Notes under the pieces: model-generated
Told to the model about the DNA's origin: nothing
What the model saw: the letters and a program-made list of their open reading frames with translations, nothing else
Database searches by the model: none
Made by a program: the position numbers and the translations under genes
Part shown: positions 1 to 64,000 of the stretch, in pieces
Numbering within the stretch: position 1 is the stretch's first letter
Layout: every line of letters begins with the position of its first letter
Origin: a bacterium
Lineage (GTDB): Bacteria > Oederibacteriota > CAKKQC01
DNA: 64,000 nucleotides
Assembly: GCA_919901855.1 (NCBI GenBank)
Contig: CAKKQC010000007.1
Location: 87,517-151,516, forward strand
Reading direction: 5' to 3'

Positions 1-3000
1 CGCAGCGTGTAGACCGCGACCGTGCTCCCGGGCGGCAGGCCCTGGAACTTGACCGTGCCCCGGACGGCCCGGCGCGGGTTGTACGGATTGGGGTAGACCC
101 GGAACGGTACGCCGCAGTACGAGGGCGGCGGGGGAACGTACGGGTCTAGGATGGCGACCGAGACGATGTTGCTCTCGACCTCGCGGTATGTCCCATCCAC
201 CACGCCATGAAACGCGGCCGTCGTCCAGTTGTCTCCGAGGGGCTTCCCGGTGACGGAGACGGTCAGGGTCACGCTCCCGGCCGCTCCGGGCGGCAGGTCG
301 GGCAGTGACCAGTCCACCTTCGTGCCGTCGAAGACACACCCCGTGCCGCAGTGGTCGAATACCGCGCCCGCCGGAATCGTGTCCCAGACCTTGAACGCCA
401 TGGCCGTGTCCCGGCAATGGTTGGCGAACTCGATCGTGTAGGTGAGCAGGTCGCCCCGCAGGACGCCGGGCCGGGAGGACCGCTTCGTCAGCGTGACGCC
501 CGTGTCCCGGACCTCGACGGGTGGCGCCGCGGCGGTGACGACGGGCTGGGGCGTGCCGCAGCCGTTCCGGAACGACGCCGACGCCGCGTGCGAGAGCGAG
601 AAGACGCTGCAGGTCGGCACGGGCGCCACGGTGAGCAGTACCGTCAAGCGCGCGCCGGGCGCGAGCGGAGGCAGCGTCCAGGATGCCACGGAACCGGAGA
701 GCGTGCCTCCCGCCACCCACGTGGACCCGGCCGGCACCGTATCCCAGAGCGCGAGGTTCGCGATCGTGTCGGTTCCCGTGTTCGTGCAGGTCAGGGCGAA
801 GACGACGGTGCCGGCGGAGGACGCCTGGAAGATGCTGGGCACGATCCCGAGGTCCAGCCGGGCCTGCACGACTCCCACCGTGCACGTGTTGCTCCAGGCC
901 GGCGGCTGCGGGATCGCCGCGCTGTTCGCCAGGTCCGCCCGGGCGCCGTGGACCCCGAGCGAGCCGGTCACGGTGACGGTCAGGAATAACCCCGCACCGG
1001 CGCCGGGTGGCAGGTTTGGCAGGATCCAGGTGGTGTGTGTGCCGTCGAACGAGCATCCGGTGCCTCCGCCGCACGACCCGTACAGCGCCCCCGCGGGCAG
1101 GGTGTCGGTGACCGTTACGCTCGTGGCGGTGTCCGTCCCCGTGTTGGTAATCGAGAATCCGTACACGAGGAGGCCGCCGAGGCAGGCCGGGGCCGGGGCG
1201 GGAATCTGCCGGATAGCCAGCCGGGCCTGCGTGATCGCCACCGTGACGGGGTTGCTGATGGCGGAGCCGGGGGCGAGGGCGGTGTTCGTGAACCAGGCGG
1301 AGAACCGGTTCGACGGAGTCGTGGCCGTGATCGTCGCCGTGAACCAGACCTCGACCGTCCGGCCCGGGCCGAGGTCGGCCAGGGCCCAGCCCACGCGAAC
1401 ACCGTCGAACGCGCCGCCGTCGCAGTGGTCGTACACGACGCCCGCGGGCAGGGTGTCCAGCAGGCTGATCCCGATCGCGGTGTCGGAGCCGGCGTTGAAG
1501 GTCCGGAGCGTGTACGTGACGAGACTGCCGTCGGGGACGGGGGAGCCCGAGACGGTCTTCGTGAGCACGAGGTTCGCCCGGCGAACCGCCACGCAGGCCG
1601 CCGGACTCGAGCGCGGGCGGGCGTCGAACAGGAGCGTCGCGGAAGCCGCGTTGCACACGGTGTCACCCTCGGCGAGCGTGGCCGAGGTGCGCACCCGGAA
1701 GGCGAGCCAGCCGGAGGCGCCGGGATACGCGCGGTCCACGGTCCAGCGGAGGACGAGGGGAGGCGCCGTGCCGTCCGCCGGCTCGCCGGCCGTCCAGGGG
1801 CCGGCCGTCGACGGCCCGTAGGCGGACGCCGTGAGAGAGGGGGTGCCTGCCGGGTCCGGGTATGCGAGGAACCCGAGGCTGGGGGCGGCGTACCGGGTGC
1901 CGGGCGGCATGGTGTCCGTGATGACGAGGCCGCGCGCGATCCCTCCGGCCGTGTTCGTCCATCGGATCGTGTAGAGGATCTCGCCGCCAGCGGGCACGCC
2001 GTACGCGGGCAGGGCCTCCTTCACCAGCTCGGGCGACCCCGGCGTCACCGCCACCGTGACGGGGTTGCTGATGGCGGAGCCGGGGGCGAGGGCGGTGTTC
2101 GTGAACCAGGCGGAGAACCGGTTCGACGGAGTCGTGGCCGTGATCGTCGCCGTGAACCAGACCTCGACCGTCCGGCCCGGGCCGAGGTCGGCCAGGGCCC
2201 AGCCCACGCGAACACCGTCGAACGCGCCGCCGTCGCAGTGGTCGTACACGACGCCCGCGGGCAGGGTGTCCAGCAGGCTGATCCCGATCGCGGTGTCGGA
2301 GCCGGCGTTGAAGGTCCGGAGCGTGTACGTGACGAGACTGCCGTCGGGAACGGGGGAGCCCGAGACGGTCATCGTGAGCACGAGGTTCGCCCGGCGGACG
2401 AGCGTGCAGGCCTCCGGGCTCGGGCGCGGAGGGGCGTCGAACAGGAGGGTCGCGGACGCGGCGTTGCAGACCGGATCGCCTTCCGCGAGCGTGGCCGAGG
2501 TGCGCACCCGGAACGCGAGCCAGCCGGAGGAGCCGGGATACGCGCGGTCCACGGTCCAGCGGAGGACGAGGGGGGCAGGTGTTCCGCCCGGCGGCTCGCC
2601 CGCCGTCCAGGGGCCGGCCGTCGACGGAGCATAGGCGGACGCTGTGAGCGAGGGGGCGCCCGCCCAGTCCGGATACGCGGCGAACGCGAGGCTCGCCGGC
2701 GAATACGACGTGCCGGGCGGCAGGGCGTCCGTGATGACGAGACCGCGCACGATCCCTCCGGCCGTGTTGGTCCACCGGATCGTGTAGAGGATCTCGCCGC
2801 CGGCGGGCACGCCGTCCGCGGGCAGGGCCTCCTTCACCAGCTCGGGTGACCCCGGCGCGATGGCCACCGTGACGGGGTTGCTGGTCACGGGACCCAGCCA
2901 TTGGGTCGCGCTGTCAAGGAATCCGGCTGCCCCGCGGTTGATTGCCCCGTCCAGCGCGCCGGTGGCGCTGACCGTGACCGCGAGCGTGGCGGCTGCTCCC

Positions 3001-6000
3001 GGCACGAGCTGATCGATGGTGAACACCACCTTCGTCCCGTCGAAGGCGCACGTGGTGCCCCCGGAGCACGCGACGAAGCCGGCTCCGGGCGGCAGCGTAT
3101 CCCAGACCACGATGTCGCGCGCGCGGTCCGTACCCCAGTTCGTGATCTGGAGGTAGTAGTCGAGGAGACTCCCGTCCGGAACGACTTCCTGGCTCGCGAA
3201 CTTGGCCAGGGCGATCCGGGGCGTCACGAGGAAGACGCTGACGGGATTGCTCGGCTTGTCCGGTGCGACCTTCCCGGCCTCGTCCCGGTACCCGAACCGG
3301 GCGATGTTGGGTCCGAGCGTAAGGCCAGATCCGTTGGCCGAAACGGTCACGGACACGGTGCCGGACGAGCCGGGCGGAAGATCCGGCGGCAGTTGCCATG
3401 TCACGATGCCCTCGTGCACGGTACACGACAGGCCGCCGCTGCAGGCGACGAAGTCGGCGCCCGGGGGAAGCGTGTCCCAGAGGGCGACCTGGCTGGCCGT
3501 CATCGCCCCCGCGTTCGCGTAATCGATGGTGTAGGCGAAGGGCATGCCCCGGTTCAGGATCCAGCCGCTCGGGGTCTTGGTGAGCCGGATATCGATCCCG
3601 ACCGGGTTGACGACCTCGTTGCTGATCGACGTCCGCGAGCCGAGGAACACCGTAGCCGAGGCGCTGTTCGCAATCACCGCGCCTGGCTCGAACGCGGTGG
3701 CCGACACGACCAGCCGGTACCGGATGAAGCCGCTCCGGTCCGGGGCGGCCCGGTCCACGACCCATCTCAACAGGAGCGGCACGTCGGCCAGGTCGGGCGG
3801 CTCCCCGGCGGTCCACGGCCCGTCGATGGACGGACTCCACGCCACTCCGGCGAGCGACGGCGTCCCCAGGTCGTCCGGCCTCGCCCAGAACTCGAGGCTG
3901 GGAGAGCGGTATCGCGTGAGGGCCGGCAGGTTGTCCGTGATCGTGAGGCCGTAGAGGGTGTCCCCGCCCACGGTCCTCCAGGAGATGGTGTAGGTCAGCT
4001 CGGTGCCGTCCAGGACCGCCCCACTCGGCGAGGAGTCCTTGAAGAGCGACGCCGTGCTCCGGAGCGATCCGATCTCGGTGGTCACGTATTGGGTGAAGGA
4101 GAAGGACTCGCCGGGACCGATGGTGAGCGGTGCGGTCTTGCCCCAGTAGTAGACCATGGCGCTGTCGGTGCCCGAACCCGTGTTGACGAAGTCCCAGGCT
4201 TCCCCGACGGACGTTCCCCATGACGCGTACCGGAGCTCGTCGGGCTGGGTGGCGGGCCGGGCCACGTCGCACCCGCTCACGCTCCCGAACACGCTGAAGG
4301 TCGGCGAAGAGGGGAAGTCCACCTGCTCGTACCGCGGGAAGTCCGGCGGCGCGAACGTGACGAAGGTGTCGCTGAAAACCCCGTCGGGATCGCGCGACCT
4401 GAACCACGAATCGTCGCTGCTCGCGATCATCCAGTCCCAGAGGTACCGGACGCCGTACTGGCGCGCGGATGCCGTAATGTTGTTTACCGAGACGGTGTGC
4501 CGGACCTTGGAATCCGCCAGGCTGCTGCCCGAGATCGCGACATCCTCGATCACGATGTAGTCCGGCAGGTTGTAGGTGGCCCGGAACTCCTTCGGCCCGA
4601 GCGCGGTCAGGGAGCAGGGGTAATCCGACATCCTGCCGGCCGTGTAACCCGCCTCGACGGTCGGGTAGCCGTCCTCGTTGGTCCACACGGTCAGGCCGTC
4701 GACGTCGCGCACGCTGAAGTACGAGGTGGACTGGGAGGGATAGATGACGTTCTGGTTCGGGTGGGGATGGTCCTCCCCGGTGCGGACCGTGAACTGGCCC
4801 ATCCCCGCGTTGTCGGCGCTCTCTCCGGTACACTCGACGGTCAGGATGCCGTTCGTGAACACGCACGGAATCGCGCACCCGTCGGAATCCTCGCCGGACA
4901 CCGGCAATCCCGTCAGCTGGTCGATCCCGGTCGCGGTCGCCGTGAACTGCACGTTCCCGACGCCGGTGACGCTGAAGGTCCACAGGAAGGTCTGGCTCGC
5001 CCCCGGCCCCAGGGCCACGGGACCGGGCGGAACGGGGCCGGCCAGGAGCTGCATGGCCAGCGGGTTGACCGGGATCCAGATGGAGGGCGACACCCCGGTC
5101 AGGGTCCCCGTCCCCGGGTTCTCGGCCGTCAGCGCCGCCAGCACGATGTCGCCCATGGCGGGATTGGGCGGCGTCACGGTGAGGCTGACGACCACGCAGG
5201 CCGAGGTGGGGCGGTACCGGATCACGCGCCAGTTTTCGGCCTGGCCGGCGTCGGAACGGTCCTCGCTGCCCGCCAGGAGAATGTCGCCGGAGGGGGCGAT
5301 GGCCACTCCGTATGCCTCGTCGTAGCCTCCCGCCGGACCGTCGTAGCTGACGGACCACAACTCCTCCCCGGTCGAGTCGAACAGGACCATGCGCCAGTCG
5401 TAGTTCGTGCCCAGGTCGGCCCGATACTCGCTCCCGGCGAGGAGGACCCGGCCGTTGACGTCGACGGAGACCGCGTGGGCCGTGTCGTACCCGTTCCCGG
5501 GGTCGTTGTACGACTTCGTCCAGAGCAGGTTGCCCGCGGCGTCGTACGTTCGCACGAGCTGGTCGGAGTCCTGGCCGATGTCCCACCGGTATTCGGATCC
5601 GGCCACGACGATGCGGCCGGCGGGGTCGATCGCGACGGCGGTGGCCTGGTCCGTGCTGTTGGCCGGGCTGTTGTACGACCGTTCCCAGAGGAGGGATCCG
5701 TCGGGATCGTACCGGCGCACGAGCCAGTTGTTGCCCTGCCCGAGGTCGAGGCGATTCTCGTACCCCGCGACGACGATGTCGCCGGCGGAATCCACGGCGA
5801 CGCCCTCCGCCCGGTCGGAGCCGCTCCCGGGTCCGGTGTATGAACGGCTCCAGAGGAGGGCGCCATCGGGATCGTACTTGAGGATCCGCCAGTTGTCTCC
5901 CTGGCCGAGGTCCGTGCGGGCTTCGTATCCGGCCACAACGATGTTCCCCGCGGCATCCGCCGCCACTGCGACGGCCTGATCGTCGCCGTTGCCGGGGCTG

Positions 6001-9000
6001 TTGTAGGAACGGCTCCAGAGGAGGGCGCCGTCGGAATCGTACTTGCGCACATGCCAGTTGTTGCCCTGGAGGAGGTCCCAGCGTGCCTCGGCTCCCGCGA
6101 CGATGATATTGCCTCCGCCATCGATTGCCACGGCGTAGGCGCGGTCGAAGTAGTGGGCGGGAGAGTCGTAGGTCACGGTCCAGATCAGGTTGCCCGCGGG
6201 CCCGTACTTCCGGATCAGCCAGTTGCCGTCCTGGAAGATGTCGTACCGGCTCTCATGGCCGGCGACGACGGCGTTGCCCGCCCCGTCCACGGCCACAGCC
6301 GCCGCAGCGTCGGCGTAGTTCGCGGGGGAGTCGTAGTCCACGCTCCACACCTCGTTGGGCGGGCACCGCGCGGCGACCAGGGCGGTCGCGATGTCCAGCC
6401 TCACGCTGTGGACCGAGACCGGACGGTGCAGGCACGCATCCTCGCCCGTCACGGTGGCCGTGAACACGACGGATCCCGCCGCATCGGCGAGGTAGGTCCA
6501 GGTGAACGAGACCGATCCGCCGGGGTCGAGGACCACGGGACCGGCTGGCGTCGGACCGGTGACCAGGCTGGCGGCGCCCCCGGCCGGATGGCATACGAGC
6601 GCGGGGCTGAGGTCGAACAGCGGACCGGTGCCCGGGTTCGAGGCGTCCAGCACGACCGTGACCGGTTGGCCGACCGCCGCGGTCGAGGGCGACACCGTGA
6701 GCGTGGAGGCCAGCTCGCCGGCGGTGCCGGTGACGAGGGTGCCGGACGAGATGGCGGCGAGCAGGCATTCGGTGACCGGATCCGCCGCCTGCGCCCTGCC
6801 GGTCAGCGCCACCGCGCCCTGCCCCGATACGCTCAGGGTCCAGACGAAGACTTGGCGGCTCCCTGCCGCGATCGTGACCGGACCGGACGGTGAGGGCCCG
6901 CTGATCGATTCGACCAGCCCCGCGCCCTGGTCGAGCGTGAGCCAGGGGGTGACGCCCGGAATGTCGACCGCGGCCGTGTCAGTGACCGTGAGCGCGACCT
7001 CGAACCAGCGCCCCGTGCAGGCGCCGGCCGGGATCGAGAGGCTTCCGGTGAGCCATGCCGAGGCCAGCACCGTGATCGCGGGGGATACCCAAGGCCCCGT
7101 GTCGAGCGGACTCCCGCTGTTCGCGTCCCGGCCCGCGACGGTCGCGGTGAACTCGACGCTTCCGCCGGCGGTCGCCCGGTAGACCCAGGTCAGGCTCGTG
7201 CGCTGGCCTCCCTCGAGCCGGGCGACGGGAGGGGGGGAGGAGACGAGTGCGATCCCGCCGCTTCCTCCCGGTGAGAGGGCGGGCCCACCGACATCCAGCG
7301 CGGCGGCCTCCCCCGTGTTGGTGACGGTCGCGACGACGCTGACCAGGTTTCCGCCGCACACGGGGTCGGGCTGGGCCGTCAGCGGCCCTCCTTCCAGGAC
7401 GGCGGGACGCTGGACGGTCAGCACGACCGCGGGGTGCGCGGCCGGCATGGCCACGCCCGAGTTGGCGTCCGCAGCGGTGACCGTGGTCGAGAAGCGGACG
7501 GGCCCGGCCAGGGTCGCCGTGAATGTCCACGTGAACACGATCGCGGAACCGCCGGGCAGGCTCAAGGGAGGCACGGGCCACGGTCCCGCGAGGAGGCCCG
7601 CGTTCCCGGTGCCCGCGAGCAGGAGCGGCTCCATGGTGAGCCCGGCCAGGGCGGCCTGTCCGGTGTTGGTGACAGTCAGTGTGACCATGAAGGACTGGCC
7701 GGTGCTGGCCGGGTTCGGCACCGCCGCCAGCCGGGCATCCATGAGGGCCGGGACCTGGACGAGCGTTCCGGCCGCGTCGCCGTCGCACGGGTTGGCTCCC
7801 GCCGTCGCGTTGAACGCCGCCCGGCCCGTTCCGGTCGCCAGGAAGTGCCACGTAAACGTCTGCGCGCTTCCCGCCGGGACCGGGAACGGGCCGGCGGGAA
7901 CGGGCCCCGACACGAGGGTGACCAGCCCCGCGGCGGGCACGACGGCGATGGCGGGAGACGCCGCCGTCGTGCCGCTGCCGGTGTTCGTCACCGTAAGCGT
8001 GACGTCGAAGGACTGCCCGGAGGAGACCGTGTCCGGCGCGGCCGCGTGCGTGTCGAAGGGAACCGGATCGTCCACGAGGTTCGCCGCGGGGTCGGACGGG
8101 AACGCACGGCTCTCGCCCGTAAACGTGGCCGAGGCCCGGTTCGTGACGAGCGATCCCTGGGCGAGGGCGGAGGACACCGCGATCCGGTAGCCGATCGATC
8201 CCGACCGGCCCGGCGCGACCCGGTCCACGACCCAGCGCAGGACCAGGGGCGCCGCCGTGCCGGGGGCCGGGAGGCCGGGCGTCCACGGGCCGGCCGCCGA
8301 GGAGGCCCATGCCGATGACGTGAGAGCCGGCGTCCCGAGCGCGTCGGCCTGCGCGAAGAGACCGGGCTGGCCGGACGAGAACGCGGTGCCGTTCGGCAGG
8401 GTATCGGTGATGGTGAGCGCGAACGCGTTGGTCCACCCCCCCTTGGTCCACGAGATCGCGTAATCGACCGTCCGGCCCGCGCAGACATATCCGGCGGGGT
8501 TCGCCTGCTTGCGCACGACCAGCCGCGGCACGCCCGTGACCGTGGCCGTCGTCGAGACGTCCGCAAACCGGGGATCGTCCACGCGGGCGACGACCAGGTG
8601 GCGTCCCGGAGTCGCCGACAGGACGAGTGACGTCGTGAACCGGGGCGGGGTGCCCGCCGTGGTCCCCGTGGCCGGCACGATCGCGGCTCCCGGCGGGGAG
8701 GACACCAGCGTGGCGCGCACGGGGACACCCCGGATGGCGGCTCCGGTTCCGTCCCGGGCGACGATCTCGAGGGCCGTGATGAGGCCCGCCTCGTTCGGAT
8801 CAGGGACGGCCTTCACCTCGAGGGAAGCCGGGGACAGTCCCGGGATCGTGAAGGCGGGGAGGGGCATCCACAGGGGGGATTCGCTGTCCCAGTCGGTCAG
8901 GTAGGCGTCCGGCACGCAGGTCACGGGGGCGTAGCCCTCGTTGGGGTTGATGGCGAGCGTCGTCGAATACGAGCTGATGGTGGCGGCCATCCAGGTCTCC

Positions 9001-10604
9001 AAGAGGAAGCCCTCCTGGTCGCCTCCGTCCGACCGGTGGATGACGACCCGGCCGCTGGCGATGGCCCACTCGGGGTCGTCGCACAGCAACGAGAAGACGG
9101 CGAAGCCCGCGCCGCTGTCCGGGAACTCGTGACGCGAGACCGGGTCCGGGCCGGCCGCGGGGGTGAGCGCCGTCACGGATTCGTACAGGTACGCGGACGC
9201 GAAGTAGTACGGAGTGCGGCCCAGTCCGCCCAGCGCGTGGTAGGCGTTCAGCCTTCCGTGTCCCATGTGCTGCTCGAATCCGTCGCCGTTGTAGTAGTTC
9301 CCGGCGGGCGGCGCTATCCGGTCGGCCGTACCGATAAGCCGCCGCCGCACGGTTTCGGGGGCCCAGTCCGGATTCTGGCTCAGGGCCAGCGCGGCGACGC
9401 CGGCCGTGATCGGGGAGGCGAACGAGGTGCCGTTCGCGGCGTCGTAGGCCCCGCCGGGGTAGGTGCTGATCAGCCCGGGCGTCCCCTGGCCCGGGGCCAC
9501 CAGGGCCAGCGGGGGGCCGAAGCACGAGAAGCTGGAGAGCTGGTCGTGCTCGTCCACGCTGCCCACGGCGATGACTTCCGGATAGGCTCCCGGATAGTTG
9601 ACGGCGTTGGCGGAGTTGCCCGCCGCGGCGATGATCACGATGCCGACGGAGGCCAGGTCCCGGACCGCCTCGCGCATGGCCAGCGAGGACGCGGGGCCTC
9701 CGAGGCTCATGTTGACGACATGGGCCCCGTGGTCCTTCGCGAACTCGATTCCCTCGACGATGTCGGCCCAGTTTCCCCATCCCTGCGGGCTCATGACCTT
9801 GATGGGCATGATCCGAGGTTCCCACGTGACGCCTGCGATCCCGATCGCGTTGTTCGTGGCCGCGCCGATGAACCCCGCCACCATCGTGCCGTGCATGTTG
9901 TCGTCCATCGGGTCGTCGTCTCCATTGAAAGCGTCCCGGCCGACTACGAAGCCCCCGGTCAGCGCGGGGCCGGGGCCGGACGGGGCCGTCAGGATGCGCG
10001 AAGCCCCGCTCCCGGGATCGAAGTCGGGATGAGTGTAATCCACGCCCGTGTCCACGACGGCGACGACGAGGGAGGCGGATCCCTTCGATCCCGTGAGCAG
10101 GGGGTCGTTCCAGGCCTTGTCGGCCAGTATCTGGGTCAGGTAGGTCTGGGCGGGCAGGAGCGTGCCCTGATAATAGGGGTCGTTGGGGGACGAGAAGGGC
10201 ATGGCCCGCATGATCCCGTTGGGCTCCGCCCATTCCACGTTCGGGTTCCTTACCAGCGCGTCGAGGACCGCCTCGAGGGACCGCCCGCCACCCGCATGGA
10301 GGAGCTGGACCCGGGCCGGGCGCAGGTCGCGGAGATGCGCCAGGCCCAGCGCGCCGGCCAGCGCCGTCCGGTCGGCGGCACCCGTACCCGCCTTCCACCG
10401 GATGATGACTTCGTCGGCTATGGCCTCGATGCGCCCGCCCTGCCATGCGATCTCGCGGATCGCGGATGCGTCCCGCGAGCGGGCCGGCGCGGCATGGGCG
10501 GTGAGGTCGGGAAGTGGGAGCACCAGCCACGCGAGCACGACGAGCGCTTTGCGCCCGGCGGTGCGCGACCGCGGAAGCCGGGGCGCATGGGATGTCAGGA
10601 CCAC
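1..10604 (-). CDS. Giant secreted multidomain protein, 3'-partial (continues past window start; >3530 aa in window). Order: signal peptide, I9-like propeptide, subtilisin-like S8 peptidase, DUF11/Ig-like beta-sandwich repeats, SBBP-type beta-propeller repeats, more DUF11-like repeats including an 813-bp tandem duplication.
   Basis: The minus frame whose codon position 3 falls on coordinates divisible by 3 has no stop (no TTA/CTA/TCA on the plus strand at that phase) from position 1 up to a TAG at 10721..10719. The first canonical start after it is GTG at 10604. Hand translation gives signal peptide RKALVVLAWLVLPLPDLTAHA, then PNDPYYQ...AWNDP, VVAVVDTGVDYTHPDF (Asp ~10050), DNMHGTMVAG (His ~9892), NGTSFASPITAGVAAL (Ser ~9424). 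Around 8400 it reads LTITDTLPNGTAFSS (DUF11-like), near 380-450 DLLTYTIEFANHCRDTAMAFKVWDTIPA, near 6300 VDYDSPANYADAAAAVAVDGAGNAVVAGHESRYD (SBBP-like). Every TCA/CTA/TTA in 1..10700 sits at one other phase, consistent with high GC3. It is absent from the ORF track because it has no in-window stop. Confidence 0.7.
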   Translation of the reverse strand, partial: MVLTSHAPRLPRSRTAGRKALVVLAWLVLPLPDLTAHAAPARSRDASAIREIAWQGGRIEAIADEVIIRWKAGTGAADRTALAGALGLAHLRDLRPARVQLLHAGGGRSLEAVLDALVRNPNVEWAEPNGIMRAMPFSSPNDPYYQGTLLPAQTYLTQILADKAWNDPLLTGSKGSASLVVAVVDTGVDYTHPDFDPGSGASRILTAPSGPGPALTGGFVVGRDAFNGDDDPMDDNMHGTMVAGFIGAATNNAIGIAGVTWEPRIMPIKVMSPQGWGNWADIVEGIEFAKDHGAHVVNMSLGGPASSLAMREAVRDLASVGIVIIAAAGNSANAVNYPGAYPEVIAVGSVDEHDQLSSFSCFGPPLALVAPGQGTPGLISTYPGGAYDAANGTSFASPITAGVAALALSQNPDWAPETVRRRLIGTADRIAPPAGNYYNGDGFEQHMGHGRLNAYHALGGLGRTPYYFASAYLYESVTALTPAAGPDPVSRHEFPDSGAGFAVFSLLCDDPEWAIASGRVVIHRSDGGDQEGFLLETWMAATISSYSTTLAINPNEGYAPVTCVPDAYLTDWDSESPLWMPLPAFTIPGLSPASLEVKAVPDPNEAGLITALEIVARDGTGAAIRGVPVRATLVSSPPGAAIVPATGTTAGTPPRFTTSLVLSATPGRHLVVARVDDPRFADVSTTATVTGVPRLVVRKQANPAGYVCAGRTVDYAISWTKGGWTNAFALTITDTLPNGTAFSSGQPGLFAQADALGTPALTSSAWASSAAGPWTPGLPAPGTAAPLVLRWVVDRVAPGRSGSIGYRIAVSSALAQGSLVTNRASATFTGESRAFPSDPAANLVDDPVPFDTHAAAPDTVSSGQSFDVTLTVTNTGSGTTAASPAIAVVPAAGLVTLVSGPVPAGPFPVPAGSAQTFTWHFLATGTGRAAFNATAGANPCDGDAAGTLVQVPALMDARLAAVPNPASTGQSFMVTLTVTNTGQAALAGLTMEPLLLAGTGNAGLLAGPWPVPPLSLPGGSAIVFTWTFTATLAGPVRFSTTVTAADANSGVAMPAAHPAVVLTVQRPAVLEGGPLTAQPDPVCGGNLVSVVATVTNTGEAAALDVGGPALSPGGSGGIALVSSPPPVARLEGGQRTSLTWVYRATAGGSVEFTATVAGRDANSGSPLDTGPWVSPAITVLASAWLTGSLSIPAGACTGRWFEVALTVTDTAAVDIPGVTPWLTLDQGAGLVESISGPSPSGPVTIAAGSRQVFVWTLSVSGQGAVALTGRAQAADPVTECLLAAISSGTLVTGTAGELASTLTVSPSTAAVGQPVTVVLDASNPGTGPLFDLSPALVCHPAGGAASLVTGPTPAGPVVLDPGGSVSFTWTYLADAAGSVVFTATVTGEDACLHRPVSVHSVRLDIATALVAARCPPNEVWSVDYDSPANYADAAAAVAVDGAGNAVVAGHESRYDIFQDGNWLIRKYGPAGNLIWTVTYDSPAHYFDRAYAVAIDGGGNIIVAGAEARWDLLQGNNWHVRKYDSDGALLWSRSYNSPGNGDDQAVAVAADAAGNIVVAGYEARTDLGQGDNWRILKYDPDGALLWSRSYTGPGSGSDRAEGVAVDSAGDIVVAGYENRLDLGQGNNWLVRRYDPDGSLLWERSYNSPANSTDQATAVAIDPAGRIVVAGSEYRWDIGQDSDQLVRTYDAAGNLLWTKSYNDPGNGYDTAHAVSVDVNGRVLLAGSEYRADLGTNYDWRMVLFDSTGEELWSVSYDGPAGGYDEAYGVAIAPSGDILLAGSEDRSDAGQAENWRVIRYRPTSACVVVSLTVTPPNPAMGDIVLAALTAENPGTGTLTGVSPSIWIPVNPLAMQLLAGPVPPGPVALGPGASQTFLWTFSVTGVGNVQFTATATGIDQLTGLPVSGEDSDGCAIPCVFTNGILTVECTGESADNAGMGQFTVRTGEDHPHPNQNVIYPSQSTSYFSVRDVDGLTVWTNEDGYPTVEAGYTAGRMSDYPCSLTALGPKEFRATYNLPDYIVIEDVAISGSSLADSKVRHTVSVNNITASARQYGVRYLWDWMIASSDDSWFRSRDPDGVFSDTFVTFAPPDFPRYEQVDFPSSPTFSVFGSVSGCDVARPATQPDELRYASWGTSVGEAWDFVNTGSGTDSAMVYYWGKTAPLTIGPGESFSFTQYVTTEIGSLRSTASLFKDSSPSGAVLDGTELTYTISWRTVGGDTLYGLTITDNLPALTRYRSPSLEFWARPDDLGTPSLAGVAWSPSIDGPWTAGEPPDLADVPLLLRWVVDRAAPDRSGFIRYRLVVSATAFEPGAVIANSASATVFLGSRTSISNEVVNPVGIDIRLTKTPSGWILNRGMPFAYTIDYANAGAMTASQVALWDTLPPGADFVACSGGLSCTVHEGIVTWQLPPDLPPGSSGTVSVTVSANGSGLTLGPNIARFGYRDEAGKVAPDKPSNPVSVFLVTPRIALAKFASQEVVPDGSLLDYYLQITNWGTDRARDIVVWDTLPPGAGFVACSGGTTCAFDGTKVVFTIDQLVPGAAATLAVTVSATGALDGAINRGAAGFLDSATQWLGPVTSNPVTVAIAPGSPELVKEALPADGVPAGGEILYTIRWTNTAGGIVRGLVITDALPPGTSYSPASLAFAAYPDWAGAPSLTASAYAPSTAGPWTAGEPPGGTPAPLVLRWTVDRAYPGSSGWLAFRVRTSATLAEGDPVCNAASATLLFDAPPRPSPEACTLVRRANLVLTMTVSGSPVPDGSLVTYTLRTFNAGSDTAIGISLLDTLPAGVVYDHCDGGAFDGVRVGWALADLGPGRTVEVWFTATITATTPSNRFSAWFTNTALAPGSAISNPVTVAVTPGSPELVKEALPAYGVPAGGEILYTIRWTNTAGGIARGLVITDTMPPGTRYAAPSLGFLAYPDPAGTPSLTASAYGPSTAGPWTAGEPADGTAPPLVLRWTVDRAYPGASGWLAFRVRTSATLAEGDTVCNAASATLLFDARPRSSPAACVAVRRANLVLTKTVSGSPVPDGSLVTYTLRTFNAGSDTAIGISLLDTLPAGVVYDHCDGGAFDGVRVGWALADLGPGRTVEVWFTATITATTPSNRFSAWFTNTALAPGSAISNPVTVAITQARLAIRQIPAPAPACLGGLLVYGFSITNTGTDTATSVTVTDTLPAGALYGSCGGGTGCSFDGTHTTWILPNLPPGAGAGLFLTVTVTGSLGVHGARADLANSAAIPQPPAWSNTCTVGVVQARLDLGIVPSIFQASSAGTVVFALTCTNTGTDTIANLALWDTVPAGSTWVAGGTLSGSVASWTLPPLAPGARLTVLLTVAPVPTCSVFSLSHAASASFRNGCGTPQPVVTAAAPPVEVRDTGVTLTKRSSRPGVLRGDLLTYTIEFANHCRDTAMAFKVWDTIPAGAVFDHCGTGCVFDGTKVDWSLPDLPPGAAGSVTLTVSVTGKPLGDNWTTAAFHGVVDGTYREVESNIVSVAILDPYVPPPPSYCGVPFRVYPNPYNPRRAVRGTVKFQGLPPGSTVAVYTL
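1238..2863. repeat. In-frame tandem direct repeat of 813 bp (two full copies, 1238-2050 and 2051-2863, ~95% identical, with a partial third copy starting at 2864) inside the giant gene
   Basis: Strings such as ccaccgtgacggggttgctgatggcggagccgggggcgagggcggtgttcgtgaaccaggcggagaaccggttcgacgg recur exactly 813 nt apart. The shadow ORFs 442..1821 and 2056..2634 share a near-identical ~190-aa stretch. Confidence 0.8.
5240..6360 (-). repeat. SBBP-like beta-propeller repeat region inside the giant gene, with ~165-nt DNA periodicity
   Basis: Recurring DNA motif ccagaggagggNNccNtcgggatcgtac on the plus strand at ~5681, ~5849 and ~6013. Minus-strand translation gives W..YDSPANYADAA.AVAVDGAGN.VVAG and ...DNW.I.KYD..G.LLW blades. 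Confidence 0.55.
9300..10350 (-). other. Subtilisin-like S8 serine peptidase catalytic domain within the giant minus-strand gene (catalytic D/H/S order)
   Basis: Motifs VVDTGVDYTHPDF, HGTMVAGFIGAATNNAIGIAGV and GTSFASPITAGVAALALSQNP translated from the minus strand. Confidence 0.7.
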
Positions 10605-10859
10605 TTCCAGACCTTCCTGCCGCCGTTCATCCGTTCGCCGATCCCTCCCGTCGATTGGAACCCAACGCCTCCACGCACCGGGGACGTGGTCCGGCTCGGC
10701 CCAAGCATCCGTGCCTACCTAATAATATGCACGCGCCGTGCCGGGATGAGCCGTCGCCGTTGCTGGGGATCGGGGAGGCGGGGTGGGGAGAAAATTCCCG
10801 GGGGCGGGGTGCCAGCGCCCCACCGCTGTCAGGTGTCAGTCAGCGCGCCAGCCGCGCTT

Positions 10860-12116
10860 TCAGGACAGGCTGGAGGGAGCGGTGACGGCGAGACAGCCGC
10901 AGAATCCGCCGAACCCGTATGCGCACACGAGCGCGACCCTGGGGGGGCGATCCTCCGCCGACCTCGTGTAGCGCAGCGCGCAGTCCGGATCGCGCTCGCC
11001 CCAGTTCACGGTCGTCGGCACGATCCCGGCGTCCATCATGAGGACCAGCAATGCGGCCTCGACCGCGCCGCTCGCGCCCAGCGTGTGGCCCGTCAGCGGC
11101 TTCGTCCCCACGACGAGAGGCCGGGAGGCGTCCGGCCCGAACACGGCGCCGAGTACCGTGCTCTCGTAGGCGTCGTTCACCCGGGTGCCGGTGCCGTGCG
11201 CGACGATCGTGTCGATGCCCGCCGGCGCGAGTCCGGCGTCGAGCAGGCAGGCGCCCATGGCATCCGTCCCCCCGCTGCCGGCCGGGTCGAAATCGAAGTA
11301 CCCGTGGGCCTCGCCGGCGAGCCCCGACCCCGCGAGCTCCGCACGGACTCTGGCGCCGCGGCGCATGGCATGCTCCCGCGATTCGATGACGAGGACGGCG
11401 GCACCCTCGCCGAGGACCATGCCCCGGCGGCGCCGGTCGAACACGTAGTAGGGATCGCCCGGCTCCGCGGTTGCGAGCACGCCTAGCGAGGCGAAAGACG
11501 CGAGCGTAAACGGCGTGACCGGAGCCTCGGCGGCCCCCGCCAGCACGAGATCCGCCCGCCCCAGCCGCACGAGGTCGGCCGCATGGGCGAGCGAGAACAG
11601 TCCCGTGGCGGAGGCGCACGAGAAGCCCAGCGTGGGGCCGCGCACTCCGTGCCGGATGCCGACGGCGGCGGGGACGAAGCTCGCGTCATGGCGCCGTGGT
11701 TTCACCGCCCCGGGTCCGTGCTCGATCAGGGCGCGCATGGCGTCCTCGGAGGCGGCCGCGCCGCCCTTGCCCGACGACACCGTGACGGCCACCCGGCGGG
11801 GGTCCCAGCTTCCCGGCGCGAGCGCGGCGTCGCGAACGGCGAGGTCCGAGGCGGCGACGGCGAGGTGCAGGACCCGGTCCTGGCGCATCAGAGTGCGGCG
11901 ATCCAGGAATGCGGCGGGATCGAACCCCGGCGCGAGCCCGGCCACCCGGGAGGGGAACGGTGCGGCGTCGAATCCGGTGATGGCCGTCAGTCCCGGCCGG
12001 TCCGCGCGCAGCGCGGCGGTGACGGCTTCGCGGCCCGTCCCCAACGCGCAGATGATCCCGACGCCCGTGATGACTGGCGTACGATCACCGGAAACCCCTG
12101 CCAATTCGGCGTGCAT
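10860..12116 (-). CDS. fabF: Beta-ketoacyl-ACP synthase (KAS I/II, FabF/FabB-like, Cys-His-His triad)
   Basis: Track ORF 10860..12305 trimmed to internal ATG (MHAELAGVSGDRTPVITGVGIICALG). Motifs GFSCASATGLFS, IVAHGTGT and KPLTGHTLGASG. Confidence 0.8.
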   Translation of the reverse strand: MHAELAGVSGDRTPVITGVGIICALGTGREAVTAALRADRPGLTAITGFDAAPFPSRVAGLAPGFDPAAFLDRRTLMRQDRVLHLAVAASDLAVRDAALAPGSWDPRRVAVTVSSGKGGAAASEDAMRALIEHGPGAVKPRRHDASFVPAAVGIRHGVRGPTLGFSCASATGLFSLAHAADLVRLGRADLVLAGAAEAPVTPFTLASFASLGVLATAEPGDPYYVFDRRRRGMVLGEGAAVLVIESREHAMRRGARVRAELAGSGLAGEAHGYFDFDPAGSGGTDAMGACLLDAGLAPAGIDTIVAHGTGTRVNDAYESTVLGAVFGPDASRPLVVGTKPLTGHTLGASGAVEAALLVLMMDAGIVPTTVNWGERDPDCALRYTRSAEDRPPRVALVCAYGFGGFCGCLAVTAPSSLS

Positions 12117-12124
12117 GACGCGGG

Positions 12125-14633
12125 TATGATACCACTCATGGCATTTGCGCCCTGGCTCGCCGCGGTCTGGGGCCTCCTCGTCTGGGGCAACTGGTACCGG
12201 GTCAACTGCGCGCTCGACCATCCCGCCTGGCTCGACCACGTGCGGCAGGCCTTCCTCCTCTGGACGTACGTCGACACCAGAAGCCTCGCGGCCTGGGGCA
12301 CTCATCTCGGCCAGCTCGCCCTCCTCGGCGTGCTCGGAATTGCAGCGGCCGGCGCGGGTGAGCGGGGGCTGAACTGGTGCGGGCGGCGCGGCCGCGACCG
12401 GGGCATCCTCGATGCGACGGCCCTCGGCGCCGGGCTCGCGGCACTCGCGATGCTGGGCGCGGGATTGGCCGGGCTGGCCCGGTTCCTTCCCGTCGCCGCA
12501 GTGGTGGCGGTCGCGGGCGTGGCCGGTCTGCCCTCAGCCCGCCGCGCCGGGCGGCGTGGGTGGGACGCATTTCGGCGGACGGATGCGGGGACCCGGTGGA
12601 TCGCCCTGGGGCTGGCAGCCGCGCTCGCGGTCCCACTCCTGGGCGCGCTCGCCCCTGAGACCTCGGTCGACGCGCAACTACACCACCTCGCCCAGCCCGC
12701 GCTCTTCGCCTCCCTCGGCCGGATCGTCGCCCTGCCCTTCAACGAGTTCTCGCTCCATCCCGCGCTCGTCCACATGCAGTTCCTGATCGCGTTCGTCCTC
12801 GGCGGCGGGGAGGTCGTGGCCAAGCTCGTGCACTTCGGGTGGGGCGTTCTCGTGGCCGCGCTCGTCGCGGTCTGGGCCGGCCGGCGGCTGGGCGCGCGCT
12901 GGGGCCTGGCGGCGTCCGCCGCGTTCGTTCTCCTGCCGTACACGCAGGTCGTGGCCATCCGCGCGTACGTCGAGCTGGCGACGGTCGCGTACCTGACGCT
13001 CCTGATCCGAGACCTCGTGGCACCGGGTGCCAATCCCGTTCTCGTCGGTGTCTGGGGCGGCCTCTGCGCCGGGACCAAGGTCAACGGGCTCATGGCGCCC
13101 GCGCTGGCGGCGGGGGCATTGGCCCTGCGGCGGGCGCCGTGGCGGGTCTGGGGGGCGTGGGCGCTGGCCGGCACCGCCGCGGTCGCGCCGTGGGCTGTCA
13201 AGAACGCCCTCGCCTGCGGCAATCCCACCGGGCGGCTCCTGCCCGGCGTCTTCCCGACGATGTGGTTGGACCCGGAGAACCTGCGTCGGCACGTGATCGA
13301 GCTCGTGGGGGCCGGCCGGGAGCCGATGGCCTTGCCCGGGGCCGCGGGCCTGCTTGCCCGGCCCTGGAACGTGAGCATCCTCAACACCGGGGTCATGGAT
13401 CCCCACAGCGGGATGGGCGGCTGGTTCCTCTGGATTGCGCCGTTCTGTCTGCTCGCCTCCGGCGTCGGGCCGCTCGCCGCGCTCGTGGGCGGCGGGCTCG
13501 TGCTCTGGCAGATCATGCCGCACCTCGTCCGGTACTCGATGCCGCTCTGGCCGGCAATGAGCGTCCTCGGCGCGCAGGGCCTGCGGGCGCTGTCCGCGCG
13601 CGGCTCCGGTGGCCGCGCCGTCGTTGCAGCCGCCGGGCTGGTGCTGGCCGTGCACCTGCCGCTCGCGGTCGCGCGCGAGTTCTCGATCGCGAACCCCTTC
13701 GGCGTCGTCTTCGGTCTCGAGACCCGGAACCACTATCTCGCCCGTGGGTTCCCGGAGCGGGGGCGGACGGTGGCGGCGCAAGCCTGGCTGGCCCCCGAGA
13801 TCGGACGTAGCCGGGTCCTCCTGCTCACGCCGACCGGGCTCTGGCTTCACTGGGGGCCGCGGACGGTTGTTCAGTCGCTGTTCGACACTGCGCTCATCGA
13901 GCGGTTCGCCCGCGAGGAGCGGGACGCGGCGGGGATCGCGAAGCGATTCCGGCAGACCGGGATCGGCTGGACAATCTACCTGCCGCAATCGGGCTGGGCG
14001 CTCGAGCGGACATATGGCACGTGGGCGTTTGAGGAAGGGGCGGCGGCGCGGTGGCGCGCATTCTGGGAAACCCGGGCGGTTCTCGCGCACGCGGAGGGGG
14101 ACCGGATCGTGATCCACCGGCTCCTGCTTGGAGGGTCCGTGCCGCCTAATCCGCCGGATGGGTACCTGCCGGGGCTCGATGAGCGGTGGCTGGCCGAGAC
14201 CGCGGGGCTCGCGGACCGGGGCGACCCCGGCGTGGTGGGCCGGTTCGAGGCCATCGCCCGTGCGACCGGATCGGCGGCGGCGTGGGAACAGGCGGCCGCC
14301 GCGATCCTGAAGGCGGGCGACGAGAAGAAGGCGCTGGCGGCGTTCCGCGAGGCCGAACGCCGCGGCCGGCGCACGGTGGCGACCGCGGCCGCCGTAGGCA
14401 TGCTCGAGGCCCGCGCTGGGCGTCTTCGCCCGGCCGCGGATGCACTGGACATCGCAGTCGCCATCGACCCCTCCCGCGAGGACATCCGGCTCCTGGACGT
14501 GCGCGTGCTCCTCGGCCTTCGCAGGCTCCAGGACGCCGCCCGCGTGCTGGATGACGGGCTCAAGCTCAACCCGGGCTCCGCCGCCCTCGGGGCCGCGTGG
14601 CGCGACCTCACTGGCCGTCCATACCTGAGATAA
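12125..14633 (+). CDS. Polytopic inner-membrane protein with C-terminal TPR repeats (GT-C/PMT-like glycosyltransferase candidate)
   Basis: Real part of track ORF 11583..14633, starting at ATG 12125 (MIPLMAFAPWLAAVWGLLVWG). The upstream portion is antisense to fabF. At least 10 hydrophobic helices, then a TPR-like tail (ILKAGDEKKALAAFREAERRGRRTVATAAAVGMLEARAGR...). Confidence 0.6.
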
Positions 14634-14649
14634 TCGCCTTGGGAGTCCC

Positions 14650-17600
14650 ATGAATCACCGATGGCGAACGGTCCTGGCTCTGGCGGTCCTGGCCGCGGCC
14701 GGGATTTCCCGCCCCGCCTCCGCTGCCTGTCCCGACCTCATCCTGCTGGGCACCACGGACTACAACGGATCGGCAAACGACCACGATGCGGCTTGGGCCG
14801 TGGCCGTCGACGGGAGCGGGAATGTCGTGGTCGTGGGCTATGAGTTCATCTCACCAACGAAGGCTAACTGGCGGATTCGGAAATACGACGCCTCGCTGAC
14901 GACACTGTTGGCAACGACGGACTACGACGGGGGGGCCGTCAACGGCACCGACGCCGCCCATGCCGTCGCCATCGACGGATCCGGGAACATTCTGGTGGCT
15001 GGGAGTATGTACAGCGGCGGGACGCACTGTATGATCCGCAAGTACGACCCGATGCTCACGACGCTGTTGGCTGCGACCGAGTACGCGGCTGCGGCCGACG
15101 CCAGGGGTCTCATCCTCGACGGCAGCGGCAACGTCGTCGTGGCGGGCGAGGGGGGGAGTCCCGCCAGCGGGAACGACTGGCGGATCACGAAGTTCGACCC
15201 CGCCTTGACCACGGTCCTGACGACCACGGACTTCAGCAGTCCCGGGTTTGCTTACGACATGCTGTGGGCGCTTGCGCAGGACGGGTCCGGGAACATCATC
15301 GCCGCGGGGACCGAGGGCGACCAGTTCTCCCCCTTTACCGAGAAGTGGCGCATCCGGAAGTACGACGCGTCGTTGACGACCCTGCTCGCGTCGACGGACT
15401 ACATCGCGGGCACTGGATTCTCCAACGCTCCTTCTGCCGTCGTTGTTGGCGCCGGCGGGAACATACTTGTAGTCGGAATCGAAGATGGGGTCTGGCAGAT
15501 GCGGATCAGGGAGTACAACGCGTCGTTGACGACGCTGCTGGCAACGACAGTCTACGCCGGGCCGGGAACCAACGAGCTGGGTCGATCCGCCGCCCTCGAC
15601 AGCAGAGGGAACCTGGTGGTGGTCGGGGAGGAGCAGGGGTTGAGTTGCGGATCGAACTGGAGGATCGGGAAGTACGATGCCTCGCTGACGACGATGCTGG
15701 CGACCACGACCTACGAAGCCTGCCACAATCCGGGGGACAACGCCGGCCCGTGGGCGATCGCGGTTGACGGCCGGGACAACCTCATGGTGGCCGGATACGA
15801 GACGGACTCCACGGGGTATCACAACTGGCGCATCAACAAGTACGGCCAGCCGGCGTGCCTCGATGCGGTGCTGGCGTTCTCGCGGACGATCGTGTCGCCG
15901 GGGCAGTGGGTCACGGTCATGCTCACGGTCACGAACGCGGGCGGGGCGGTCCTGAACGGAATTCCGACACTGGGGCAGGACGCGGGCCCCGGCACGGGCG
16001 CGATCACGGCGGGGCCGACGCCGTCGGCGACGACCGTCCTACCGACCGGCCAGTCGATGACGTTCACGTGGTCGTTCTCGGCGTCGGGCGCCGGACTCGT
16101 CGAGCTGACCGGGACCTTGACCGGCTGGGATCTGTCGCTGTCGGCGACCACGTGGGTGCAGGCCACGGGTTCCTTCCTGATCCAGAAGCGGCCGGCGCTG
16201 TCGGCGTCGCTGGTCATGACCTCGGCTTCCAGTCTATTGCCGGGCGACGCCATCGTCCTCGTCTTCACGGTCAGCAACTCGGGGGAGGCGGGGGCGACGG
16301 TTACACCGCGGCTGCCCAAGGTCTCGGGGTCGGGGACCGGCTACCTCGCGCTCAGTCCGGTGGCCCTGGTCGTGCCCGGCGGCGGCAGCGTCTCGTTCAC
16401 CTGGGTCTACACCGCCGGGCCCGCGGCGTCCTCGCTCTCGTTCACGGCTTCCGGAAACGGCACCGACGTCAACTCCGGGGTCGCGGTTCCGGTGCCGCAG
16501 GGGGCGGCGGGGCCGGTCGTCGTCACCGCTCCGTCCACGCCATGCGTTTCCGCGCCGACCCGGATCACGTTCTACGACGGCCGGGCCAACGGGGACGACG
16601 AGGGCAACGGGATAGCGGTGCCGTCCTCGGGATCGATCTTCGTCGCCTGCGAGGAGAACCGCGAGGAGAGCGGCCGGCTGACGGACTGCCTCGTGATCGG
16701 CTACCCGCCAGGCGGCGGCGCTCTCTACTGGGCGGGCGAGTACGGGGCCGTCGGGAGCGTGGCGGACGCCGCGTACGGGGTTACGACGGGCCCGGACGGC
16801 TCCGTCTACTCGGTCGGCCATTCGGGGAACAGCGCGTGGATAGAGCGCTGGGACCCGTTCCCGCCGGGCGCCATGGACTGGATCCTGCTCCTGGCGGAGT
16901 CGCCCGGGGGGCCCGACGAGCTCAGGTCCGTGATGTTCGCCCCCGACGGGAATCTCGTCGTTGCCGGAAAGCAGCGGCGCACGGATATCGGCCATGGCGA
17001 CGACGTCTGGGTCGCGAAGTACGACCCGACGGGCGGGCTCGTCTGGTCGGTCAACTACAACAGCCCCGCTAACTCGGACGACCTGGCCTACGCCGTGACC
17101 GTGGACCTGTCTGGATCGATCTACGTCGCGGGAGCCGAAACCCGGACGGATCTCGGCCAGGGACGGAACATCCTCGTGCTCAAATACAGTGCCTCCGGCG
17201 CCCTGCTCTGGACCCGGTCGTACACGAGCCCGGGGATCGCCAACGACGAGGGGCGCGCGATCGCCGTGGACGGGACCGGGAATCTCTACGTGGGAGGCTA
17301 CGAGACGCGCAACGATCTCGGGCAGGGCGAGAACGGCTGGGTCCGCAAGTGCTCGCCCGCGGGCACGCCCCTCTGGACGGCCACCTTCAACTCGCCGATG
17401 ACGCGGTTCGGCGGGCCGAACGACCGGGCGCTCGGGATCGCGGTGGACCCCGTCAACGGCGACGTCTTCGCGACCGGGCGGGTGGAGCGTCCCGGACAGG
17501 CGGCCAACGTCCTGTTCGCCCGGTGGGACGCGTCGGGGACGCTCCTCGATCTCCAGACCCGGAACGGGCCGAACAACGGCAACGATGAGGGCCGCGCGAT

Positions 17601-20328
17601 CACGGTCGGTCCCGGCGACGACCTCTACGTGGCCGGGTTCGAGAACTGGGACAACCTGGCCCAGAAGGAGAACGTGACGACGTACCAGTGGCCGCGGCCC
17701 GGGTGCCTCAAGGCGGCGCTGTCGGTATCGCCGGTACCCGTCTGGTCGGGACTGCCGATCGAGGTCGTGCTCACGGTCACGAACACGGGGGCGAACGCGG
17801 TCACGTCGGTGACGCCCGTGCTCACGATCGCGCCCGGCGCCGGGCTCCTGTCGCTGCTGACCGCGCCCTCGCCGCTCGCCAGCCTCGGCCCGGGCGCGTC
17901 CGCGTTCTTCACCTGGACCTACGCGACCGCGGGGACGGGGCCCGTGGCGTGCACGGCGACCGTGACCGGCGTCGAGTCCGTGAGCGGGCTGTCCATGACG
18001 GCCTGGGGGTACGCCGAGACCCTCGTGCAGGGCGCCGCGAGTCTGGCGGGCGCGGTCAGCCTGCCGGCATCGACCTGCCAGGCGATGCCGTTCACGCTGG
18101 CGGTGACAATCACCAACACCGGGCTGGGCGGCGCGTGGCTGGGAAGCGCGACCGTGCTCGTCACCGGGTTGCCCGCGTCCGCCCTCGGCGGCCCGGTGCC
18201 GCCGCTGCCGCTCACGCTCGGGGTGGGGAACGCGGTCACGCTCGCCTGGACGTGGTCGGCGGCGGGCGCGGGCGCCGCGACTTTCTCGGTGACCGTGACC
18301 GGCGCGGATCTCACTGGCGGCGGCGGGCTGGCCGTGGGGCCGCTGGGCGCCGATATCGCCGTCACGGGGCGCGCGGCACTCGAGGCGAGTGCTCGCGCCA
18401 CCCCGGCCGCGGCCGTGGGAGGCGGGATCACGGTGGAGCTCACGGTGACGAACACCGGGCTCACCATGGCGACCGGCCTCACCCCCGCCCTCGCGGTCTC
18501 TCCGCCCGGCGCGCCCGTTCTCGGCTGGGCCGGTCCGTCGCCACCGGGCCCGGTCGCCCTCGCCCCCGGCGCGGCCCAGACCTTCGCCTGGTCGTACACG
18601 GCGACGGGATGGGGGACCGTGACCTTTGCGATGACGGTGGCCGGGGCTGATTCCTGTGGCGCGATCTCATCGGCGGCGACCGCAACTGCGTTCCTCGGGA
18701 CACCAGCCACGCTCGTCGGGTCCGTCGTGTCCGCGATCGCCTCCCCGCTCTGTGTCGGATCGTATGTCCTTGTCGTTGTCTCGGTCACGAACACTGGGAA
18801 TGCTCCTGCCGTTGGCGTTGCGGGAACGACGACCCTGTTCATCGAGGGCCCGGGCACCGCGTCGCTCCAGTTTGTGTCGAACCCGGTGGCGTCGCTCGGA
18901 CCAGGCGCCTCGGCTCACTTCACTTGGCAATACGCGACTACCGGTGTGGGAGCGATTCGGTTCACCGCGACCGTAGCCGGTACGGATGCGGCTTTGGGGG
19001 GGCCGGTGCGGACGGCGCCGTTGACCACCCCGACTACGGATCTTACCGTGCCAGCCAATATCTGGATACATCCGGCGGTGTCGCCGGTGGTGGCGATGCT
19101 GGGCCAGTTGGTTACCGTGACTTTGACGGTGACCAACATGGGAGGGGACGCCGCTGGGGTTTCGGCGGCTGCGTGGACAATCGAACCCGGCATGACCACG
19201 CGGATATCCGGGCCCTCACCTCCGGGTCCCATTGCCCTACCGTCCGCGGCGTCCCAGACGTTCAGCTGGACGTTCTCCGCGTCCGGAGCAGGGGTGTCAA
19301 CTTTCACCTTCAGCGTAACGGGATCGTCATGCGGAGGCCCGGTTGCGTTTATGCGCGGTGACGTTCGCCCATTCTGGATTGTCCGGCCCGCCCTCCTGGT
19401 CGCGAGCGGCCTCACGCTGGCCCCCGGCAGTCCCGGGGCGGGTGCGACCGTCGTGGCCACGATGGTACTGCGCAACGACGGCGACCTCGATCTCACGGTC
19501 ACCTCGTTCTCGCGCACGGTAGTCGGCGTCGCCGGGCTTGGGGCGCCGGGGGCGCCGACGCCGGGGCCGGGGTTCATGCTCACGGCGGGCGGCTCGCAGT
19601 CGGTCACGTGGACGCAGACGACGACAGCGCCGTGTGGAGTGGCTGCGGAAACCGTCAGCGCCGCCGGCGTCGAGTTCAGCACCGGGCGGATCTTGTCGTC
19701 CAATACGGTGACCTCGAACGCGGTTTCGATCACGGGCACCGCGACGGGCTTCACGCTCTCCGCCTCCGCCGCGAAGGCGAACGTGGGAACTCCGGTCACG
19801 CTGACGGCCATGGTAACCGACGCGTGCGGCGGGGCCGTGCCCAACCTGACCGTGACGTTCACCGTGAGCGCCGGCGGCGGGTGGCTCTCGGCCGTCACGG
19901 GGACCACGAACTTCTCCGGGCGGGTCACGGTCACGCTCACGCTCGGGCTCGACGAGGGGCGCAACACCGTGGTGGCATACGTGGGCGGGACGACGCTGAC
20001 CGCCCTCGTGGCCGTCGAGGCCGTGAACCCGCTCGTCCTCACGTCGCCGGGCGCGGCGCTCGACAAGAACGTCCTCGTCCTCAACTCGGGGCAGGTCGTG
20101 CTGGCCCGCATCTGGCCGCTCAATGGCGACCCCATCGTGACCCGCATCTTCACCGCATCGGGGAGGTTGGTCCGCACGCTCAGGAAGCTGACGCCCTCCG
20201 GCCGCGGCCAGTTCCTCGTCGAGTGGGACGGGCTGAGCGAGGACGAGTTCGCGGTCGCCCGCGGCGTCTACCTCGTGGACGTCGAGGGCGGCGGCATCCA
20301 CCAGATCCTGAAGGTGTTGGTTCGCTGA
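14650..20328 (+). CDS. Giant secreted surface protein (1892 aa): signal peptide, SBBP beta-propeller, DUF11-like repeats, second propeller, long DUF11/Ig-like array, Big-like domain, T9SS-type (Por_Secre_tail/FlgD-Ig-like) C-terminal domain
   Basis: Track ORF; signal peptide MNHRWRTVLALAVLAAAGISRPASAAC; repeats ...AVAVDGSGNVVVVGYE...NWRIRKYDASLTTLL; many LTVTNTG...FTW modules; C-terminus ...GRGQFLVEWDGLSEDEFAVARGVYLVDVEGGGIHQILKVLVR. RBS gggag lies upstream of the ATG. Confidence 0.85.
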   Translation: MNHRWRTVLALAVLAAAGISRPASAACPDLILLGTTDYNGSANDHDAAWAVAVDGSGNVVVVGYEFISPTKANWRIRKYDASLTTLLATTDYDGGAVNGTDAAHAVAIDGSGNILVAGSMYSGGTHCMIRKYDPMLTTLLAATEYAAAADARGLILDGSGNVVVAGEGGSPASGNDWRITKFDPALTTVLTTTDFSSPGFAYDMLWALAQDGSGNIIAAGTEGDQFSPFTEKWRIRKYDASLTTLLASTDYIAGTGFSNAPSAVVVGAGGNILVVGIEDGVWQMRIREYNASLTTLLATTVYAGPGTNELGRSAALDSRGNLVVVGEEQGLSCGSNWRIGKYDASLTTMLATTTYEACHNPGDNAGPWAIAVDGRDNLMVAGYETDSTGYHNWRINKYGQPACLDAVLAFSRTIVSPGQWVTVMLTVTNAGGAVLNGIPTLGQDAGPGTGAITAGPTPSATTVLPTGQSMTFTWSFSASGAGLVELTGTLTGWDLSLSATTWVQATGSFLIQKRPALSASLVMTSASSLLPGDAIVLVFTVSNSGEAGATVTPRLPKVSGSGTGYLALSPVALVVPGGGSVSFTWVYTAGPAASSLSFTASGNGTDVNSGVAVPVPQGAAGPVVVTAPSTPCVSAPTRITFYDGRANGDDEGNGIAVPSSGSIFVACEENREESGRLTDCLVIGYPPGGGALYWAGEYGAVGSVADAAYGVTTGPDGSVYSVGHSGNSAWIERWDPFPPGAMDWILLLAESPGGPDELRSVMFAPDGNLVVAGKQRRTDIGHGDDVWVAKYDPTGGLVWSVNYNSPANSDDLAYAVTVDLSGSIYVAGAETRTDLGQGRNILVLKYSASGALLWTRSYTSPGIANDEGRAIAVDGTGNLYVGGYETRNDLGQGENGWVRKCSPAGTPLWTATFNSPMTRFGGPNDRALGIAVDPVNGDVFATGRVERPGQAANVLFARWDASGTLLDLQTRNGPNNGNDEGRAITVGPGDDLYVAGFENWDNLAQKENVTTYQWPRPGCLKAALSVSPVPVWSGLPIEVVLTVTNTGANAVTSVTPVLTIAPGAGLLSLLTAPSPLASLGPGASAFFTWTYATAGTGPVACTATVTGVESVSGLSMTAWGYAETLVQGAASLAGAVSLPASTCQAMPFTLAVTITNTGLGGAWLGSATVLVTGLPASALGGPVPPLPLTLGVGNAVTLAWTWSAAGAGAATFSVTVTGADLTGGGGLAVGPLGADIAVTGRAALEASARATPAAAVGGGITVELTVTNTGLTMATGLTPALAVSPPGAPVLGWAGPSPPGPVALAPGAAQTFAWSYTATGWGTVTFAMTVAGADSCGAISSAATATAFLGTPATLVGSVVSAIASPLCVGSYVLVVVSVTNTGNAPAVGVAGTTTLFIEGPGTASLQFVSNPVASLGPGASAHFTWQYATTGVGAIRFTATVAGTDAALGGPVRTAPLTTPTTDLTVPANIWIHPAVSPVVAMLGQLVTVTLTVTNMGGDAAGVSAAAWTIEPGMTTRISGPSPPGPIALPSAASQTFSWTFSASGAGVSTFTFSVTGSSCGGPVAFMRGDVRPFWIVRPALLVASGLTLAPGSPGAGATVVATMVLRNDGDLDLTVTSFSRTVVGVAGLGAPGAPTPGPGFMLTAGGSQSVTWTQTTTAPCGVAAETVSAAGVEFSTGRILSSNTVTSNAVSITGTATGFTLSASAAKANVGTPVTLTAMVTDACGGAVPNLTVTFTVSAGGGWLSAVTGTTNFSGRVTVTLTLGLDEGRNTVVAYVGGTTLTALVAVEAVNPLVLTSPGAALDKNVLVLNSGQVVLARIWPLNGDPIVTRIFTASGRLVRTLRKLTPSGRGQFLVEWDGLSEDEFAVARGVYLVDVEGGGIHQILKVLVR

Positions 20329-20375
20329 CCGGCAGCCGGTCAGCGAATTCGAGTTTCGGCGGACGCCGAAACTCG
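20325..20375. terminator. Two adjacent GC-rich hairpins between convergent genes (candidate bidirectional terminators without U-tract)
   Basis: ctgaccgg-cagc-ccggtcag (8-bp stem, overlaps the TGA of the giant gene) and cgagtttcgg-cggacg-ccgaaactcg (10-12 bp stem). Confidence 0.4.
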
Positions 20376-20382
20376 TCGTGCG

Positions 20383-21609
20383 CTAAAAGGCGTCAATCTC
20401 CCAGAACACGGGCCGGCCCCGGGGGAAGAGGGCGTCGAGGAGGACGATCTCGCGGTCGCCGACCGTGGACGCGCGGGCGAAGGGCTGGAGCGAGAACGGT
20501 TTCGCGCCGCTGAAGACCTCGATCCACCGCGCCGGCTCCAGCACCGCCCGCGGCAGCTCCCCGGACGCCGTCGCCTCCACCTCGACGCGGTCCTCGTTGA
20601 GCCGCACAGTCGCGGTCTGGTCGCGGTACCCGATTACGACGGCGCCACGGGCCACGCCCGCCCGCGCGGCGCGCGCGGCAAGCTCGGGGGCGAGGGCGCG
20701 GAGGAAACCTGCGAGGTACGCGATACGGAGCAGGATCCAGTCGGCGGGGATGTCGACCGGAGCTTCGGTGAACGGGGCGAGCGCGGCTCCCAGCTCGAAG
20801 CACGGGGCGGGATACTGGAGTCCGCGCACGCCCCGGAGAAACGCCTCGCGCAAATAGGCGCGCGCGAGGGCGCGGGTGGACTCCTCGGCGCCGGGCAGGG
20901 TGCCGAACTCGAGGACCTTGGACCACGTATGGTCGGGGTCCGCCGTCGCGCGGAGGTAGGCGGCCGGCTGGGCGTGGCTGTCCTCGGCGACCAGCGCGCA
21001 CGCGGGCTCCTCCTTCGGATACACGGTCGTCCACTCGGGCTGCCGCTCCCATACGGCTTCGGCCGCCGGGATCGTGCCCGTGAACCCGGCCGCGTACCGG
21101 CTCCGGATCGCGAGCAGGGCCGCGCGGTCGCGACCGAAGTCGATCGCGCGGACCACGGGGCCGGGGCCGGCGCCGGCGGGCGGCCGGAGCCGGAGCAGGT
21201 GCGTCTCCCGGCGCGGCGACGGTTCGTACCCGAGCGGCTGGTAGAAACCCGGGATCTGGGTCGAGAGCAGGGAGAGGGGACGGCCGTCCGCGCGCATGAG
21301 TTCGTGGGCGGCGGCCAGGAGCCGCCGCGCGAGCCCGCGCTTGCGCCACGCGGGATCCGTGACGACGTTCGCGATACCGCCGCAGGGCACCCGGGCGGAC
21401 CCGAACGCGAGGTCGAACCCGATGGCGTGGACGGTCGAGACGACCCGGCCGGCGTCCCGGACCACGAGCGGCGCGCCCGGCAGGTTCTGGGGGTCCCGGC
21501 GCATCCGGGTCGCGAAGTACGCGGCGCCGACGCCGAGCTCGCGGGCGCAAAGCGCCGCGATGCCGTCGAACTCCTCCGGGCGTGCCGGTTCCACCGTGAG
21601 GTCCGTCAT
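20383..21609 (-). CDS. Eis-like GNAT N-acetyltransferase (GNAT plus SCP2-like C-terminal domains)
   Basis: Track ORF; GIANVVTDPAWRKRGLARRLLAAAHELMRADG acetyl-CoA motif; ~400 aa typical of the Eis family. Confidence 0.75.
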   Translation of the reverse strand: MTDLTVEPARPEEFDGIAALCARELGVGAAYFATRMRRDPQNLPGAPLVVRDAGRVVSTVHAIGFDLAFGSARVPCGGIANVVTDPAWRKRGLARRLLAAAHELMRADGRPLSLLSTQIPGFYQPLGYEPSPRRETHLLRLRPPAGAGPGPVVRAIDFGRDRAALLAIRSRYAAGFTGTIPAAEAVWERQPEWTTVYPKEEPACALVAEDSHAQPAAYLRATADPDHTWSKVLEFGTLPGAEESTRALARAYLREAFLRGVRGLQYPAPCFELGAALAPFTEAPVDIPADWILLRIAYLAGFLRALAPELAARAARAGVARGAVVIGYRDQTATVRLNEDRVEVEATASGELPRAVLEPARWIEVFSGAKPFSLQPFARASTVGDREIVLLDALFPRGRPVFWEIDAF

Positions 21610-21705
21610 GCCGCCCTGAGTGTATCAGGGCCATGGATTGACGGCCCTGTCGCATTGCAGGGAAGGGGTTTCAGCGTTCCCCGGGATCTCCGGGGCTTGT
21701 CCGGT

Positions 21706-21736
21706 TTGACACTTTCCGGCCCAAGCCTTCTATAAT
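21706..21736 (+). promoter_or_regulatory. Near-consensus sigma70-type promoter TTGACA-N19-TATAAT upstream of gene 21767..22723, followed by AGGAGG RBS at ~21753
   Basis: ttgacactttccggcccaagccttctataat read directly; aggagg 8 nt before ATG 21767. Confidence 0.4.
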
Positions 21737-21766
21737 CAGGCCATCGAGGGACGAGGAGGTGCGGGT

Positions 21767-22723
21767 ATGCACAAGCGGGCGGGGGCGGGCATTCTGAAGC
21801 TGGCATCAATCATCGTGGTCGCCGGGATGGTGGCGGGCGCCGCGCGCGCCTCGGACCTGCTGGGTCCCATCTGGCATCTCAACGGCAAGCACATCGGCGA
21901 CGCCGATCCGCTGGTGTGGACGATCGAGTACTACGACGAATGGGGCCGCACGGTCGTCGACGCCGCGGGCGGACATTTCTACCACGACCGGTGCTGCGGC
22001 GGCGTGGTCACGCACGATCCATCGTGGGTTTACCCCGCGAAGTACTACGGCCAGTACAAGATGTACTACATCGGGACCACGATGCGGTACCGGATCACGC
22101 TCACGAATCCCGGCAATCGCAGCTACACGAACCTGCGCATCGTCGCGATCCAGGAGTACCTGACGAACGACGGGACGTGGGGCGAGTGGATTTCGCCCGA
22201 CGCCGCGAAGGACTGGTATATCACCGAACTCCGGTCGGGCCAGACGGTGGTGTTCGAGGGCGACCTCTACATCCCCTACGGGGCGCATGGCGGCCTCGAC
22301 CAGACGCACCTGCAGGTCCAGCACTTCGATCCGAACAATCCCACCGGCGGGGGCGCGGTCATCCTCGACGACGCGCAGGCCGCCATCTGGTGCCCGCCGG
22401 ACCTCCAGCAGGGCGCCACGGCCCCGGCGCCGGGCGGCATTCTCGTGAAGGCCGGCGATCGCGGCTGGGTCCAGCCGGGCTCCGGCTCACCGGCGCGGAT
22501 CGAGGTCGGCGCGACCGACGCGGGGCAGATCTCGCTCCGCATCTACGACCGCCGCGGCACGCTGGCCCGCGAGATGTTCGCCTACGCGAGCGGCGAGGGT
22601 ACGGTCGTGTTCTCGTGGGACGGCACGCTGTCGTCCGGCCAGCCCGCGGCCCCCGGCGTCTACCTCGTCGTGGCCGACGGCTCCGGCGTCCACGCCAAGG
22701 AGAAGCTCGCGGTCGTCAGGTAG
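21767..22723 (+). CDS. Secreted hypothetical protein with T9SS-type C-terminal sorting domain
   Basis: Track ORF; N-terminal hydrophobic signal; C-terminus GQISLRIYDRRGTLAREMFAYASGEGTVVFSWDGTLSSGQPAAPGVYLVVADGSGVHAKEKLAVVR resembles the Por_Secre_tail / FlgD-Ig-like fold. Confidence 0.75.
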   Translation: MHKRAGAGILKLASIIVVAGMVAGAARASDLLGPIWHLNGKHIGDADPLVWTIEYYDEWGRTVVDAAGGHFYHDRCCGGVVTHDPSWVYPAKYYGQYKMYYIGTTMRYRITLTNPGNRSYTNLRIVAIQEYLTNDGTWGEWISPDAAKDWYITELRSGQTVVFEGDLYIPYGAHGGLDQTHLQVQHFDPNNPTGGGAVILDDAQAAIWCPPDLQQGATAPAPGGILVKAGDRGWVQPGSGSPARIEVGATDAGQISLRIYDRRGTLAREMFAYASGEGTVVFSWDGTLSSGQPAAPGVYLVVADGSGVHAKEKLAVVR

Positions 22724-22748
22724 CCCAAGGGCGGGAGGCGTTGCGACG

Positions 22749-23666
22749 GTGAACGCCTCCCGCCCTTTCGTTTTCCTCCCGGTCCTCGTGGCGTGCGCGT
22801 GTTCGCGCCCCGCCCTCGCCGACGACGCTTCCAATCCCCTCGACCTCGTCGAGCCCGCGCGTATCCAGGCACTCGGCGGCGCCGCCGCCGCCGTTGACCG
22901 CGACGCCACCGGCGTCTGGCTCAATCCCGCCGCGCCGTCCGGGAGCGGCCGGTCCGTGACCCTCGGCGGCCAGCGGGGGTTCATCGAGGACCAGACCTGG
23001 CAGATCTCGGGGGCGGCTCCCGCGGGCCCCCTGACCGCCGCGGCCGGCCTCGCGTACTACGACTCGGGAAGCATCACGCTCCGCAACACCGACGGGGGTG
23101 CCCGGCGGGTATCGGGGCAGCGGGACATCCTCGCCCTCGCCAACGCCAGCGGCGTCTTCGGGGGCGTCGTGAGCCTGGGGGGATCGGTCAAGATCCTGCG
23201 CAGCGACCTCCTCGACCAGTTTCACGCGACGACGGTGGCCGCCGACGCCGGCCTCGTCGTGCGGCCGGCGGAGGACTTCGCGGCGGGCGTCAGTGTCGTC
23301 AACGTGGGGCGAAGGGTGCGGTACGCGGACGAGCGGGTGCCCCTGCCGGCGGCGGTCCGGGCGGGCGGATCGGCGGCGACGCCGGTCGAGGGCGATGGCG
23401 GGATCTCGCCCGACCGGCTTGCGGGGTTCTTGGACGCCGTCTGGCTCCTCCGCGAGCGCCGGGTCGAGTGGCGGGGCGGGGTGGAGGCGTACTGGACGCA
23501 GACGCTGGCCGCGCGGGCGGGTGTGAGCCCGTCGCGCGGCAACGAGTCCTGGCGCGCCGCCCTCGGGGTCGGGGTCTTCATCGGAAAACTGCGCATCGAC
23601 TACGCGATCCAGCTCTCGGGCCCGTCTTCCCTCCCGCAGGTCCTGAGCCTCACCGTGCGGTTGTGA
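22749..23666 (+). CDS. PorV/PorQ-family-like outer-membrane beta-barrel protein (T9SS-associated candidate)
   Basis: Track ORF, GTG start after gggagg; signal peptide; N-terminal motif NPLDLVEPARIQALGGAAAAVDRDATGVWLNPAAP resembles the PorV/PorQ family signature; beta-strand-rich, ends in aromatic/hydrophobic residues. Confidence 0.55.
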   Translation: MNASRPFVFLPVLVACACSRPALADDASNPLDLVEPARIQALGGAAAAVDRDATGVWLNPAAPSGSGRSVTLGGQRGFIEDQTWQISGAAPAGPLTAAAGLAYYDSGSITLRNTDGGARRVSGQRDILALANASGVFGGVVSLGGSVKILRSDLLDQFHATTVAADAGLVVRPAEDFAAGVSVVNVGRRVRYADERVPLPAAVRAGGSAATPVEGDGGISPDRLAGFLDAVWLLRERRVEWRGGVEAYWTQTLAARAGVSPSRGNESWRAALGVGVFIGKLRIDYAIQLSGPSSLPQVLSLTVRL

Positions 23667-23688
23667 CCCGGACTATAATCGGCACAGC

Positions 23689-26040
23689 ATGACCCGATCC
23701 CCGACTCCCCGCCTGCTGGCCCTGCTCCTCGTGGCCGTTCCCGCGCTCTCGTTCGCCGGGTCCTGGCGCGTCGTCGAGGAGCACGGCGTGTGGTGGTTCG
23801 AGCGCGCCGACGGGACGCGCATGCTCTCGCGGGGCGTGGACTGCACGGGGCCGGGTGTGGAGGCGAAGGCGTACGATCCCGCGAAGCCGGAATACTCGTT
23901 CGCCCTCCGCAAGCGCGACACCTACGCCGACTGGCAGTCGCGAACGCTCAAGCGGTTCGACCTGTGGGGGTTCAACACGATCGCGGGCTGGTCCGATTCC
24001 CGGGTCGAGAAGGCGGGGCTCCCGTACACGCCGGTCCTGCACCTCGGCATCCAGGCGGGCGCGCCGTGGGGGGACCTCTGGGATCCCGCGTTCGGGACCA
24101 ATATCCGGCGGCTCGCCGGGGACCTCATGGCGACTCATCGCGGGGACCCGAACGTGCTCGGCTACTTCCTCGACAACGAGTTCGGGTGGGGTGACGAATG
24201 GTTCCTCGGGATCGCGCTGGGCTGGGGGTCGGAGGCGCCGGGCAAGCACCGGGTCGTCGACGTGCTCAAGGGGGTCTACCGTAACGACTGGAAGGCGTTC
24301 CTCAAGGACTTCGAGACGACGGCGAAGAACTGGGACGGCCTGCTGACGGCGACCACGACGGGCACCCGACCCGGGCGCGGCCACCGGGCGATCGACGCGT
24401 GGACGTTCGAGGTCGCGCGCAAGTATTACGCGGTCTGCGCGGGGGTGGTCCGGGAGGTGCATCCGGGGGCGCTCGTGCTGGGCGACCGTTTCCGCCAGTT
24501 CTACCCGCAGGCGGTCGCGCGCGCGGCGAGGGGACTGCTCGACGCGATCTCGACCAACTACGAGTCGACGACGACGGACGGCTGGGTCTCGCCGTGCTAC
24601 TTCCGGACCATGCACGAGCTTTCGGGGCTTCCCGTCGTGGTCGGCGAGTACTACGCGACGGCGCGGCAGAACCGGAGCGGCCTCAGGAACCACGGGGGCG
24701 AGTTCACGCTCGTGGACACCCAGACCCAGCGCGGGGTGGCGGCGGCCGCCCAGTTGCGCGCGTTCGCGTCGTTCCCGTTCGTTATCGGCTGGCACTGGTT
24801 CCAGTGGTGCGACGAGCCCACCTTCGGGCGCGGGGACGGCGAGGACTACAACATGGGGCTCGTCGACATCTACGACGAGCCGTACGCGGACTTCCTCGCC
24901 GCGGTGGTCCCGGCGAACCGGGAGGCCGACCGCATCCACGCGGCGGCGCGGGAGCCGGCGGCGCCGTCCCTCCCCGTCTCCGTGCGGCGACAGACGGGGC
25001 TGGTCGCCGACGGGAAACTCGGCGACTGGGACAAGTCGAGGCCGGTGCCCCGGGCGCTGATCAAGACCGATTCGCCGCTCGTGCCGTTCGGGGACGTCTT
25101 CCTGGCCTGGGACGACGCGAACCTCTGGATCGCGGTGCGGGCCTACGATTTCACGATCCCGGCCCGGGTCGCGCCGGACCCCCGGGACGCCGCGAGCTGG
25201 GGCGAGTTGCACCGGATCTCGGCGCGCGTGGACGACTGGCGGTGCCGGGCGGCGACGGGGAAGGTGTCGAGCGGGAAGAAGGACGACGAGGGCCGTTCCG
25301 TGCTCTACGCCGTGCCGCCCGCCCGGGGGAGCTGGTCCGGCGCCCTGTCCTCGTGGGTCGATGCGTGGCACTACGTCTGGGAGATCGCGGTTCCGGCCGA
25401 GGCGCTCGGCGGCACCCCGGTCCCGGGCCGGAAGTACCGGCTCGCGCTCGTGATCGAGAACCGTGGCGACTTCGAGAAGATGTGGCTGGATTTCGACATC
25501 GAGCTCGAGGGCCGGCCGGAGCCCGCCCGGGAGCGGTCGTACTGGTATCCCGCGGACGAGCCGATGCCGGTCCGGGACGAGCCCGCCATCCGCGTGATCT
25601 CCCCGCCTCCGCCGCTCGAGGGGGGCCCGCTGGACGACACCCGTCCCAGGTACCGGAGTCCGGTGCGGCCGGTCGCGCCGGCGGGGGCGGGTCCGGTGGC
25701 TCCGCCGGGCGTGGCGCCCGCCGACGACCGCGGGCCTACCATGCATGTACCGAAGAAGGTGGTCCGGCCCCCGGGGACGAAGCCGGGAGCTAAGCCCGTC
25801 GCCCCTCCGCCGGCCGTCACTCCTGTGACGCCTCCGCCGACGGAGTCTGCCGCGGACGAGGGGACGACGGGGCCTGCGACGGAGCCCGCGGCGAAGCCAC
25901 CGGCGGACAAGGGCAAACCGGCGAAGGAGAAACACGAACCAGAGAAGCCGGCTACGCCCGAGACGAAGTCACCGGTGGATGAAACCAAAGTGGTGCCGGG
26001 GAATCCGCCTGCCGAGAACCCCGGGCAGGCCGCGCCGTAG
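23689..26040 (+). CDS. Secreted glycoside hydrolase (clan GH-A-like TIM barrel) with C-terminal CBM9/DOMON-like domain and Pro/Ala/Thr/Lys-rich tail
   Basis: Track ORF; signal peptide; LGYFLDNEFGW (acid/base NE) and VVVGEYYAT (nucleophile-like); LVADGKLGDWDKS...FLAWDDANLWIAVRAYD CBM9-like; last ~150 aa low-complexity. Confidence 0.65.
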   Translation: MTRSPTPRLLALLLVAVPALSFAGSWRVVEEHGVWWFERADGTRMLSRGVDCTGPGVEAKAYDPAKPEYSFALRKRDTYADWQSRTLKRFDLWGFNTIAGWSDSRVEKAGLPYTPVLHLGIQAGAPWGDLWDPAFGTNIRRLAGDLMATHRGDPNVLGYFLDNEFGWGDEWFLGIALGWGSEAPGKHRVVDVLKGVYRNDWKAFLKDFETTAKNWDGLLTATTTGTRPGRGHRAIDAWTFEVARKYYAVCAGVVREVHPGALVLGDRFRQFYPQAVARAARGLLDAISTNYESTTTDGWVSPCYFRTMHELSGLPVVVGEYYATARQNRSGLRNHGGEFTLVDTQTQRGVAAAAQLRAFASFPFVIGWHWFQWCDEPTFGRGDGEDYNMGLVDIYDEPYADFLAAVVPANREADRIHAAAREPAAPSLPVSVRRQTGLVADGKLGDWDKSRPVPRALIKTDSPLVPFGDVFLAWDDANLWIAVRAYDFTIPARVAPDPRDAASWGELHRISARVDDWRCRAATGKVSSGKKDDEGRSVLYAVPPARGSWSGALSSWVDAWHYVWEIAVPAEALGGTPVPGRKYRLALVIENRGDFEKMWLDFDIELEGRPEPARERSYWYPADEPMPVRDEPAIRVISPPPPLEGGPLDDTRPRYRSPVRPVAPAGAGPVAPPGVAPADDRGPTMHVPKKVVRPPGTKPGAKPVAPPPAVTPVTPPPTESAADEGTTGPATEPAAKPPADKGKPAKEKHEPEKPATPETKSPVDETKVVPGNPPAENPGQAAP

Positions 26041-26098
26041 GGGACGTACTTTCAATTCTGCGATTATCCCGAGAATCGCAGAATTGAAAGTACGTCCC
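26041..26098. terminator. Perfect 25-bp inverted repeat with 8-nt loop exactly filling the gap between convergent stop codons (bidirectional terminator or REP-like element)
   Basis: gggacgtactttcaattctgcgatt-atcccgag-aatcgcagaattgaaagtacgtccc; ~40% GC in a ~70% GC context. Confidence 0.45.
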
Positions 26099-27256
26099 TC
26101 AATAACGGTCGGCGCAGAGGGTGTAAGGGAGCGCGGGCGGGAAGAGCGCCGAGAGCGGCTCTACCGCGTCACCTGGAATCCTGACCCCGGGCTCCAACAT
26201 CGCGTCCCCGACGGTCCGGTACCCGATCAGCAGCTGGGTCAGGATGCCCTGCGGAATCGTGGCCCGCAGGCCGGAGGCGCCGGGCAGGACCCGCACCCGC
26301 CCGTCTGCCGCCGCCAGCCGGACCTCGCCGAGCTCGCACCCGATCCGGACGGCGAACTGCGACCGCGCCAGTCCCGAGGCCCGCAGCCGCCGCGTCAGCT
26401 CACCCTCGCAGTCGCGGAAGGTCTTCTCGAGGCACATGATCCGCGCCATCCCGTCGCCGTTCCGCCAGTAGTGGAGCGTGACGTCGAGCGCGAACCGCCT
26501 CAGGTACCGGGCGTAGGCGTGGTCGGGCGGGACATGAAGCGTCATGTCGGGAACCCGTCGCGCCTTCGCCCGCTTCGCGAACTCGGCCGCGAGGGCGGGA
26601 AACACCTCGGGGGTCCGGTAGCCGGCCTCGGTCACGATCAGGGCCTTCCGGTCCTGGTCGTTGACGCCGTAGCCCTCGACGCGTCCGCCGCGGAGTACGA
26701 CAAACGACTCCGCCCGGCGGAACCACCACGAGCCCAGGCGGAACCCCCGCCAGTGGCGGGCCGGGGGGCGCACGACCGAGAGTGGGCGAAGCGCCTCGTT
26801 GGCGGCGTAGAGGGCGAGGACCTGGGATCCGTGCCGGTCGCGATTGAACGGCACGATGCGGTAGCCGGCCGGCATCGTCGAAGGCGCGGCGCCGGTCGCG
26901 AGCTTGAGCCGCGGCTCCGGGATCGCCTGCGCGTAGCCCCAGCGATGGTAGAAGTTCGGGATGCCGAAGAGCGCCGTGAGGTGAAAACCGTCCCGTTCCA
27001 TGATTTCGAGGCACTTGAGCATGCAGAGCGAGGAGTAGCCCTTGTTCCGGTGCTCCTTGGCCGTGCCCACGCCCCCGATGCCGCCGACGCGGAGCCGGGC
27101 CTCCCCGACGCGCATGATGAAGTGGTTGATCATGATCCAACTCACCTTATCCGCGCGGTGGTAGAGGTTCACGACGGTCATGGGCCACCGGCCTTCCCTA
27201 TGAATGTAGAAGGCGAGGTCGGGGCCGAGCCGGCTGTCGGGGGAGGCGTGTACCAT
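26099..27256 (-). CDS. GNAT-family N-acetyltransferase, Eis-like (second copy in window)
   Basis: Track ORF; RVGGIGGVGTAKEHRNKGYSSLCMLKCLEIMERDG acetyl-CoA motif. The true start may be the internal Met (MTVVNLYHRADK). Confidence 0.7.
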   Translation of the reverse strand: MVHASPDSRLGPDLAFYIHREGRWPMTVVNLYHRADKVSWIMINHFIMRVGEARLRVGGIGGVGTAKEHRNKGYSSLCMLKCLEIMERDGFHLTALFGIPNFYHRWGYAQAIPEPRLKLATGAAPSTMPAGYRIVPFNRDRHGSQVLALYAANEALRPLSVVRPPARHWRGFRLGSWWFRRAESFVVLRGGRVEGYGVNDQDRKALIVTEAGYRTPEVFPALAAEFAKRAKARRVPDMTLHVPPDHAYARYLRRFALDVTLHYWRNGDGMARIMCLEKTFRDCEGELTRRLRASGLARSQFAVRIGCELGEVRLAAADGRVRVLPGASGLRATIPQGILTQLLIGYRTVGDAMLEPGVRIPGDAVEPLSALFPPALPYTLCADRY

Positions 27257-27333
27257 GGGTCCTATGGTACGCCTTCGGCCCGGATCGTCTCGCGAGTGGA
27301 GCGGCTGAACTGGTCGCCGCCCTGCTGGTCGCC

Positions 27334-29970
27334 ATGACCGCGTTCGCGGCTCCGCATGCCGCTTTCTACGTCGCGACGACGGGGAACGACGGCTGGACGG
27401 GGAAGCTGGCGGCGCCGAACGCGGCGGCCACCGACGGCCCGTTCGCGACGCTCGACCGCGCCCGGCGGGCGGTCCGGGAGCTCAAGACGAAAGGGAAGAA
27501 GCCGGTCACGGTCCTGATCCGGGGCGGGACCTACGAGCTGTCCGCCCCCGTCGTCTTCGAGCCCGGAGACTCCGGGACCGCGAAGGCGCCGGTCATGTAT
27601 GCCGCCTTCCCGGGCGAGACCCCGGTCCTGAGCGGTGGGACCCGGATCGCGGGATGGACGGTCACGACGGGCGGCCGGTGGGAGGCGAAGCTCGCCTCTC
27701 CGTGGGATTTCAGCCAGCTCTGGGTCGGCGGCACCCGGCGGTTTCGGCCCCGGCTCCCGCGCGAGGGCACCTTCTACCTGGCCGGTGGCCTGCCGCCGTC
27801 GCCCGCGGCCAGGGGCGTTGGGTTCGACCGGGTCAGGGTCTTCCCGGGAGACGTACCGGAGTTGTTGCGGCCGGGCGAGGTCGAGGTCTGCGTCTTCCAC
27901 AAGTGGGTCATGCCAAGGATGCGAATCGGCTCCCTCGACCGGGCCCGGGGTGTGCTCCCGTTCGCAGCGCCGTTCGGCGTGGACCAGGACTGGGCCGAGT
28001 TCAGCCGCGGCGACCGGTACTTCCTCGACAACGTCCGGGAGGCGCTCGGCGCGCCCGGCGACTGGTACCTCGACGCCGAAGGCGGCACGATCACGTACGT
28101 CCCCCTCCCGGGCGAGGCGCCGGACTCCACCGAGGTCGTGGCCCCGCGCCTGCCGCGGCTCCTCGAGCTTCGCGGGGACCCGGCGGCGAAGGCGTGGGTG
28201 CGCGGACTCGAGTTCCGGGGGCTCACGCTCGCGCACACGAACTGGACCTGCCCGCCCGAAGGCCACGGCACGGGTCAGGCGGAGGTGGACCTCGGCGGTG
28301 CCGTCACGGCCCGGGGCGCCCGGGACTGCGCATTCACGGACTGCACGGTCGTCCATACGGGCGAATACGGGCTCGAGCTGGTGGAGGGATGCCGGAACGT
28401 CGCGGTCACCCGGTGCGTCCTGGCCGATCTCGGCGGCGGGGGGATCAAGATCGGGACCTTCCGGTGGGGCTCGTCCGGCGGTCCGGAGACGGAGACCGGC
28501 TGGATCACGGTGCGTGACTGCGCGCTCGCGCACGGCGGCCGGATGCATCCCGCGGCCGTCGGGATCCTTATCGGCCACTCGCCGCACAACACGATCGACC
28601 ACGATGACATCGACGACTTCTTCTACACGGGCATCTCCGTGGGCTGGTCGTGGGGCTACGGCCCCAGCGCCGCCCACCACAACGCCGTGACCGCGAACCG
28701 GGTCGGCGGGATCGGGCAGGAACAGCTCTCGGACATGGGCGGCATCTACACGCTGGGCACCGGCGCCGGAAACGTCGTCCGCGACAACGTCTTCCATGAC
28801 ATCGCCGCGTTCGACTACGGCGGCTGGGGCATCTACTTCGACGAGGGCTCGACGGGCATGGTGGCCGAGCGGAACCTCGTGTACCGGACAAAGAGCGCGG
28901 GGTTCCACCAGCACTACGGCCGGGACAACATCGTGCGGAACAACATCTTCGCCTACGGCACCGAGGCCGTGCTCATGCGCACGCGCGCCGAGCCCCACCG
29001 GTCGTTCACGTTGGAGCGGAACCTCGTCGTCGCGAACGGCTCGCCGCTGCTCGGGAGCAACTGGTCGGGTACCGGGTACGCGATCGACCGCAACCTATAC
29101 TGGGACGAGGCCGGTCCGCCGGCGGGACCGCGGCGGGGCGTTACGTGGGACCAGTGGCGCGCGGCGGGGCACGACCGGCACTCGATCGTGGCCGATCCCG
29201 GGTTCCGGGACCCCGGGCACGGCGACTTCCGGCTGAAGCCGGGGTCACCGGCCGCGAAGATCGGGTTCAAGGCATTCGATACCTCGAAGGCGGGGCGGCG
29301 GGGCGGACCCATCGTGCCAGAAGCCGGGCCGGTCTTCCCGTGGCCGGCCGCCCGGCACGGCGTGCTTCCCGTCAGCGAAGACTTCGAGGATTCGGAGCCG
29401 GGGGAGAAGGCCTCCGGGCTCGTGACCTTCGAAGACGAGGGGGCGACGGCCCGGGTCACGGAGGAGACGGCGGCGTCGGGCAAACGCAGCCTCTTATTCG
29501 TGAAGGCTGCGAACCAGCCTCAGCCGCACGACTACAACCCCCACGCGTACTGGGAGCCGGGCTTCACCTCGGGCGAAGTGTCCGGCCGGTTCTCGGTTCG
29601 GCTCGCGCCGGGCGCCACGTTCGCCCATGAGTGGCGGGACACCACGGGGCCGGGGAAGGGCGGGAGCTGGTACCGGGTCGGGCCGTCGCTCTACGTGGGC
29701 GGCGACGGGGTGCTCCAGGCGAACGGGAAGCGGCTGGACGCGCTCCCTGCCAACGCGTGGGTCGCCATCGAGATCCGGTACACGCTGGGGACGGCGACCT
29801 ACACGATGACGGTGACCCCGCCCGGTGGTCGGGTCCTCCGCTACGCCGATCTGGCCTGCACGGAGCCGATCGCGAAGCTCACCTGGTGGGGGTTCATGGC
29901 CCTTGGGACCCGGCCGGGGCCCGCCTTCTTCCTCGACGACGTCTCGCTCGCCCCCGCGTCAAAACCGTAG
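27334..29970 (+). CDS. Right-handed parallel beta-helix repeat protein (pectate-lyase-like fold; candidate polysaccharide lyase/GH)
   Basis: Track ORF; [14 protein letters not shown]...PFATLDRA N-terminal signature; repeated G..N..I.N beta-helix turns. A hydrophobic stretch AAELVAALLVA lies in-frame upstream without a canonical start. Confidence 0.7.
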
Positions 29971-30369
29971 GGGTTTTCGCAGCTCCTTCGTCTCCGCGTG
30001 CCGGTGCTTCTCGCGGAGCATCTTCTCCTTGGCCCGCTTCGACCGCTTGCGCTTCTGCTTCCGGATCTTCCAGATGGCCTGCTGTTTCGCCGAGGCTTCG
30101 CCCTTCACGCGGGATTCGATCTCATCCACGAGCCGGCGGCGGGCGAGGAACCGGTTGATGCCCTGCGACCGCTCGGACTGGCAACGCACCGAGAGGCCCG
30201 TCGGCTTGTGGACGAGGATGACGAGCGTCTCGACCTTGTTCACGTTCTGCCCACCGGGCCCGGAGGACCGGCCGAAGGACTCCTCGAAGTCTGATTCCCT
30301 GATCCCGAGTTCGTCCATCTTGGCCTGGAGCTCGCGCAGCTTGGATTCGGATACGGGAAACGCTTGCAC
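29959..30369 (-). CDS. arfB: Peptidyl-tRNA hydrolase ArfB (alternative ribosome-rescue factor B)
   Basis: C-terminal part of track ORF 29959..30903 from GTG at 30369 ([22 protein letters not shown]). GGQ motif [14 protein letters not shown] and basic C-tail [22 protein letters not shown]; ~136 aa. Confidence 0.75.
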
Positions 30370-30371
30370 GG

Positions 30372-31451
30372 TCAGTCGCTCACCGCGCGGAGGACCGCGT
30401 CCGCGGCGGCGCGGTCGGGGACTTCGAGGCCGAGCAGGAACCGGTTGAGCTTCTTCCCGAACTCGCGCTTCATTGCCGCAAGCTTCTCGGGGGGGAACCA
30501 GTCGGAGAGCATGACCATCCGGCCGGCGTCCACGGTCTTGTGGTAGATCGGCCACCACTGCGGATGCCATGCCGGGGTGGCCGCGGCCCCGGGCGTCCAT
30601 TGGAGCATCCGAATTCCGGGCACCGACAGGAGGTGGTCGTGGTGCGGGACCGCGCCGGGGCCGTCCCAGTGGTAGAGGACGAAATCGAGCCGTTCGGTCA
30701 TTCTGCGGAGCACGGGGACCATGAAATCCCCGAACATGGCGGGCGAGATCATGGCGGAGAAGTCGCACTGGAGCTTGGCGCACCGGCCCGGCGCCCATAC
30801 CCAGAAATGGGTCCCGCCGCGCTCGTCCTTGAGGAGGTTGTAGAGGGGGTCGTAGTACGCGAAATACAGGTCCGTGATCTTGTCGAGGCAGTCGTGGACC
30901 CACGCCGGCTGGTCGATCAGGTCAGCGAGAAGGGCCTCGCCGCCACGCATGGCCGCGAGCGTGTCGAGCCCCTCGATGATGTCCGGGTATTGGACGAGGA
31001 ACCTGCCCTTCCCGGCGCGCACGAGCTCGGTCGCGAGCCGGACCGTGAAGTCCCAGTAGAAGTTGTGGGGATCGTACCGGAAGGCCGCGGCCTCGGGACT
31101 GGCCATGCACGGCTCGAACCAGACCGTCCCCGGCATCTCGACGCCCCGGCATCCGAGGTAGAGGGCGAGGCAGTTGGGGCCGAGGTCCGCGGCCGTGACC
31201 GGCATCGACTCGCAGAGGTGGTCGTGCCAGAGGGACTCGCGAAGGCCCGCGTTCACCCGGTACTCGAAGCTCTTGGTCGAGTAGTGCGTGACCCAGCCGT
31301 CCGGGGTGGGCAGGGCGGGAACATCGGCCCACGGCTTCTCACGCCTCGCCTTGAGGAGCAGGGCCGGCCGGCCGAGATCGCCGCCGTTCCACCACGCGGC
31401 CAAACGGTCCCGGGCTGCGTCCGCGTCGGGCCGGTACTCGAGTCCGCTCAT
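30372..31451 (-). CDS. Hypothetical protein (unknown family), translationally coupled to the GH92 gene
   Basis: Lower part of track ORF 30372..34637 from ATG 31451 ([24 protein letters not shown]); its ATG overlaps the GH92 stop (ATGA). Confidence 0.6.
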
Positions 31452-34400
31452 TTCGAGTAGAGGTTCTTGCGCGGGACGATGCCCTTCGGGATGGTGGGGC
31501 CGGACCAGCGCAGGTCGCACTGCGCCGTGTACGTGTTCTCGAAGAACTCCATCCAGATCTCGTAGACCTTCCCGGATTCCATGAACACGGTGCCTGAGTG
31601 CTCGCCCGGTCGCTGGTCGTGCCACTCGTTCACGATCTTCCTGCCGTCCACCCAGAGCCGGACGCCGTCGTCCGTGAACGTGTAGAACGTCCAGACGCCG
31701 GTCTCCTCGGCCCGTACCCGGCCGCGCCACCGGACGCTGAACTTCTCCGGCGGCACCGCGGGGTCCGGAGAGTTCTCGCCCCAGTTGAAGTTGATCTCGG
31801 GGTCGATGCGCCGGATCGAGTGCCCGGTGAGGTCCATGCGGTCGAAGTAATCGGCCCGGAGGCCGTCGCCCTCGGGCAGGACCATTAGCCGCGCGGGCGC
31901 CATCACGTTGGGCCTGGTGGCCCGGTCGCGCACGTTCTTGACGTCGAGCCGGCAGGTGCGATTCGCCGGCGGCGCGGTGGCCAGCTCGAGAGTCACGCTC
32001 CGGCCGTCCGTCGCGACCTTGAGGTCGCGGACCTGGAGGGGAGGATAAAAGGCGTAGTTCGGGGCGGACTTCGCGCTCGCCACCTCGACGGGCTCGGAGA
32101 AGCCCACGATCACGGAGGCCACCTGGTTCCCGGCGGTCGCGCGCTGGAGGAGGGCGGAGGTGGCCGCCGGCGCCGTCCGGTCCGGCTCCACGAAGAGCGT
32201 GGCTCCCCGGCTCTCGACGCCCCCGAAGGGGGAGTGCACGACGCAGGAGAAGACCGAGCCCGCCGCGTCGAGCGGCGTCACGGGGAGGTCGAGCTGGCGG
32301 CGGACCGCGCCGGGGATGTTCTGGCCGTTGTGCCGCCACTGGTACTCGAGGGGTCCCGTGCCGCCCGCGCGAATCGAGAACCGCGAGAGGGTTCCCTCGA
32401 CGGCCGTCGTCTCCCACGGCTGTTCGCGGATCACGGGAGACCTCGGCGTGCCGCCCCACGCGCCCCGCTGCGGCCCCATCTCGCACGCGAATACGGCGCC
32501 CTTCACGAGGTCGTCGAACCGGAGGTGCGGCGTGTTCGAGGGACGGCCGTTGAGCGTCGCCCACTGGATGTAGGGATGGAGCGGGCCGTTGCGGCCGGCG
32601 CGGATCGTGAGCGCCTTGCCCGGCCAGAACGCCGGGTCGAGCGCGACAGTCACCGCGTCGAACACGGGGGACCCGATTTCGTAGTCCCCCGAACCGGGGC
32701 AGACGGGGTAGAGCCCGATCATGGACCACACGATCCACCCCGAGGTCGCTCCCGTGTCGTCGTTCCCGGGCAGGCCCCGCGGGGTCGCCTTGAACGAGCT
32801 CGCCAGGGACTCGCGCACCAGCCGTTGCGTCCGCCACGCCTCGCCGTCGGCGTAGTCGAAGAGGTACGGCCAGGCGAAGTCCGGCTCGTTCCAGAGCGCG
32901 AAGTAGCCGGAGTCCACACACTCCTGGAGTTTCTCGGTGAACGCGTCCTGGTCGCCGTACAGGGCCATGAGGCCGGGCACGTCGTGCTGGACGAAAAACG
33001 CGTACTGCCAGGCGTTGCCCTCGACGTAACCCGGCCCGCCGGAGCCGGTCTGGTTCACGGCGGGGTCGAAGGGGCTGGACCACGATCCGTCCCGGTTCCT
33101 CGGCCGCAGGAATCCCGTTCCCGCGTCGAAGAGGTTGCGGTAGCATCGTGCCCGCTCGAGCAGGGGTTCGGCCTCGGCCTTCCCGAGGTCCAGGGCGAGC
33201 CGGCCCGCGTGCCAGTCGGCGAGCGCGTACTCGAGGGTCGTCGAGACGGAGCCCCAGACCGGTCCGGCGGCGGGGTCGTCCTCGGGGATGTAGCCGTGCT
33301 TGAGGAAGGCGTCGAAACCCGGTCGCACGGGGTTCGGGGTCGCCATCGCGTTCCGCCGGACCGCCTCCCACGCGGCGTCGCGGTCGAGCCCCTTCAGGCG
33401 CTTGAGCGCGGCGTCGGCCACCACGATGGTACCGGGGTCGCCGACCATGACCCCGGTCTCGTTGCCCGCGAGCTCCCACTTGGGCAGCCAGCCTCCGTCC
33501 ACGGCCATCTCGAGCATGGACTGGACCATCGCGAGCTGGCGCGCGGGGTAGGCAAGAGTAAGGAAGGGATGCACGGTCCGGTACGTGTCCCAGAGCGAGA
33601 AGACCGAGTACTGGGCGCGCCCCGTGATCTTCCGGGGGCCGGAGCCGCGGAAGCCCGGGTACTCGCCGTTCACGTCCGAGATCACGTTCGGGTGGATGAG
33701 CATGTGGTAGAGGGCGGTGTAGAAGATCTTCCGCTGGTCGGGGGTGCCGCCCTCCGCCCGGACGCGCGAGAGCTCGGTTTCCCACGCGGCCCGGGCCCGC
33801 AGCCGGGCCCCGGGGAAATCCCAGTCCGGCAGCTCGGCCGCGAGGTTGGCGCGGGCGTTCGCGATGCTCACGTACGAGATGCCGACCTTGACCATGATCG
33901 CCTCGCTCTTGGTCGTCGCCCAGGACATCAGGGCGCCGACCTTGGGCCCGCTGGCGTCGCCCGAGTTGAGCAGGGCGCCGTCGGACCAGACCTTCGCCGA
34001 ATCGGCGGGGCGCGAGAGGACGGCGGCGAAGTGGACCCGCTGGCGGCTGGAGGAGCCGCAGAACCCGCCGCTCTCGCTCCAGCCCGCGAGCTCGGTGGTG
34101 GAGACGATCCAGACCGCGCCGAGGTACGGGCTCGCACCCCCGCCGGGATCGGGGGAGAGCCGGGACCCCATGTCGAACAGGATGTTCGCGTCCCCGTGCG
34201 GGCGGGCCGGAAACGTGAACCGCGTGAACCCGGCCCGCTCGGTGGCCGTCGCCTCGACCGCCGTTCCCCACGTCGTAAGGTCGACGCGGTAGAAGCCCGG
34301 GGCCGCGCGTTCGTTGTCGAACTGCGACCGGTACCGGTCGGGCTCGAAGCCCGACGGGCCGATCGTGGCCATGAGGCGGATGTTCCCCAGGTCGGAGCAC

Positions 34401-34654
34401 CCGGCGCCGCTGATCTGGACGTGCCCGAAGCCGTAGAGGTACTTCCGGCCGTGGATGTAGCCGGAGGGGGCGGCGAGGTCCGTGTGGGGCGAAACCGAGA
34501 CCATGCCCCAGGGCACCTGCGCGCCCGGGTACGTGTTCCCGCCGCCCTCGGTCCCGATGAACGGATCGACGAGGTCGCAGAAGGATTCCGGCCGGGCGGG
34601 GGAACCCGCGCAGAGGGCGAGCAGCAGCGCGGCCCACGCCGGGTTCTTCAGCAT
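31448..34654 (-). CDS. GH92 alpha-mannosidase with C-terminal Ig-like and PA14 domains
   Basis: Track ORF; DLVDPFIGTEGGGNTYPGAQVPWGMV GH92 N-terminal signature; C-terminal ADYFDRMDLTGHS...FSVRWRGRVRAEETGVWTFYTFTDDGVRLWVDGRKIVNEW is PA14. Confidence 0.85.
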   Translation of the reverse strand: MLKNPAWAALLLALCAGSPARPESFCDLVDPFIGTEGGGNTYPGAQVPWGMVSVSPHTDLAAPSGYIHGRKYLYGFGHVQISGAGCSDLGNIRLMATIGPSGFEPDRYRSQFDNERAAPGFYRVDLTTWGTAVEATATERAGFTRFTFPARPHGDANILFDMGSRLSPDPGGGASPYLGAVWIVSTTELAGWSESGGFCGSSSRQRVHFAAVLSRPADSAKVWSDGALLNSGDASGPKVGALMSWATTKSEAIMVKVGISYVSIANARANLAAELPDWDFPGARLRARAAWETELSRVRAEGGTPDQRKIFYTALYHMLIHPNVISDVNGEYPGFRGSGPRKITGRAQYSVFSLWDTYRTVHPFLTLAYPARQLAMVQSMLEMAVDGGWLPKWELAGNETGVMVGDPGTIVVADAALKRLKGLDRDAAWEAVRRNAMATPNPVRPGFDAFLKHGYIPEDDPAAGPVWGSVSTTLEYALADWHAGRLALDLGKAEAEPLLERARCYRNLFDAGTGFLRPRNRDGSWSSPFDPAVNQTGSGGPGYVEGNAWQYAFFVQHDVPGLMALYGDQDAFTEKLQECVDSGYFALWNEPDFAWPYLFDYADGEAWRTQRLVRESLASSFKATPRGLPGNDDTGATSGWIVWSMIGLYPVCPGSGDYEIGSPVFDAVTVALDPAFWPGKALTIRAGRNGPLHPYIQWATLNGRPSNTPHLRFDDLVKGAVFACEMGPQRGAWGGTPRSPVIREQPWETTAVEGTLSRFSIRAGGTGPLEYQWRHNGQNIPGAVRRQLDLPVTPLDAAGSVFSCVVHSPFGGVESRGATLFVEPDRTAPAATSALLQRATAGNQVASVIVGFSEPVEVASAKSAPNYAFYPPLQVRDLKVATDGRSVTLELATAPPANRTCRLDVKNVRDRATRPNVMAPARLMVLPEGDGLRADYFDRMDLTGHSIRRIDPEINFNWGENSPDPAVPPEKFSVRWRGRVRAEETGVWTFYTFTDDGVRLWVDGRKIVNEWHDQRPGEHSGTVFMESGKVYEIWMEFFENTYTAQCDLRWSGPTIPKGIVPRKNLYSK

Positions 34655-34703
34655 GTCCCTAGCCTATCATGCGGCTCGCCCGATTCCGGCGGGCGGTGGA
34701 GGT

Positions 34704-35150
34704 CTAGAGGCCGCGGACCCGGTCGCGGGAGAGGTGGTATGCCGTGGACTGCTGGATGAGCGTCGCGATGCCGGGATTCCTGAGGAGGACCGCGTCGAAG
34801 GCCTTGCGCGAGAGGCTGTAGAGCTCGCCATCCTCGTCGCCGATGATGGTCGCGGTGCGGGGTGTGTTCCCGAGGAGCGCGACCTCGCCGAAGTATGTCC
34901 GCGGCCCCATGGTGTTGATCCGCTGCTTCATCAGGAACCTGGACTTGAAGACTCCGACCTTGCCGGATGCCACGATGTAGAACCGGTCGCCCACCTCGCC
35001 CTGCCGGATGATGACGTCGCCCTTCCGGTACGTCTGCTTCTCCATGGCGTTCAGGAGCGCGTCGAGTTCCGCCATCTTTAGGTTCTGGAAGAACGAGATC
35101 CTCTGAAGCAGGACCCGGAAGTCCGCGAGTTCGGAGCTGGTCGGTTCCAT
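34704..35150 (-). CDS. Cyclic-nucleotide-binding domain protein (standalone cNMP-binding, no HTH)
   Basis: Track ORF; GDVIIRQGEVGDRFYIVASGKV...YFGEVALLGNTPRTATI. Confidence 0.75.
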   Translation of the reverse strand: MEPTSSELADFRVLLQRISFFQNLKMAELDALLNAMEKQTYRKGDVIIRQGEVGDRFYIVASGKVGVFKSRFLMKQRINTMGPRTYFGEVALLGNTPRTATIIGDEDGELYSLSRKAFDAVLLRNPGIATLIQQSTAYHLSRDRVRGL

Positions 35151-35241
35151 GTCTTCGATATTGTAGGCCCAAATGTCCGCTGGGCCAAGGTGTTATACTA
35201 CCGCCCATGCCGGGCCCAGCGAGAGCGGCGATCCGCGCCCG

Positions 35242-38200
35242 ATGACCAATCAGCCCTCGGGCCGCGGACCCCACCCCCCTCCGGACGACTTCGACGGCAC
35301 CCTGCGGCAGACCGACGATGCCGTCGGGAAGACCCGCGATCTATCCGTTCCCACCGGGGTCGAACAGCAGGCTAACGCGCCGCGCATAGCGGGGTATGTG
35401 CTGACGGCCCTGCTGGGGCAGGGGGCATACGCGCAGGTGTGGCGGGCATGGCAAGTCAGGACGCGGAAGTGGGTGGCCATCAAATGCTTCCTGGCGCGCG
35501 GCGGGGTGAACTGGATGCTCCTCCAGCGGGAGATGGAGCGGCTGATCCGGCTGGACAAGCACCCGCACATCGTGTCCCTGCTGGATGCCGACCTCACTTC
35601 GGACCCAGCCTGGTATGCGCTCGATCTCCTGGAAGCCGGATCGCTGGACCAATACGTGGACCCCACGAAGCTCGTGGGCGTGGACCGGGCGGCGAAGTGG
35701 ATGGAGGAGGTGGCGGAGGCGCTCTCGTACGTGCACTCGAAGGGGATCATTCACTGCGACCTCAAGCCCGCGAACGTCCTGCTCGACGACATGGGGCATG
35801 CGCGGGTGGCGGACTTCGGGCAGTCGAAGGTGCTGAACGAGTCGTCGGGCGCCCTGGGGACGCTCTTCTACATGGCGCCCGAGCAGGCGATGATTTCACA
35901 CGGCGGGGCGGGCGTCCAGCCGGACGTGCGGTGGGACGTGTACGCGCTGGGGGCGAGCATGTACGCGGTGCTTACGGGGAAGGTACCGAACCTGGAAAGC
36001 CTGAAGGCGCGGCTGACGGCGAGTGCCGGGCTGGAGGAGCGTCTGAACGCGTACCGGGAGCTGACGCGGGGAGCCGTGCTCCAGTCGTCGCGGGCGGTGC
36101 GCGGCCCGGTGGTGGACGAGGACCTGTCCGCGATCGTGGGCAAGTGCCTGGCGTACGACCCGAACCGGCGGTACGACTCGATGGGGGCGGTTCTGGCGGA
36201 TCTCAAGGCGCGTCGCGAGTCGCGTCCGGTGACTCCCCTGGCGCATCGCCGCCTCTACCGCGTGCACAAGGCCCTGCGCAGGAACCGCGTTGCCAACGCC
36301 GTCGCCGCCGTTGGGATCGCGTGCTTGGCCGTGGCGTTTGCCGAGATCGCGAGCGAACGGGATGCGGTCAAGAGCCAGATGGGCCTCCTGTACGGCGAGC
36401 GGGGGCGGCGGATGGCGGAGGCGAGTGACGACGCGTCGGCGTTCCTCTTCTTCGCCCGGGCGTACGCCATCTGCGGGACCGATGTGGCCCGCGCCAACGC
36501 GGCCTCCTTCGCGCGCGCCTTCCCCCTGCCCCTCGGCGTCCTCGAAGCCTCCCGGCCCGTGACGGGCGTCTGCTTCAGTCCCGACGGGAAACGGGTCGCC
36601 GTGCTCGAGTTCAACCGGACCGTCCGGCTCTGGGACCCGGCCGCGATGGCCAGGATCGGCGCGCCCTTGGCGCACGCCTACTCCGTCCGCCGGATGGCGT
36701 TCAGCCCGGACGGCAGTCGGCTGGTGACGGCCGGCGCCGACGGGGTGGCGCGCGTCTGGGACGCGGAGACGGGTGCGGAACTGGGGGTGATCTTGCGGCA
36801 CGAGGACGAGGTCACGGAGGCCGTCTTCGGCCCGGCGGGATCGTGGATCATGACGTCCGGGCTGGACGGGGTCGTATCCCGCTGGGACGCGAAGACCGGC
36901 AAGCGGCTGGGCACGGTCCGCACCGGATCGGCCGTGCTCGCGCTGGCGCTGAGTCCGGACAGGGCGACGTTCGCGACTGGGGGTGCGGATCGGACCGCGC
37001 GGCTGTGGCGGGCCGGGGGCATGACGCCGGCGGGGCCCCCCCTGCGGCATCGCGCCGCAGTGGCGGGAGTGGCTTTCAGCCCGGATGGCGCGAACCTGCT
37101 GGCCTGGAGCGAGGACCAGATGGCCCGGCTCTGGTCGGCCGGCGGGGTGTCCAGGCGCGAGCAGGGAGGCGTGTCCCGAATCTTCGACCGGCCGTTCAGT
37201 CCCGACGGACGGCGGCTCATCCTGGCCATGGACGGCCGGACGCTCCAGCTCATGGACATGGCAACGTGGCGGGCCCTGCCGGGCGTGATGACCCACTCCG
37301 ATTGCGTGAACGCCGCCGCCTTCAGTCCGGACGGCGCACTAATCGCCACGGCCTCGTCGGACGGAACGGTGAAGTTGTGGGACGGGCGGACCGCCGAGCC
37401 CACCGGCCGGAGCCTCCAGCACGACGGCGACGTCTACGCGGTCGCGTTCAGCGGAGACGGGAGACTGATCGTGAGCGGGGGAGCGGACCTCACCGCCCGC
37501 CTCTGGGGCAGGCCCGAAGCGGGGTCGCACCGGACGGAGCTCGCATTGCGGACCGCGCTGACCGCGGCGGCGCTCTCTCCGGACGGGTCGCGCGTGGCGA
37601 CGGGGGAGACCGGCAAGGTGATCCGGGTCCTGGATGCCCGCACGGGAACGGTACTGTGGACCCGACCGGTGAAGGAGATTCCCTCGCGGCTGGCGCTCAG
37701 CGGGGACGGCCGGTGGGTCGGCGCCGTCGTCGGCGGGACCTTCGTGGTCTTCGATGCGGCCTCGTCGGGTCCCCCGAAGGCCATGGGACGCGTAGACGAG
37801 GCGGTTCCGCCGTGCCTCAGCCGGGACGGCGGCCGGGCCATGACCGTGGACGGCGGCCGGATCCGGCTTTGGAACGTCGCGACGGGCGCGGCGGCCGGCG
37901 ACTTCGGGGGTGCGGACCCGGTGACCGCGGCGGAGCTGGACGCGGACGGCGTCACCGTCGCCTACGGGACGAGGGGCGGCGAGGCGGGCGTCTGGAACAG
38001 CCGGGGGGGGAAGAGGCAGGAACGGGCGACGCCCGCGGCGGGCGCCGCCGCCGGGGAGGACCGCCGGGCTGACAACCCCGTCGGCGCGGTGGCCCTCAGT
38101 CCGGACGGGCTGACCCTGGTATCGGCCGGTGCCGACCAGGCTGTCCGGGTCCGGGACGCCGCGTCCGGGGAAGAGACCGGGGTCGTCGTCCGGCCCGGCG

Positions 38201-38586
38201 GGACCGTCGTGCGCCTCGCCTTCTCGCCGGACGGCCGGGCGTTCGTGACCGCCTGCGACGACGGCTGGATCAGGATCTGGCACACCGGCACCGGCGAACT
38301 GCTGGGGAAGCCGCTGCGGGCCGACGGCGCGGTCTCGGCCCTGGTCTGCGCCAGTCTGGGCGACGGCGTCGCGGTCGTCGCAGTCGACATGGAAGGAAGG
38401 ACGCGGGCGTGGGACGCCGGGTGGCTGGCCGCCGCCGAGCCGCCCGCGGAGATCACGCGCAACGCGAACCTGGCGACCTTCCGCCGTGTCGATGAACGGG
38501 GCAGTATTGTTCCGCTGGGGCCGGGCGAGTTGGAGGCACTCAAACAGGGGAGGCCGTCTTCGGCGGTCTCGAGGAGGCACAAGTGA
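35242..38586 (+). CDS. Hanks-type Ser/Thr protein kinase with single TM segment and C-terminal WD40 beta-propeller repeats (paralog 1)
   Basis: Track ORF 35173..38586 trimmed to ATG 35242 (MTNQPSGRGPHPPPDDFDG) by alignment with paralog 2. Motifs GQGAYAQVW...VAIK, HCDLKPANVLL, DFG and APE; TM NAVAAVGIACLAVAFAEIA; repeated ...FSPDG..L.T.G.DG..RLWD... Confidence 0.8.
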   Translation: MTNQPSGRGPHPPPDDFDGTLRQTDDAVGKTRDLSVPTGVEQQANAPRIAGYVLTALLGQGAYAQVWRAWQVRTRKWVAIKCFLARGGVNWMLLQREMERLIRLDKHPHIVSLLDADLTSDPAWYALDLLEAGSLDQYVDPTKLVGVDRAAKWMEEVAEALSYVHSKGIIHCDLKPANVLLDDMGHARVADFGQSKVLNESSGALGTLFYMAPEQAMISHGGAGVQPDVRWDVYALGASMYAVLTGKVPNLESLKARLTASAGLEERLNAYRELTRGAVLQSSRAVRGPVVDEDLSAIVGKCLAYDPNRRYDSMGAVLADLKARRESRPVTPLAHRRLYRVHKALRRNRVANAVAAVGIACLAVAFAEIASERDAVKSQMGLLYGERGRRMAEASDDASAFLFFARAYAICGTDVARANAASFARAFPLPLGVLEASRPVTGVCFSPDGKRVAVLEFNRTVRLWDPAAMARIGAPLAHAYSVRRMAFSPDGSRLVTAGADGVARVWDAETGAELGVILRHEDEVTEAVFGPAGSWIMTSGLDGVVSRWDAKTGKRLGTVRTGSAVLALALSPDRATFATGGADRTARLWRAGGMTPAGPPLRHRAAVAGVAFSPDGANLLAWSEDQMARLWSAGGVSRREQGGVSRIFDRPFSPDGRRLILAMDGRTLQLMDMATWRALPGVMTHSDCVNAAAFSPDGALIATASSDGTVKLWDGRTAEPTGRSLQHDGDVYAVAFSGDGRLIVSGGADLTARLWGRPEAGSHRTELALRTALTAAALSPDGSRVATGETGKVIRVLDARTGTVLWTRPVKEIPSRLALSGDGRWVGAVVGGTFVVFDAASSGPPKAMGRVDEAVPPCLSRDGGRAMTVDGGRIRLWNVATGAAAGDFGGADPVTAAELDADGVTVAYGTRGGEAGVWNSRGGKRQERATPAAGAAAGEDRRADNPVGAVALSPDGLTLVSAGADQAVRVRDAASGEETGVVVRPGGTVVRLAFSPDGRAFVTACDDGWIRIWHTGTGELLGKPLRADGAVSALVCASLGDGVAVVAVDMEGRTRAWDAGWLAAAEPPAEITRNANLATFRRVDERGSIVPLGPGELEALKQGRPSSAVSRRHK
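35260..36260. repeat. ~1 kb direct repeat (kinase-domain coding region), copy 1; partner at 41407..42400 (~88-90% nt identity)
   Basis: Long identical runs, e.g. gacttcgacggcaccctgcggcagaccgacga and catcaaatgcttcctggcgcg / catcaagtgcttcctggcgcg. Confidence 0.7.
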
Positions 38587-41381
38587 AGGGACTCAAGAGT
38601 TTTCTGGAGGATCTGGGGCGGGGCGCGGGCACTGCGGCGGCCTGGGGACTGTGGGCGGAGGCGAGCCGGGCGCTCTTCGTGCTTGTCGGGTTGGGACTGG
38701 TCGTCGCCACGGTGGACGTGTTCCTGTCCATCTTTTGGAGGTGCGTGCCGTGGGAGTATTTCCAACTGTGGTATAGGATCGCGGCTGTGACGGTGGATCC
38801 GACCCCGGAGCTCCTCGGGTTCGTCGTGATCGTGATTGCGGGAGCCTTCGCGGCCTCGCTCCTGTTCGGCGCGATCTCGCTGGTGATGGCCCGGGGCCGC
38901 GCGGAGCCGGCCGCAGGCAGAGATGCGCCTGCGGCGGGAGCCGACAGGATCGTGGCCGCTGCCCGGCCGCTCTACACCGCGCTGGGAGCGGCAGGGGCGG
39001 GGTACGTTTTCCTTTGGCAGGTCTGGGAGGATCTCAACCGGGCCAGTTGGAACTGGGAGGGGAGTTTCATCTATGTCGAGCGGTCGGCGTTTCCCCTGAG
39101 CCTGGTGCAGGCGGACCTCGTCATCCTGCTGGGGCTGGCCGTGATCCTGATCGGGCTCGCCTGGACCCTGCCGGCGCGAGTCGACCGGGTCTTTGCCCGC
39201 GAGTCCCGGGCCGGGGAATCCGGATTGTGGGTGACGGGACTCCTCCATCTGCTCCTGGCGGTTTCGCTCGTTCCGGCCGCACTGCTCGTCTGGTCCGTGG
39301 GTTTCTCCGCCAGCACGGTCCTGGGCTTCCTGGACGGACACTGGCTCAGGATGCTCCTGGTCGTGGGTTTGCTCGTGGTCCTGTTCGTCCGGATGACCGG
39401 ATGGCGGCGCAACTTCCTCTCGTTGTTTACGGCCCCCGCTGGGTCGAGACCGGCCGGCGCGACGCTGAAGACGATGCTCGTGCACATGGTGATCCTCACG
39501 GCGGCCGCGGTCGGGTGCTGGGTGCCGGTGCGCGTGTACTGGTCCCTGAAGCTCCACGGGCTCGAGGGATCCGTCCGGCAGAAGGGGCATCCCGTGAGCC
39601 TGGCGGATCTGCCCAGACCGGTGGAAGGCCGGGCGCTCACCCGGGACGAGCTGGTCAAGGTCGTGGCCGAGTTCGATCGCGAAGCCAGTACGCCGGCCGA
39701 ACAGATCAGGATGCTCCGTGAGCGTGCCAAGGGGGAGGCGCTGGACTCCTGGAGACTCAAGCTCGCCGGGGGTGCGCCGGGCGGGGCTGCCGTACCTCCG
39801 GAGGCCACTCCGGGATTCGACGACCGCGGGTGGGAGAACGTGAAGGTGGGGGACGGTCCACAGCCCCAATTGGAGGGTCGCTTCGGATGGGCGTGGTTCC
39901 GCACGACGGTCAACCTCACCCGCAAGGACCTGGACGGCGGGCTGACGAGGCTGACCTTCTGGGGTGTCGACGAGAACGCGGTCGTCTACGTGAACGGGTC
40001 GTTGGTGGGCGAGCACCGGAAGTGGGTTGAGCCGTTCCAACTGGACGGACGGAAGGTATTCCGTCCCGGTGCCAACGTGATTGCCGTGTGTGTCGAGAAC
40101 ACGCAGGGCCCGGGGGGCATCTGGAGGCCCGTCCAGGTCACGCGGGCGATCGACATGAAGGCTTGGGCTGTGGCCGGCAAGACGAAGAGTTACTGGGGGA
40201 CCGTCGAGGACATGTACCTGGCAAAGGTTGTGCTTCGGCGTCGGGACGGCGAAGCCCTGCGCCATGTCCGAGCCGCACTCGGCACGGCCGCCGGCCAGAG
40301 CCTGCAGCGCCTGGCCGGGGTTTCCGACGGGCGCGCATCTTACCGGGCATGGGACTACCCGAAGCTGGCGAAGGCGCCGTTCGACTACCGGATGGCGATC
40401 GATGCCACGTGGTACGGATACGGCACTCGCCGCACCCTCTCGGCGTTTGACCGGGCGATGGTCCTGAAGGCCGCCGTGGACGCCTCCGACGGCCGGATCG
40501 GGGCCGCGTGGGAGGACTTGCGGACGGTGGTCCGACTGGGCCGCCTGTTGGGCCAGGATCCGTTGTTCGTTTCGAAGTACGTGGAAAGGGACGCCATGCG
40601 GGCCGCGGCGGAAGGGGCCGTCACGATCCTCCTCAACAGCCCCGCGGCGGAGCTTCCCCGGGACTTGGCGCGCGATTTCGAGAACGCGGCGGCGACGGAC
40701 TTCTTCCCGGAGGCGGTCCGGGCATCCATCGCGTGGACGCTGGACGCGCATCGGTGGGAGCGCCGTGGGTGGGTACGGCCGAATCTTCCCGACAGCTACG
40801 GGGGAACAGGCAGGAGACCATCCGGGATCGCCCGGCTGGACCTGAGTCTCCGGTACCTGACGGGGGCGTGGGACGCCTCCGTGTGGTCGGCGCTCGGCGT
40901 CCTGCGCGAGTTCTCGTCCCCGGTGCCGGGCGGGGAGCTCGAGGCCAAGCGGACCGCGTTCCTGGCGCGGTCGAGGCGGGGCGGGTACTTCTGGCAGGGC
41001 GATTATGATCTCGGGAACGGGCTGTTCAAGGGTTACGTCTACATCTGCAAGCACGAATGGGTGGACAGGATGTGGTTCCAGTTGCCGCTCGTTTGCTCCG
41101 GTCTCAACCGGTACCGCGCCCAGAACGGCCGGTTTCCTGCCGCCCTCAAGGAGTTGAGTCCGCGGTTCGTCCCGGCCGTCTGTCTCAAGGACCCGTTCAC
41201 GAACGGGTGGCTGAGCTACGAGGCGAAAGGGAGCAGCTACCAGATCCTGAGCGACGGACCGGACGGGAACGGCTTCGTCTACTGGGACAGCAAGAACCAC
41301 ACCTGGCGCACAAAGGTCCTGGTCCAGTATCCGTTGCCTCCGGCGGTCAAGGGCGACATCAGGATCATGAGGGAGCAGTAG
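38583..41381 (+). CDS. Polytopic membrane protein (~8 TM) with GH2-N/galactose-binding-like jelly-roll domain and pseudopilin (GspG)-like C-terminal domain
   Basis: Track ORF, GTG overlapping the kinase stop (GTGA); GWENVKVGDGPQPQ...LTFWGVDENAVVYVNGSLVGEH...GANVIAVCVEN; C-terminus CLKDPFTNGWLSYEAKGSSYQILSDGPDGNGFVYWD. Confidence 0.65.
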   Translation: MKGLKSFLEDLGRGAGTAAAWGLWAEASRALFVLVGLGLVVATVDVFLSIFWRCVPWEYFQLWYRIAAVTVDPTPELLGFVVIVIAGAFAASLLFGAISLVMARGRAEPAAGRDAPAAGADRIVAAARPLYTALGAAGAGYVFLWQVWEDLNRASWNWEGSFIYVERSAFPLSLVQADLVILLGLAVILIGLAWTLPARVDRVFARESRAGESGLWVTGLLHLLLAVSLVPAALLVWSVGFSASTVLGFLDGHWLRMLLVVGLLVVLFVRMTGWRRNFLSLFTAPAGSRPAGATLKTMLVHMVILTAAAVGCWVPVRVYWSLKLHGLEGSVRQKGHPVSLADLPRPVEGRALTRDELVKVVAEFDREASTPAEQIRMLRERAKGEALDSWRLKLAGGAPGGAAVPPEATPGFDDRGWENVKVGDGPQPQLEGRFGWAWFRTTVNLTRKDLDGGLTRLTFWGVDENAVVYVNGSLVGEHRKWVEPFQLDGRKVFRPGANVIAVCVENTQGPGGIWRPVQVTRAIDMKAWAVAGKTKSYWGTVEDMYLAKVVLRRRDGEALRHVRAALGTAAGQSLQRLAGVSDGRASYRAWDYPKLAKAPFDYRMAIDATWYGYGTRRTLSAFDRAMVLKAAVDASDGRIGAAWEDLRTVVRLGRLLGQDPLFVSKYVERDAMRAAAEGAVTILLNSPAAELPRDLARDFENAAATDFFPEAVRASIAWTLDAHRWERRGWVRPNLPDSYGGTGRRPSGIARLDLSLRYLTGAWDASVWSALGVLREFSSPVPGGELEAKRTAFLARSRRGGYFWQGDYDLGNGLFKGYVYICKHEWVDRMWFQLPLVCSGLNRYRAQNGRFPAALKELSPRFVPAVCLKDPFTNGWLSYEAKGSSYQILSDGPDGNGFVYWDSKNHTWRTKVLVQYPLPPAVKGDIRIMREQ

Positions 41382-41388
41382 CGGAAGG

Positions 41389-44300
41389 ATGACCGAACCC
41401 GCGACACCGCGCACGCCGCCGCCGGACGACTTCGACGGCACCCTGCGGCAGACCGACGAGGCCGTCGGGAAGACCCGGGATCTCTCCGTGCCCACCGGGG
41501 TCGAACAGCAGGCGAACGCCCCACGGATAGCCGGGTATGTCTTGACCGCCCTGCTGGGGCAGGGCGCGTACGCGCAGGTGTGGAAGGCGTGGCAGGTGCG
41601 GACGCGGAAGTGGGTGGCCATCAAGTGCTTCCTGGCGCGGGGCGGCGTGAACTGGATGCTCCTCCAGCGGGAGATGGAGCGATTGATCCGGCTGGACAAG
41701 CACCCGCACATCGTCTCCCTGCTCGATGCGGACCTGACGGCCGATCCTGCCTGGTATGCGCTCGACCTGCTGGAGGCGGGGTCGCTGGAGCAGTACGTGG
41801 ACCCGGCGAAGCTGGTGGGCGTGGACTCGGCGGCGAAGTGGATGGAGGAGATCGCGGAAGCGCTGTCGTATGTGCACACGAAGGGGATCATCCACTGCGA
41901 CCTGAAGCCGGCGAACGTGTTGTTGGACGACATGGGGCACGCGCGGGTGGCGGACTTCGGGCAGTCGAAGGTCCTGAACGAGTCGTCGGGCGCGCTGGGC
42001 ACGCTGTTCTACATGGCTCCGGAGCAGGCCATGATCTCGCAGGGCGGGGCGGGAATCCAGCCGGACGTGCGGTGGGACGTGTACGCGCTGGGCGCGAGCG
42101 CGTATGCGGTGCTGACGGGGAAGGTGCCGAACCTCGAGAGCCTGAAGGACCGGCTCACGACCAGCCCGGGGCTCGAGGACCGGCTGAGCGCGTACCGGGA
42201 GCTGACGCGGGGGGCCGTGCTCCCGTCGGCGCGGGAGGTGCGTGGCCTGGTGGTGGACGAGGACCTGTCCGCGATCGTGGGCAAGTGCCTTGCCTACGAC
42301 CCGGATGCGCGATACGACTCGATGGGAGCGGTGCTCGCGGATCTCAAGGCGCGGCGGGAGTCGCGACCGGTGACTCCGTTGGCTGCGAGTCGACGCTACC
42401 GAACGGGGAAGTTCCTGCGGCGCAACGCGATCTTGGTTGCCGTTTGCGGCATCGCGCTGGTTGCGCTCGCGGGAGCATTCAGCCAGGTCGTGCGGAAGCA
42501 GAGGCTCGCCACCCGCCAGTTGGCGGACTCCTACCTTCTGCGGGCTGAGCAGATGGCCGCGCAGGATGATGTGCCGGCCGCCGCCATCTACTCCGCGGAG
42601 GCCAACCGCATCCTGCCTTCCGCGGTGGCGCGCATGAACGGAATGGCATTCCTGAGCGAGATGGACATGCCTGTGTTCGAGGCGCGGGACGAGCACGAAC
42701 TGAAGCTGGCCGATTTCTGCGCGGATGGCGCGCAGATCGTGACCCTCTGCGACGAGGGGGAAATCAGGAGGTGGGATGCGGAGACCGGCAAGCCGGTCAG
42801 AGGCACCGTGAAGCTGGCCGGGGCCGGGCCGGGGATAGCCTTCGCCGAGATCAGCCAGGACCGGCGGACACTGCTCACCTGCGGTGATGGGGGGAAGGCC
42901 TGGGGGGGCGTCACGGTTCGGGTGTGGGATGTCGCAACCGGGAAGGCGATGGGTGAGCCCCTGAAGATGGGCCCGTTGATGACGATCGGGGGCTGGAATC
43001 TCGGCGCCATCTTCAGTCCGGACGGCGGACGCGTGCTGACTTTCGGTAACAGCGCGGTAGCCAGGCTGTGGGATGGGCGGAACCTGCGGGCGGTTGGCAA
43101 GGGCTTCGTGTGCGGCAGCACGGTGAGGGCCGCGGCGTTCAGTCCGGACGGGATGAGCGTGGCCACCGGAGGACAGGATGGGGTGCAACTCTGGAACATC
43201 AAGTCCGGCAAGGCATTGAACCTGCGGCATGGGGCGGAGGTCAGCCAGATATCCTTCAGCCGGGACGGCCGGTTGCTGGTGGTGGCGGGGGGGGCAGGCG
43301 TGCGCGTGTGGGATACCCGCACTGGTAAACAGGTCGGGCTGGAGTTCCGGCACGACAAGGATGTCAAGTTCGCGGCGCTCAGCCCGGATGGGTCGGGCCT
43401 GCTGACGGGGGGCGATGACCAGACCGGCCGGATGTGGGACGTCGGGACCGGCGAGCTCGTTCGCGGCGACCTGCGGCATCATGGGATGCTGCTCGGGGGG
43501 GAGTTCAGTCAGTACGGGACCCGTGTATTGACGGGTGCCGCCGACAACACTGCCCGGGTCTGGGGTCCCGAGCCGGGCAATCCACCCCTTCTGGTTCTAC
43601 ATCACGAGCGCCGACTCCTGGACGCCGTCTTCGGCCCGGACGGCACGAAGATCCTCACCCGGATGGAAGGCGGATCGGTGCGCATATGGGATGTGGCGCA
43701 GGCCGACCGGAAGGTGAGGACCATCCGTCCGAGCCCCTGGCTGGCGGATGTCCGGTTCAACCCGCGCCGGAACCTTATGGCCGTCGTGGACGGCTACGGA
43801 GCCATCACGCTGTTCCGGCGTGCGCGGCGCGGCTGGACCTACGTAGCGAAACACCCGTCGCTGGGCGGCATCCAGAAGGTATTCCTGGACTCGGAAGGCA
43901 AACGGGTGGTCGGCGTCGGCTGGGACAACTCCCTCGCGATCAGGGACGCCGGGAACGGGGAGATCGTCGCCCAGGTGCCTCCGGGGCCCGGAGAATGCCT
44001 GCTCGCGATGCCGAGTCCGGACGGGTTGCGGATCGTGACGGTGAGCCGTGATGCCGGGAGCGGCGATTTCGTATTCCGGGCTTTCAGAATGGAGGACGGG
44101 AAGCCCGACGGCAAACCGTTCACGGCCAAGGGCGGCGCCCCGTGGCTCGCCCTCAGCCCTGATTGCCGCAATGTCGTGCTGAAATCCGGCGACGGGAAGA
44201 CAACAAGGGTCTTCGATTTGGCGACCGGTTCTCAGGTGGGCTCTGACATGCGGCACGATTCCATTGTGCGCTACGTGCACTACGGCCAGGACGGTGAAGG

Positions 44301-46428
44301 GATTCTGGTGATCACCGAGGACGGGAAGGTCCGGCTCTGGGATCCGCGGACCGGACGGGCGGAAGGCCGGGCTTTCTCGTGCGGGCAGATCCTTGCGCTC
44401 ATCAGAGCCGAGGATGGCTGGCGAGCCCTCGAGGGCCGGCCGGGGTCCTTGCGCATCTGGGACGCAAAGCGGGGTGTGGCCGTGGGCCGGGATCTCTGGA
44501 TGCAGGGCGGGCTAACTTCGGTCTCCGCGTATCCCGGAGGAGGTAGGTTGTTGACCGGATGCAACGATGGTTCCGTCCAGCTCTGGGACCTGCGGACGGG
44601 GAGTCCGATCGGTTCCCCGGTCAGGTTTGCGAACGGCACGCGAAGCGTGGATCTGGGGAAGGACGGCACGGCTGCCGCGTTCAACTGGGTCGAGATGCGG
44701 GTCTGGAGCATCCACGATACCGACACGGCGGTGGAGCCGGATGACCTGGTCCTGCGCGCGCAGGTGATGACCCGCTGCCGGGTGGATGAGGCCGGCCGAA
44801 CGGAAGTCCTGACTCCCGCGGCGTGGCAGGCACTCTCGGCGCGTCTTTCGGCCGGGAAGCCGGCCGGGCCGGAGGGAAGCGGGACGGCGGACTGGTCGGC
44901 CGTAACGAGCCGCGCCCTTTCGGTCGGTGCCGGGCAGGTGGACCTCGCCGGAGCCTTGCGCGAACTGGGCCGGCTGATGTCCAGCGGCGCGCCGATTCTG
45001 GACGCCCTGGACGCCGTCGGCAAGAAATGCTCCGACCGGGCGCTGGCGGAAGCATTCGGCGAAGTCCGCAAGTCGCTCAGGGAGGGGATGTCGCTCGCCG
45101 GGCCCATGCGCGCCACCGGCGCTTTCCCTCCGCTCGTGATCCACCTGGTGTCCGCGGGATGCGAAATAGGCAAGCTGGACGCGATGCTGATCAAGGCGGC
45201 GGACCTGCTTCGGTCGCCGGTGGCGGGGAGCAACAGCGTTAAGGCCGAAACGGCGGCGGCCATGCGAGCGTTTGAGGCCATGACCGCCGCGGATTTGCGG
45301 ACGGGGCAATCGCTGGCGATTATAGGCGAATGGACAGCGAATACCGAGTTGCGCAAGGTCCTGTCGGGCATGGCGGACGAGCTCAACAGGAAAGTCAGCC
45401 TTCCCGCGGTTCTTGCCGCTCATGTGAACGTCTTCGGCGCCACCTGGCTCGGCAGAATCCCGCGCGGTAGCGAAGGAGACTGGAATGCGGTACTGAAAGC
45501 GCTTGCCGACTCCCTCGAGGAGGAGTTGATGAGGAGCGGAGTGGCGGGGAGCAACGCAGGAGGCTCCGTTGACGTGATGGAATGGGCGCTCAGCCGGGGC
45601 GGTGGGGGAGGGACAGCCGGCACTGGGCCGTTGCCGTTAGGCGATCTGGGGTTGGATCGGTCTGAGCAGGGCGCGATCGACCGCGCTTTGTCCGCCGGGC
45701 GGGGTCTCATCCTGTTCACGGGACCTGACGGGTCCGGCAAGACGACCACGGCCATTGCAGCCTTGGCCCGCGTCCGCGGCAAGAAGATCCACCTGGTGGG
45801 GGAGCATGTCGAGGAGTTGGAGCGTGCGGGAGCTTCCTTCCTTTCGACCGCCGGGGGTGGATTGGGATCCGCGCTCGAGTTGCTCGCGAAGAAGCCCGCA
45901 GGCGTGGTCCTCGTGGGCGACCTCGGGGATGCCTCCGAAATCCGGCTCGTCGGCAAGCTCGTTGCCGCAGGGCACCTGGTTATAGCCGTGGCCAGGGGCG
46001 ACGACTGCGCGGAGGTGGTTGCGCGGTTTGCCGGGCTCGTGGACCCGGCCACGGGGAAGCCGGTCGATGCCAAGGCGTTTTCCGACGCGCTCTCGCTGGT
46101 CGTTTCCCAGCGCCTGCTCCGCCGGGTATGCCGCGCCTGCGCGATACCCGCGGGGGACGGGACTGGCGAGTTCGCGGGCGTCTCCCTCATGAAGGGCGCG
46201 GGATGCCCGGCGTGCGGCAATTCGGGGTTCAAGGGCCGGGTCGCATCCTTCGAGCTTCTCCCGGCCACGGCGGCGGTCCGCGCCGCGGTGGCGAAGCGGG
46301 CCCGGGTGGAAGTCATCCGGAGTCTTGCGCTCAAGGAGGGCCTGATCCCGATGCGTCAGGCGGCGGTCGCGCAAGTTAAGGCCGGGCTGACGACGCCAGA
46401 TGAGTTCAGGAAGGGAGGGTTCCGCTAG
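41389..46428 (+). CDS. Ser/Thr kinase, TM, WD40 propeller, GspF-like cytoplasmic domain and GspE/PilB-like ATPase domain fusion (paralog 2, 1679 aa)
   Basis: Track ORF. N-terminal 330 aa ~90% identical to paralog 1; TM AILVAVCGIALVALAGAF; WD40 repeats; GMSLAGPMRATGAFPPLVIHLVSAGCEIGKLDAMLIKAADLL (T2SSF-like); LILFTGPDGSGKTTT (Walker A); VVLVGDLGD where GspE has VGEIRD; CRACAIP...GCPACGNSGFKGRVASFELL tetracysteine motif. Confidence 0.8.
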   Translation: MTEPATPRTPPPDDFDGTLRQTDEAVGKTRDLSVPTGVEQQANAPRIAGYVLTALLGQGAYAQVWKAWQVRTRKWVAIKCFLARGGVNWMLLQREMERLIRLDKHPHIVSLLDADLTADPAWYALDLLEAGSLEQYVDPAKLVGVDSAAKWMEEIAEALSYVHTKGIIHCDLKPANVLLDDMGHARVADFGQSKVLNESSGALGTLFYMAPEQAMISQGGAGIQPDVRWDVYALGASAYAVLTGKVPNLESLKDRLTTSPGLEDRLSAYRELTRGAVLPSAREVRGLVVDEDLSAIVGKCLAYDPDARYDSMGAVLADLKARRESRPVTPLAASRRYRTGKFLRRNAILVAVCGIALVALAGAFSQVVRKQRLATRQLADSYLLRAEQMAAQDDVPAAAIYSAEANRILPSAVARMNGMAFLSEMDMPVFEARDEHELKLADFCADGAQIVTLCDEGEIRRWDAETGKPVRGTVKLAGAGPGIAFAEISQDRRTLLTCGDGGKAWGGVTVRVWDVATGKAMGEPLKMGPLMTIGGWNLGAIFSPDGGRVLTFGNSAVARLWDGRNLRAVGKGFVCGSTVRAAAFSPDGMSVATGGQDGVQLWNIKSGKALNLRHGAEVSQISFSRDGRLLVVAGGAGVRVWDTRTGKQVGLEFRHDKDVKFAALSPDGSGLLTGGDDQTGRMWDVGTGELVRGDLRHHGMLLGGEFSQYGTRVLTGAADNTARVWGPEPGNPPLLVLHHERRLLDAVFGPDGTKILTRMEGGSVRIWDVAQADRKVRTIRPSPWLADVRFNPRRNLMAVVDGYGAITLFRRARRGWTYVAKHPSLGGIQKVFLDSEGKRVVGVGWDNSLAIRDAGNGEIVAQVPPGPGECLLAMPSPDGLRIVTVSRDAGSGDFVFRAFRMEDGKPDGKPFTAKGGAPWLALSPDCRNVVLKSGDGKTTRVFDLATGSQVGSDMRHDSIVRYVHYGQDGEGILVITEDGKVRLWDPRTGRAEGRAFSCGQILALIRAEDGWRALEGRPGSLRIWDAKRGVAVGRDLWMQGGLTSVSAYPGGGRLLTGCNDGSVQLWDLRTGSPIGSPVRFANGTRSVDLGKDGTAAAFNWVEMRVWSIHDTDTAVEPDDLVLRAQVMTRCRVDEAGRTEVLTPAAWQALSARLSAGKPAGPEGSGTADWSAVTSRALSVGAGQVDLAGALRELGRLMSSGAPILDALDAVGKKCSDRALAEAFGEVRKSLREGMSLAGPMRATGAFPPLVIHLVSAGCEIGKLDAMLIKAADLLRSPVAGSNSVKAETAAAMRAFEAMTAADLRTGQSLAIIGEWTANTELRKVLSGMADELNRKVSLPAVLAAHVNVFGATWLGRIPRGSEGDWNAVLKALADSLEEELMRSGVAGSNAGGSVDVMEWALSRGGGGGTAGTGPLPLGDLGLDRSEQGAIDRALSAGRGLILFTGPDGSGKTTTAIAALARVRGKKIHLVGEHVEELERAGASFLSTAGGGLGSALELLAKKPAGVVLVGDLGDASEIRLVGKLVAAGHLVIAVARGDDCAEVVARFAGLVDPATGKPVDAKAFSDALSLVVSQRLLRRVCRACAIPAGDGTGEFAGVSLMKGAGCPACGNSGFKGRVASFELLPATAAVRAAVAKRARVEVIRSLALKEGLIPMRQAAVAQVKAGLTTPDEFRKGGFR
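41407..42400. repeat. Direct repeat copy 2 of the kinase-domain coding region
   Basis: See copy 1. Confidence 0.7.
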
Positions 46429-46483
46429 ATATGCCAAGTGAAACGCACAACCCGCGCCGATCCGCAGCAGGAAAAGTGAAGCC

Positions 46484-48172
46484 ATGAGCTGGTTCATCGA
46501 GGCGCGGCCGAAGGGCGGAACGCCTGTAAGGCTCGAGATCATGCCCGGGAAGCCGGTAGTGATCGGCCGGTCCGACCAGGCGGACATGAAGGTTGCGGGC
46601 GACGGGTTCCTGAGCAGGCGGCATGTGGAGGTCAAGCTAGACGGGAAGCGGCTCGCGGTTCGCCGGCTCGAAGGCGCGTCGAACCCGGTCCTCTTCCGTG
46701 GCCAGGAGTCGGCGGAGTTCGCGATGGGGACCAACGACTGGTTCGCGATCGGGGAGACCCGGTTCGTCCTGCTCGGCGGCGAGGGAATGGTGCCGATCAA
46801 GACCGAAACGGACGACGCCCCCGCGGTCCAGCACACGATGAGCGAGGCCGACCTCTACGCGATGGGGGGGCGGGCGGACCGCATGCGGCTCCTGGACCTC
46901 GTCGAGCTGCCCGAGATGCTGAGGTCGATGAAGCGTGAGGAGTTCTTCGTGCACCTCGCCGGGATGATCCGGCTGGCCACCGACGCCCGATGGGCGGCGG
47001 TGGCGAACGAGAACGGCGAGGTGATCGCCCGGGACTGCATCGAGGACGCGCCGGCGGAATGGCGGATGAGCCGGTCCGTGATCAAGGCGGCCTTGCGCGA
47101 CGCGCCGCGGCCGACGCTGTGCGTCTGGGGCGGGACCGCCGGGTTCGAGGCGACGGTGCAGGAGGGGACCGACTGGGCGATCTGCGCCGCGATGAAGGTT
47201 CCGGGCGGCGCCCCGCTCGTGCTCTATGCCGCGGGCGAGGGGGGGGAGGAAGCCGCGCGCCGGCACGAGGAGAACTCGCGGTTCATTGGCCTCGTCGCGG
47301 ACATGGTGGGGCGCAGCCTCTCGGTCCACCGGCTGGAGTCGTGGCAGGGGCGCCTCGAGCACTACTTCTCCGGGCCCGTCATCTCCAAGATCCTGGAGTC
47401 CAGCGATCCCAAGGGGCTGGAGCCCCGGATCTCGCCGGCGACGATCATGTTCTTCGACATCCGCGGGTTCTCGAAGCGCACGGAGGGGCAGAACGAGCGC
47501 ATCCTGTCCTACCTGGGGGAGCTCCGCCGGATCATGACCGCGATGACCGAGGAGATCTTCAACGAGGGCGGCAACGTGCTCCAGTATCTGGGCGACGGCA
47601 TCATGGCGTGCTGGAACGTCCCGATCGAGGTGCCGAACCACGTGGACGGGGCGGTCCGCGCCGCGATGCGGATGGCCACGCGCCTTGGGGAAATGACCGA
47701 CGGCTGGAAGTGCGGGATCGGGCTGCACACGGGCGACGTCGTGGCGGGGTCGCTGGGGTCGGACCTCATGTTCTCGTACGGGGTCATGGGCGCGGTCGTG
47801 AACCAGTCGTCCCGGGTGGAGGGGATCACGAAGCACGTCGAGACCCCGATCCTGGTGACGAAGGAGATCGCGGAAAAGCTCTCGCCGGCGGTGGCGTTGA
47901 CCAGGCGGATCGGCCGGTTCCAGCCTGCGGGCATGCACGTCGCGCTCGATCTCTACGAGCCCCTGCCGCCCGACGCCGAGCGCGAGCCGCTCGCCGTCTA
48001 CGCGAAGGGCCTCGAGATCTTCGAGCGGGGCGACTGGGAGGAAGCCTACAAGGTCCTCGACCAGCTCGGCCACGAGGACCGGCCGGCGCGGTTCATCAAG
48101 GCGCTGGCCGAGAGCTACCGGCGCCATCCCCCCAAGGGCTGGCAGGGCATCATCGAGTTGAGCGAGAAGTAG
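46484..48172 (+). CDS. FHA-domain-containing class III adenylate/guanylate cyclase
   Basis: Track ORF; N-terminal FHA (PVVIGRSDQADMKVAGDGFLSRRHVEVK...NPVLFRG); C-terminal cyclase homology domain (MFFDIRGFSKRTEG...YLGDGIMACWN...GLHTGDVVAGSLGS). Confidence 0.8.
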   Translation: MSWFIEARPKGGTPVRLEIMPGKPVVIGRSDQADMKVAGDGFLSRRHVEVKLDGKRLAVRRLEGASNPVLFRGQESAEFAMGTNDWFAIGETRFVLLGGEGMVPIKTETDDAPAVQHTMSEADLYAMGGRADRMRLLDLVELPEMLRSMKREEFFVHLAGMIRLATDARWAAVANENGEVIARDCIEDAPAEWRMSRSVIKAALRDAPRPTLCVWGGTAGFEATVQEGTDWAICAAMKVPGGAPLVLYAAGEGGEEAARRHEENSRFIGLVADMVGRSLSVHRLESWQGRLEHYFSGPVISKILESSDPKGLEPRISPATIMFFDIRGFSKRTEGQNERILSYLGELRRIMTAMTEEIFNEGGNVLQYLGDGIMACWNVPIEVPNHVDGAVRAAMRMATRLGEMTDGWKCGIGLHTGDVVAGSLGSDLMFSYGVMGAVVNQSSRVEGITKHVETPILVTKEIAEKLSPAVALTRRIGRFQPAGMHVALDLYEPLPPDAEREPLAVYAKGLEIFERGDWEEAYKVLDQLGHEDRPARFIKALAESYRRHPPKGWQGIIELSEK

Positions 48173-48183
48173 GCTCTCGGGCG

Positions 48184-48555
48184 CTACGGGCGGGGAAGGC
48201 GCCGGGGGAGGCGGGTGATCAATTGCCGCGCGATCTCCTCGTCGACGGCGAGGTCCGAGGTTTCCTCGGAGAGGTAGCCGGTCACCTCGGCGCGGATCCC
48301 GTCGAAAAGCCGGGCCGCGGGTGTGTCCGCTCTCGCGGCGCGACCCTGGGAAAGCTCGTGGCTCACGATCCGGACCCGCTTGGCCAGCTCCCGGACGCAG
48401 AGGTCGTGGACGGCCGCGATCAGTTCCTGCGGCGTCGCTCCGGTCCGTCCGTGCCGGGTTAGCAGGAGCACGAGCGCCCGGCGGAACCGCGCCCGGCGCT
48501 GGTTCAGCAGGCGGTCAATCCTGACGCGGATCGCGGTCGGGGAGATCGGGGGCAT
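48184..48555 (-). CDS. Hypothetical small protein (possible DNA-binding)
   Basis: Track ORF 48184..48657 trimmed to internal Met (MPPISPTAIRVRIDRLL). Overlaps the upstream gene's stop by ~40 nt; weak call. Confidence 0.4.
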   Translation of the reverse strand: MPPISPTAIRVRIDRLLNQRRARFRRALVLLLTRHGRTGATPQELIAAVHDLCVRELAKRVRIVSHELSQGRAARADTPAARLFDGIRAEVTGYLSEETSDLAVDEEIARQLITRLPRRLPRP

Positions 48556-49021
48556 TCTTCGGGTCCTCCGGCTTCGATGATCCTCCCGGGGGCTTCGGGG
48601 GGGATGTGACGTCCGACACCGGGGTCGAGGCGACCCTGGCGGCATCCTCGGCCGCATCCACTTCCCGGTCGTGCCGGCGCGCCATCTCTTCCTCGCCGAG
48701 TTCCTCGGCCATGATCTGCTCGAGCGACTGCCAGCGCGCGCCGGTCAGGGAGGCGCGCTGGCTGAACTGGAGGTCCTTCCAGACCTGATTCGCGTATTCA
48801 TGCCCGGCCATGGCTCCGGCCCGCCAGCCGAACCAGGCGACCGGGAGCAGCAGGATGATCGTCCAGCGCGTGGGGTTCTCGGTCATCCCGGGGAGGAACA
48901 GCCAGATGATCTCCCGGCCGATCAGGACCGCCATGGCGGTGCAGATGAGGATGGCGAACCAGCGCTTGCGCCTGGCCTCCCGGAACCGGGCCCGGAAGGC
49001 CTCCGGCGAGGTGTCGTCCAT
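48515..49021 (-). CDS. Hypothetical membrane protein (2 TM) with low-complexity C-terminal tail
   Basis: Track ORF; WFAILICTAMAVLIGREIIWLFLPGM and WTIILLLPVAWFGWRAGAMAG. Confidence 0.5.
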   Translation of the reverse strand: MDDTSPEAFRARFREARRKRWFAILICTAMAVLIGREIIWLFLPGMTENPTRWTIILLLPVAWFGWRAGAMAGHEYANQVWKDLQFSQRASLTGARWQSLEQIMAEELGEEEMARRHDREVDAAEDAARVASTPVSDVTSPPKPPGGSSKPEDPKNAPDLPDRDPRQD

Positions 49022-49045
49022 GTCCGTATCTTATCCGAGAGTACA

Positions 49046-50080
49046 ATGATTCCGATGAAAGCCGCCATGCTCACCGGGCCCCGCCGGATCGCCGTGCTCG
49101 AGGTGCCTGTCCCGCGTCCGAAACGGGGGGAAGCGCTCGTGCGGGTGCGGGCGGTGGGCATCTGCCGGTCAGACCTCCACTACTACCTTCACGGCCGGAT
49201 CGGGAGCCAGGTGGTGGAGTCGTACCCGCAGGCGCTCGGCCACGAGCCCGCGGGGGAAGTGGCGGCGCTGGGACCGGGGGTCCGGGGACTCCGGGTCGGC
49301 GACCGGGTAGCCGTCGAGCCCGCGGTCCCCTGCGGGAAGTGCGCGATGTGCCGGGCGGGGCGCGGGAACATCTGCGCGAAGGTCCGGTTTCTCGGGATGC
49401 CGGGTCTGCCCGGGGCCTTCTGCGAATACCTGGCTTGGCCGGCCGCGAGTCTCGCCAGGATCCCGGCGTCGGTGTCGTTCGCCGAGGCCGCCGCCCTCGA
49501 GCCGTTCGCCATCGGCGTCCACGCGGTTTCGCTCTTCGGATCGCGTCGAATCCGCACGGCCGCCGTCGTAGGGTGCGGCCCGGTCGGGGTCTCGGTGGTC
49601 GCCGCGCTGACATTCCGGCGCGCGGCGGTGACGGCCTGCGACTACGTTCCGGCGCGGCTCCGCGTCGCCCGGCGAATGGGCGCCGGTCGCACCATTCGGA
49701 TCGATCCGCGACGTCCCATGGGGCTTCAGGCGGCCGCGCTGGGGGCTCCCGAAGTCGTCGTCGAGGCCGGCGGCACCACCGAGTCGCTCGATCTCGCGAT
49801 CCGGGTCATCAGGGCCGGCGGGACGATCGCGGTAATCGGGATCATGGACGAGGACCTGACCCCCGTGGACCTGCACGTGGCGCGGCGCAAGGAGCTCGTG
49901 ATCCTGAACGTGCGCCGGTCGAACGGCGAGCTGCCCGCGTGCATCCGCCTGCTGGCGTCCCGCCGCGTCGATCTGCGTCCCATGGTGACCCACCAGGGGG
50001 GGCTTTCTGACGCGGCCCGGCTCTTCCGGCTCGCGGCCGGCCGCTCGGGCGGCGTCGTCAAAGCGCTCATCCTGCCGTAA
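49046..50080 (+). CDS. Zn-dependent medium-chain dehydrogenase/reductase (threonine/sorbitol-dehydrogenase-like)
   Basis: Part of track ORF 48671..50080 from ATG 49046 (MIPMKAAMLTGPRRIAVLEV); GICRSDLHYY, GHEPAGEV and CGKCAMCRAGRGNIC zinc sites. Confidence 0.8.
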   Translation: MIPMKAAMLTGPRRIAVLEVPVPRPKRGEALVRVRAVGICRSDLHYYLHGRIGSQVVESYPQALGHEPAGEVAALGPGVRGLRVGDRVAVEPAVPCGKCAMCRAGRGNICAKVRFLGMPGLPGAFCEYLAWPAASLARIPASVSFAEAAALEPFAIGVHAVSLFGSRRIRTAAVVGCGPVGVSVVAALTFRRAAVTACDYVPARLRVARRMGAGRTIRIDPRRPMGLQAAALGAPEVVVEAGGTTESLDLAIRVIRAGGTIAVIGIMDEDLTPVDLHVARRKELVILNVRRSNGELPACIRLLASRRVDLRPMVTHQGGLSDAARLFRLAAGRSGGVVKALILP

Positions 50081-50092
50081 GCGCCACCCGTA

Positions 50093-52000
50093 ATGCTGCT
50101 GCCCGACGATACGATCCCCTCGCTCTACCGCCGCATCGCCCGCGGATTCGGCGAGACCTTCTGGGACGAGGGCGCGCGGCTGCTCCGGGACCCCGGCCGG
50201 CCGGGGAAGCACCTGACCCGGGATTCCCTGTACTTCGCCCGGGTCCTCCTGGACCTGCGCGACGAGGTGCAGTCGGCGCGGGCGGCCGGGATCGTCGACG
50301 CCGTCCTCGACACGCAGGTGACGCGGGAGGGGAGCGAGCACTGCGGCAACTTCCCGTGGGGGGCCGAGGACGGGGAGGCGGGCACCTGGGACCCGAACTG
50401 GGCGTGCTTCAACGCCGCGACCCTGCTGGAGCTGCTCGTCTGGCACCGGACCCGGCTGCCCGACGCGACCGTGGCGCGCGCCGAGCGCGCGCTGGCCCTG
50501 TGCGCGGAACACGATCTGGCCCGGTGGGTCGCCCCCGCGTACACGAACATCGCCCTGCTCAGCTCCCTCTGCCTGGCCGGCGCCGGGGAGGTCCTGCGGA
50601 ACCGCGATTTCGCGGAGGCGGGCCGGGAGAAGCTTCGCGAGACCGACGCCTGCGTCGCCACGACCGGGGCGTTCGACGAGTACAACTCGCCGACGTATAC
50701 GGCCGTCAACCTGCGGGCGCTGGCCGGGATCCTCGCGTTCGTCAAGGACGGGGAGGTCCTCGGCGTGGCGGAGAAGCTCCGGCGGTTCCAGTGGGAGGAG
50801 CTCCTCGATCGCGTCCACCTGCCGACCGGCCAGTTGGCCGGCCCGCACGGCCGCGCGTACGGCCGGGACATGCTCCGCGACACGCGGGGCCACGTGAAAT
50901 GGTATCTCTTCCGCGCGCTCGGGGAGGCCTTTCCGGTCGGGGTCGAGGCGGACGCCACGCCGTCGGACCTCTTCCCGGGCCTGATCCTGCTCGATCCCGA
51001 CTGCCCGGAAGACCTGCTGCACGCGTGGCGGAGGCGCCGTCTGCCGCGCTCCGTGTCGATGATCACGGACTCGTGCTCGCGGTCGGTGCCCCTCCCCGAA
51101 TCCCGCCGGTTCCCGCCGCTGTGGCGGTCGCGCGCCGGGCGCGAGGCGTGGAAAACCCTCGTCGAGAGCAAGGGGGCGCCGGGCACGCCGGGGTTCCTGG
51201 GCCAGGTCCAGTGCGCGACTACGCACCTCGCCGGGCTCTGGTGCCTCGGGAGCGCGAGCGCGGAGGCGCTCGGCGACCAGGCCCAGCCGCTCATCGCGCA
51301 CTGGGCGAACGCGGACCGGCCCGACCGCGGGAACTCGTTCGCGGCCCTGGCACTCCGCGAGCACGGGGGCAAGCTCGAGCGGTTCGGCGGCGCGGTCCTG
51401 TGCTGCGCGCAGCACGGCGGCCGGGTGCTCGGCCTGCTGCGGTTCGGACTGGACCCCGAAGACCGCTCCGCCCCGTCGGCGGCGCGCGCAGTGCTCGCGT
51501 TCCAGGTCAACGCGGACGCGAACCCCGAAGTGGTTGTACACGGAGGCTCCCGGGCCATGCCTCTGGCTCCGCCGCCCGACGTGGACGAGACCGTGCCCCT
51601 GCACCGGGGCATCGTCTTCAAGTCGAACGGCGTCCTTTGCGGCGTGCGCGTACTCCAGGCCCGCGTCCCGGGCGCGAAGGTCAGCTCCGCGCTCCGCGAC
51701 CTCGCCGCGCCGGGGGCGGGTGCCGAGGGCGAGACCGGCGCGCACCTGATCCTCGAGCCGGTCGAGCTCGCGCTCGGGGCGGAGGCCTACGTCGCGTTCG
51801 CGGTCGAGGTCTGCGAGGAGACCAGGAGCGGGGGGCTCGCCGGGCTGGCGGGCCGGCTCCTGGCGGCCCGGGTGGACGCGGATCGGAGTGCGGACGGGCG
51901 CGTCCGGCTCGCGTGGGGCTCGCAGTTGACGCTGGAAACGTCGGTCAGGGTCCTGGACATCAAGGGCTGGCTCGACCCCGAGGGGGCCGTGCTCACGTGA
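50093..52000 (+). CDS. Hypothetical protein (alpha-helical, unknown family)
   Basis: Track ORF, realistic composition; stop overlaps the next gene's GTG start. Confidence 0.55.
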   Translation: MLLPDDTIPSLYRRIARGFGETFWDEGARLLRDPGRPGKHLTRDSLYFARVLLDLRDEVQSARAAGIVDAVLDTQVTREGSEHCGNFPWGAEDGEAGTWDPNWACFNAATLLELLVWHRTRLPDATVARAERALALCAEHDLARWVAPAYTNIALLSSLCLAGAGEVLRNRDFAEAGREKLRETDACVATTGAFDEYNSPTYTAVNLRALAGILAFVKDGEVLGVAEKLRRFQWEELLDRVHLPTGQLAGPHGRAYGRDMLRDTRGHVKWYLFRALGEAFPVGVEADATPSDLFPGLILLDPDCPEDLLHAWRRRRLPRSVSMITDSCSRSVPLPESRRFPPLWRSRAGREAWKTLVESKGAPGTPGFLGQVQCATTHLAGLWCLGSASAEALGDQAQPLIAHWANADRPDRGNSFAALALREHGGKLERFGGAVLCCAQHGGRVLGLLRFGLDPEDRSAPSAARAVLAFQVNADANPEVVVHGGSRAMPLAPPPDVDETVPLHRGIVFKSNGVLCGVRVLQARVPGAKVSSALRDLAAPGAGAEGETGAHLILEPVELALGAEAYVAFAVEVCEETRSGGLAGLAGRLLAARVDADRSADGRVRLAWGSQLTLETSVRVLDIKGWLDPEGAVLT

Positions 52001-53046
52001 ACCTGCACGACCTCGAGACGCCGTGCGCGATCGTGGACCTCGACCGGCTGGAGGCGAACATCGAGAACCTTCAGGCGTACCTCGGGGGCCACGGCATCGC
52101 GAACCGGCCGCATATGAAGACCCACAAAGTCCCCGAGATCGCGCGGATGCAGATGAAGGCGGGGGCGATCGGGACCACGTGCCAGAAACTCGGGGAGGCC
52201 GAGGTCATGGCCGACGGCGGGATCGAGGACATCTTCCTGCCCTACAACCTGCTGGGGGCGGCCAAGCTCGACCGGCTCGTGAGGCTCGCGCGGCGGGTCA
52301 GGATGAGCGTCACGGCCGATTCGGCCGTCGTGGTAGAGGGTCTCTCCGCCGCGATCGCCAAGGCTGGGCTGACGCTCCCGGTCCTCGTCGAGTTCGACAC
52401 CGGGATCGGCCGGTGCGGGGTGCAGACTCCCGGGGAGGCGCGGGAACTCGCCCGGACGATCGCGGCGTCCCCGGGGCTCGTCTTCGCCGGGCTGATGACC
52501 TATCCGCACAACGAGCAGACCGTGCCCTTCGTCGAGGAGACGACGGCCCTGCTCGGGCGGGACGGGATCAAGCCCGGGATCGTGAGCCTCGGGGGGACGT
52601 CGGGCATGAAACAGGCGCACACGCGCAAGGGGGTGACCGAGTACCGGGCCGGGATGTACGCCTTCGGCGACCGGTCGTCCATCGCGTCGGGCGCGACCAC
52701 GCTGGCGAACAGCGCGCTCACGATCCTGACGACGGTCGTCTCGCGGCCGACGCCGGATCGGGGCATCCTCGACGCGGGGAGCAAGACGATCTCGTCGGAC
52801 CTCCTCGGCCTCACCGGTCACGGGCACGTGGTCGAGTACCCGGAGGCGACGATCGGGAAGCTGACCGAGGAGCACGGCCACGGCGACTTCGGGCCGTGCG
52901 CGCGGAAACCGAAGATCGGGGAACGGGTACGGGTGATCCCGAACCACTGCTGCCAGATCGCCAACCTGCTGGGGACCCTCTACGGGGTGCGGGGCGAGGA
53001 GGTCCGGATCGTCTGGCCGGTCCTGGCCAGAGGAAAAGTTCAGTAG
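51997..53046 (+). CDS. PLP-dependent DSD1-family enzyme (D-serine deaminase / D-threonine aldolase-like, alanine-racemase N-terminal fold)
   Basis: 3' part of track ORF 50356..53046 from GTG 51997 (VNLHDLETPCAIVDLDRLEANI); RPHMKTHK Lys motif. Confidence 0.7.
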   Translation: MNLHDLETPCAIVDLDRLEANIENLQAYLGGHGIANRPHMKTHKVPEIARMQMKAGAIGTTCQKLGEAEVMADGGIEDIFLPYNLLGAAKLDRLVRLARRVRMSVTADSAVVVEGLSAAIAKAGLTLPVLVEFDTGIGRCGVQTPGEARELARTIAASPGLVFAGLMTYPHNEQTVPFVEETTALLGRDGIKPGIVSLGGTSGMKQAHTRKGVTEYRAGMYAFGDRSSIASGATTLANSALTILTTVVSRPTPDRGILDAGSKTISSDLLGLTGHGHVVEYPEATIGKLTEEHGHGDFGPCARKPKIGERVRVIPNHCCQIANLLGTLYGVRGEEVRIVWPVLARGKVQ

Positions 53047-53053
53047 CTTACCC

Positions 53054-53090
53054 GACGCAGGTGGCCCCTTCCCAAGGGGTCACCTGCGTC
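53054..53090. terminator. Hairpin (15-bp stem with one mismatch, 7-nt loop) between convergent genes
   Basis: gacgcaggtggcccc-ttcccaa-ggggtcacctgcgtc. Confidence 0.4.
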
Positions 53091-53156
53091 GAGGCGTCGT
53101 CATCGACGCCCGATCGAAGTCCCCCTGCTTGGCCCGCTACCTTCGATGAGGCGTCG

Positions 53157-53921
53157 TCACCGACGCCCGTGGTCCCGGCGCCAGGCCTTGATCCGCTTCG
53201 CCGCGGCCGCGCGTCCGGACTGCTTCGCGACTTTCCGGCGGGGGGCGGTAACCGCGGTGCCGGCCTCGATCGGCTGGCCCTGCTGGATCTCGCTCTGCAC
53301 CAGCCGGTCCACGAACCGGTCGAGCCGGTCGCTCGACTTAGCCTGGGTAGTGATGCCCGTCGGCGGGATCGTGTAGGTCACCGGGCCGGTCGGCGTCGCG
53401 TACGCTGCCGTTGCGCCGATCGCGCCGGAAGACGCCGTCGCGACTCCGACCTGGCCAATGTGCCGGCCGATGGACCAGGCGATCCAGGTTTCGGCGGCCA
53501 GGCCCAGGAGTTCCGACCACGGCTGGGCGACGGTCTCGTCCGAGTCCGGACTTCCCCCGAGGTATCCGAAGAGCGTGCCGAGGCTGTCGAGCGTCTCGCG
53601 CAGCGGCGGCATGACGTTGACGACGGCGGCGACCGCCAGGAGGACGAGCATGACCCGCAGATTAACGACGAACCCGATGCTGAAATAGCGGTCCAGGATC
53701 GCGTGGCCGCCGGTCCCGCCGTTCCGGCGCCAGGCCCAGACGACCCCCGCGACGGTGATGACGAAGAGCAGGAAGACGACCGTCGCGGAATGGCTGGTGG
53801 CCGAGATGGACGAGAGAGTGACCAGGAGCATCCAGGCCAGCAGGTAGCGGAACCGGTCGGATTCAGACAGGCCTTCGCGCGCCAACTGTTCCTTGAGCGG
53901 ACGGACCCGGAGGAAATACAC
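53157..53921 (-). CDS. Hypothetical membrane protein (3-4 TM), GTG start
   Basis: Track ORF; LLAWMLLVTLSSISATSHSATVVFLLFVITVAGVVWAW. Confidence 0.55.
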   Translation of the reverse strand: MYFLRVRPLKEQLAREGLSESDRFRYLLAWMLLVTLSSISATSHSATVVFLLFVITVAGVVWAWRRNGGTGGHAILDRYFSIGFVVNLRVMLVLLAVAAVVNVMPPLRETLDSLGTLFGYLGGSPDSDETVAQPWSELLGLAAETWIAWSIGRHIGQVGVATASSGAIGATAAYATPTGPVTYTIPPTGITTQAKSSDRLDRFVDRLVQSEIQQGQPIEAGTAVTAPRRKVAKQSGRAAAAKRIKAWRRDHGRR

Positions 53922-54005
53922 GGTGGTTTATCTTATCAGGCCCTTGGCGCCCGGTGGTATAAGATAAGGCGAGAGACCCGAGAGGGAGCTGTAGGAGGAC
54001 AAGCC

Positions 54006-55034
54006 ATGAGGACGTTCCTGTTGACCGCCTTCGTCATCGTGTTCGCCGGCCGGACCGCGCTCGGGGATCCCGCGACGCCCGCGGTACCGGGCGGCGGGAA
54101 TCCAAACACCGACAACCCCAATGCCGCCACGCCGGCGGTGCCCGGCGGGGGTAACGACCAGGACAAGGACAAGCCCGCGACGACGCCCTCGGGGGTCACG
54201 CCCGGCCAGCCGGGCGGCGGGAACCCGAACAACGACAACCCGAACGCCGCGACACCTGCCCAAAAAGGCACGCCCGCGCCTGCGGCGACCCCGGCGCCGG
54301 CTCCTGCGCCGACCCCGATCCCGCGCCGCTCTCCGTCGTCGATGCCCGCGATCCGGACGACGCAGACCATCCCGCCCGGGGGCGCGCCGGCGCCGATGCC
54401 CGGTTATGCCGCGCCGGCCCCGGCCGCGTTGACTACTCCGTCCGTCTACGCCCAGCCGCCCGTCTACCCCCTGCTCCCGGGCACCGATGAGGTGGCACCG
54501 GGTCCCTCCGGGCCGCCGGTGCCGTGTCTCGCGATCCAGAGCACTATTCTCGCCTCGGGCGGGAAGTGGCTGCTGGTCCCCGTGCCGACCGCGGACCAGG
54601 TGCTCGTCATCGACGCGAAGCGGAACACGCTCATCACGCGGATCATGGTCGGGCCGGGCCCGGTGGCGGTCGCGGTTTCGCCGGACGGCAAGACCGCCTA
54701 CGTAGCCTGCTGGCACGCGGCCTCGGTCGCGGTCGTCAGCCTCGCGGACCTCAAGGTGACCGACACGATCCGGACCGGGCGCAACCCGTCCGCGCTCGTG
54801 GTCAGTCCCAACGGCAAGGAAGTCTGGGTCGCGGATGGCGGGGACAACACCCTGAGCATCATCGACGTCGGATTCCGCCGCGTGCTCGCCGTGGTGCCGG
54901 TCGGGCCCCTGCCGCAGGAGCTCACGGCGACGCCGGACGGCAAGACCCTGTTCGTGTCCAACGCGGGCGACGCGTCCGTGAGCGTCGTGGACATCGGAGC
55001 CCGCATGGTCACGACCGTCATCCGGGGACGTTAA
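54006..55034 (+). CDS. Secreted YVTN-family beta-propeller repeat protein with Pro/Asn-rich linker
   Basis: 3' part of track ORF 52023..55034 from ATG 54006 after ggagga; signal peptide MRTFLLTAFVIVFAGRTALG; duplicated GGGNPNTDNPNAATPA motif; repeats VAVSPDGKTAYVAC...SVAVVSLADLKV and VVSPNGKEVWVADGGDNTLSIID. Confidence 0.7.
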   Translation: MRTFLLTAFVIVFAGRTALGDPATPAVPGGGNPNTDNPNAATPAVPGGGNDQDKDKPATTPSGVTPGQPGGGNPNNDNPNAATPAQKGTPAPAATPAPAPAPTPIPRRSPSSMPAIRTTQTIPPGGAPAPMPGYAAPAPAALTTPSVYAQPPVYPLLPGTDEVAPGPSGPPVPCLAIQSTILASGGKWLLVPVPTADQVLVIDAKRNTLITRIMVGPGPVAVAVSPDGKTAYVACWHAASVAVVSLADLKVTDTIRTGRNPSALVVSPNGKEVWVADGGDNTLSIIDVGFRRVLAVVPVGPLPQELTATPDGKTLFVSNAGDASVSVVDIGARMVTTVIRGR

Positions 55035-55064
55035 ACCCAATAGCAGGGCAAAGCTGAAGGGCCG

Positions 55065-55589
55065 GTGGGCGACCTCCTGGTTCGTCCGGCCGGCCCGGTT
55101 GACGCGGTCGCGATCAACGCGATCTACAACCACTGGGTTCTGACCTCGACTGCTACCTACCAGACCGAGCCTTCGGGGCTCGAGGAGACCCGGACGCAAC
55201 TGGCGTCGCACGGCCCACTGCATCCCATGATCGTGGCCGTCCTGGACGGGACCGCCCGGGGCGGCGAGGTCGTGGGGTGGGGGTCCCTCTCGCCATTCCA
55301 CGGCCGCGAGGCCTACGCGCGCACGGTCGAGAACTCGGTCTACGTCCACCCCGAGCGCCTGCGCCGGGGGATCGGTTCCGCCCTGCTCGCCCGGCTGATC
55401 TCGCTCGGGAGCGTTGCCGGCCACCGCGTCATCGTGGCCCGGATCGACGCGGAGCAGGTTCCCAGCCTCGCGCTGCACGCCAAACACGGGTTCACGCGCG
55501 CCGGCGAGCTCCGGCAGGTGGGGTACAAGTTCGACCGCTGGCTCGACGTGATCTACATGCAGAGGAACCTGCGCGAGGACGGACGGTGA
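55065..55589 (+). CDS. GNAT-family N-acetyltransferase (PAT/MnaT-like)
   Basis: Track ORF, GTG start; RRGIGSALLARLISLGSVAGHRVIVARI. Confidence 0.75.
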   Translation: MGDLLVRPAGPVDAVAINAIYNHWVLTSTATYQTEPSGLEETRTQLASHGPLHPMIVAVLDGTARGGEVVGWGSLSPFHGREAYARTVENSVYVHPERLRRGIGSALLARLISLGSVAGHRVIVARIDAEQVPSLALHAKHGFTRAGELRQVGYKFDRWLDVIYMQRNLREDGR

Positions 55590-56557
55590 GGACGCGGCGG
55601 CCGGGACGGACGGGGCTCGACCAGTCGGTGCTGGGTCTCGGCGGCCACGAGTTCCTGCCCGACGGACGGTCCCGCGGGTTCAACGAGGACTACGGACGCG
55701 CCACGAGCGCGGGGGTGATCTTCCCCGGGTTCGGGGGGGAGCGGCGGCGGGGCGTGGTGGCGGCCGCGCACGCGGCGGGGATCAACTTCTTCGATGTCAC
55801 CATCGACTCCGAGAAGGAGGCGCTCGGCCGCAACCTGCGCGAGTGTCCGCCGCCACGCGAGATCGCGGTCCAGACCCGGCCCGAGGGCATGGTCTACACG
55901 AACAATCCAGACGATGCGCACAACTGGCGGATGGCGGACCTCGGGCTCCTCCGGGACGAGGTGCGCCGCGGCCTCGGCCTCCTCGGGCGGCCGCGCGTGG
56001 ACTTCCTGAACCTCGGGTTCATGGGGTCCGCGGTGGAGCACGACCCCGGCTACCTGGCGAAGATCGTCCGCAACGTCCGGGCTCTCAAGGACGATGGGCT
56101 GATCCGGTTCGCCTGCGCGGACACCTTCTCGGGCGAATGGCTCTACGAGCGCCAGATCGGGACGGGGGCCTTCGACGGGATCTTCATCAACTTAAACCTC
56201 GCCGACGACGGGCCGGCGCGCCGGATCCTTCCGCTGGCCGCCGACCTCGGGCTATCCGTGCATTGCCGCGAGGCCTTCCTCAAGGGCGAGCTCTTCCGGC
56301 TGGGAGAGGCGGCGGGGGTGACGGACCGCGCCGCGCTGGCGCGGGCGGCGCTCCGGTGGGTTCTCGCCCACCCCCAGGTCACCACCGTCGTGGTCGGGGC
56401 GGACAATGCGGCCCAGCTCGAGGCGGCGGTCGCCGCAGCGGAACAGCCGGAGCTCGACGACCAGGATCGCGGACTCCTCGACCGGGTCCGGGCCACCGGG
56501 GCGTTCCGCGACGTCCAGGACGGGAAACGCAGGGCGTTCGGCACGTATACTGCCTGA
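55586..56557 (+). CDS. Aldo/keto reductase family oxidoreductase
   Basis: 3' part of track ORF 55277..56557 from GTG 55586 overlapping the GNAT stop (GTGA); N-terminus RTRRPGRTGLDQSVLGLGGHEF; C-terminus AALRWVLAHPQVTTVVVGADNAAQLEAAV. Confidence 0.7.
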   Translation: MRTRRPGRTGLDQSVLGLGGHEFLPDGRSRGFNEDYGRATSAGVIFPGFGGERRRGVVAAAHAAGINFFDVTIDSEKEALGRNLRECPPPREIAVQTRPEGMVYTNNPDDAHNWRMADLGLLRDEVRRGLGLLGRPRVDFLNLGFMGSAVEHDPGYLAKIVRNVRALKDDGLIRFACADTFSGEWLYERQIGTGAFDGIFINLNLADDGPARRILPLAADLGLSVHCREAFLKGELFRLGEAAGVTDRAALARAALRWVLAHPQVTTVVVGADNAAQLEAAVAAAEQPELDDQDRGLLDRVRATGAFRDVQDGKRRAFGTYTA

Positions 56558-56566
56558 TGGAGGTAC

Positions 56567-57010
56567 GTGACCCATGACGACTGCGCTGGAGGAATCCTGG
56601 ACCCCGCCGGCCTGAGCATAGATCCGGAATCGCCGGAGGGGGTCAACCGGCGTGCGTCACCGCGTCGCCCGGTCCGGATCGCGGGCACGGCGTGGATCGT
56701 CGCGCGCGTGGTCGCCCCGCCCTTCAAGGTCGAGGCAACCGATGTCAGCGCCGGCGGGATGATGCTCCACGGCACCTCGCGCGCCTTCCCCGAGCTGGAG
56801 CCCGGCGACGAGTTCATGATCGGGTTCCCGGTCGAGCACTCCAAGGAGGACGTCAGCGTGCGGGGCAGGCTGGCGTGGAAGCGGATGGGGTTGATGACCC
56901 TGCTCGGGGACTGGTCCTTCGGCATCCGGTTCCACGACACGCCCGAGTCCGTGATCCTCAAGCTCCTCGACGTGGCCGCGCGCCAGCGGGAGAGTCCCCA
57001 AAAGCCCTGA
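56567..57010 (+). CDS. PilZ-domain (c-di-GMP-binding) protein
   Basis: Track ORF, GTG start after ggagg; RRASPRRPVRI (RxxxR) and DVSAGGMMLHG (D.S.GG). Confidence 0.6.
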   Translation: MTHDDCAGGILDPAGLSIDPESPEGVNRRASPRRPVRIAGTAWIVARVVAPPFKVEATDVSAGGMMLHGTSRAFPELEPGDEFMIGFPVEHSKEDVSVRGRLAWKRMGLMTLLGDWSFGIRFHDTPESVILKLLDVAARQRESPQKP

Positions 57011-57042
57011 CGGGGCCGCCGTCTGCGGCGGAGGCGCCCGAA

Positions 57043-58695
57043 TTGAACGCGGACGCGCGGGGGGCGTACAATCCCGACGCAATGACCGCCACCGCCCGCG
57101 CCCTGCCGCCCCTCGACCGCCCGCTCTTGTGGGGCCGCCTCTACCGGGAGGCCGAGCTCCTGAAGGCCGCGCTTCGCGTCTACACCAAGCCCCTGTTCGC
57201 GTGGCGCAAGGCCCTCGCGGTCTCGACCGACGACCGCACGCTCTACGACTTCGCGCGCTCGGGTTTGAAGCATCTCGACCGCATGCACGGCGAGCTCGCG
57301 CGCGGCGAGTTCCGGTTCCGGCCGGGGCTGGCGCTTACGTTCAACTTCAACGGCAAGCGTCGAACCCTGCACATCTACCCGTGGGAGGAGCGGGTCGTGG
57401 ACCTCCTGCTGTACCGGCTGCTCACCCGGTCCCTGCACGGCTGGCTCTCGCCCCACGCGTGGGCCTACCGGATCACGGGGTTCGGCGTGGACCGGTGCCA
57501 GCGCGGAGTGGCGAAGGCCCTTCAGCGGGGCGGAGGACCCCGGTACGTGGTCAAGCGGGACATCACGGAGTATTTCGCGTCCGTGGACCACGGGATTCTG
57601 CTGGAGCAGGTCGGCTCGCTGGTGGCGCCTGGCGACCCGCTCATGCGCCTGCTCGAATCCCGGGTGCGGTTCCAGTACCGGCGCGACGGCGAGACGCTGA
57701 CCGCGGACCGCGGCATCCCGTTCGGGACCGCGGTCGCGTGCGCGTTCGCGAACATCCACTTGACGGGGCTGGACCGCGACCTGGCCGCGATCCCGGGGAT
57801 CGCGTACTTCCGGTACGCGGACGACATACTCGTCGTGACGCCGGATGGCCCGGCGGCGCGCCGGGCGGCGTCGGTTATCGACGACGCGCTAGCCTCCCTG
57901 CGATTGACCGACAAGGCAAGTCACCGGCACGACTACTATTTCGCCGCGCCCCCGGGTCCGAGGACGGACCCGCCGCGCGAAGCCTTCGGCTTCGCGGGGG
58001 TTTCGCGGTTCAGGCATTTGGGATTGGAGTACCGCGCGGACGGGTCGATCGGGCTCTCGCGCGACAAGTTCCGGAAGATCATGAACCTGTTCCGGTACGC
58101 GTTCCGGCGCAAGGCGAAGCGGCTCGCGCGGATGAAGGACCCGGAGGCGCGGGCGCGCACCGCGGTCGAGCTCGCACGCCAGGTGCTCGAGAACGGAATG
58201 CGGAACATCGCGATCGTGGACTACTACCTCAAGCACGTGACCGACGAGGCCCAGCTCGGCCTGCTCGACCGCTGGCTGGCCGAGGAGGTTCTCGCGATCG
58301 CGACCGGCCGGGGCCACCGGAAGGGCAACTTCCGCGTTATTTCCTACGGGCGCCTGCGGGCCCTGGGTCTGCCGTCGCTCGTGCATCGGCGCCGGCTCAT
58401 TCGGCACGGTCACCTGGATTCGTCGTTCTTCATATGGAAGATTCAGCAGGCCCGGCGCGCGGCCGGACGAACGGAGGGGACGGCTGCCACCCCCGGAAAG
58501 GGCCCGCAAGGGCCGCTTCGCCGGGGATTCTCTCCAAGCCCAGAAGCAGCGGCAATTGAAACGCCCGTGGGAGAGGGCGCCGCCTGTCGATGGGTGTCAT
58601 TGAAGAATGCTGCCGCTACGCGGCAGCATTCGTTTCCCAAGCCGTCCTTTCCATTGGTCACGGCCGCGCACACCAGTCAGGAGGATCCGAGGTGA
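57043..58695 (+). CDS. Standalone reverse transcriptase (group-II-intron-like / retron-like lineage, with thumb/maturase-like extension), no intron RNA context
   Basis: 3' part of track ORF 56692..58695. Start is either TTG 57043 (GGAGG 8 nt upstream) or ATG 57082. Motifs FRFRPGLALTFNFNGKRRTLHIYPWEERVVDLLL (1-2), VVKRDITEYFASVDH (A), GIPFGTAVACAFANIHL (B), YFRYADDILVV (C, YADD), NIAIVDYYLKH...LDRWLAEEVL (thumb). The upstream flank is PilZ coding sequence, so intron domains I-III are impossible. Confidence 0.75.
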   Translation: MNADARGAYNPDAMTATARALPPLDRPLLWGRLYREAELLKAALRVYTKPLFAWRKALAVSTDDRTLYDFARSGLKHLDRMHGELARGEFRFRPGLALTFNFNGKRRTLHIYPWEERVVDLLLYRLLTRSLHGWLSPHAWAYRITGFGVDRCQRGVAKALQRGGGPRYVVKRDITEYFASVDHGILLEQVGSLVAPGDPLMRLLESRVRFQYRRDGETLTADRGIPFGTAVACAFANIHLTGLDRDLAAIPGIAYFRYADDILVVTPDGPAARRAASVIDDALASLRLTDKASHRHDYYFAAPPGPRTDPPREAFGFAGVSRFRHLGLEYRADGSIGLSRDKFRKIMNLFRYAFRRKAKRLARMKDPEARARTAVELARQVLENGMRNIAIVDYYLKHVTDEAQLGLLDRWLAEEVLAIATGRGHRKGNFRVISYGRLRALGLPSLVHRRRLIRHGHLDSSFFIWKIQQARRAAGRTEGTAATPGKGPQGPLRRGFSPSPEAAAIETPVGEGAACRWVSLKNAAATRQHSFPKPSFPLVTAAHTSQEDPR

Positions 58696-59396
58696 AGATC
58701 ATCGATTGTCCGTACTGCAACCAGCCGGGGGCGGAGAAAAGCCTGTTCAAGACCCGGTGTCCGAACCCCGCGTGCCCGGCGTATGACCCTGAGATGAGGG
58801 GCGGGCTCTCCGTGAACCGGTCGACGACGGAGGCGCGGACCGAGATGCCGGCCCGCCCCGTGTCTCCGGAGTCCGCGCAGCCGAAGCCGGGCGAGCTCCT
58901 GCCGCAGGCGGGCGAGGGTGCCCCCGGCCGGCCGGAGTCCGACCGCAAGACCGTGGAGGTGAAGGCGAAGGGGGGCGGTTGCGGCGGAGCGCTCCTCCTC
59001 TGGGTCGCCGCCTACTTCGCGTTCCGTTATGCGCTTCGCCACGGCTCCTACTGGTGGGGGCTCGTCGCCTTCTTCGTGTTCCTCGCGTGGAGCAAGTCGC
59101 GCCAGGAGACGGCCCGCGCGGCCCGGCGCCCCGCGGCGACGCGCGAGATCGATAAGGAGACGGGTAAGCCCGTCATCGTTTACGAGGAGCCGTTCGACGC
59201 CGGTGGCGAGCACGGGGTCGAGATCCGGTACAAGAACTGGAAGGGCGAGACCAAGACCTTCGTCGGCGACCGGCGGACGATGCGGCGCCGCGGCCGCCAT
59301 CTGTCCCTGCGCGTCGCGCCCAATGGCGTCCGGATCGCGCTCGCGCTCGACCGGATCCAGAATCTGCCCGAGGCGGAGGCCGCAACCCCGAAATGA
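58692..59396 (+). CDS. Zinc-ribbon / 2-TM membrane protein with C-terminal PH- or WYL-like domain, translationally coupled to the RT
   Basis: 3' part of track ORF 58590..59396 from GTG 58692 (overlaps the RT stop; aggagga 6 nt upstream); CPYCNQPG...CPNPACPAY; [18 protein letters not shown] and [13 protein letters not shown]; C-terminus [23 protein letters not shown]. Confidence 0.6.
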
Positions 59397-61678
59397 AGCT
59401 CTGGTACCGCGAGCCGGCGGCGGCGTGGTTGCACGCGCTGCCCGTGGGGAACGGACGGCTCGGGGCCATGGTCTTCGGCGGCACGCGCGAGGAGCGGCTC
59501 CAGCTCAACGAGCTCTCGCTCTGGGCGGGAGCCCCTGGCGATTGCGCGAATCCCGAGGCGCTCGCCCACCTGCCCGAGGTCCGGAAGCTGGTCTTCGCGG
59601 GGCGGTACGCGGAGGCGGAGGCGCTCTGCGACCGGTTCCTACTGGGCTCCCCGAACGCCGTCCGGCCGTACCAGGCCCTGGGCGATCTGCGGCTAGTCTT
59701 CGACGGCGTGGGAGAGGCGGACGGCTACCGGCGCGAACTCGACATCGAGACAGCGATGGCGAGGGTCATCTTCACCTCGGGGGGCGTGGGTCACCGGCGG
59801 GACGTCTTCGCGAGCTTCCCCGACCAGGTGATCGTCGTCCGGCTCGAGGCCTCGGGACCCGGCGGACTCTCGTTCACGGCCGCAATCTCGCGGGAGGCGG
59901 ACGCCGCGATGATACCGGCCGGCACGGACCTCGCGCTGACGGGGGCTTGCGACGGCGGGCAGGGACTCGCCTTTGAGGCGCGCGTCCGGTGCGTCGCCGA
60001 GGGGGGCACCGTGTCGGTGGGATCATCCGGGCTCCGCGTCGAGGGCGCGAGGGCCGCCACCCTCCTCATCGCGGCGGCCACGGCGTGGGACGGGAGGAAC
60101 CCCGGCGCCGAGTGCGCCGCGGCGCTCGACCGGGCGTCTGCGAAGTCCTTCGAGGACCTGCTCGCGGCCCATGCGACCGACCACCTCGCGCTCTTCGGCC
60201 GGGTCTCGCTGGACCTGGGCGGCGCCGCGGGGGGGGACCTCCCGACAGACGAACGGCTGGTCCGGGTGGGGCGCGGTGAGCCCGACCCCGATCTCGAGGC
60301 CACGCTGTTCCAGTACGGCCGGTACCTGCTCATCGCCTCCTCCCGGCCGGGCGGACTCCCGGCCACGCTACAGGGCCTCTGGAACGACTCGCTGACCCCC
60401 GCCTGGGACTGCGACTGGCACCTGAACATCAATCTCGAGATGAACTACTGGCCGGCCGAGCCGTGCGCCCTGCCCGAGTGCGCTGAGCCCCTGCTCGCCC
60501 TCGTCGAGTCCCTGCGCGAGTCCGGCCGCCGCACGGCCCGCGTCCACTACGGCTGCGGCGGGTTCGTGGTCCACCATCTCACCGACCTCTGGGGATTCAC
60601 GGTGCCCGCGAACGCGTCGAAGTACGGGCTATGGCCGATGGGCGCGGCGTGGTTATGCCGGCACCTATGGGACCGCTGGGATTACGGCCGGGACCCCGCG
60701 GGCCTGGCCCGACTATACCCGGTGATGAAGGAGGCCGCGGACTTCTTCCTCGACTTCCTGGTCGAGGACCCCGAGGGCCGCCTCGTGACCTGCCCGTCGA
60801 TGTCGCCGGAGAACGTGTTCCGGACCGCCGACGGCCAGGTTGCTTCCGTGTGCGCGGCACCTGCGATGGACGTCCAGCTCATCGACGACCTCCTGGCCCG
60901 CGTCGCCGACGCCTCCGAGATTCTCGGGGTCGACGAGGACTACCGGGAGCGCGTGCTCGGCGTGCGCGCCCGCCTCCCCGGGATGCGCATCGGGCGGCAC
61001 GGCCAGCTCCAGGAGTGGGCCGAGGACTTCGAGGAGGTGGAGCCCGGCCACCGCCACGTGTCGCATCTGTGGGCCGTCTATCCCGGCGACGGGATCACCC
61101 CGCGGGCCGCGCCCGAGCTGGCGACGGCGGCCCGGCGGTCGCTCGAGCGCCGGCTCGCGCACGGCGGGGGCGGGACCGGGTGGAGCCGCGCCTGGGTCGT
61201 CGCGCTCTGGGCGCGGTTCGGCGAGGGCGCCTTCGCGCACGCGAGCATCCTCGAACTCCTGCGCCACAGCGTCGAGCGGAACCTGTTCGACCTGCATCCG
61301 CCGCATATCTTCCAGATCGACGGGAACTTCGGGGTGTCGGCTGCGATGGCCGAGATGCTCCTGCAGTCCCACGGCGGGGACCTCATCTTCCTCCCGGCCC
61401 TTCCCCCGGCCTGGCCCGACGGCCGCGTCACCGGGCTGCGCGCCCGCGGCGGGTTCACCGTGGACCTGGACTGGTCCGCGGGAGTGCTCACGCGCGCGAT
61501 TGTGCGGGCGAGCGTGCCCCTCGTCTGCCGCGTCCGGTCCGCCGTGCCCCTCGGGTTCGCCCCGGGTCCGGCCTCGGACCCGGGGGCACAGGACGCGCCC
61601 GTGGCCGACACCCCGGAGCCCGGGGTTTTCGAGTTCGAAGCCGAATCCGGCGGCGTCTACGAATTGGTTCCGGGATGA
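59393..61678 (+). CDS. GH95 alpha-L-fucosidase
   Basis: Track ORF; [30 protein letters not shown]...[11 protein letters not shown]95 N-terminal signature; ATG overlaps the previous stop (ATGA). Confidence 0.85.
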
Positions 61679-63987
61679 AGGTCTTGGTGTTTGCCGGCCT
61701 TGTCGGACTTGCGGGCGCGTCCTCCGGCGCGGTGCCTTGGACTCCGGTGGGACTGGCGGGCGGCGGGGGGATGTTCGTCCCCGCGATCTCGCCGCTCGAC
61801 GCGAACCATCTCATGGTCAACTGCGACATGTCGGACGCGTTCATCTCCCGGGATGGCGGCGAGAACTGGACCATGATTCACCACCGGCAGTTGCGCGGGA
61901 ACACGCGGTGCCGGCCGATCTTCCACCCCCGGGACCCCGACACGATTTTCGCGGCGGGTGACTGGGGCGGGGGGCTCAAGGTCAGCCGGGACGGGGGTAC
62001 CACGTGGGCGGCATGGGGCGACCTTCCCGAGGGCGTCACAGAGATCGCGCTGGACCCGGGCGCGCCGGACCGGATGCTGGCCGTGGTCGATGGCGGGGAG
62101 GCGTACGCGTCCGCGGACGCCGGTGCGCACTGGACGAAGACCGAGGGGATCCGCAGCCGGGTCGCGGGGTTCCACTTCGACCGGACCAGTCCCGCGTCCG
62201 CCCGGGTCTGCTTCGCGGGGACGGATGCGGGCGTCTTCGTGAGCCGCGACGGGGGGAGGACGTGGTCTCCCACGGCGGGGAAGGGCTTGCCCCTGGACCT
62301 GATCAAGTCGAAGGACGGCTGGAACTCCGGCGAGGGCGCACCGTTGGGGCCGAGCTTCTGCGGGGGGTCGAGCACGACGACGGGCGAGTGCGTCCTGTAC
62401 TTCGTGACCCGGACGGCCGTGGCCGGGGGCAGGCTCACGGGAGGTGTATTCCGGTCCACGGATCGGGGCGAGACGTGGACGTCCTGCATGGGCGGCGGGA
62501 TCAATCTCGATACCAAGTCGGCCGACGAGTGGGCGGAGGGGCCGTTCCCCCGGTACCATCACGTGCTCACGACCGACACCGCGCCGAGGACCGTCTACGT
62601 CGCCTGCACCAGCTCCGGCTACAATCCGCCGCATCACGCCACGGTCTGGCGGAGCGACGACGCCGGCGCCACGTGGCGGCCGGTCTGGTACTCGGACCCC
62701 CGGTGGAAGGAGTACAACTGCGAGACCGACCGCACTTCCGCTTCCCGGGGCGCGAGCTACAACGGCACGCCGTTCGGGCTCTCGATCTCGCCGACGGACC
62801 CCAACGTCCTGGTCATGACCAACTCGGGCCAGTGCTTCATCACCCGCGACGGGGGGGCGAGATGGATCGCCTCGCACAGCCGTAGGTCCTCAACGAGCAA
62901 GACCATCGCGAAGGATGAGGCCTGGCGGTGCAACGGGCTGGTCGTGACCACGACCTGGCACTACGAAATCGACCCGCACGACGCGAACCGGCACTTCATC
63001 TGCTACACGGACGAGGGGATCGCGCGGTCCGACGACGGGGGGAAGAACTGGCGGTGGTGGGGTGACGAGTCGGGCAGTCCGTGGCGCAACACCTGCTACG
63101 AGCTCGCGTTCGATCCCGCCATCAAGGGGAAGATCTGGGGCGCGTTCTCGGACGTTCACGACATCCCGAACGGGAATATCATCTGGGGCCGGCATTCGAG
63201 CACGGAGCCCGGCGGCGTCTGTCTGAGCGAGGACGAAGGGGTCACGTGGAAGCCGCTTCATGGCCTGCCCTTGGCGCCCGTCGTCTCGGTCATCCTCGAT
63301 CCCGCGAGCCCGGCGAGCGCCCGGCGGCTCTGGGCCTCGTCGTTCGAGCACGGCGTGTACCGGACCGACGACGGCGGGAAGACCTGGAAGATGTGCGGCA
63401 CCGGGCTCGGCGACCCCGGCGTCAACGTCCGCGTCTGCCGGCTGATCCTCCACAAGGATGGAACGCTGTTCGTGCTCATCACGGCCAAACGAGTGAACGG
63501 GCAGTTCTTGAAGGAGGGCGTCGGGCTCTGGCGGCTCGCGAAGGGCGCGACCCGGTGGAAGCGGATCACGGCTACCGTGAACCTGCGGTGGCCCAAGGAC
63601 TTCACCGTGGACCCCGACGACAGCCGCGTCATCTACCTCGGCGCCGCGGACATCACCGGGGAGGAGCAGGGGGGTCTCTACCGGACCTCGGATGGCGGCA
63701 TGTCGTGGACCCGAATCCTGCTGAAAGGCCCCGAGCACTTCGGCGCCGTTCTCCATCCCACGAAGAAGGGCTGGGTCTACGCCACGCTGTGCGAGGAGGC
63801 GAAGGAGTCCGGACTGTATCTCTCGAAGGACGGCGGTTCGACGTGGGCGCCCTTCCTCGACCTGCCGTTCTCGAACATCATGCGCATCACCTTGGACCCC
63901 ACCGACGCCTCCGCCATGTACGTCACCACCTTCGGCGGCTCCGTCTGGCACGGGCCGATAGAGCCTTCATCTGTTGTGCTACCGTAG
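61675..63987 (+). CDS. BNR/Asp-box repeat beta-propeller protein (GH74 / sialidase-superfamily-like), secreted
   Basis: 3' part of track ORF 60631..63987 from ATG 61675 overlapping the GH95 stop (ATGA); signal peptide [19 protein letters not shown]; at least 11 S-x-D-x-G-x-T-W boxes ([40 protein letters not shown], ...). Confidence 0.8.
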
Positions 63988-64000
63988 CTCGAGATGACGA

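Follow-up and report, generated by a model that had tools for sequence, protein, structure and literature searches.

Organisation of the A–B locus

The analysed window, a 64-kb stretch of DNA from a Candidatus Coatesbacteria MAG, carries two neighbouring genes, here designated A and B, which are encoded on the same (+) strand and lie 16 bp apart. Gene A (12126 or 12138 to 14633, + strand) codes for a polytopic membrane protein of predicted GT-C fold with a C-terminal TPR domain. Gene B (14650–20328, + strand) codes for a secreted, multidomain surface protein of 1892 amino acids, the length given in the preliminary description, and has a 68%-identical ortholog at a related locus (L001).

Codon-position GC analysis assigns the DNA up to about position 12100 to a ketoacyl-synthase gene on the opposite (−) strand, and the start of gene A is therefore placed at the ATG at 12126 (835 amino acids) or the ATG at 12138 (831 amino acids), rather than at 12125 as first proposed. 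The second of these starts corresponds to NCBI entry AAB152_03945 (MAG: Candidatus Coatesbacteria bacterium; 831 amino acids), which is 100% identical to A and is annotated as a ‘hypothetical protein’. A longer ORF (11583–14633, 1016 amino acids) was also considered as gene A and was rejected because, by the same codon-position measure, the ketoacyl-synthase gene accounts for its first ∼ 540 nt.

Since the ORF of A ends at 14633 and B begins at 14650, the intergenic spacer (14634–14649, + strand) is 16 bp long. The junction reads TAA tcgcctt GGGAG tccc ATG, in which GGGAG (14641–14645), four bases 5′ of the B initiation codon, is a ribosome site, and a search for a terminator-like site between the two genes found none. 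These features bear out the earlier description of an operon-like pair and suggest, on the evidence of the junction, that A and B are probably co-transcribed. Each gene can be identified in its own right; functional coupling between their products is an unproven proposal.

Gene A encodes a predicted GT-C glycosyltransferase

The AlphaFold model of A (pLDDT 84.7, pTM 0.85) divides into three parts, all encoded on the + strand. Residues 1–525 (12126–13700) form a transmembrane GT-C core, as judged from the helices in the model, hhalign and a profile match to ArnT (5ezm), and within this core some four extra N-terminal helices precede the ArnT-like module. Residues 526–680 (13701–14165) make up an α/β domain, recognised from the secondary structure of the model and linking the membrane core to the TPR domain; hhalign indicates that this domain is conserved in PMT_2-bearing relatives. 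The TPR domain itself, which had been noted previously, spans residues 684–829 (14175–14612), where weak TPR HMM matches coincide with Foldseek matches to consensus TPR proteins (CTPR) and to the TPR of OGT. We infer that the α/β and TPR domains are periplasmic.

A Foldseek search with the model returned ArnT (5ezm/5f15) as the best match, with an E-value of 6e-7 and a TM-score of 0.52 on the target, followed by AftA, chain 8b6l_I (from a human Sec61-TRAP-OSTA translocon entry), ALG12 and ALG9, the E-values over the best GT-C matches ranging from 6e-7 to 4e-4. ArnT was also the only significant PDB match of the sequence profile of the A family (E 0.006). The likeness is nonetheless distant, with 15–17% identity and TM-scores of 0.36–0.52 between A and ArnT.

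The preliminary description had suggested examining A with GT-C HMMs, and here none of the GT-C Pfam and NCBIfam models, PF13231 (PMT_2) and PF02366 (PMT) included, matched A itself even at an E-value of 10. The relatives of A do match: among the 61 found with a close-family profile of A, 39 are matched by PF13231, 17 by PF02366 and one by the TMEM260-like model PF11028. Moreover, an hhalign comparison of the close A family with PMT_2-bearing proteins gave a probability of 100% and an E-value of 1.6e-51 over 570 columns (residues 77–666). As A escapes the models directly but its relatives match them and the profile alignment is of this quality, A is best regarded as a divergent member of the clan and not as a member of a curated-model family.

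Residues D182, K318 and R469 are invariant in all 62 aligned sequences of the A family. D182 is likewise present in 14/14 sequences of a second set, in which position 283 is always either D or E. D182 (codon 12669–12671, + strand) lies in the first periplasmic loop, and the helix that precedes it exits an Arg-rich, presumably cytoplasmic loop; its invariance and this distribution of charge make it the candidate catalytic acid. K318 and R469 are compatible, from their conservation, with a role in phosphate binding. The modelled fold, the invariant catalytic-type residues and the PMT_2/PMT homology that runs through intermediate sequences together place A, as a divergent GT-C glycosyltransferase, in the PMT/PMT_2 clan, in agreement with its initial description as GT-C-like, and A adds to that clan a divergent and so far unannotated branch.

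Domain architecture of B

The N-terminus of B (MNHRWRTVLALAVLAAAGISRPASA|ACPD) resembles a Sec signal peptide, in keeping with the signal peptide claimed at the outset. A lipoprotein reading of this region was considered and set aside: the ‘SAAC’ motif has a serine at −3, which is atypical of a lipobox, and cleavage by signal peptidase I at ASA|A is consequently the preferred reading of the sequence, giving a putative signal peptide of residues 1–25 (14650–14724, + strand).

The mature region, encoded throughout on the + strand, begins with a β-propeller (residues 45–404; 14782–15861) in which self-HMM analysis detects seven repeats, or blades. This is followed by Ig-like modules 1–2, of the DUF7507/CARDB type (residues 403–625; 15856–16524; Pfam DUF7507 and self-HMM), and by a second seven-bladed propeller of SBBP/delta-60 type (residues 649–1014; 16594–17691; NCBIfam and self-HMM). 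Ig-like modules 3–8, of the CARDB type, occupy residues 1017–1697 (17698–19740; self-HMM and Pfam CARDB), and a Big_1 domain covers residues 1701–1784 (19750–20001), where PF02369 scores 39.9 bits against a cutoff of 34.9.

Both propellers and the Big-like domain had been anticipated in the preliminary description, and the SBBP assignment holds in part. The two NCBIfam matches to propeller 2 are well supported by E-value (2e-16 and 4.6e-16), but both fall short of the curated cutoffs, with scores of 59.7 against 400 for NF047494 and 58.4 against 76.5 for TIGR02608. The propeller repeats thus appear to be related to SBBP/delta-60 repeats without reaching the thresholds of the models. The Ig-like region required greater revision. 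In place of the ∼ 15 DUF11/Ig modules originally counted, iterated self-HMMs resolve eight CARDB/DUF7507-like modules, and the DUF11 model PF01345 gives no match to B, the matching families being DUF7507 and CARDB instead.

The C-terminal domain of B and the PorV/PorQ-family neighbours

The last part of B (residues about 1812–1892; 20083–20325, + strand) is a C-terminal domain (CTD) of FlgD_ig type, delimited by HMMs and by a model in which ∼ 80 residues form a β-sandwich of seven strands. The WDG...GVYLV...KVLVR pattern on which the preliminary description had based a type IX secretion system (T9SS) sorting domain is present in the sequence, and the WDG and GVY motifs, together with K100 in the last strand, are invariant in the alignment of the domain. 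The HMMs proposed for this region gave less. FlgD_ig (PF13860) narrowly missed its cutoff of 27 bits, scoring 25.5 bits on the full protein and 26.9 bits on the tail alone (E 5e-6), although it is carried by all five database homologs of the tail; TIGR04183 scored 16.2 bits against a cutoff of 23 (E 0.0075), and PF18962 gave no match to B up to an E-value of 10. A profile of the domain does match the C-terminal CTDs of PorU, HBP35 and PorZ, though marginally (E 0.03–0.2).

The same domain terminates passengers that are otherwise unrelated, namely a Kelch protein at locus L004, NHL and DUF11 proteins at locus L016, and a 318-residue secreted protein encoded close to B in the window (21767–22723, + strand). 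The last of these scores 40.4 bits with FlgD_ig (40–43 bits overall) and matches the CTD of B in phmmer with an E-value of 3e-8. In all carriers seen, the domain is at the extreme C-terminus.

Directly behind the gene for the 318-residue protein lies a gene for a PorV/PorQ-family-like outer-membrane barrel of 305 residues (22749–23666, + strand). NF033709 aligns with its product over the full length at an E-value of 2.3e-18 and 66.9 bits, below the cutoff of 90, and scores above that cutoff on the homologs at L004 and L008 (125 and 116 bits respectively). Searches of the PDB by sequence, with the window protein and with its profile, retrieved no PorV and returned only spurious HPr matches. The order ‘CTD gene, then PorV/PorQ-family gene’ recurs for five CTD genes in four contexts (the window, L009, L004 and twice in L016), with identities among the PorV/PorQ-family genes of these pairs down to 32–38%. 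The pair in the window is 1.4 kb downstream of B, and B has no PorV/PorQ-family gene directly following it. A metagenome scan with the PorV/PorQ-like family yielded four loci, too few for statistics.

These data bear on whether the tail of B is a sorting signal or an ordinary Ig-like or FlgD-like module with a structural or adhesive role, in which case B would arrive at the surface by another route or would be periplasmic. In HMM and PDB sequence searches the domain matches flagellar FlgD proteins best (E 2e-6) and not T9SS CTDs, TIGR04183 stays under its cutoff, Foldseek with the domain model gives generic Ig folds (E about 1e-3), and none of the T9SS core genes PorK/L/M/N, SprA and PorU was seen within the window and the short related loci, all of which favour a plain structural module. 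A module of that sort accounts poorly for the strictly terminal position on passengers of unrelated folds, for the recurrent pairing with a PorV/PorQ-family gene, and for the combination of seven strands with an invariant lysine in the last strand, features that are also those of T9SS CTDs (PMC11285876). We therefore consider a plain module very unlikely. The T9SS-type assignment stands as regards fold, terminal position, lysine and PorV/PorQ pairing, and fails as regards the curated cutoffs; the tail of B behaves like a T9SS-like sorting domain and is described here as a putative one.

Coatesbacteria are placed outside the FCB group in the NCBI taxonomy, and literature searches found no paper linking Coatesbacteria to T9SS and nothing connecting PF13860 with T9SS. 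If the identification of the components holds, the range of T9SS-type sorting tags and of PorV/PorQ-family proteins widens to include this little-studied candidate phylum.

Is A dedicated to B?

In the preliminary description A was put forward as a glycosyltransferase dedicated to B. According to this proposal A would recognise B through the TPR domain and O-glycosylate Ser/Thr residues of the Ig-like modules while B is still periplasmic, export by the T9SS coming afterwards. The shared strand, the 16-bp spacing, the ribosome site and the lack of a terminator would suit such a partnership, as would the high Thr and Ser content of B (11% and 8%, respectively). The pair is also retained in a relative in which A is 79% and B 68% identical (the L001 ortholog), where the B ortholog has, on its other side, a second PMT_2+TPR gene that differs from the first. 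Finally, the characterised GT-C+TPR enzymes glycosylate proteins: the TfpW gene adjoins that of its substrate, pilA, and TMEM260 and TMTC1-4 attach mannose to Ig-like domains of the IPT and cadherin types.

Against this, only the 79% relative shares the A–B adjacency, and the second PMT_2 gene that flanks B there is absent from the window. At 40–49% identity, the homologs of A occur in arrays of three to four GT-C paralogs beside nuo or rplU-rpmA, and no B-like gene adjoins them in the arrays examined; a profile scan of the genome contigs with the close A family added one locus, L008. CTD proteins look frequent, with about six in the roughly 146 kb of sequence covered, and GT-C paralogs are numerous, so that an A–B-like adjacency is to be expected somewhere in the genome by chance. 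Furthermore, B contains just one copy of the Bacteroidota-type O-glycosylation motif, D(S/T)(A/I/L/V/M/T). The evidence specific to a dedicated enzyme is the adjacency itself. Because the A family has multiplied in this lineage, forming arrays of paralogs, that adjacency is best read as a lineage-specific placement, and a dedicated relationship, though conceivable, is unlikely. Much the same applies to the looser suggestion that B may be one substrate of A among others, which we regard as possible but doubtful.

The occurrence of GT-C genes near PorV/PorQ-family genes, in the window, L004 and L008, was also considered as evidence of coupling and was rejected, as L002, L003 and L016 have no such link; in addition, the neighbourhoods at L004 and L008 may be orthologous to each other, and the loci were selected through A itself.

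A may, alternatively, be unconnected with B and act on an acceptor other than protein, such as an envelope polysaccharide or, in the manner of ArnT, lipid A/LPS core; in a variant of this proposal A would build or modify a glycolipid that anchors T9SS cargo. The closest solved structure is that of ArnT, a lipid A aminoarabinose transferase, followed by AftA and ALG enzymes, which act on glycans, and the arrays of GT-C paralogs stand in housekeeping neighbourhoods. The GT-C paralogs that adjoin PorV/PorQ+TPR genes in L004 and L008 would also fit an envelope or anchoring role. However, the likeness to ArnT is at the level of the fold only (17% identity, TM 0.36–0.52), ArnT and the glycan-building GT-C enzymes have no TPR domains, and the GT-C+TPR enzymes checked (TfpW, TMEM260 and TMTC1-4) all modify proteins. 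A non-protein acceptor is accordingly a tentative alternative to which we attach rather little weight.

A model for the A–B pair

The explanation that we favour, and consider probable though by no means assured, is that A and B form a co-directional, probably co-transcribed pair in which A is an inner-membrane GT-C enzyme and B a T9SS-like surface cargo. By analogy with the PMT/PMT_2 clan, A would take a sugar from a polyprenyl-phosphate carrier at the periplasmic face of the membrane, with Asp182, the acid at position 283, Lys318 and Arg469 as the likely active and phosphate-binding site. Its α/β and TPR domains would most likely recruit a protein acceptor. B would be exported by Sec and would fold into two propellers and a stalk of Ig-like modules. 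PorV/PorQ-family outer-membrane proteins may then read its seven-stranded C-terminal tag in a T9SS-like manner, and B would be displayed on the cell as an adhesin or a surface-layer-type protein.

A more ambitious reading extends this to Coatesbacteria, which would possess T9SS-like surface display with cargo-linked PorV/PorQ-family shuttles for cargo bearing FlgD_ig CTDs, together with an expanded GT-C+TPR family that O-glycosylates Ig-module cargo in the periplasm in a substrate-specific fashion, A being dedicated to B. A would then be the bacterial equivalent of TMEM260/TMTC, with Ig-like domains as its targets. We judge this reading, taken as a whole, quite improbable. Were the coupling real, A would represent a bacterial, substrate-linked GT-C+TPR protein glycosyltransferase acting on the Ig-like modules of a secreted adhesin, in parallel with eukaryotic TMTC/TMEM260 and with Pseudomonas TfpW, and the pair would offer a tractable means of learning how TPR domains choose their glycosylation clients. 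As the evidence stands, the pair amounts to a reasonable improvement in annotation and holds no surprise.

Comparison with known systems

ArnT of Cupriavidus metallidurans (5EZM/5F15) is, like A, a polytopic protein whose first periplasmic loop contains an Asp; in the profile alignment, the conserved acid at position 283 of the A family lines up with an Asp of ArnT. A differs from ArnT in its ∼ 4 additional N-terminal helices, in having a different periplasmic α/β domain and in its TPR domain, and the acceptor of ArnT is lipid A.

TfpW, the pilin D-arabinofuranosyl transferase of Pseudomonas aeruginosa, shares with A a GT-C membrane domain followed by a C-terminal TPR domain, periplasmic in TfpW and presumably so in A, and its best templates, ArnT and the OGT TPR, are the same as those of A. 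The gene for this 646-residue protein lies immediately beside, and downstream of, that of its substrate, pilA. TfpW modifies a type IV pilin, however, and not T9SS-type cargo, and different species have kept tfpW linked to pilA, whereas the A–B linkage is not conserved. A literature search for a Bacteroidota GT-C/TPR O-oligosaccharyltransferase found only the TfpW preprint. The eukaryotic protein O-mannosyltransferases TMTC1-4 (GT105) and TMEM260 likewise combine a GT-C module with a TPR domain, which is lumenal in these enzymes and presumably periplasmic in A, and they modify Ig-like domains (cadherin EC and IPT). Unlike them, A is bacterial and lineage-restricted, and A itself matches neither family.

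On the cargo side, B resembles proteins with T9SS type A CTDs (RgpB, HBP35, PorU and PorZ) in being a signal-peptide-bearing multidomain protein that ends in a seven-stranded domain of ∼ 80 residues with a lysine in the last strand. It departs from them in scoring better with FlgD_ig and in coming from a host outside Bacteroidota. The CTD/PorV–PorQ gene pairs described here recall the type B CTD/PorP-SprF pairs of Flavobacterium johnsoniae, in which a cargo gene is followed by a small shuttle-barrel gene, but here the barrel is of the PorV/PorQ and not the PorP/SprF family, and the CTD is FlgD_ig/type A-like rather than type B. Lastly, the large S-layer proteins TfsA and TfsB of Tannerella forsythia, which are T9SS cargo, receive their O-glycans in the periplasm and are then exported; the glycosylation follows a general, phylum-wide pathway for which a substrate-adjacent GT-C enzyme is not described (PMC11611037). 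TfsA and TfsB are the precedent behind the earlier suggestion that B is O-glycosylated.

Organization of the gene pair

The window has a G+C content of 71%. The product of the membrane protein gene (gene A) matches, with 100% identity, the NCBI entry 'MAG: hypothetical protein AAB152_03945 [Candidatus Coatesbacteria bacterium]', and NCBI taxonomy lists Candidatus Coatesbacteria among the unplaced candidate phyla. Upstream of the gene for the 1892-aa protein (gene B, 14650..20328, plus strand), a plus-strand frame is open from 11583 to a stop codon ending at 14633. A start at 11583 was rejected, as codon-position GC indicates that the DNA up to ~12100 codes on the opposite strand; it belongs to a beta-ketoacyl synthase gene (10860..12116, minus strand; codon-position GC and annotation). 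This leaves ATG 12126 or ATG 12138 as the start of gene A; the identical NCBI protein begins at the latter. The synthase gene and gene A are divergent, with start codons only ~10–21 bp apart (12116–12138), so that any promoters must sit in the neighbouring coding regions. The A–B spacer is 16 bp (TAA-tcgcctt-GGGAG-tccc-ATG), no terminator-like hairpin was found between the two genes, and from its sequence the junction looks operonic. The pair, its gap and the 1892-aa length are thus as in the preliminary description, which had placed the pair at 12125–20328, one base off at the start.

The B protein comprises a signal peptide (aa 1–25, from sequence), a seven-bladed propeller (aa 45–404, from repeat analysis), two CARDB/DUF7507-type Ig modules (aa 403–625, Pfam and self-HMM), a second seven-bladed propeller of SBBP/delta-60 type (aa 649–1014, E ~1e-16, below cutoffs), six further Ig modules (aa 1017–1697, self-HMM), a Big_1 domain (aa 1701–1784, Pfam) and a C-terminal domain, the CTD (aa ~1812–1892; HMM, profile and model). 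The signal peptide, both propellers and the Big-like domain had been correctly recognized; the ~15 DUF11/Ig modules counted earlier were too many, the protein having 8 Ig modules, next to 14 blades in the propellers.

Elsewhere in the window, a 1679-aa ORF (41389–46428, plus strand) joins a Ser/Thr kinase, WD40 repeats, T2SS-F (platform) and T2SS-E (ATPase), an unusual fusion within one ORF. Another kinase-WD40 gene (35173–38586) precedes it, and GC skew is elevated over 36–48 kb.

Gene A encodes a divergent GT-C protein

Searches of A against Pfam and NCBIfam returned weak TPR models only; no glycosyltransferase model in either was matched, even at E 10. An AlphaFold model built from 14 homologs (pLDDT 84.7, pTM 0.85) has ArnT as its closest PDB fold (5ezm/5f15, E 6e-7 and 2e-6, TM 0.52 on target), followed by AftA, 8b6l_I (a chain of the human Sec61-TRAP-OSTA translocon entry), ALG12 and ALG9, while for the last 150 residues the matches are to designed TPR proteins and to the TPR of OGT. 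Searched against PDB sequences, the family profile retrieves ArnT at E 0.006 and, at E 0.03, GPI mannosyltransferase 1. Profile–profile comparison of 6 close homologs without a GT-C Pfam match and 8 distant ones with PF13231/PF02366 gave a probability of 100% (E 1.6e-51, 570 columns). Finally, in an exhaustive HMMER run the close-family profile yielded 500 cluster representatives at E <= 1e-30; among 61 sampled relatives, 39 carry PMT_2, 17 PMT, 2 an Alg9-like and 1 a TMEM260-like domain, with TPRs in ~18. These four independent lines (fold, PDB sequence profile, profile–profile link and wider relatives) place A, on predicted structure and sequence comparison, in the PMT/PMT_2 clan of the GT-C superfamily, as its earlier reading as GT-C-like with TPRs had it. 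A fails the curated PMT_2 model and is a divergent clan member.

D182, K318, P367 and R469 are invariant across 62 aligned sequences, and position 283 is D or E throughout the 14-sequence set. In GT-C enzymes the first periplasmic loop carries the catalytic acid. In the inferred topology, D182 sits just past the helix exiting an Arg-rich loop (6 K/R in 21 residues), and would therefore be at the expected place of this acid, which makes it a candidate. The predicted model also contains an alpha/beta domain (aa 526–680) and a TPR domain (aa 684–829).

The C-terminal domain of B as a sorting tag

The HMM checks envisaged for the tail were missed, narrowly or clearly: it scores 25.5–26.9 bits on FlgD_ig (cutoff 27) and 16.2 bits on TIGR04183 (cutoff 23), and PF18962 gave no match. 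Each of the five homologs of the tail in the database carries PF13860. The tail profile has FlgD as its best PDB match (E 2e-6) and also matches the CTDs of PorU, HBP35, PorZ and RgpB (E 0.03–0.9), the matches falling within the C-terminal CTD (residues 1079–1134 of 1156 in PorU, 263–343 of 344 in HBP35). For T9SS CTDs, a seven-strand 3+4 sandwich and a Lys conserved in the final strand have been emphasized (PMC11285876); the CTD model is a seven-strand sandwich, and a Lys four residues from the C-terminus is invariant in the alignment, together with the WDG and GVY motifs. Fold matches of the model are generic Ig hits, which include PorZ, PorU, a T9SS-bound NucA CTD and FlgD.

Alternatively, the tail may be purely structural, with no sorting role. 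A local HMM, however, finds the domain at the extreme C-terminus only, on unrelated passengers: in the window, on B and on a 318-aa neighbour (21767–22723); elsewhere, on B orthologs, a 1335-aa Kelch protein (related locus L004), a partial 446-aa protein (L009) and, in L016, a 59%-GC contig, an NHL-repeat protein and a DUF11/Kelch protein. Despite the missed cutoffs, the wider sequence and model evidence favours a sorting domain.

A giant minus-strand ORF (3–10718, > 3572 aa), conserved in the closest relative (L001), carries a fervidolysin-like prodomain, a subtilase S8 domain and many DUF11/DUF7507 repeats. It runs off the left end, and its C-terminus, where a CTD would be, falls outside the window.

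CTD genes are paired with PorV/PorQ-family genes

Directly after the 318-aa CTD gene lies a gene (22749–23666, plus strand) for a 305-aa protein with a signal peptide, which aligns end-to-end with NF033709 'PorV/PorQ family' (E 2.3e-18, 66.9 bits, cutoff 90). There are five instances of this order, from four genome contexts (window 21767–23666; L009 1–2109; L004 1–4723; L016 2392–5807 and 8111–12061). It is found at 79% identity in L011/L012, at 38% in L009/L010, from another Coatesbacteria MAG, and also in L004/L006; identity of the PorV/Q genes across the pairs falls to 32–38%, and the L016 organism has 59% GC. PorV/Q proteins of L004 and L008 exceed the NF033709 cutoff of 90, with 125 and 116 bits. 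These two have a C-terminal TPR extension and adjoin GT-C family paralogs (L004 3449–4723; L008 2311–3591, minus strand), the L008 gene having GT-C-like genes on both flanks. The lineage thus has, at the sequence level, genuine PorV/PorQ-family proteins with a genetic link to the B-type CTD, as the recurrent pairs and the cutoff-passing proteins show. A review considers T9SS possible in several FCB phyla outside the Bacteroidota; no Coatesbacteria–T9SS connection was found in the literature searched. This pairing of cargo and PorV/PorQ genes is the most interesting by-product of the analysis.

Two Acetyltransf_9-type GNAT genes (20383–21609 and 26099–27256, both minus strand) enclose the small-CTD/PorV/Q segment, which also holds a 783-aa gene; the arrangement is kept in L011.

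Coupling of A and B

In favour of coupling, besides the operonic look of the junction, the nearest relative preserves the A–B order (A 79%, B 68% identical). There, a second, different PMT_2+TPR gene (687 aa, L001 18215–20278, minus strand) lies convergently, directly after the B ortholog, and a Macro-domain gene (L001 21568–22107) lies ahead of the 318-aa CTD gene. The window lacks both and has only 55 bp between B and the GNAT gene (20329–20382) at the first site and 21610–21766 at the second; recent indels around B are thus indicated. Other loci speak against coupling. In L002 (49% identity to A), the A homolog and three more GT-C paralogs stand four in a row (7356–17536), interrupting the nuo (NADH dehydrogenase) cluster. 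In L003 and L004 (40–43% identity) it belongs to a tandem pair adjoining rplU-rpmA, and a third paralog lies close by (arrays at 5043–12574 and 5189–12535). No B-like gene stands beside the A homologs in these three loci.

Since CTD proteins seem frequent (~6 across some 146 kb of retrieved sequence) and the GT-C family is expanded, chance alone should produce one adjacent GT-C/CTD pair somewhere in the genome. GT-C genes occur close to PorV/Q genes in L004, L008 and the window, and not in L002, L003 and L016; this proximity was set aside as a test of coupling because the loci were chosen through A. Also counting against coupling, the Bacteroidota-type O-glycosylation motif D(S/T)(A/I/L/V/M/T) occurs in B as a single copy. 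That B is a substrate of A appears rather unlikely, and the functional link proposed in the preliminary description, in which A is a glycosyltransferase dedicated to B, is put forward as a hypothesis.

Proposed roles and comparison with known systems

On the reading judged most likely, A would take a sugar from a polyprenyl-phosphate donor and pass it to an acceptor in the periplasm that its TPR domain selects. The acceptor may be non-protein, LPS or an envelope glycan; as the GT-C+TPR enzymes compared from the literature (TfpW, TMEM260, TMTC1-4) all glycosylate proteins, a protein acceptor is, by analogy, probable. B would be exported by Sec; a PorV/PorQ-type barrel, part of a T9SS-like system, would recognize its CTD, and B would be presented at the surface as an adhesin-like protein.

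A and the B tail add members to known kinds in an unstudied phylum. A would work in the manner of ArnT/PMT-type GT-C enzymes, with the architecture of TfpW, TMTC and TMEM260; compared with ArnT, the model has ~4 more N-terminal helices, the alpha/beta domain and the TPR domain. The B tail putatively works like a type A T9SS CTD, although it fails TIGR04183 and lies on the FlgD_ig border. The type B CTD/PorP-SprF pairs of Flavobacterium likewise join a cargo gene to a barrel gene, but both the CTD type and the barrel family differ in the Coatesbacteria pairs.

Follow-up and report, generated by a model that had tools for sequence, protein, structure and literature searches.

The window analysed here, a 64-kb stretch of DNA, contains a cluster of five genes encoding a cyclic-nucleotide-binding protein, two WD40-repeat Ser/Thr kinases, a polytopic membrane protein and a class III nucleotidyl cyclase (Table 1). 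The source is a rare groundwater bacterium, and its MAG is labelled Candidatus Coatesbacteria. An earlier note on this DNA had placed five genes at these coordinates, and all five ORFs were found there; their GC3 of 0.84 to 0.94 indicated that they are real reading frames. The GTGA overlap between kinase 1 and the polytopic gene, the 7-bp gap between the latter and kinase 2, and the 55 bp separating kinase 2 from the cyclase on the same strand could be seen directly in the sequence, as that note had described; the 7-bp gap contains GGAAGG. Kinase 1, the polytopic gene and kinase 2 are translationally coupled. The gene for the cNMP-binding protein is read divergently, and the region separating it from kinase 1 contains one sigma-70-like match on the minus strand (35188..35160), which is a consensus match only. 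Flanking genes were unrelated to the module (GH92 upstream, alcohol dehydrogenase downstream); the flanks as a whole held glycosidases and a dehydrogenase, and neither defence nor mobile genes. Genes for a secretin, a prepilin peptidase, a pilin or PilM were found nowhere in the 64-kb window.

Table 1. Positions of the genes, domains and sequence features of the locus in the window
Feature	Coordinates	Strand	Basis
Standalone cNMP-binding protein, 148 aa	34704..35150	-	Pfam cNMP_binding, E 4.7e-23
Divergent intergenic region, cNMP-binding gene/kinase 1	35151..35241	.	sigma-70-like match inside
Kinase 1: Hanks Ser/Thr kinase, one hydrophobic helix, ~14 WD40 blades	35242..38586	+	Pfam
Kinase 1 block, 88% identical, gapless, to kinase 2 (41416-42383)	35275..36242	+	blastn, 968 bp
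Polytopic membrane protein, 932 aa, GTG start overlapping kinase 1 stop	38583..41381	+	ORF
Polytopic protein, N-terminal membrane domain	38670..39530	+	hydropathy, loop-charge counts
Polytopic protein, sugar-binding jelly roll, glycoside-hydrolase-2-type, aa 428-508	39864..40106	+	Pfam Glyco_hydro_2_N
Polytopic protein, GspG-like motif region, LNRYRAQNGRFP ... DPFTNGWLSYEAKGSSYQILSDGPDG	41103..41270	+	local alignment
Kinase 2, 1679 aa: kinase, helix, WD40, two GspF repeats, GspE/PilB ATPase-like domain	41389..46428	+	Pfam
Kinase 2, Hanks kinase domain, aa 51-310	41539..42318	+	Pkinase, E 6e-40
Kinase 2, sole strong hydrophobic helix, aa 347-365	42427..42483	+	hydropathy, KD 2.5
Kinase 2, WD40 beta-propeller region, aa ~439-1100	42703..44688	+	WD40/propeller families, Pfam
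Kinase 2, GspF-like repeat A, aa 1182-1272	44932..45204	+	matches second GspF cytoplasmic domain
Kinase 2, GspF-like repeat B, aa 1287-1380	45247..45528	+	matches first GspF cytoplasmic domain
Kinase 2, GspE/PilB C-terminal ATPase-like domain, aa ~1415-1679	45631..46425	+	Pfam T2SSE
FHA-like domain, middle domain, class III nucleotidyl cyclase, 562 aa	46484..48172	+	Guanylate_cyc, E 1.2e-13
Cyclase, FHA-like domain, aa 18-97, GR/SRRH/N kept	46535..46774	+	sub-cut-off Pfam, PDB
Cyclase, catalytic domain, aa 315-473	47426..47902	+	alignment to 2w01, 6fht

The two kinases and the tail of kinase 2

Pfam bore out nearly every domain call that had been made on the ORFs, including the Pkinase and WD40 domains of both kinases (for kinase 1, E 1e-41 and 3e-66, respectively). 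Kinase 1 is of the non-RD type (HCD), with VAIK, HCDLKPAN, DFG and APE all present in the translation, where the kinase catalytic motifs are intact, and its TM-like helix has a KD value of 2.1. The first ATG of its ORF lies at 35173; position 35242 is nevertheless the better start, since the N-terminus of kinase 2 aligns from there. The 968-bp block shared by the two kinases takes in the kinase domain together with the juxtamembrane region, and protein identity was 92% within this block and approximately 30 to 44% downstream of it.

The GspF-like and GspE-like tail previously claimed for kinase 2 was recovered by Pfam, as T2SSF at aa 1189 to 1288 (E 4e-18) and T2SSE at aa 1417 to 1672 (E 5e-26). 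NCBIfam GspF matched the tail in two stretches, with a score far below the equivalog cut-off (88 versus 424), as was that of NCBIfam PilB (111 versus 675). Repeat A was 43% identical to aa 278 to 372 of the GspF-like protein P0275 (E 1e-20), matched Myxococcus xanthus PilC (PDB 3jc8, E 2.6e-19) and terminates at the canonical entry point of TM3, while repeat B was 25% identical to aa 82 to 176 of P0275 (E 4e-8) and terminates at that of TM1. After aa 365, kinase 2 has no TM segment, and all three GspF TM segments are missing. Its single helix separates the kinase from the WD40 region, so the F/E tail, which is normally cytoplasmic, would lie across the membrane from the kinase, a paradoxical arrangement. 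The reading frame runs unbroken, and its GC3 was 0.74 to 0.96 throughout and 0.77 to 0.90 over the WD40-to-tail junction (~44800-44940). This junction was covered by one assembly only, derived at low coverage, and 16 codons in the region are one substitution away from a stop.

The T2SSE match covered profile positions 121 to 367 of 370, and its start at position 121 indicates that N1E and N2E are absent. Known GspE/PilB hexamers need the N2E domain for the clamp motion. The domain in kinase 2 keeps Walker A (GPDGSGKTTT), the four-Cys zinc site, both Asp-box Glu residues and the first His-box His. By motif and PDB alignments, Walker B reads VGDLGD, with Glu replaced by Asp and Arg by Gly; in the His box, GHLVIAVARGDD, the second His is Arg. 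The Glu-to-Asp change is conservative and is no proof that ATPase activity has been lost. The AF2 model of the domain (pLDDT ~90-97) retrieved PilF, PilB and GspE in Foldseek (E 4e-22, rmsd 2.1-3.0 Å). The tail consists of membrane-less and probably crippled copies of the T2SS/T4P platform and motor proteins. No other protein matching both the F-like and the E-like half was found among 1.84 billion representatives, and no description of this architecture was found in the literature and databases searched, in keeping with its having been flagged as unfamiliar.

The polytopic protein and the cyclic-nucleotide genes

The polytopic protein (MEK7474781.1, named only "sugar-binding domain-containing protein" at NCBI) had been described as an 8-TM protein with a sugar-binding jelly roll. 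The jelly roll was upheld by Pfam (Glyco_hydro_2_N, E 3.1e-8, 34.2 bits versus a cut-off of 28) and by NCBIfam jelly-roll matches; hydropathy, in contrast, gave six strong hydrophobic segments and one weak one, and positive-inside counts fit a predicted topology of seven TM segments with N-in and C-out. The membrane domain matched no Pfam family, and the predicted model of the protein reached a pLDDT of 33. For the pseudopilin-like C-terminus, what stood was a 27-residue motif match: the C-terminus aligned locally with aa 100 to 127 of E. coli GspG (z 4.07), a score equalled by 2 of 300 shuffles. The motif region sits within the best-conserved part of the protein, the last ~60 aa of which are nearly invariant between it and P0121 (60% identity), its one homologue among 5.8 billion proteins. 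On the other side, the C-terminus had no Pfam/HMM or PDB sequence match, and the prepilin leader and the N-terminal hydrophobic alpha-1 helix are both absent from the translation, so this piece cannot polymerise in the known manner.

The downstream gene had been called an FHA-domain adenylate cyclase. The class III cyclase was confirmed, with the metal-binding Asp, the Asn and the Arg present and the catalytic residues intact. The FHA-like domain found weaker support: Yop-YscD_cpl (E 2.5e-4) and FHA (E 5.7e-3) were both below the Pfam cut-off, and seven of its eight best PDB matches were FHA domains. The "adenylate" label was not established. The base-specifying position, the role of which is known from residue 488 of Cya2 (PMC5995499), is a non-canonical Gln (GGNVLQYLGDG), and the nearest PDB structure was the guanylyl cyclase Cya2 (2w01). 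The Pycsar PycC model scored 71 bits (E 1.9e-20) against 51 bits for Pfam Guanylate_cyc. Like Cya2 and PycC, the cyclase has the fold and the catalytic residues of class III, and it shares the second specificity position (Gly, in SYGVMG) with Cya2. It differs from them in having Gln rather than the Glu of guanylyl or the Lys of adenylyl cyclases, an N-terminal FHA-like domain, a 180-aa middle domain and no Pycsar-type effector.

The divergent, standalone cNMP-binding protein was as claimed, with an intact phosphate-binding cassette (FGEVALLGNTPRTAT) and no effector domain, neither TIR nor TM killing domain. Its nearest solved domains were the cGMP-binding sites of PKG, followed by PKA R subunits, and it also matched the cNMP-binding part of PycTIR effectors. 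The cAMP that the earlier note had assumed was therefore not borne out, given the Gln, the likeness to Cya2 and the PKG-like receptor; from these residues and matches we infer that the product is not assignable, cGMP being at least as likely as cAMP.

Relatives of the locus

The kinase 1–polytopic–kinase 2 order is kept in a diverged relative (L005/L006, 60 to 80% identity), as it is around the single homologue of the polytopic protein. The adjacency of cyclase and receptor to the kinases was seen in this genome only. On L007, from a second and closer relative and the sole relative contig that reads beyond the tail, no cyclase follows the tail end; its place is taken by a PilM-like domain and then, with an overlap of 4 bp, a third kinase, which strengthens the link of the kinases with T4P-like parts. 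This copy may be a remnant, since a frameshift and a stop occur immediately before the homologous stretch; its tail end has also lost the stop codon (TAG to TGG), which suggests that gene boundaries there are labile or error-prone. The tail end of kinase 2 was 86% identical to a relative, with a dN/dS of 0.32 (0.11 to 0.46 in all compared parts). Species-representative genomes held no homologues, leaving comparative power very low.

The closest relative of the tail was a two-gene pair (L008, MAG GCA_023265785.1): a 264-aa, CTD-only GspE-like protein (P0123, or E'), a 302-aa GspF-like protein (F') and an adjacent CsgG-like lipoprotein. Over its full length, P0123 was 41% identical to the tail, and the two share an insertion, a short inter-CxxC linker (PAGDG) and a degenerate His box. 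F' was 48% identical to repeat A, above any canonical GspF. Unlike the tail, the pair is encoded by separate genes (E' then F') with no kinase or WD40, F' keeps its TM segments, and the Walker A of E' is further degenerate (GIGGSGKANT). By this similarity, the tail descends from a reduced E'/F' pair.

Known systems and competing explanations

With GspE/GspF of the T2SS and PilB/PilC of T4aP, the tail has in common both GspF cytoplasmic domains and the RecA-type ATPase domain of GspE/PilB. It differs in that the repeats run cyto2-like then cyto1-like, the platform precedes the ATPase within one polypeptide behind a kinase–WD40 region, the three GspF TM segments and N1E/N2E are missing, and no other T2SS/T4P genes lie nearby. 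In the Pseudomonas H1-T6SS, PpkA, PppA and Fha1 form a threonine-phosphorylation pathway in which the machine under the control of the membrane Hanks kinase is complete and working, and the FHA protein acts as a scaffold. Joint encoding of a Hanks kinase, an FHA protein and secretion-type parts, and the phospho-Thr/FHA logic, are common to both loci; here, however, the kinase itself carries the machine fragments as a fusion, and it is a nucleotidyl cyclase that bears the FHA domain. In Synechocystis, the SpkA/SpkB kinases, the cyclase Cya1 and the cAMP receptor SYCRP1 jointly control T4P (PMC7076178), and both systems combine a Ser/Thr kinase, a class III cyclase and a cNMP receptor with T4P components. 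The Synechocystis genes are dispersed, with a complete T4P and a CRP-type receptor, whereas in the present locus the receptor is devoid of an output domain and the kinase itself contains the T4P-like parts. The bacterial STK–WD40 architecture is common (PMC2176072), and M. tuberculosis PknD/Mbk is a receptor-type Hanks kinase with an extracytoplasmic NHL-repeat beta-propeller (PMC1262709). Kinase 1 fully fits this layout of N-terminal kinase, one helix and C-terminal propeller, while kinase 2 extends 570 aa further, into domains for which every known system has a cytoplasmic location, and here the topology conflicts.

The earlier note had called the module secretion-like. A minimal working type-IV-filament or T2SS-like apparatus gated by the kinases, with the tail as motor and platform, the polytopic protein as the membrane part carrying a tethered pseudopilin tip at its GspG-like end, and phosphorylation and the cyclic nucleotide as the switch, seems quite improbable to us. 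Three to four T2SS/T4P-derived parts do lie by the kinases (GspF-like, GspE-like, PilM-like on L007 and the GspG-type motif), the ATPase-like domain retains Walker A, its zinc site and the two Asp-box glutamates, selection on the tail end is purifying, and the TM segments missing from the GspF part could in principle be supplied by the polytopic protein. However, the platform is without TM segments, N2E is absent, the Walker B Glu and a His-box His are altered, the GspG-like piece has neither leader nor alpha-1 helix nor Pfam/PDB support as a pseudopilin, the window holds none of the machine genes, and the topology leaves the tail facing the wrong membrane side. The "secretion-like" label was thus not sustained.

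That the neighbourhood is incidental, with kinase 1, the polytopic protein and kinase 2 forming one sensing unit, the cyclase and cNMP-binding protein being independent of it, and the tail being an evolutionary leftover, or the product of a lost stop or an assembly error, that contributes little functionally by itself, we consider unlikely, if less so. The single-genome adjacency of cyclase and receptor, the different gene content after the tail on L007 and its lost stop, the single-assembly junction with its near-stop codons, and the degenerate ATPase-like motifs all fit this explanation, and STK and FHA pairings are very common (PMC2176072). Against it stand the coding-type GC3 throughout junction and tail, the identity and dN/dS of the tail end, the intact Walker A and all four Cys, and the short same-strand gap between kinase 2 and the cyclase; the exact loss of all three GspF TM segments, which left both helical domains in place, also looks selected rather than decayed. 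An anti-phage island, in which a Pycsar-like cyclase would make an unusual, possibly pyrimidine, cyclic nucleotide for the cNMP sensor and defence-type Ser/Thr kinases would be sensors or effectors, is very unlikely. The PycC score, the non-canonical Gln, the PycTIR match of the receptor and matches of the kinases to mad6, PD-T4-6 and Stk2 models point that way. The kinase matches are, however, limited to the generic Hanks domain, the 148-aa receptor has no killing domain, the FHA and extra domain on the cyclase are unlike two-gene Pycsar, the nearest solved cyclase and receptor (Cya2; PKG/PKA) are purine-type, and the flanks are not those of a defence or mobile region.

We tentatively favour, at not quite an even chance, a lineage-specific Ser/Thr-kinase signalling module with exapted T2SS/T4P parts, as opposed to a secretion or pilus machine. 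In such a module, sensing, perhaps of a glycan, would fall to the polytopic protein together with the WD40 propellers; the active non-RD kinases would lay phospho-Thr marks for the FHA domain on the neighbouring cyclase to read, and the divergently encoded single-domain receptor would bind the cyclic nucleotide that the cyclase produces. This relay from kinase through FHA-cyclase to cNMP, proposed in the earlier note, is plausible but generic; the phospho-Thr-binding FHA residues are present and the catalytic residues and the cassette are intact, with the adjacency seen in this genome only. The tail of kinase 2 would no longer power filament assembly and may instead be a nucleotide-binding, oligomerising or docking module, through which the activity of the kinase could be linked with a T2SS/T4P-type partner; a PilM-like domain belongs to that partner set in a relative.

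Gene layout and the two kinases

All five open reading frames lie where the earlier note had placed them from the sequence alone, and the spacing it described (a GTGA overlap, a 7-bp gap and a 55-bp gap) can be read directly in the sequence. The start it chose for K1, at 35242, was the better choice, although the first ATG of that frame is at 35173. Pfam backed nearly all of its domain calls, the exceptions being the FHA domain of the cyclase, which was sub-threshold, and the GspG-like end of the polytopic protein, which matched no profile. The G+C content of the window is ~70%, and true genes were told apart from numerous spurious high-GC ORFs by third-position GC (GC3).

Features of the module, with its edges and a related small cluster from another contig (positions are those of the window unless a locus is named)
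Feature	Coordinates (strand)	Length (aa)	Domains or content	Source
Upstream edge			GH92–PA14 glycosidase	
Receptor (standalone cNMP-binding protein)	34704-35150 (-)	148	cNMP_binding (E 4.7e-23)	Pfam
K1 (kinase 1)	35242-38586 (+)		Pkinase, one helix, WD40	Pfam
Polytopic protein	38583-41381 (+)	932	Glyco_hydro_2_N jelly roll, score above cut-off	Pfam
K2 (kinase 2)	41389-46428 (+)	1679	Pkinase, one helix, WD40, T2SSF (E 4e-18), T2SSE (E 5e-26)	Pfam
Cyclase	46484-48172 (+)	562	Guanylate_cyc	Pfam
Downstream edge			Zinc alcohol dehydrogenase	
Small cluster, also on L009	L008:474-3687 (GCA_023265785.1 JAHFSL010000349.1)		CsgG-like lipoprotein, 264-aa GspE-like protein (Walker A GIGGSGKANT), 302-aa GspF-like protein with TM, secreted protein	

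Neither Rfam elements nor convincing terminators or promoters were found within the module. The remainder of the window codes for glycosidases, GNAT acetyltransferases, a ketosynthase and very large surface proteins. A giant ORF running off the window (3-10718, -; >3572 aa) carries a fervidolysin-type prodomain, a subtilase S8 domain and many DUF11, DUF7507 and CARDB repeats, which makes a huge protease or adhesin of the cell surface its probable product. FlgD_ig-like domains are found at the C-terminus of a large surface protein with DUF7507, CARDB and Big_1 domains (14650-20328, +; 1892 aa) and at the end of a smaller protein (21767-22723, +), and may represent a common C-terminal sorting or anchoring domain.

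Both kinases matched Pkinase strongly (E 1e-41 for K1 and 6e-40 for K2). VAIK, HCDLKPAN, DFG and APE were read from both translations, making the Hanks catalytic motifs complete, and the HCD motif marks K1 and K2 as non-RD kinases. Proteins joining a Ser/Thr kinase to WD40 repeats are common (PMC2176072). The first ~330 residues of the two kinases share 92% protein identity, and an ungapped 968-bp block (35275-36242 in K1, 41416-42383 in K2) is 88% identical at the DNA level. Outside this block similarity collapses, with protein identity falling to ~30-44%, a pattern pointing to gene conversion or a partial duplication that was recent and involved the kinase module only.

The GspF- and GspE-like tail of K2 and its relatives

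Both homologous cytoplasmic helical domains of GspF are present in K2, where the NCBIfam GspF model also matched in two stretches. Compared with the canonical GspF protein P0275, repeat A (aa 1182-1272) corresponds to cytoplasmic domain 2 (43% identity, E 1e-20) and repeat B (aa 1287-1380) to cytoplasmic domain 1 (25% identity, E 4e-8), and each stops at the point where canonical GspF enters the membrane. All three TM segments of P0275 (190-208, 218-254 and 392-410) are missing from K2, and no hydrophobic segment was found past aa 365 of the protein (best KD 1.5).

The GspF-like repeats fill the sequence ahead of the T2SSE match, which covers only profile positions 121-367 of 370; N1E and N2E are absent from K2, and no T2SSE_N match was obtained. 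For the ATPase half, a RecA-type C-terminal ATPase fold is supported by this match and by an AF2 model (pLDDT ~90-97), with which Foldseek retrieved C-terminal domains of PilF, PilB and GspE (E 4e-22, rmsd 2.1-3.0 Å). For lack of alignment rows, the model was of low confidence over the GspF-like half, and no claim on F–E packing is drawn from it. One tail alignment (A3), in which MAFFT had set GspE N-halves onto the GspF-like region, was dropped in favor of another (A5).

The catalytic motifs of the ATPase half are partly preserved. Walker A (GxxGSGK[ST]) is kept as GPDGSGKTTT, and the tetracysteine zinc site (CRAC...CPAC), invariant in alignment A4, retains all four cysteines in K2. The Walker B motif reads VVLVGDLGD against hhhhGEhRD, with the catalytic Glu replaced by Asp and the Arg by Gly. 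In the Asp box (GEHVEE against EDPxE) both Glu positions are retained and the Asp is a His, while the His box, GHLVIAVARGDD against GHLV..T.HT, retains the first His and has Arg in place of the second. The NCBIfam equivalog models scored K2 at 88.2 bits for GspF (cut-off 424), 111.6 bits for PilB (675.65) and 108.6 bits for GspE (630.25). Given the domain matches, the changed or lost motifs and the sub-equivalog scores, the tail is homologous to the GspE/PilB and GspF families at the domain level, yet falls short of several of their defining features.

The K2 frame is unbroken, and coding-type GC3 (0.77-0.90) runs through the junction between the WD40 repeats and the tail, where we found no stop, no GC3 drop and no convincing RBS with a start that would betray a hidden gene boundary. 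Separate Hainich contigs matched the junctions from K1 through the polytopic gene to the K2 start, and that between the K2 end and the cyclase, at 99.9-100% identity. The WD40–tail junction was spanned by none of these contigs and contains 16 near-stop codons, so a single-base error there is conceivable; had such an error hidden a stop, a soluble F–E protein would still remain.

Word-indexed and exhaustive searches of 1.84 billion representatives returned no protein matching both halves of the tail. Alone, the ATPase half found thousands of GspE/PilB proteins and the GspF-like half only canonical GspF/PilC proteins of ~400 aa. Top matches of ~1000 aa, which resembled E–F fusions, consist instead of two full GspE/PilB units in tandem within one polypeptide; such GspE–GspE proteins, including P0122 and P0124, rank with the best-scoring relatives of the ATPase half. 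A receiver domain of the response-regulator type (PF00072) ends many GspE/PilB-like ATPases of ~700-750 aa (P0002, P0016, P0035 and others). Signalling domains are thus common fusion partners of these ATPases, but Ser/Thr kinases are not.

The closest partial relative of the tail is P0123, a degenerate 264-aa CTD-only GspE-like protein, with 41% identity over its full length. As in K2, its His box is degenerate and followed by an insertion, and its CxxC motifs are joined by a short 'PAGDG' linker. Its neighbor F', a short GspF-like protein that keeps its TM segments, is 48% identical to repeat A of K2, and a CsgG-like lipoprotein gene lies upstream of the pair. The small cluster on L008 to which they belong may be a reduced T2SS/T4P-derived system of its own. 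On the strength of the features common to P0123 and K2 and the identity of F' to repeat A, the K2 tail most likely descended from a reduced E'/F' pair of this kind.

Wider searches returned few relatives of the locus. The polytopic protein had one homologue among 5.8 billion sequences (60% identity), on whose contigs the order K1, polytopic gene, K2 is kept; these contigs stop short of the tail. A scan of genome contigs for orthologous loci via the polytopic protein gave only unrelated jelly-roll matches, a scan of metagenome contigs via the tail gave only the window's own metagenome, and no record of the exact K2 and cyclase protein sequences was found. One further contig, L007 (ENA ERZ27247974 k141_237228), encodes the final 78 residues of a tail of the K2 type (86% identity). 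Here (L007:1-1325) TGG stands in place of the TAG stop and the frame runs on into a PilM-like domain, and a third kinase–WD40 gene follows the PilM-domain ORF with a 4-bp overlap. The tail-homologous stretch is immediately preceded by a frameshift and a stop, so this copy may be a genuine fusion or a remnant, or reflect an error at the contig end.

The polytopic protein, the cyclase and the receptor

The polytopic protein matches NCBI MEK7474781.1 exactly, a record named 'MAG: sugar-binding domain-containing protein [Candidatus Coatesbacteria bacterium]', and its sequence was also found in assemblies of Hainich groundwater. Hydropathy gave six strong TM segments and one weak one rather than the eight claimed for it, and positive-inside counts favor a periplasmic C-terminal domain. 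The GspG-like C-terminus assigned to this protein amounts at most to a local motif match. When the region (aa 841-896) was compared with GspG, whose C-terminal motif is DPWGNxY...Y.L.S.G.DG, 27 residues aligned locally with the E. coli protein at 41% identity (z 4.07, equalled by 2 of 300 shuffles), but GspH, GspI and GspJ gave no alignment signal, the T2SSG profile did not match at E≤10, and no PDB sequence of a solved pseudopilin matched. Pilins are defined by their N-terminal leader and helix. Ahead of the GspG-like motif, the polytopic protein has no prepilin leader, conserved Glu5 or hydrophobic alpha-1 helix, and the GspG-like piece is predicted to be unable to polymerise in the known way. 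The AF2 model of this protein, built on a two-sequence alignment (pLDDT 33), was unusable, and no fold search was drawn from it.

The cyclase has as its nearest solved relative the guanylyl cyclase Cya2, and alignment to Cya2 (FFDIRGF, LGDGIM, VNQSSR) showed the metal-binding Asp pair and the transition-state Asn and Arg to be intact. Residue 488 of Cya2 sets base specificity, being Glu in the native enzyme and Lys in an engineered adenylyl cyclase variant (PMC5995499). At this position the catalytic domain (47426-47902) has Gln, neither the adenine-specifying Lys nor the guanine-specifying Glu. The receptor is, as proposed, a standalone cNMP-binding protein with a CNB domain only. Its phosphate-binding cassette (FGE...R[ST]A type), aligned to those of PKG and PKA, is intact (FGEVALLGNTPRTAT, …PRTAT), and its nearest relatives are the PKG cGMP sites, followed by PKA. 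Because of the Gln, the likeness to Cya2 and the PKG-like receptor, the view that the cyclase is adenylate-specific, with cAMP as the messenger, is not established, and cGMP is at least as likely.

The N-terminal domain of the cyclase is FHA-like. FHA domains made up 7 of its 8 best PDB matches, and the pThr-binding residues IGR, SRRH and SN align with those of Rv0020c and 3gqs, but the Pfam scores fell below the cut-offs (17.5 against 20.7 bits for FHA and 21.7 against 33.2 for Yop-YscD_cpl). The ~180 residues between this domain and the catalytic domain (aa 120-300, within 46484-47425) matched neither Pfam families nor solved structures, and a GAF-like look on visual inspection was backed by no search.

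Interpretation of the locus

The most economical reading is that of a lineage-specific kinase signalling module with exapted T2SS/T4P cytoplasmic parts. The locus had been called secretion-like, but it is probably not a secretion system, because the platform has no TM segments, the ATPase lacks its N-domains and has two altered catalytic motifs, the pseudopilin-like piece would not polymerise in the known way, and other components are absent from the window. Pfam scans of all large ORFs, together with tblastn using E. coli Gsp proteins, PilM and F', found no canonical T2SS/T4P gene (secretin, prepilin peptidase, pilins, assembly proteins) in the 64-kb window. In the signalling module, the propellers and the polytopic protein, which carries a sugar-binding jelly roll, would likely be the sensory part, and the tail would probably bind nucleotide and mediate oligomerisation or docking. 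A putative output running from the kinases through the FHA-cyclase and a cyclic nucleotide to the receptor would be reasonable. PpkA–Fha1 controls the Pseudomonas T6SS and is a precedent for kinase–FHA logic. The logic of the module also has a precedent in Synechocystis, where type IV pili are under the control of Ser/Thr kinases together with Cya1 and SYCRP1 (PMC7076178). What puzzles most is the topology: since a single strong helix in K2 parts the kinase from the WD40 repeats and the tail, the normally cytoplasmic, ATP-dependent domains of the tail would lie on the far side of the membrane from the kinase.

Other readings were weighed against this module. An incidental neighborhood with a vestigial tail is unlikely, with an appreciable chance all the same; in its favor, the adjacency of the cyclase and receptor to the kinases was seen in this genome only, at very low comparative depth, and against it, dN/dS was <0.5 in every segment compared (0.32 at the tail end). 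We consider improbable a type-IV-filament-derived device of an unseen class, in which a Hanks kinase is joined to a soluble platform/ATPase unit (and to PilM in relatives) and the polytopic protein ends in a pseudopilin-like knob, forming a membrane machine controlled by phosphorylation and cyclic nucleotides. If true, it could work across the envelope as a transducer, driven mechanically or by nucleotides, beyond a mere signalling scaffold; a working kinase-gated mini-machine is likewise doubtful, in view of the altered ATPase. For a Pycsar-like defence system it can be said that the cyclase scores higher on the Pycsar PycC model than on Pfam Guanylate_cyc, but the 148-aa receptor has no TIR or TM killing domain, to which the cNMP-binding effector of Pycsar systems is fused, and this explanation seems very improbable.

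The earlier note did not know the architecture as a described system, and the literature searches agree with it. Full-text searching found no kinase–WD40–GspF–GspE protein, no T2SSE/T2SSF combination is listed in surveys of kinase architectures, and nothing that deals specifically with signalling in Coatesbacteria was found. The locus thus appears to be unusual and undescribed, combining Hanks kinase signalling with the ATPase and platform families of T2SS/T4P. Because it is known from one candidate-phylum MAG and a few metagenome fragments, the family is extremely rare and its general impact limited, unless the reduced E'/F' family is widespread. It contributes an unusual cyclase, in which Gln occupies the base-specifying site, and bears on the GspE–GspF interface, for which a natural soluble F–E fusion could serve as a structural reagent. 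If borne out, it would clearly exemplify exaptation, in which the T2SS/T4P platform and motor, stripped of membrane segments and N-domains, were built into a eukaryote-like Ser/Thr kinase, and it bears on how Ser/Thr phosphorylation is wired to envelope machines and cyclic-nucleotide signalling in bacteria.

Follow-up and report, generated by a model that had tools for sequence, protein, structure and literature searches.

A leaderless GspG-like module at the C-terminus of a polytopic membrane protein encoded between two receptor-kinase genes

A pseudopilin-like C-terminus on a membrane protein encoded between two kinase genes raises the question of whether the protein belongs to a secretion filament, to carbohydrate metabolism or to signalling. 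The protein lies in a 64,000-nucleotide stretch of bacterial DNA (the window). The original prediction described it as a polytopic membrane protein that combines a GH2-like sugar-binding jelly roll with a GspG-like C-terminal domain, with a multi-TM region in place of a prepilin leader. It also described a GTGA coupling to the upstream kinase gene and a 7-bp distance to the downstream one. The features of the target protein and its neighbours are collected in Table 1.

Table 1. Coordinates of the target gene, its parts and the adjacent genes within the window.
Feature	Position	Strand	Basis or description
Small cyclic-nucleotide-binding protein	34704..35150	-	divergent from kinase 1
Kinase 1	35173..38586	+	Pkinase, one TM (aa 371-395), WD40 array; stop overlaps target start
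GGAGG Shine-Dalgarno-like site	38573..38577	+	5 nt upstream of GTG, inside kinase 1 end (sequence reading)
Target, whole ORF	38583..41381	+	932 aa, GTG start, TAG stop ending at 41381
Polytopic membrane region, aa 22-321	38646..39545	+	hydropathy and charge distribution
Family motif K-G-H-P-V-S-L-A-D-L, aa 335-344	39585..39614	+	just past last membrane helix
Galactose-binding-domain-like jelly roll, aa ~395-540	39765..40202	+	Pfam Glyco_hydro_2_N core aa 428-508
Alpha-helical domain, aa 541-808	40203..41006	+	alignments A2 and A3; AF2 all helices
GspG-like module, aa 809-916	41007..41330	+	hhalign vs GspG profile; AF2 pLDDT >90 for aa 826-885
Kinase 2	41389..46428	+	Pkinase, one TM (aa 341-369), WD40 array, GspF-like aa 1184-1289, GspE/PilB-like ATPase aa 1416-1674
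Adenylate/guanylate cyclase, weak FHA-fold-like N-terminus	46484..48172	+	next gene, same strand

The target is a real gene: it has a third-position GC content of 0.86, and an ortholog with 60% identity lies among matching neighbours. The GC contents of the three codon positions, 0.67/0.50/0.86, are typical of real genes in the window, and a spurious ORF was rejected on conservation and GC3. The ortholog, P0001, aligns across the full length with the start conserved. It was the only relative returned for the full protein by a word-indexed search, whose reach is limited by its word filter; the same search returned no protein for residues 521–932 and 5 proteins for the family profile. The relative is represented in JGI samples 3300031952 and 3300031746. 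No relative was found in a scan of 185,579 species genomes, and a metagenome scan returned the already known contig and nothing further.

Both gene junctions are as predicted. The target GTG overlaps the TGA of kinase 1 by 4 nt, and 7 nt lie between the target TAG and the ATG of kinase 2. The ortholog keeps the identical three-gene order and the 4-nt overlap. A kinase 1 ortholog occupies the same position in loci L001 and L002, and a kinase 2 ortholog does so in L001.

The membrane region also agrees with the original prediction. Residues 22–321 contain six strong hydrophobic segments on the Kyte-Doolittle scale, and a weaker one at residues 123–146, giving six or seven helices. In a seven-helix model with the N-terminus inside, built from hydropathy and the positive-inside rule alone, the Arg/Lys-rich loops at residues 103–122, 195–213 and 272–295 all fall in the cytoplasm and residues 321–932 fall outside. 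The target would then be an inner-membrane protein with about seven helices and a periplasmic ectodomain of about 610 residues. Its membrane region was matched solely by P0001 and by a fragment, P0003.

The jelly roll in the ectodomain is of the GH2_N type and non-catalytic. Its match to Pfam Glyco_hydro_2_N (PF02837) scores 34.2 bits (E 3.1e-8), where the cut-off is 28 bits, and its profile matches GH2 beta-galactosidase chains in the PDB (best E 1.4e-8). NCBIfam matches to the target fall on the jelly roll only, far under their cut-offs. “Sugar binding” derives from the Pfam name only, and the ligand is putative. Pfam detected no GH2 Ig-like domain (PF00703), TIM barrel (PF02836) or other catalytic domain in the target at E<=1, and a GH2 enzyme was rejected on that account. 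The target might still be a carbohydrate-active enzyme anchored in the membrane, or a protein that captures glycans in connection with GH92 and GH95 genes, and be unrelated to the kinases. Both of these genes are present in the window, and the same jelly roll is known in GH2 and GH35 enzymes. However, it is also known in non-catalytic tandem arrays, and it underlies about 125 of the best 150 of 1,621 representative hits, in varied architectures. The glycosidase genes are on the opposite strand or distant, whereas the target is coupled to the kinases. With the TIM barrel missing as well, we judge a carbohydrate role very improbable.

The C-terminal segment quoted in the original prediction is identical to residues 867–902. 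The module around it consists of a helix (residues 809–848), a loop with GRFP and DPF, two strands (878–882 and 885–889), an SDGPDG loop, found in the longer form S-D-G-P-D-G-N-G, and three weaker strands. A Pfam search with the target as a single sequence gave no T2SSG match at E<=10. PDB searches with the target C-terminus or with the family profile (HMM-to-sequence) did not recover GspG. The HHpred-type check proposed with the original prediction was made with hhalign, in which a profile built on the C-terminal modules of 25 relatives was compared with one built on 8 genuine GspG sequences. The family module matched GspG with 95% probability and P of about 3e-8 (ranges 94.9–95.2% and 2.7e-8 to 4.2e-8). 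The alignment covers 89–90 columns at 17–18% identity; it starts at the end of the N-terminal helix of GspG and runs on through the beta-sheet. When the profile was made from the target and its ortholog only, the probability was 44% (P 2.4e-4). The reversed profile gave 1.6%, the helical part 0.3% and column shuffles at most 2.3%. The family module scored 68% against a single GspG sequence, and at most 1.8% against GspH, GspI, GspJ, GspK, GspM and GspC. Within the family, T2SSG is also the commonest weak Pfam match; of 23 members, 7 show it, the lowest E being 0.0018.

Structure prediction was restricted to residues 536–932, because MAFFT, given residues 318–932, wrongly aligned the C-termini of the family with the jelly roll; the full-length target, modelled from two sequences, reached a pLDDT of 33 only. 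In the AF2 model of the shorter stretch (pLDDT 77, pTM 0.82), the helical domain is accompanied by a long helix and a small beta-sheet, with a beta-hairpin after the long helix at pLDDT >90. The order of its secondary-structure elements agrees with that of GspG. Could the resemblance be a convergent short motif (GRYP...DPF..Y....S.G.DG) instead of homology? The low identity favours convergence, as does the lack of significance of the Pfam and PDB searches for the target itself. However, the alignment extends over 90 columns, helix included, and the 95% contrasts with at most 2.3% for the reversed and shuffled controls and the other Gsp proteins. The agreement in predicted secondary-structure order also speaks against it, and we hold convergence to be highly improbable. 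These comparisons support the view that the module, though leaderless, is remotely homologous to the periplasmic part of GspG, the major pseudopilin of type II secretion; the match is significant only at the level of the family profile.

The prepilin leader and the hydrophobic pilin helix are both absent. The prepilin motif G-[FM]-x-x-x-E is absent from all 932 residues, and the target has no N_methyl match in Pfam at E<=1. The hhalign match begins at column 31–32 of the GspG profile, beyond the hydrophobic segment, and in the AF2 model a soluble helical domain, with no hydrophobic pilin helix, precedes the module. Attachment to a multi-TM region in place of a leader was thus correctly predicted. 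A true pseudopilin was rejected for want of the leader. Since it has no cleavage motif and no hydrophobic helix and is tethered to a large protein, the module could not be extracted or polymerised like a pseudopilin.

The target might nevertheless function within type II secretion or type IV filament machinery. Its module would then join or cap a pseudopilus, for which the GspE/GspF-like domains of kinase 2 would supply the power. The homology to GspG and the presence of those domains in the adjoining gene favour such a role. However, the module without leader or hydrophobic helix is the C-terminal end of a 932-residue, 7-TM protein, and the GspE-like domain of kinase 2 has its Walker B Glu and its His box replaced. 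No secretin, prepilin peptidase or minor pseudopilin occurs among the window genes scanned, and family members elsewhere have no T2SS neighbours. We regard a filament role as extremely improbable.

By sequence comparison, the helical domain and the GspG-like module together constitute a recurrent family for which neither Pfam nor NCBIfam holds a model. Its layout is a variable polytopic anchor, a last TM, a G-x-PVSL-x-D/E motif, the alpha-helical domain and the GspG-like module. Among the best 150 of 1,621 representative hits, 23 match the target at residues ~600–919 with 21–28% identity, and phmmer gives E values of 1e-13 to 1e-25 against these 23 members. Most members carry G-x-P-V-[ST]-L-x-[DE]-[LF] behind the last TM. 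The target can be aligned with the family over about 300 residues of helical domain and C-terminal module, and alignments A2 and A3 show invariant W and P columns, the Trp being residue 643 of the target. Comparison of the helical domain with PDB folds gave no significant match. In 12 of the 25 family modules two Cys residues co-occur, which suggests a disulfide and is consistent with an extracytoplasmic location. The jelly roll is absent from other members; its insertion, early in the ectodomain, is limited to the target and its one ortholog.

The gene neighbourhoods of the family vary. P0142 is accompanied by a GAF-ANTAR gene and unknowns, and the distant relative P0152 lies directly behind an ECF sigma factor gene and a gene for a 140-residue protein. 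An Elusimicrobia MAG locus, the sole find of a scan seeded with two sequences, has a TPR kinase about 2.8 kb off. Kinase genes do not flank the other family members, and the link to kinases is therefore specific to the lineage of the target. This variation, together with the sigma factor beside P0152, would suit a generic periplasmic scaffold or regulator, for example an anti-sigma-like one, which shares a transcript with the kinases but does not act on them. However, the target is coupled to both kinases by 4 nt and 7 nt, an arrangement kept in the only ortholog, and the scanned window genes include no sigma factor. A bystander scaffold therefore seems unlikely to us.

A different role is suggested by the position of the target between two receptor kinases. 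We propose, with a probability of roughly 55%, that the target serves the two flanking kinases as a sensor or adaptor subunit in the periplasm and is not a pilus subunit. The kinases are paralogs. Where Planctomycetota kinases combine one TM with WD40 arrays, the WD40 domains are predicted to be periplasmic (PMC11032199). A location in the compartment of the target ectodomain is likewise predicted for the WD40 arrays of both single-pass Ser/Thr kinases. Binding of a ligand, perhaps a glycan, would fall to the jelly roll, the GspG-like module would offer a fixed surface contacting a protein or ligand, and the target would modulate both kinases. The signal might pass on to the FHA-like cyclase encoded downstream and to the cyclic-nucleotide-binding protein.

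A bolder proposal concerns kinase 2. With its single predicted TM, its WD40, F-like and E-like parts would share a compartment with the GspG-like module. The GspG-like head, the module resembling the cytoplasmic domain of GspF and the degenerate GspE-like ATPase might then be three pieces of a type IV filament machine co-opted together into a receptor-kinase complex, in which the WD40, F-like and E-like parts could dock on the GspG-like module and form a signalling switch in place of a secretion motor. We consider this co-option quite unlikely.

Pseudopilin and pilin heads are filament building blocks. To our knowledge, a prepilin leader and a hydrophobic helix accompany them in every case, and no pseudopilin-like or GspG-like domain in a non-pilin protein was found in the literature searched. 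A GspG head that has neither feature and is fixed to the ends of polytopic membrane proteins points to reuse of the fold outside filaments, where it is probably a periplasmic interaction module. At the present locus such a head lies between two receptor kinases of the Planctomycetota type, one of which has GspF- and GspE-derived domains. If these parts interact, they would exemplify the recycling of secretion-machine components for signalling, and would give a testable role to many unannotated relatives.

Comparison with known systems places the target among several of them. With GspG/PulG (Pfam T2SSG, PF08334) the module shares the long helix in its C-terminal half, the beta-hairpin, the S-x-G-x-D-G loop and the loop motifs Y-x-x-x-x-G-x-Y-P and D-P-W/F-x-x-x-Y. 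A calcium site in the C-terminal loop is a further mark of GspG; the target has the loop S-D-G-P-D-G-N-G. Unlike GspG/PulG, it has no prepilin leader, cleavage/methylation site or hydrophobic N-terminal helix. It ends a 7-TM protein, behind a helical domain of about 270 residues, it scores under the Pfam threshold, and its gene is outside any gsp operon. The jelly roll matches that of GH2/GH35 beta-galactosidases above the Pfam cut-off and resembles solved GH2 enzymes, but it stands alone, embedded in the ectodomain of a membrane protein.

The other members of the family (P0020, P0023, P0031, P0142, P0151 and others) have the last TM with the motif, the helical domain with its Trp and the module as in the target. 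The target and P0001 differ from them by the jelly roll insert of about 140 residues, by a unique 7-TM N-terminal region, by the lack of the Cys pair found in about half of the members, and by the two flanking kinases. Both flanking genes share the exact architecture of the Planctomycetota membrane Ser/Thr kinases with periplasmic WD40/TPR arrays (PMC11032199), a paper in which the word “secretion” does not occur. In contrast to those kinases, the target has no kinase domain, and kinase 2 has additional GspF/GspE-like domains.

The open reading frame for the 932-aa membrane protein is genuine at its coordinates in the ORF listing of the window, and its GC content at the three codon positions (0.67/0.50/0.86) matches the pattern of the other well-supported genes of the window, which has about 70% GC. 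Its start codon overlaps the TGA of kinase 1 as GTGA, GGAGG lies 5 nt upstream of the GTG, and 7 nt separate its TAG stop from the start of kinase 2; both junctions, as originally predicted, are read directly from the window sequence. The sole ortholog, P0001 (941 aa, on two JGI metagenome contigs), displays 60% identity across the full length. An upstream WD40 gene overlaps P0001 by 4 nt and the next gene begins 10 nt downstream, and these neighbours are orthologous to kinase 1 and kinase 2, at 80% and 77% identity respectively. The close coupling and the retained order of the three genes argue that the protein is produced along with both kinases and acts together with them.

Genes and domains of the window, with coordinates and strand
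Feature	Coordinates	Strand	Description
Surface protein	14650-20328	+	1892 aa; DUF7507/CARDB/Big_1/FlgD_ig domains
GH92	31448-34654	-	with PA14 domain
cNMP-binding protein	34704-35150	-	small; transcribed divergently
Kinase 1	35173-38586	+
Kinase 1, kinase domain	35275-36290
Membrane protein	38583-41381	+	932 aa; GTG start
Kinase 2	41389-46428	+
Kinase 2, kinase domain	41416-42430
Cyclase	46484-48172	+	adenylate/guanylate cyclase; weak FHA-fold-like N-terminus
Reverse-transcriptase ORF	56692-58695	+	667 aa; RVT_1, E 1.2e-12
GH95	59393-61678	+	fucosidase type

Hydropathy identifies six strong hydrophobic helices (aa ~28-50, 76-102, 172-194, 214-240, 253-271 and 296-320) and a weaker one (aa 123-146) in the N-terminal third, which confirms the polytopic membrane protein of the original prediction. 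By the positive-inside rule, a topology of seven helices with the N-terminus inside is probable: the Arg/Lys-rich loops at aa 103-122, 195-213 and 272-295 are then all cytoplasmic, and the loops with few positive charges, together with aa 321-932, fall outside. Among the 150 representative matches listed, the membrane region is matched only by P0001 and a 100-aa fragment, P0003.

The GH2-like jelly roll proposed earlier also holds. Residues 428-508 score 34.2 bits against Pfam Glyco_hydro_2_N (E 3.1e-8, cut-off 28), and a profile of the protein and P0001 picks out, in GH2 beta-galactosidases of solved structure, the N-terminal domain (E 1.4e-8). NCBIfam matches are confined to this stretch, with scores far under their cut-offs. 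Of the best 150 matches of an exhaustive HMMER search against 1.84 billion representatives, the majority cover aa ~395-540 alone. They include GH2 and GH35 enzymes and also non-catalytic proteins that carry as many as four tandem copies along with TPR repeats, a distribution which indicates that the jelly roll is a mobile domain of galactose-binding type; sugar binding is a putative property taken from the family name only. The jelly roll could point to a carbohydrate-processing role, which is very unlikely: Pfam finds no other GH2 domain in the protein at E<=1, and a GH2 enzyme was rejected for this reason. Separately, the GH92, GH95 and surface protein genes of the window fit a glycan-degrading organism.

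Another 23 of the best 150 matches cover aa ~600-919 without the jelly roll, and the C-terminal 330 residues define an unannotated family, which has no covering model in Pfam or NCBIfam. Members are 300-860 aa and share a single plan, in which about 2 to 12 membrane helices are followed by the motif W-(H)-G-R...L-K...G-x-P-V-S-L-A-D/E-F...P-D-x-x-Y/N-A (KGHPVSLADL, aa 335-344, in the window protein), a helical domain and a C-terminal module with the consensus W..LAL..SAL..YR...GRYP..L..L.P.......L.DPF....F.Y.....G.GF.L.S.GP.G...D. The distance from the motif to the invariant Trp (aa 643) is about 300 aa in the window protein, whereas it is about 125 in other members. The extra spacing is the jelly roll; thus the protein is a family member with an inserted jelly roll, an insertion common to it and P0001 only. 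One member comes from an Elusimicrobia groundwater MAG, and a more distant relative, P0152, from a Planctomycetota MAG. In P0134 (839 aa), about 230 residues follow the module, which is not C-terminal in every member.

The C-terminus had been likened to GspG, and the likeness stood for the family profile but not for single sequences. Residues 784-932 and 521-932 gave nothing in Pfam at E<=10, and neither the protein sequence nor the family HMM found GspG in the PDB. When the 23 members were scanned one by one, T2SSG was the commonest weak Pfam match (seven members, the window protein not among them; best E 0.0018, all under the cut-off), and a separate scan gave E 0.0075 for member P0020. A profile of the modules of 25 members (aa 805-932 of the window protein) was then compared by hhalign with a profile of eight GspG sequences (E. 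coli K-12, two E. coli plasmid copies including pO157, Legionella, Tateyamaria, Ralstonia, Aliiroseovarius and Neorhizobium). The two matched at 94.9% probability (P 4.2e-8, score 50, 89 columns), and at 95.2% (P 2.7e-8) on a fresh alignment. The matched stretch begins just past the hydrophobic segment of the GspG helix, reaches the G-x-D-G loop and pairs LNRYRAQNGRFP with LDMYKLDNHHYP and KDPFTNGWLSYEAK--GSSYQILSDGPDG with ADPWGNDYVLVNPGEHGAYDLLSAGPDG.

Omission of the window protein left 95.2%, and a single E. coli GspG gave 68%. The controls stayed low: 1.6% for the reversed GspG profile, 0.3% for the family helical domain, at most 2.3% (score at most 18.8) for eight column shuffles, and at most 1.8% for GspH, I, J, K, M and C. 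At the family level the resemblance lies far above chance, and it is specific to the major pseudopilin. The window protein and P0001 alone gave 43.8% (P 2.4e-4), so that the likeness of this protein on its own is suggestive and not conclusive.

A GspG head is expected to run helix, loop, hairpin, loop, strands. The AF2 model of aa 536-932 (25 sequences, mean pLDDT 77, pTM 0.82) is consistent with this order: after the helices up to aa ~800 come one of 40 residues (aa 809-848), two short loop helices, strands at aa 878-882 and 885-889, an SDGPDG loop and three short strands of lower confidence, with pLDDT >90 across aa 826-885. Foldseek with the whole model returned helical-repeat matches only, none significant (best E 0.28). 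Convergence of the module on GspG is quite unlikely given the profile match and its controls.

The GspG likeness might also suggest a true pseudopilin, which is highly improbable. A pattern scan of all 932 residues found no G-[FM]-x-x-x-E prepilin motif, whose absence had been noted by eye, no hydrophobic helix precedes the module, and the module ends a 7-TM protein. In 12 of the 25 family modules a Cys pair, spaced 16-17 residues, flanks the loop that follows the second strand (P0023, P0031, P0034, P0038 and P0044 among the carriers); both Cys are present or both missing, and the window protein and P0001 are without them. This co-occurrence suggests a disulfide, and therefore an extracytoplasmic module, and the arrangement is reminiscent of the type IV pilin disulfide loop.

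Both kinases combine a Pkinase domain with a long WD40 array and a single predicted membrane helix. For Planctomycetota kinases of the same architecture, the prediction is a kinase in the cytoplasm and a WD40 array in the periplasm (PMC11032199). The cNMP-binding protein and the cyclase, which is the gene next after kinase 2 on its strand, bracket the kinase cassette, suggesting a relay from kinase to FHA-cyclase to cNMP. The kinase domains of the two kinases are 85% identical (373 aa) and the proteins diverge past the membrane helix; at the DNA level a repeat is 91% identical over 300 nt. The two paralogs of the metagenome relative have residues in common that neither window copy carries, which suggests gene conversion across the intervening gene.

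The C-terminal end of kinase 2 resembles the second cytoplasmic domain of GspF (aa 1184-1289) and the C-terminal ATPase of GspE/PilB (aa 1416-1674). Compared with E. coli GspE, the Walker A and the Zn-binding CxxC...CxxC are retained, whereas Walker B reads VGDLGD in place of VGEIRD, with loss of the Glu, and VARGD stands where GspE has the His box TLHTN; these changes point to a weakened or inactive ATPase. Since a single membrane helix is detectable, the F/E-like domains would be periplasmic, with the WD40 array and the GspG-like module, an odd placement for an ATPase. The G-, F- and E-derived parts may have been recruited together, adjacency being the sole support. The P0001 contig stops before this region of its kinase 2 ortholog.

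Elsewhere the family has other neighbours: one member, P0142, lies beside a GAF-ANTAR gene and unknowns, and the Elusimicrobia member has a TPR kinase about 2.8 kb away. P0152, with a TM, helical domain and GspG-like C-terminus, is encoded directly downstream of an ECF sigma factor and a 140-aa gene (L005 5455-8176, GCA_026692765.1), which hints at an anti-sigma-type partnership in the wider superfamily. What these settings have in common is signalling, not secretion. That the family function is unrelated to the two kinases, as such varied neighbours might suggest, is rather unlikely in view of the coupled, conserved kinase cassette.

Overall, we favor a periplasmic sensor or adaptor, at a probability of roughly 0.55; of this reading, architecture and homology are the firmer part and the function the less secure. 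Ligand binding, perhaps of a glycan, would fall to the jelly roll, and the helical domain and fixed GspG-like head would be contact surfaces. The signal could reach the kinases by contacts with their periplasmic WD40 arrays or by the membrane helices.

A literature search found no account of a leaderless GspG head ending polytopic membrane proteins, nor of the family. The parts are of kinds already known, namely a pseudopilin head, a GH2-type jelly roll and WD40 kinases.
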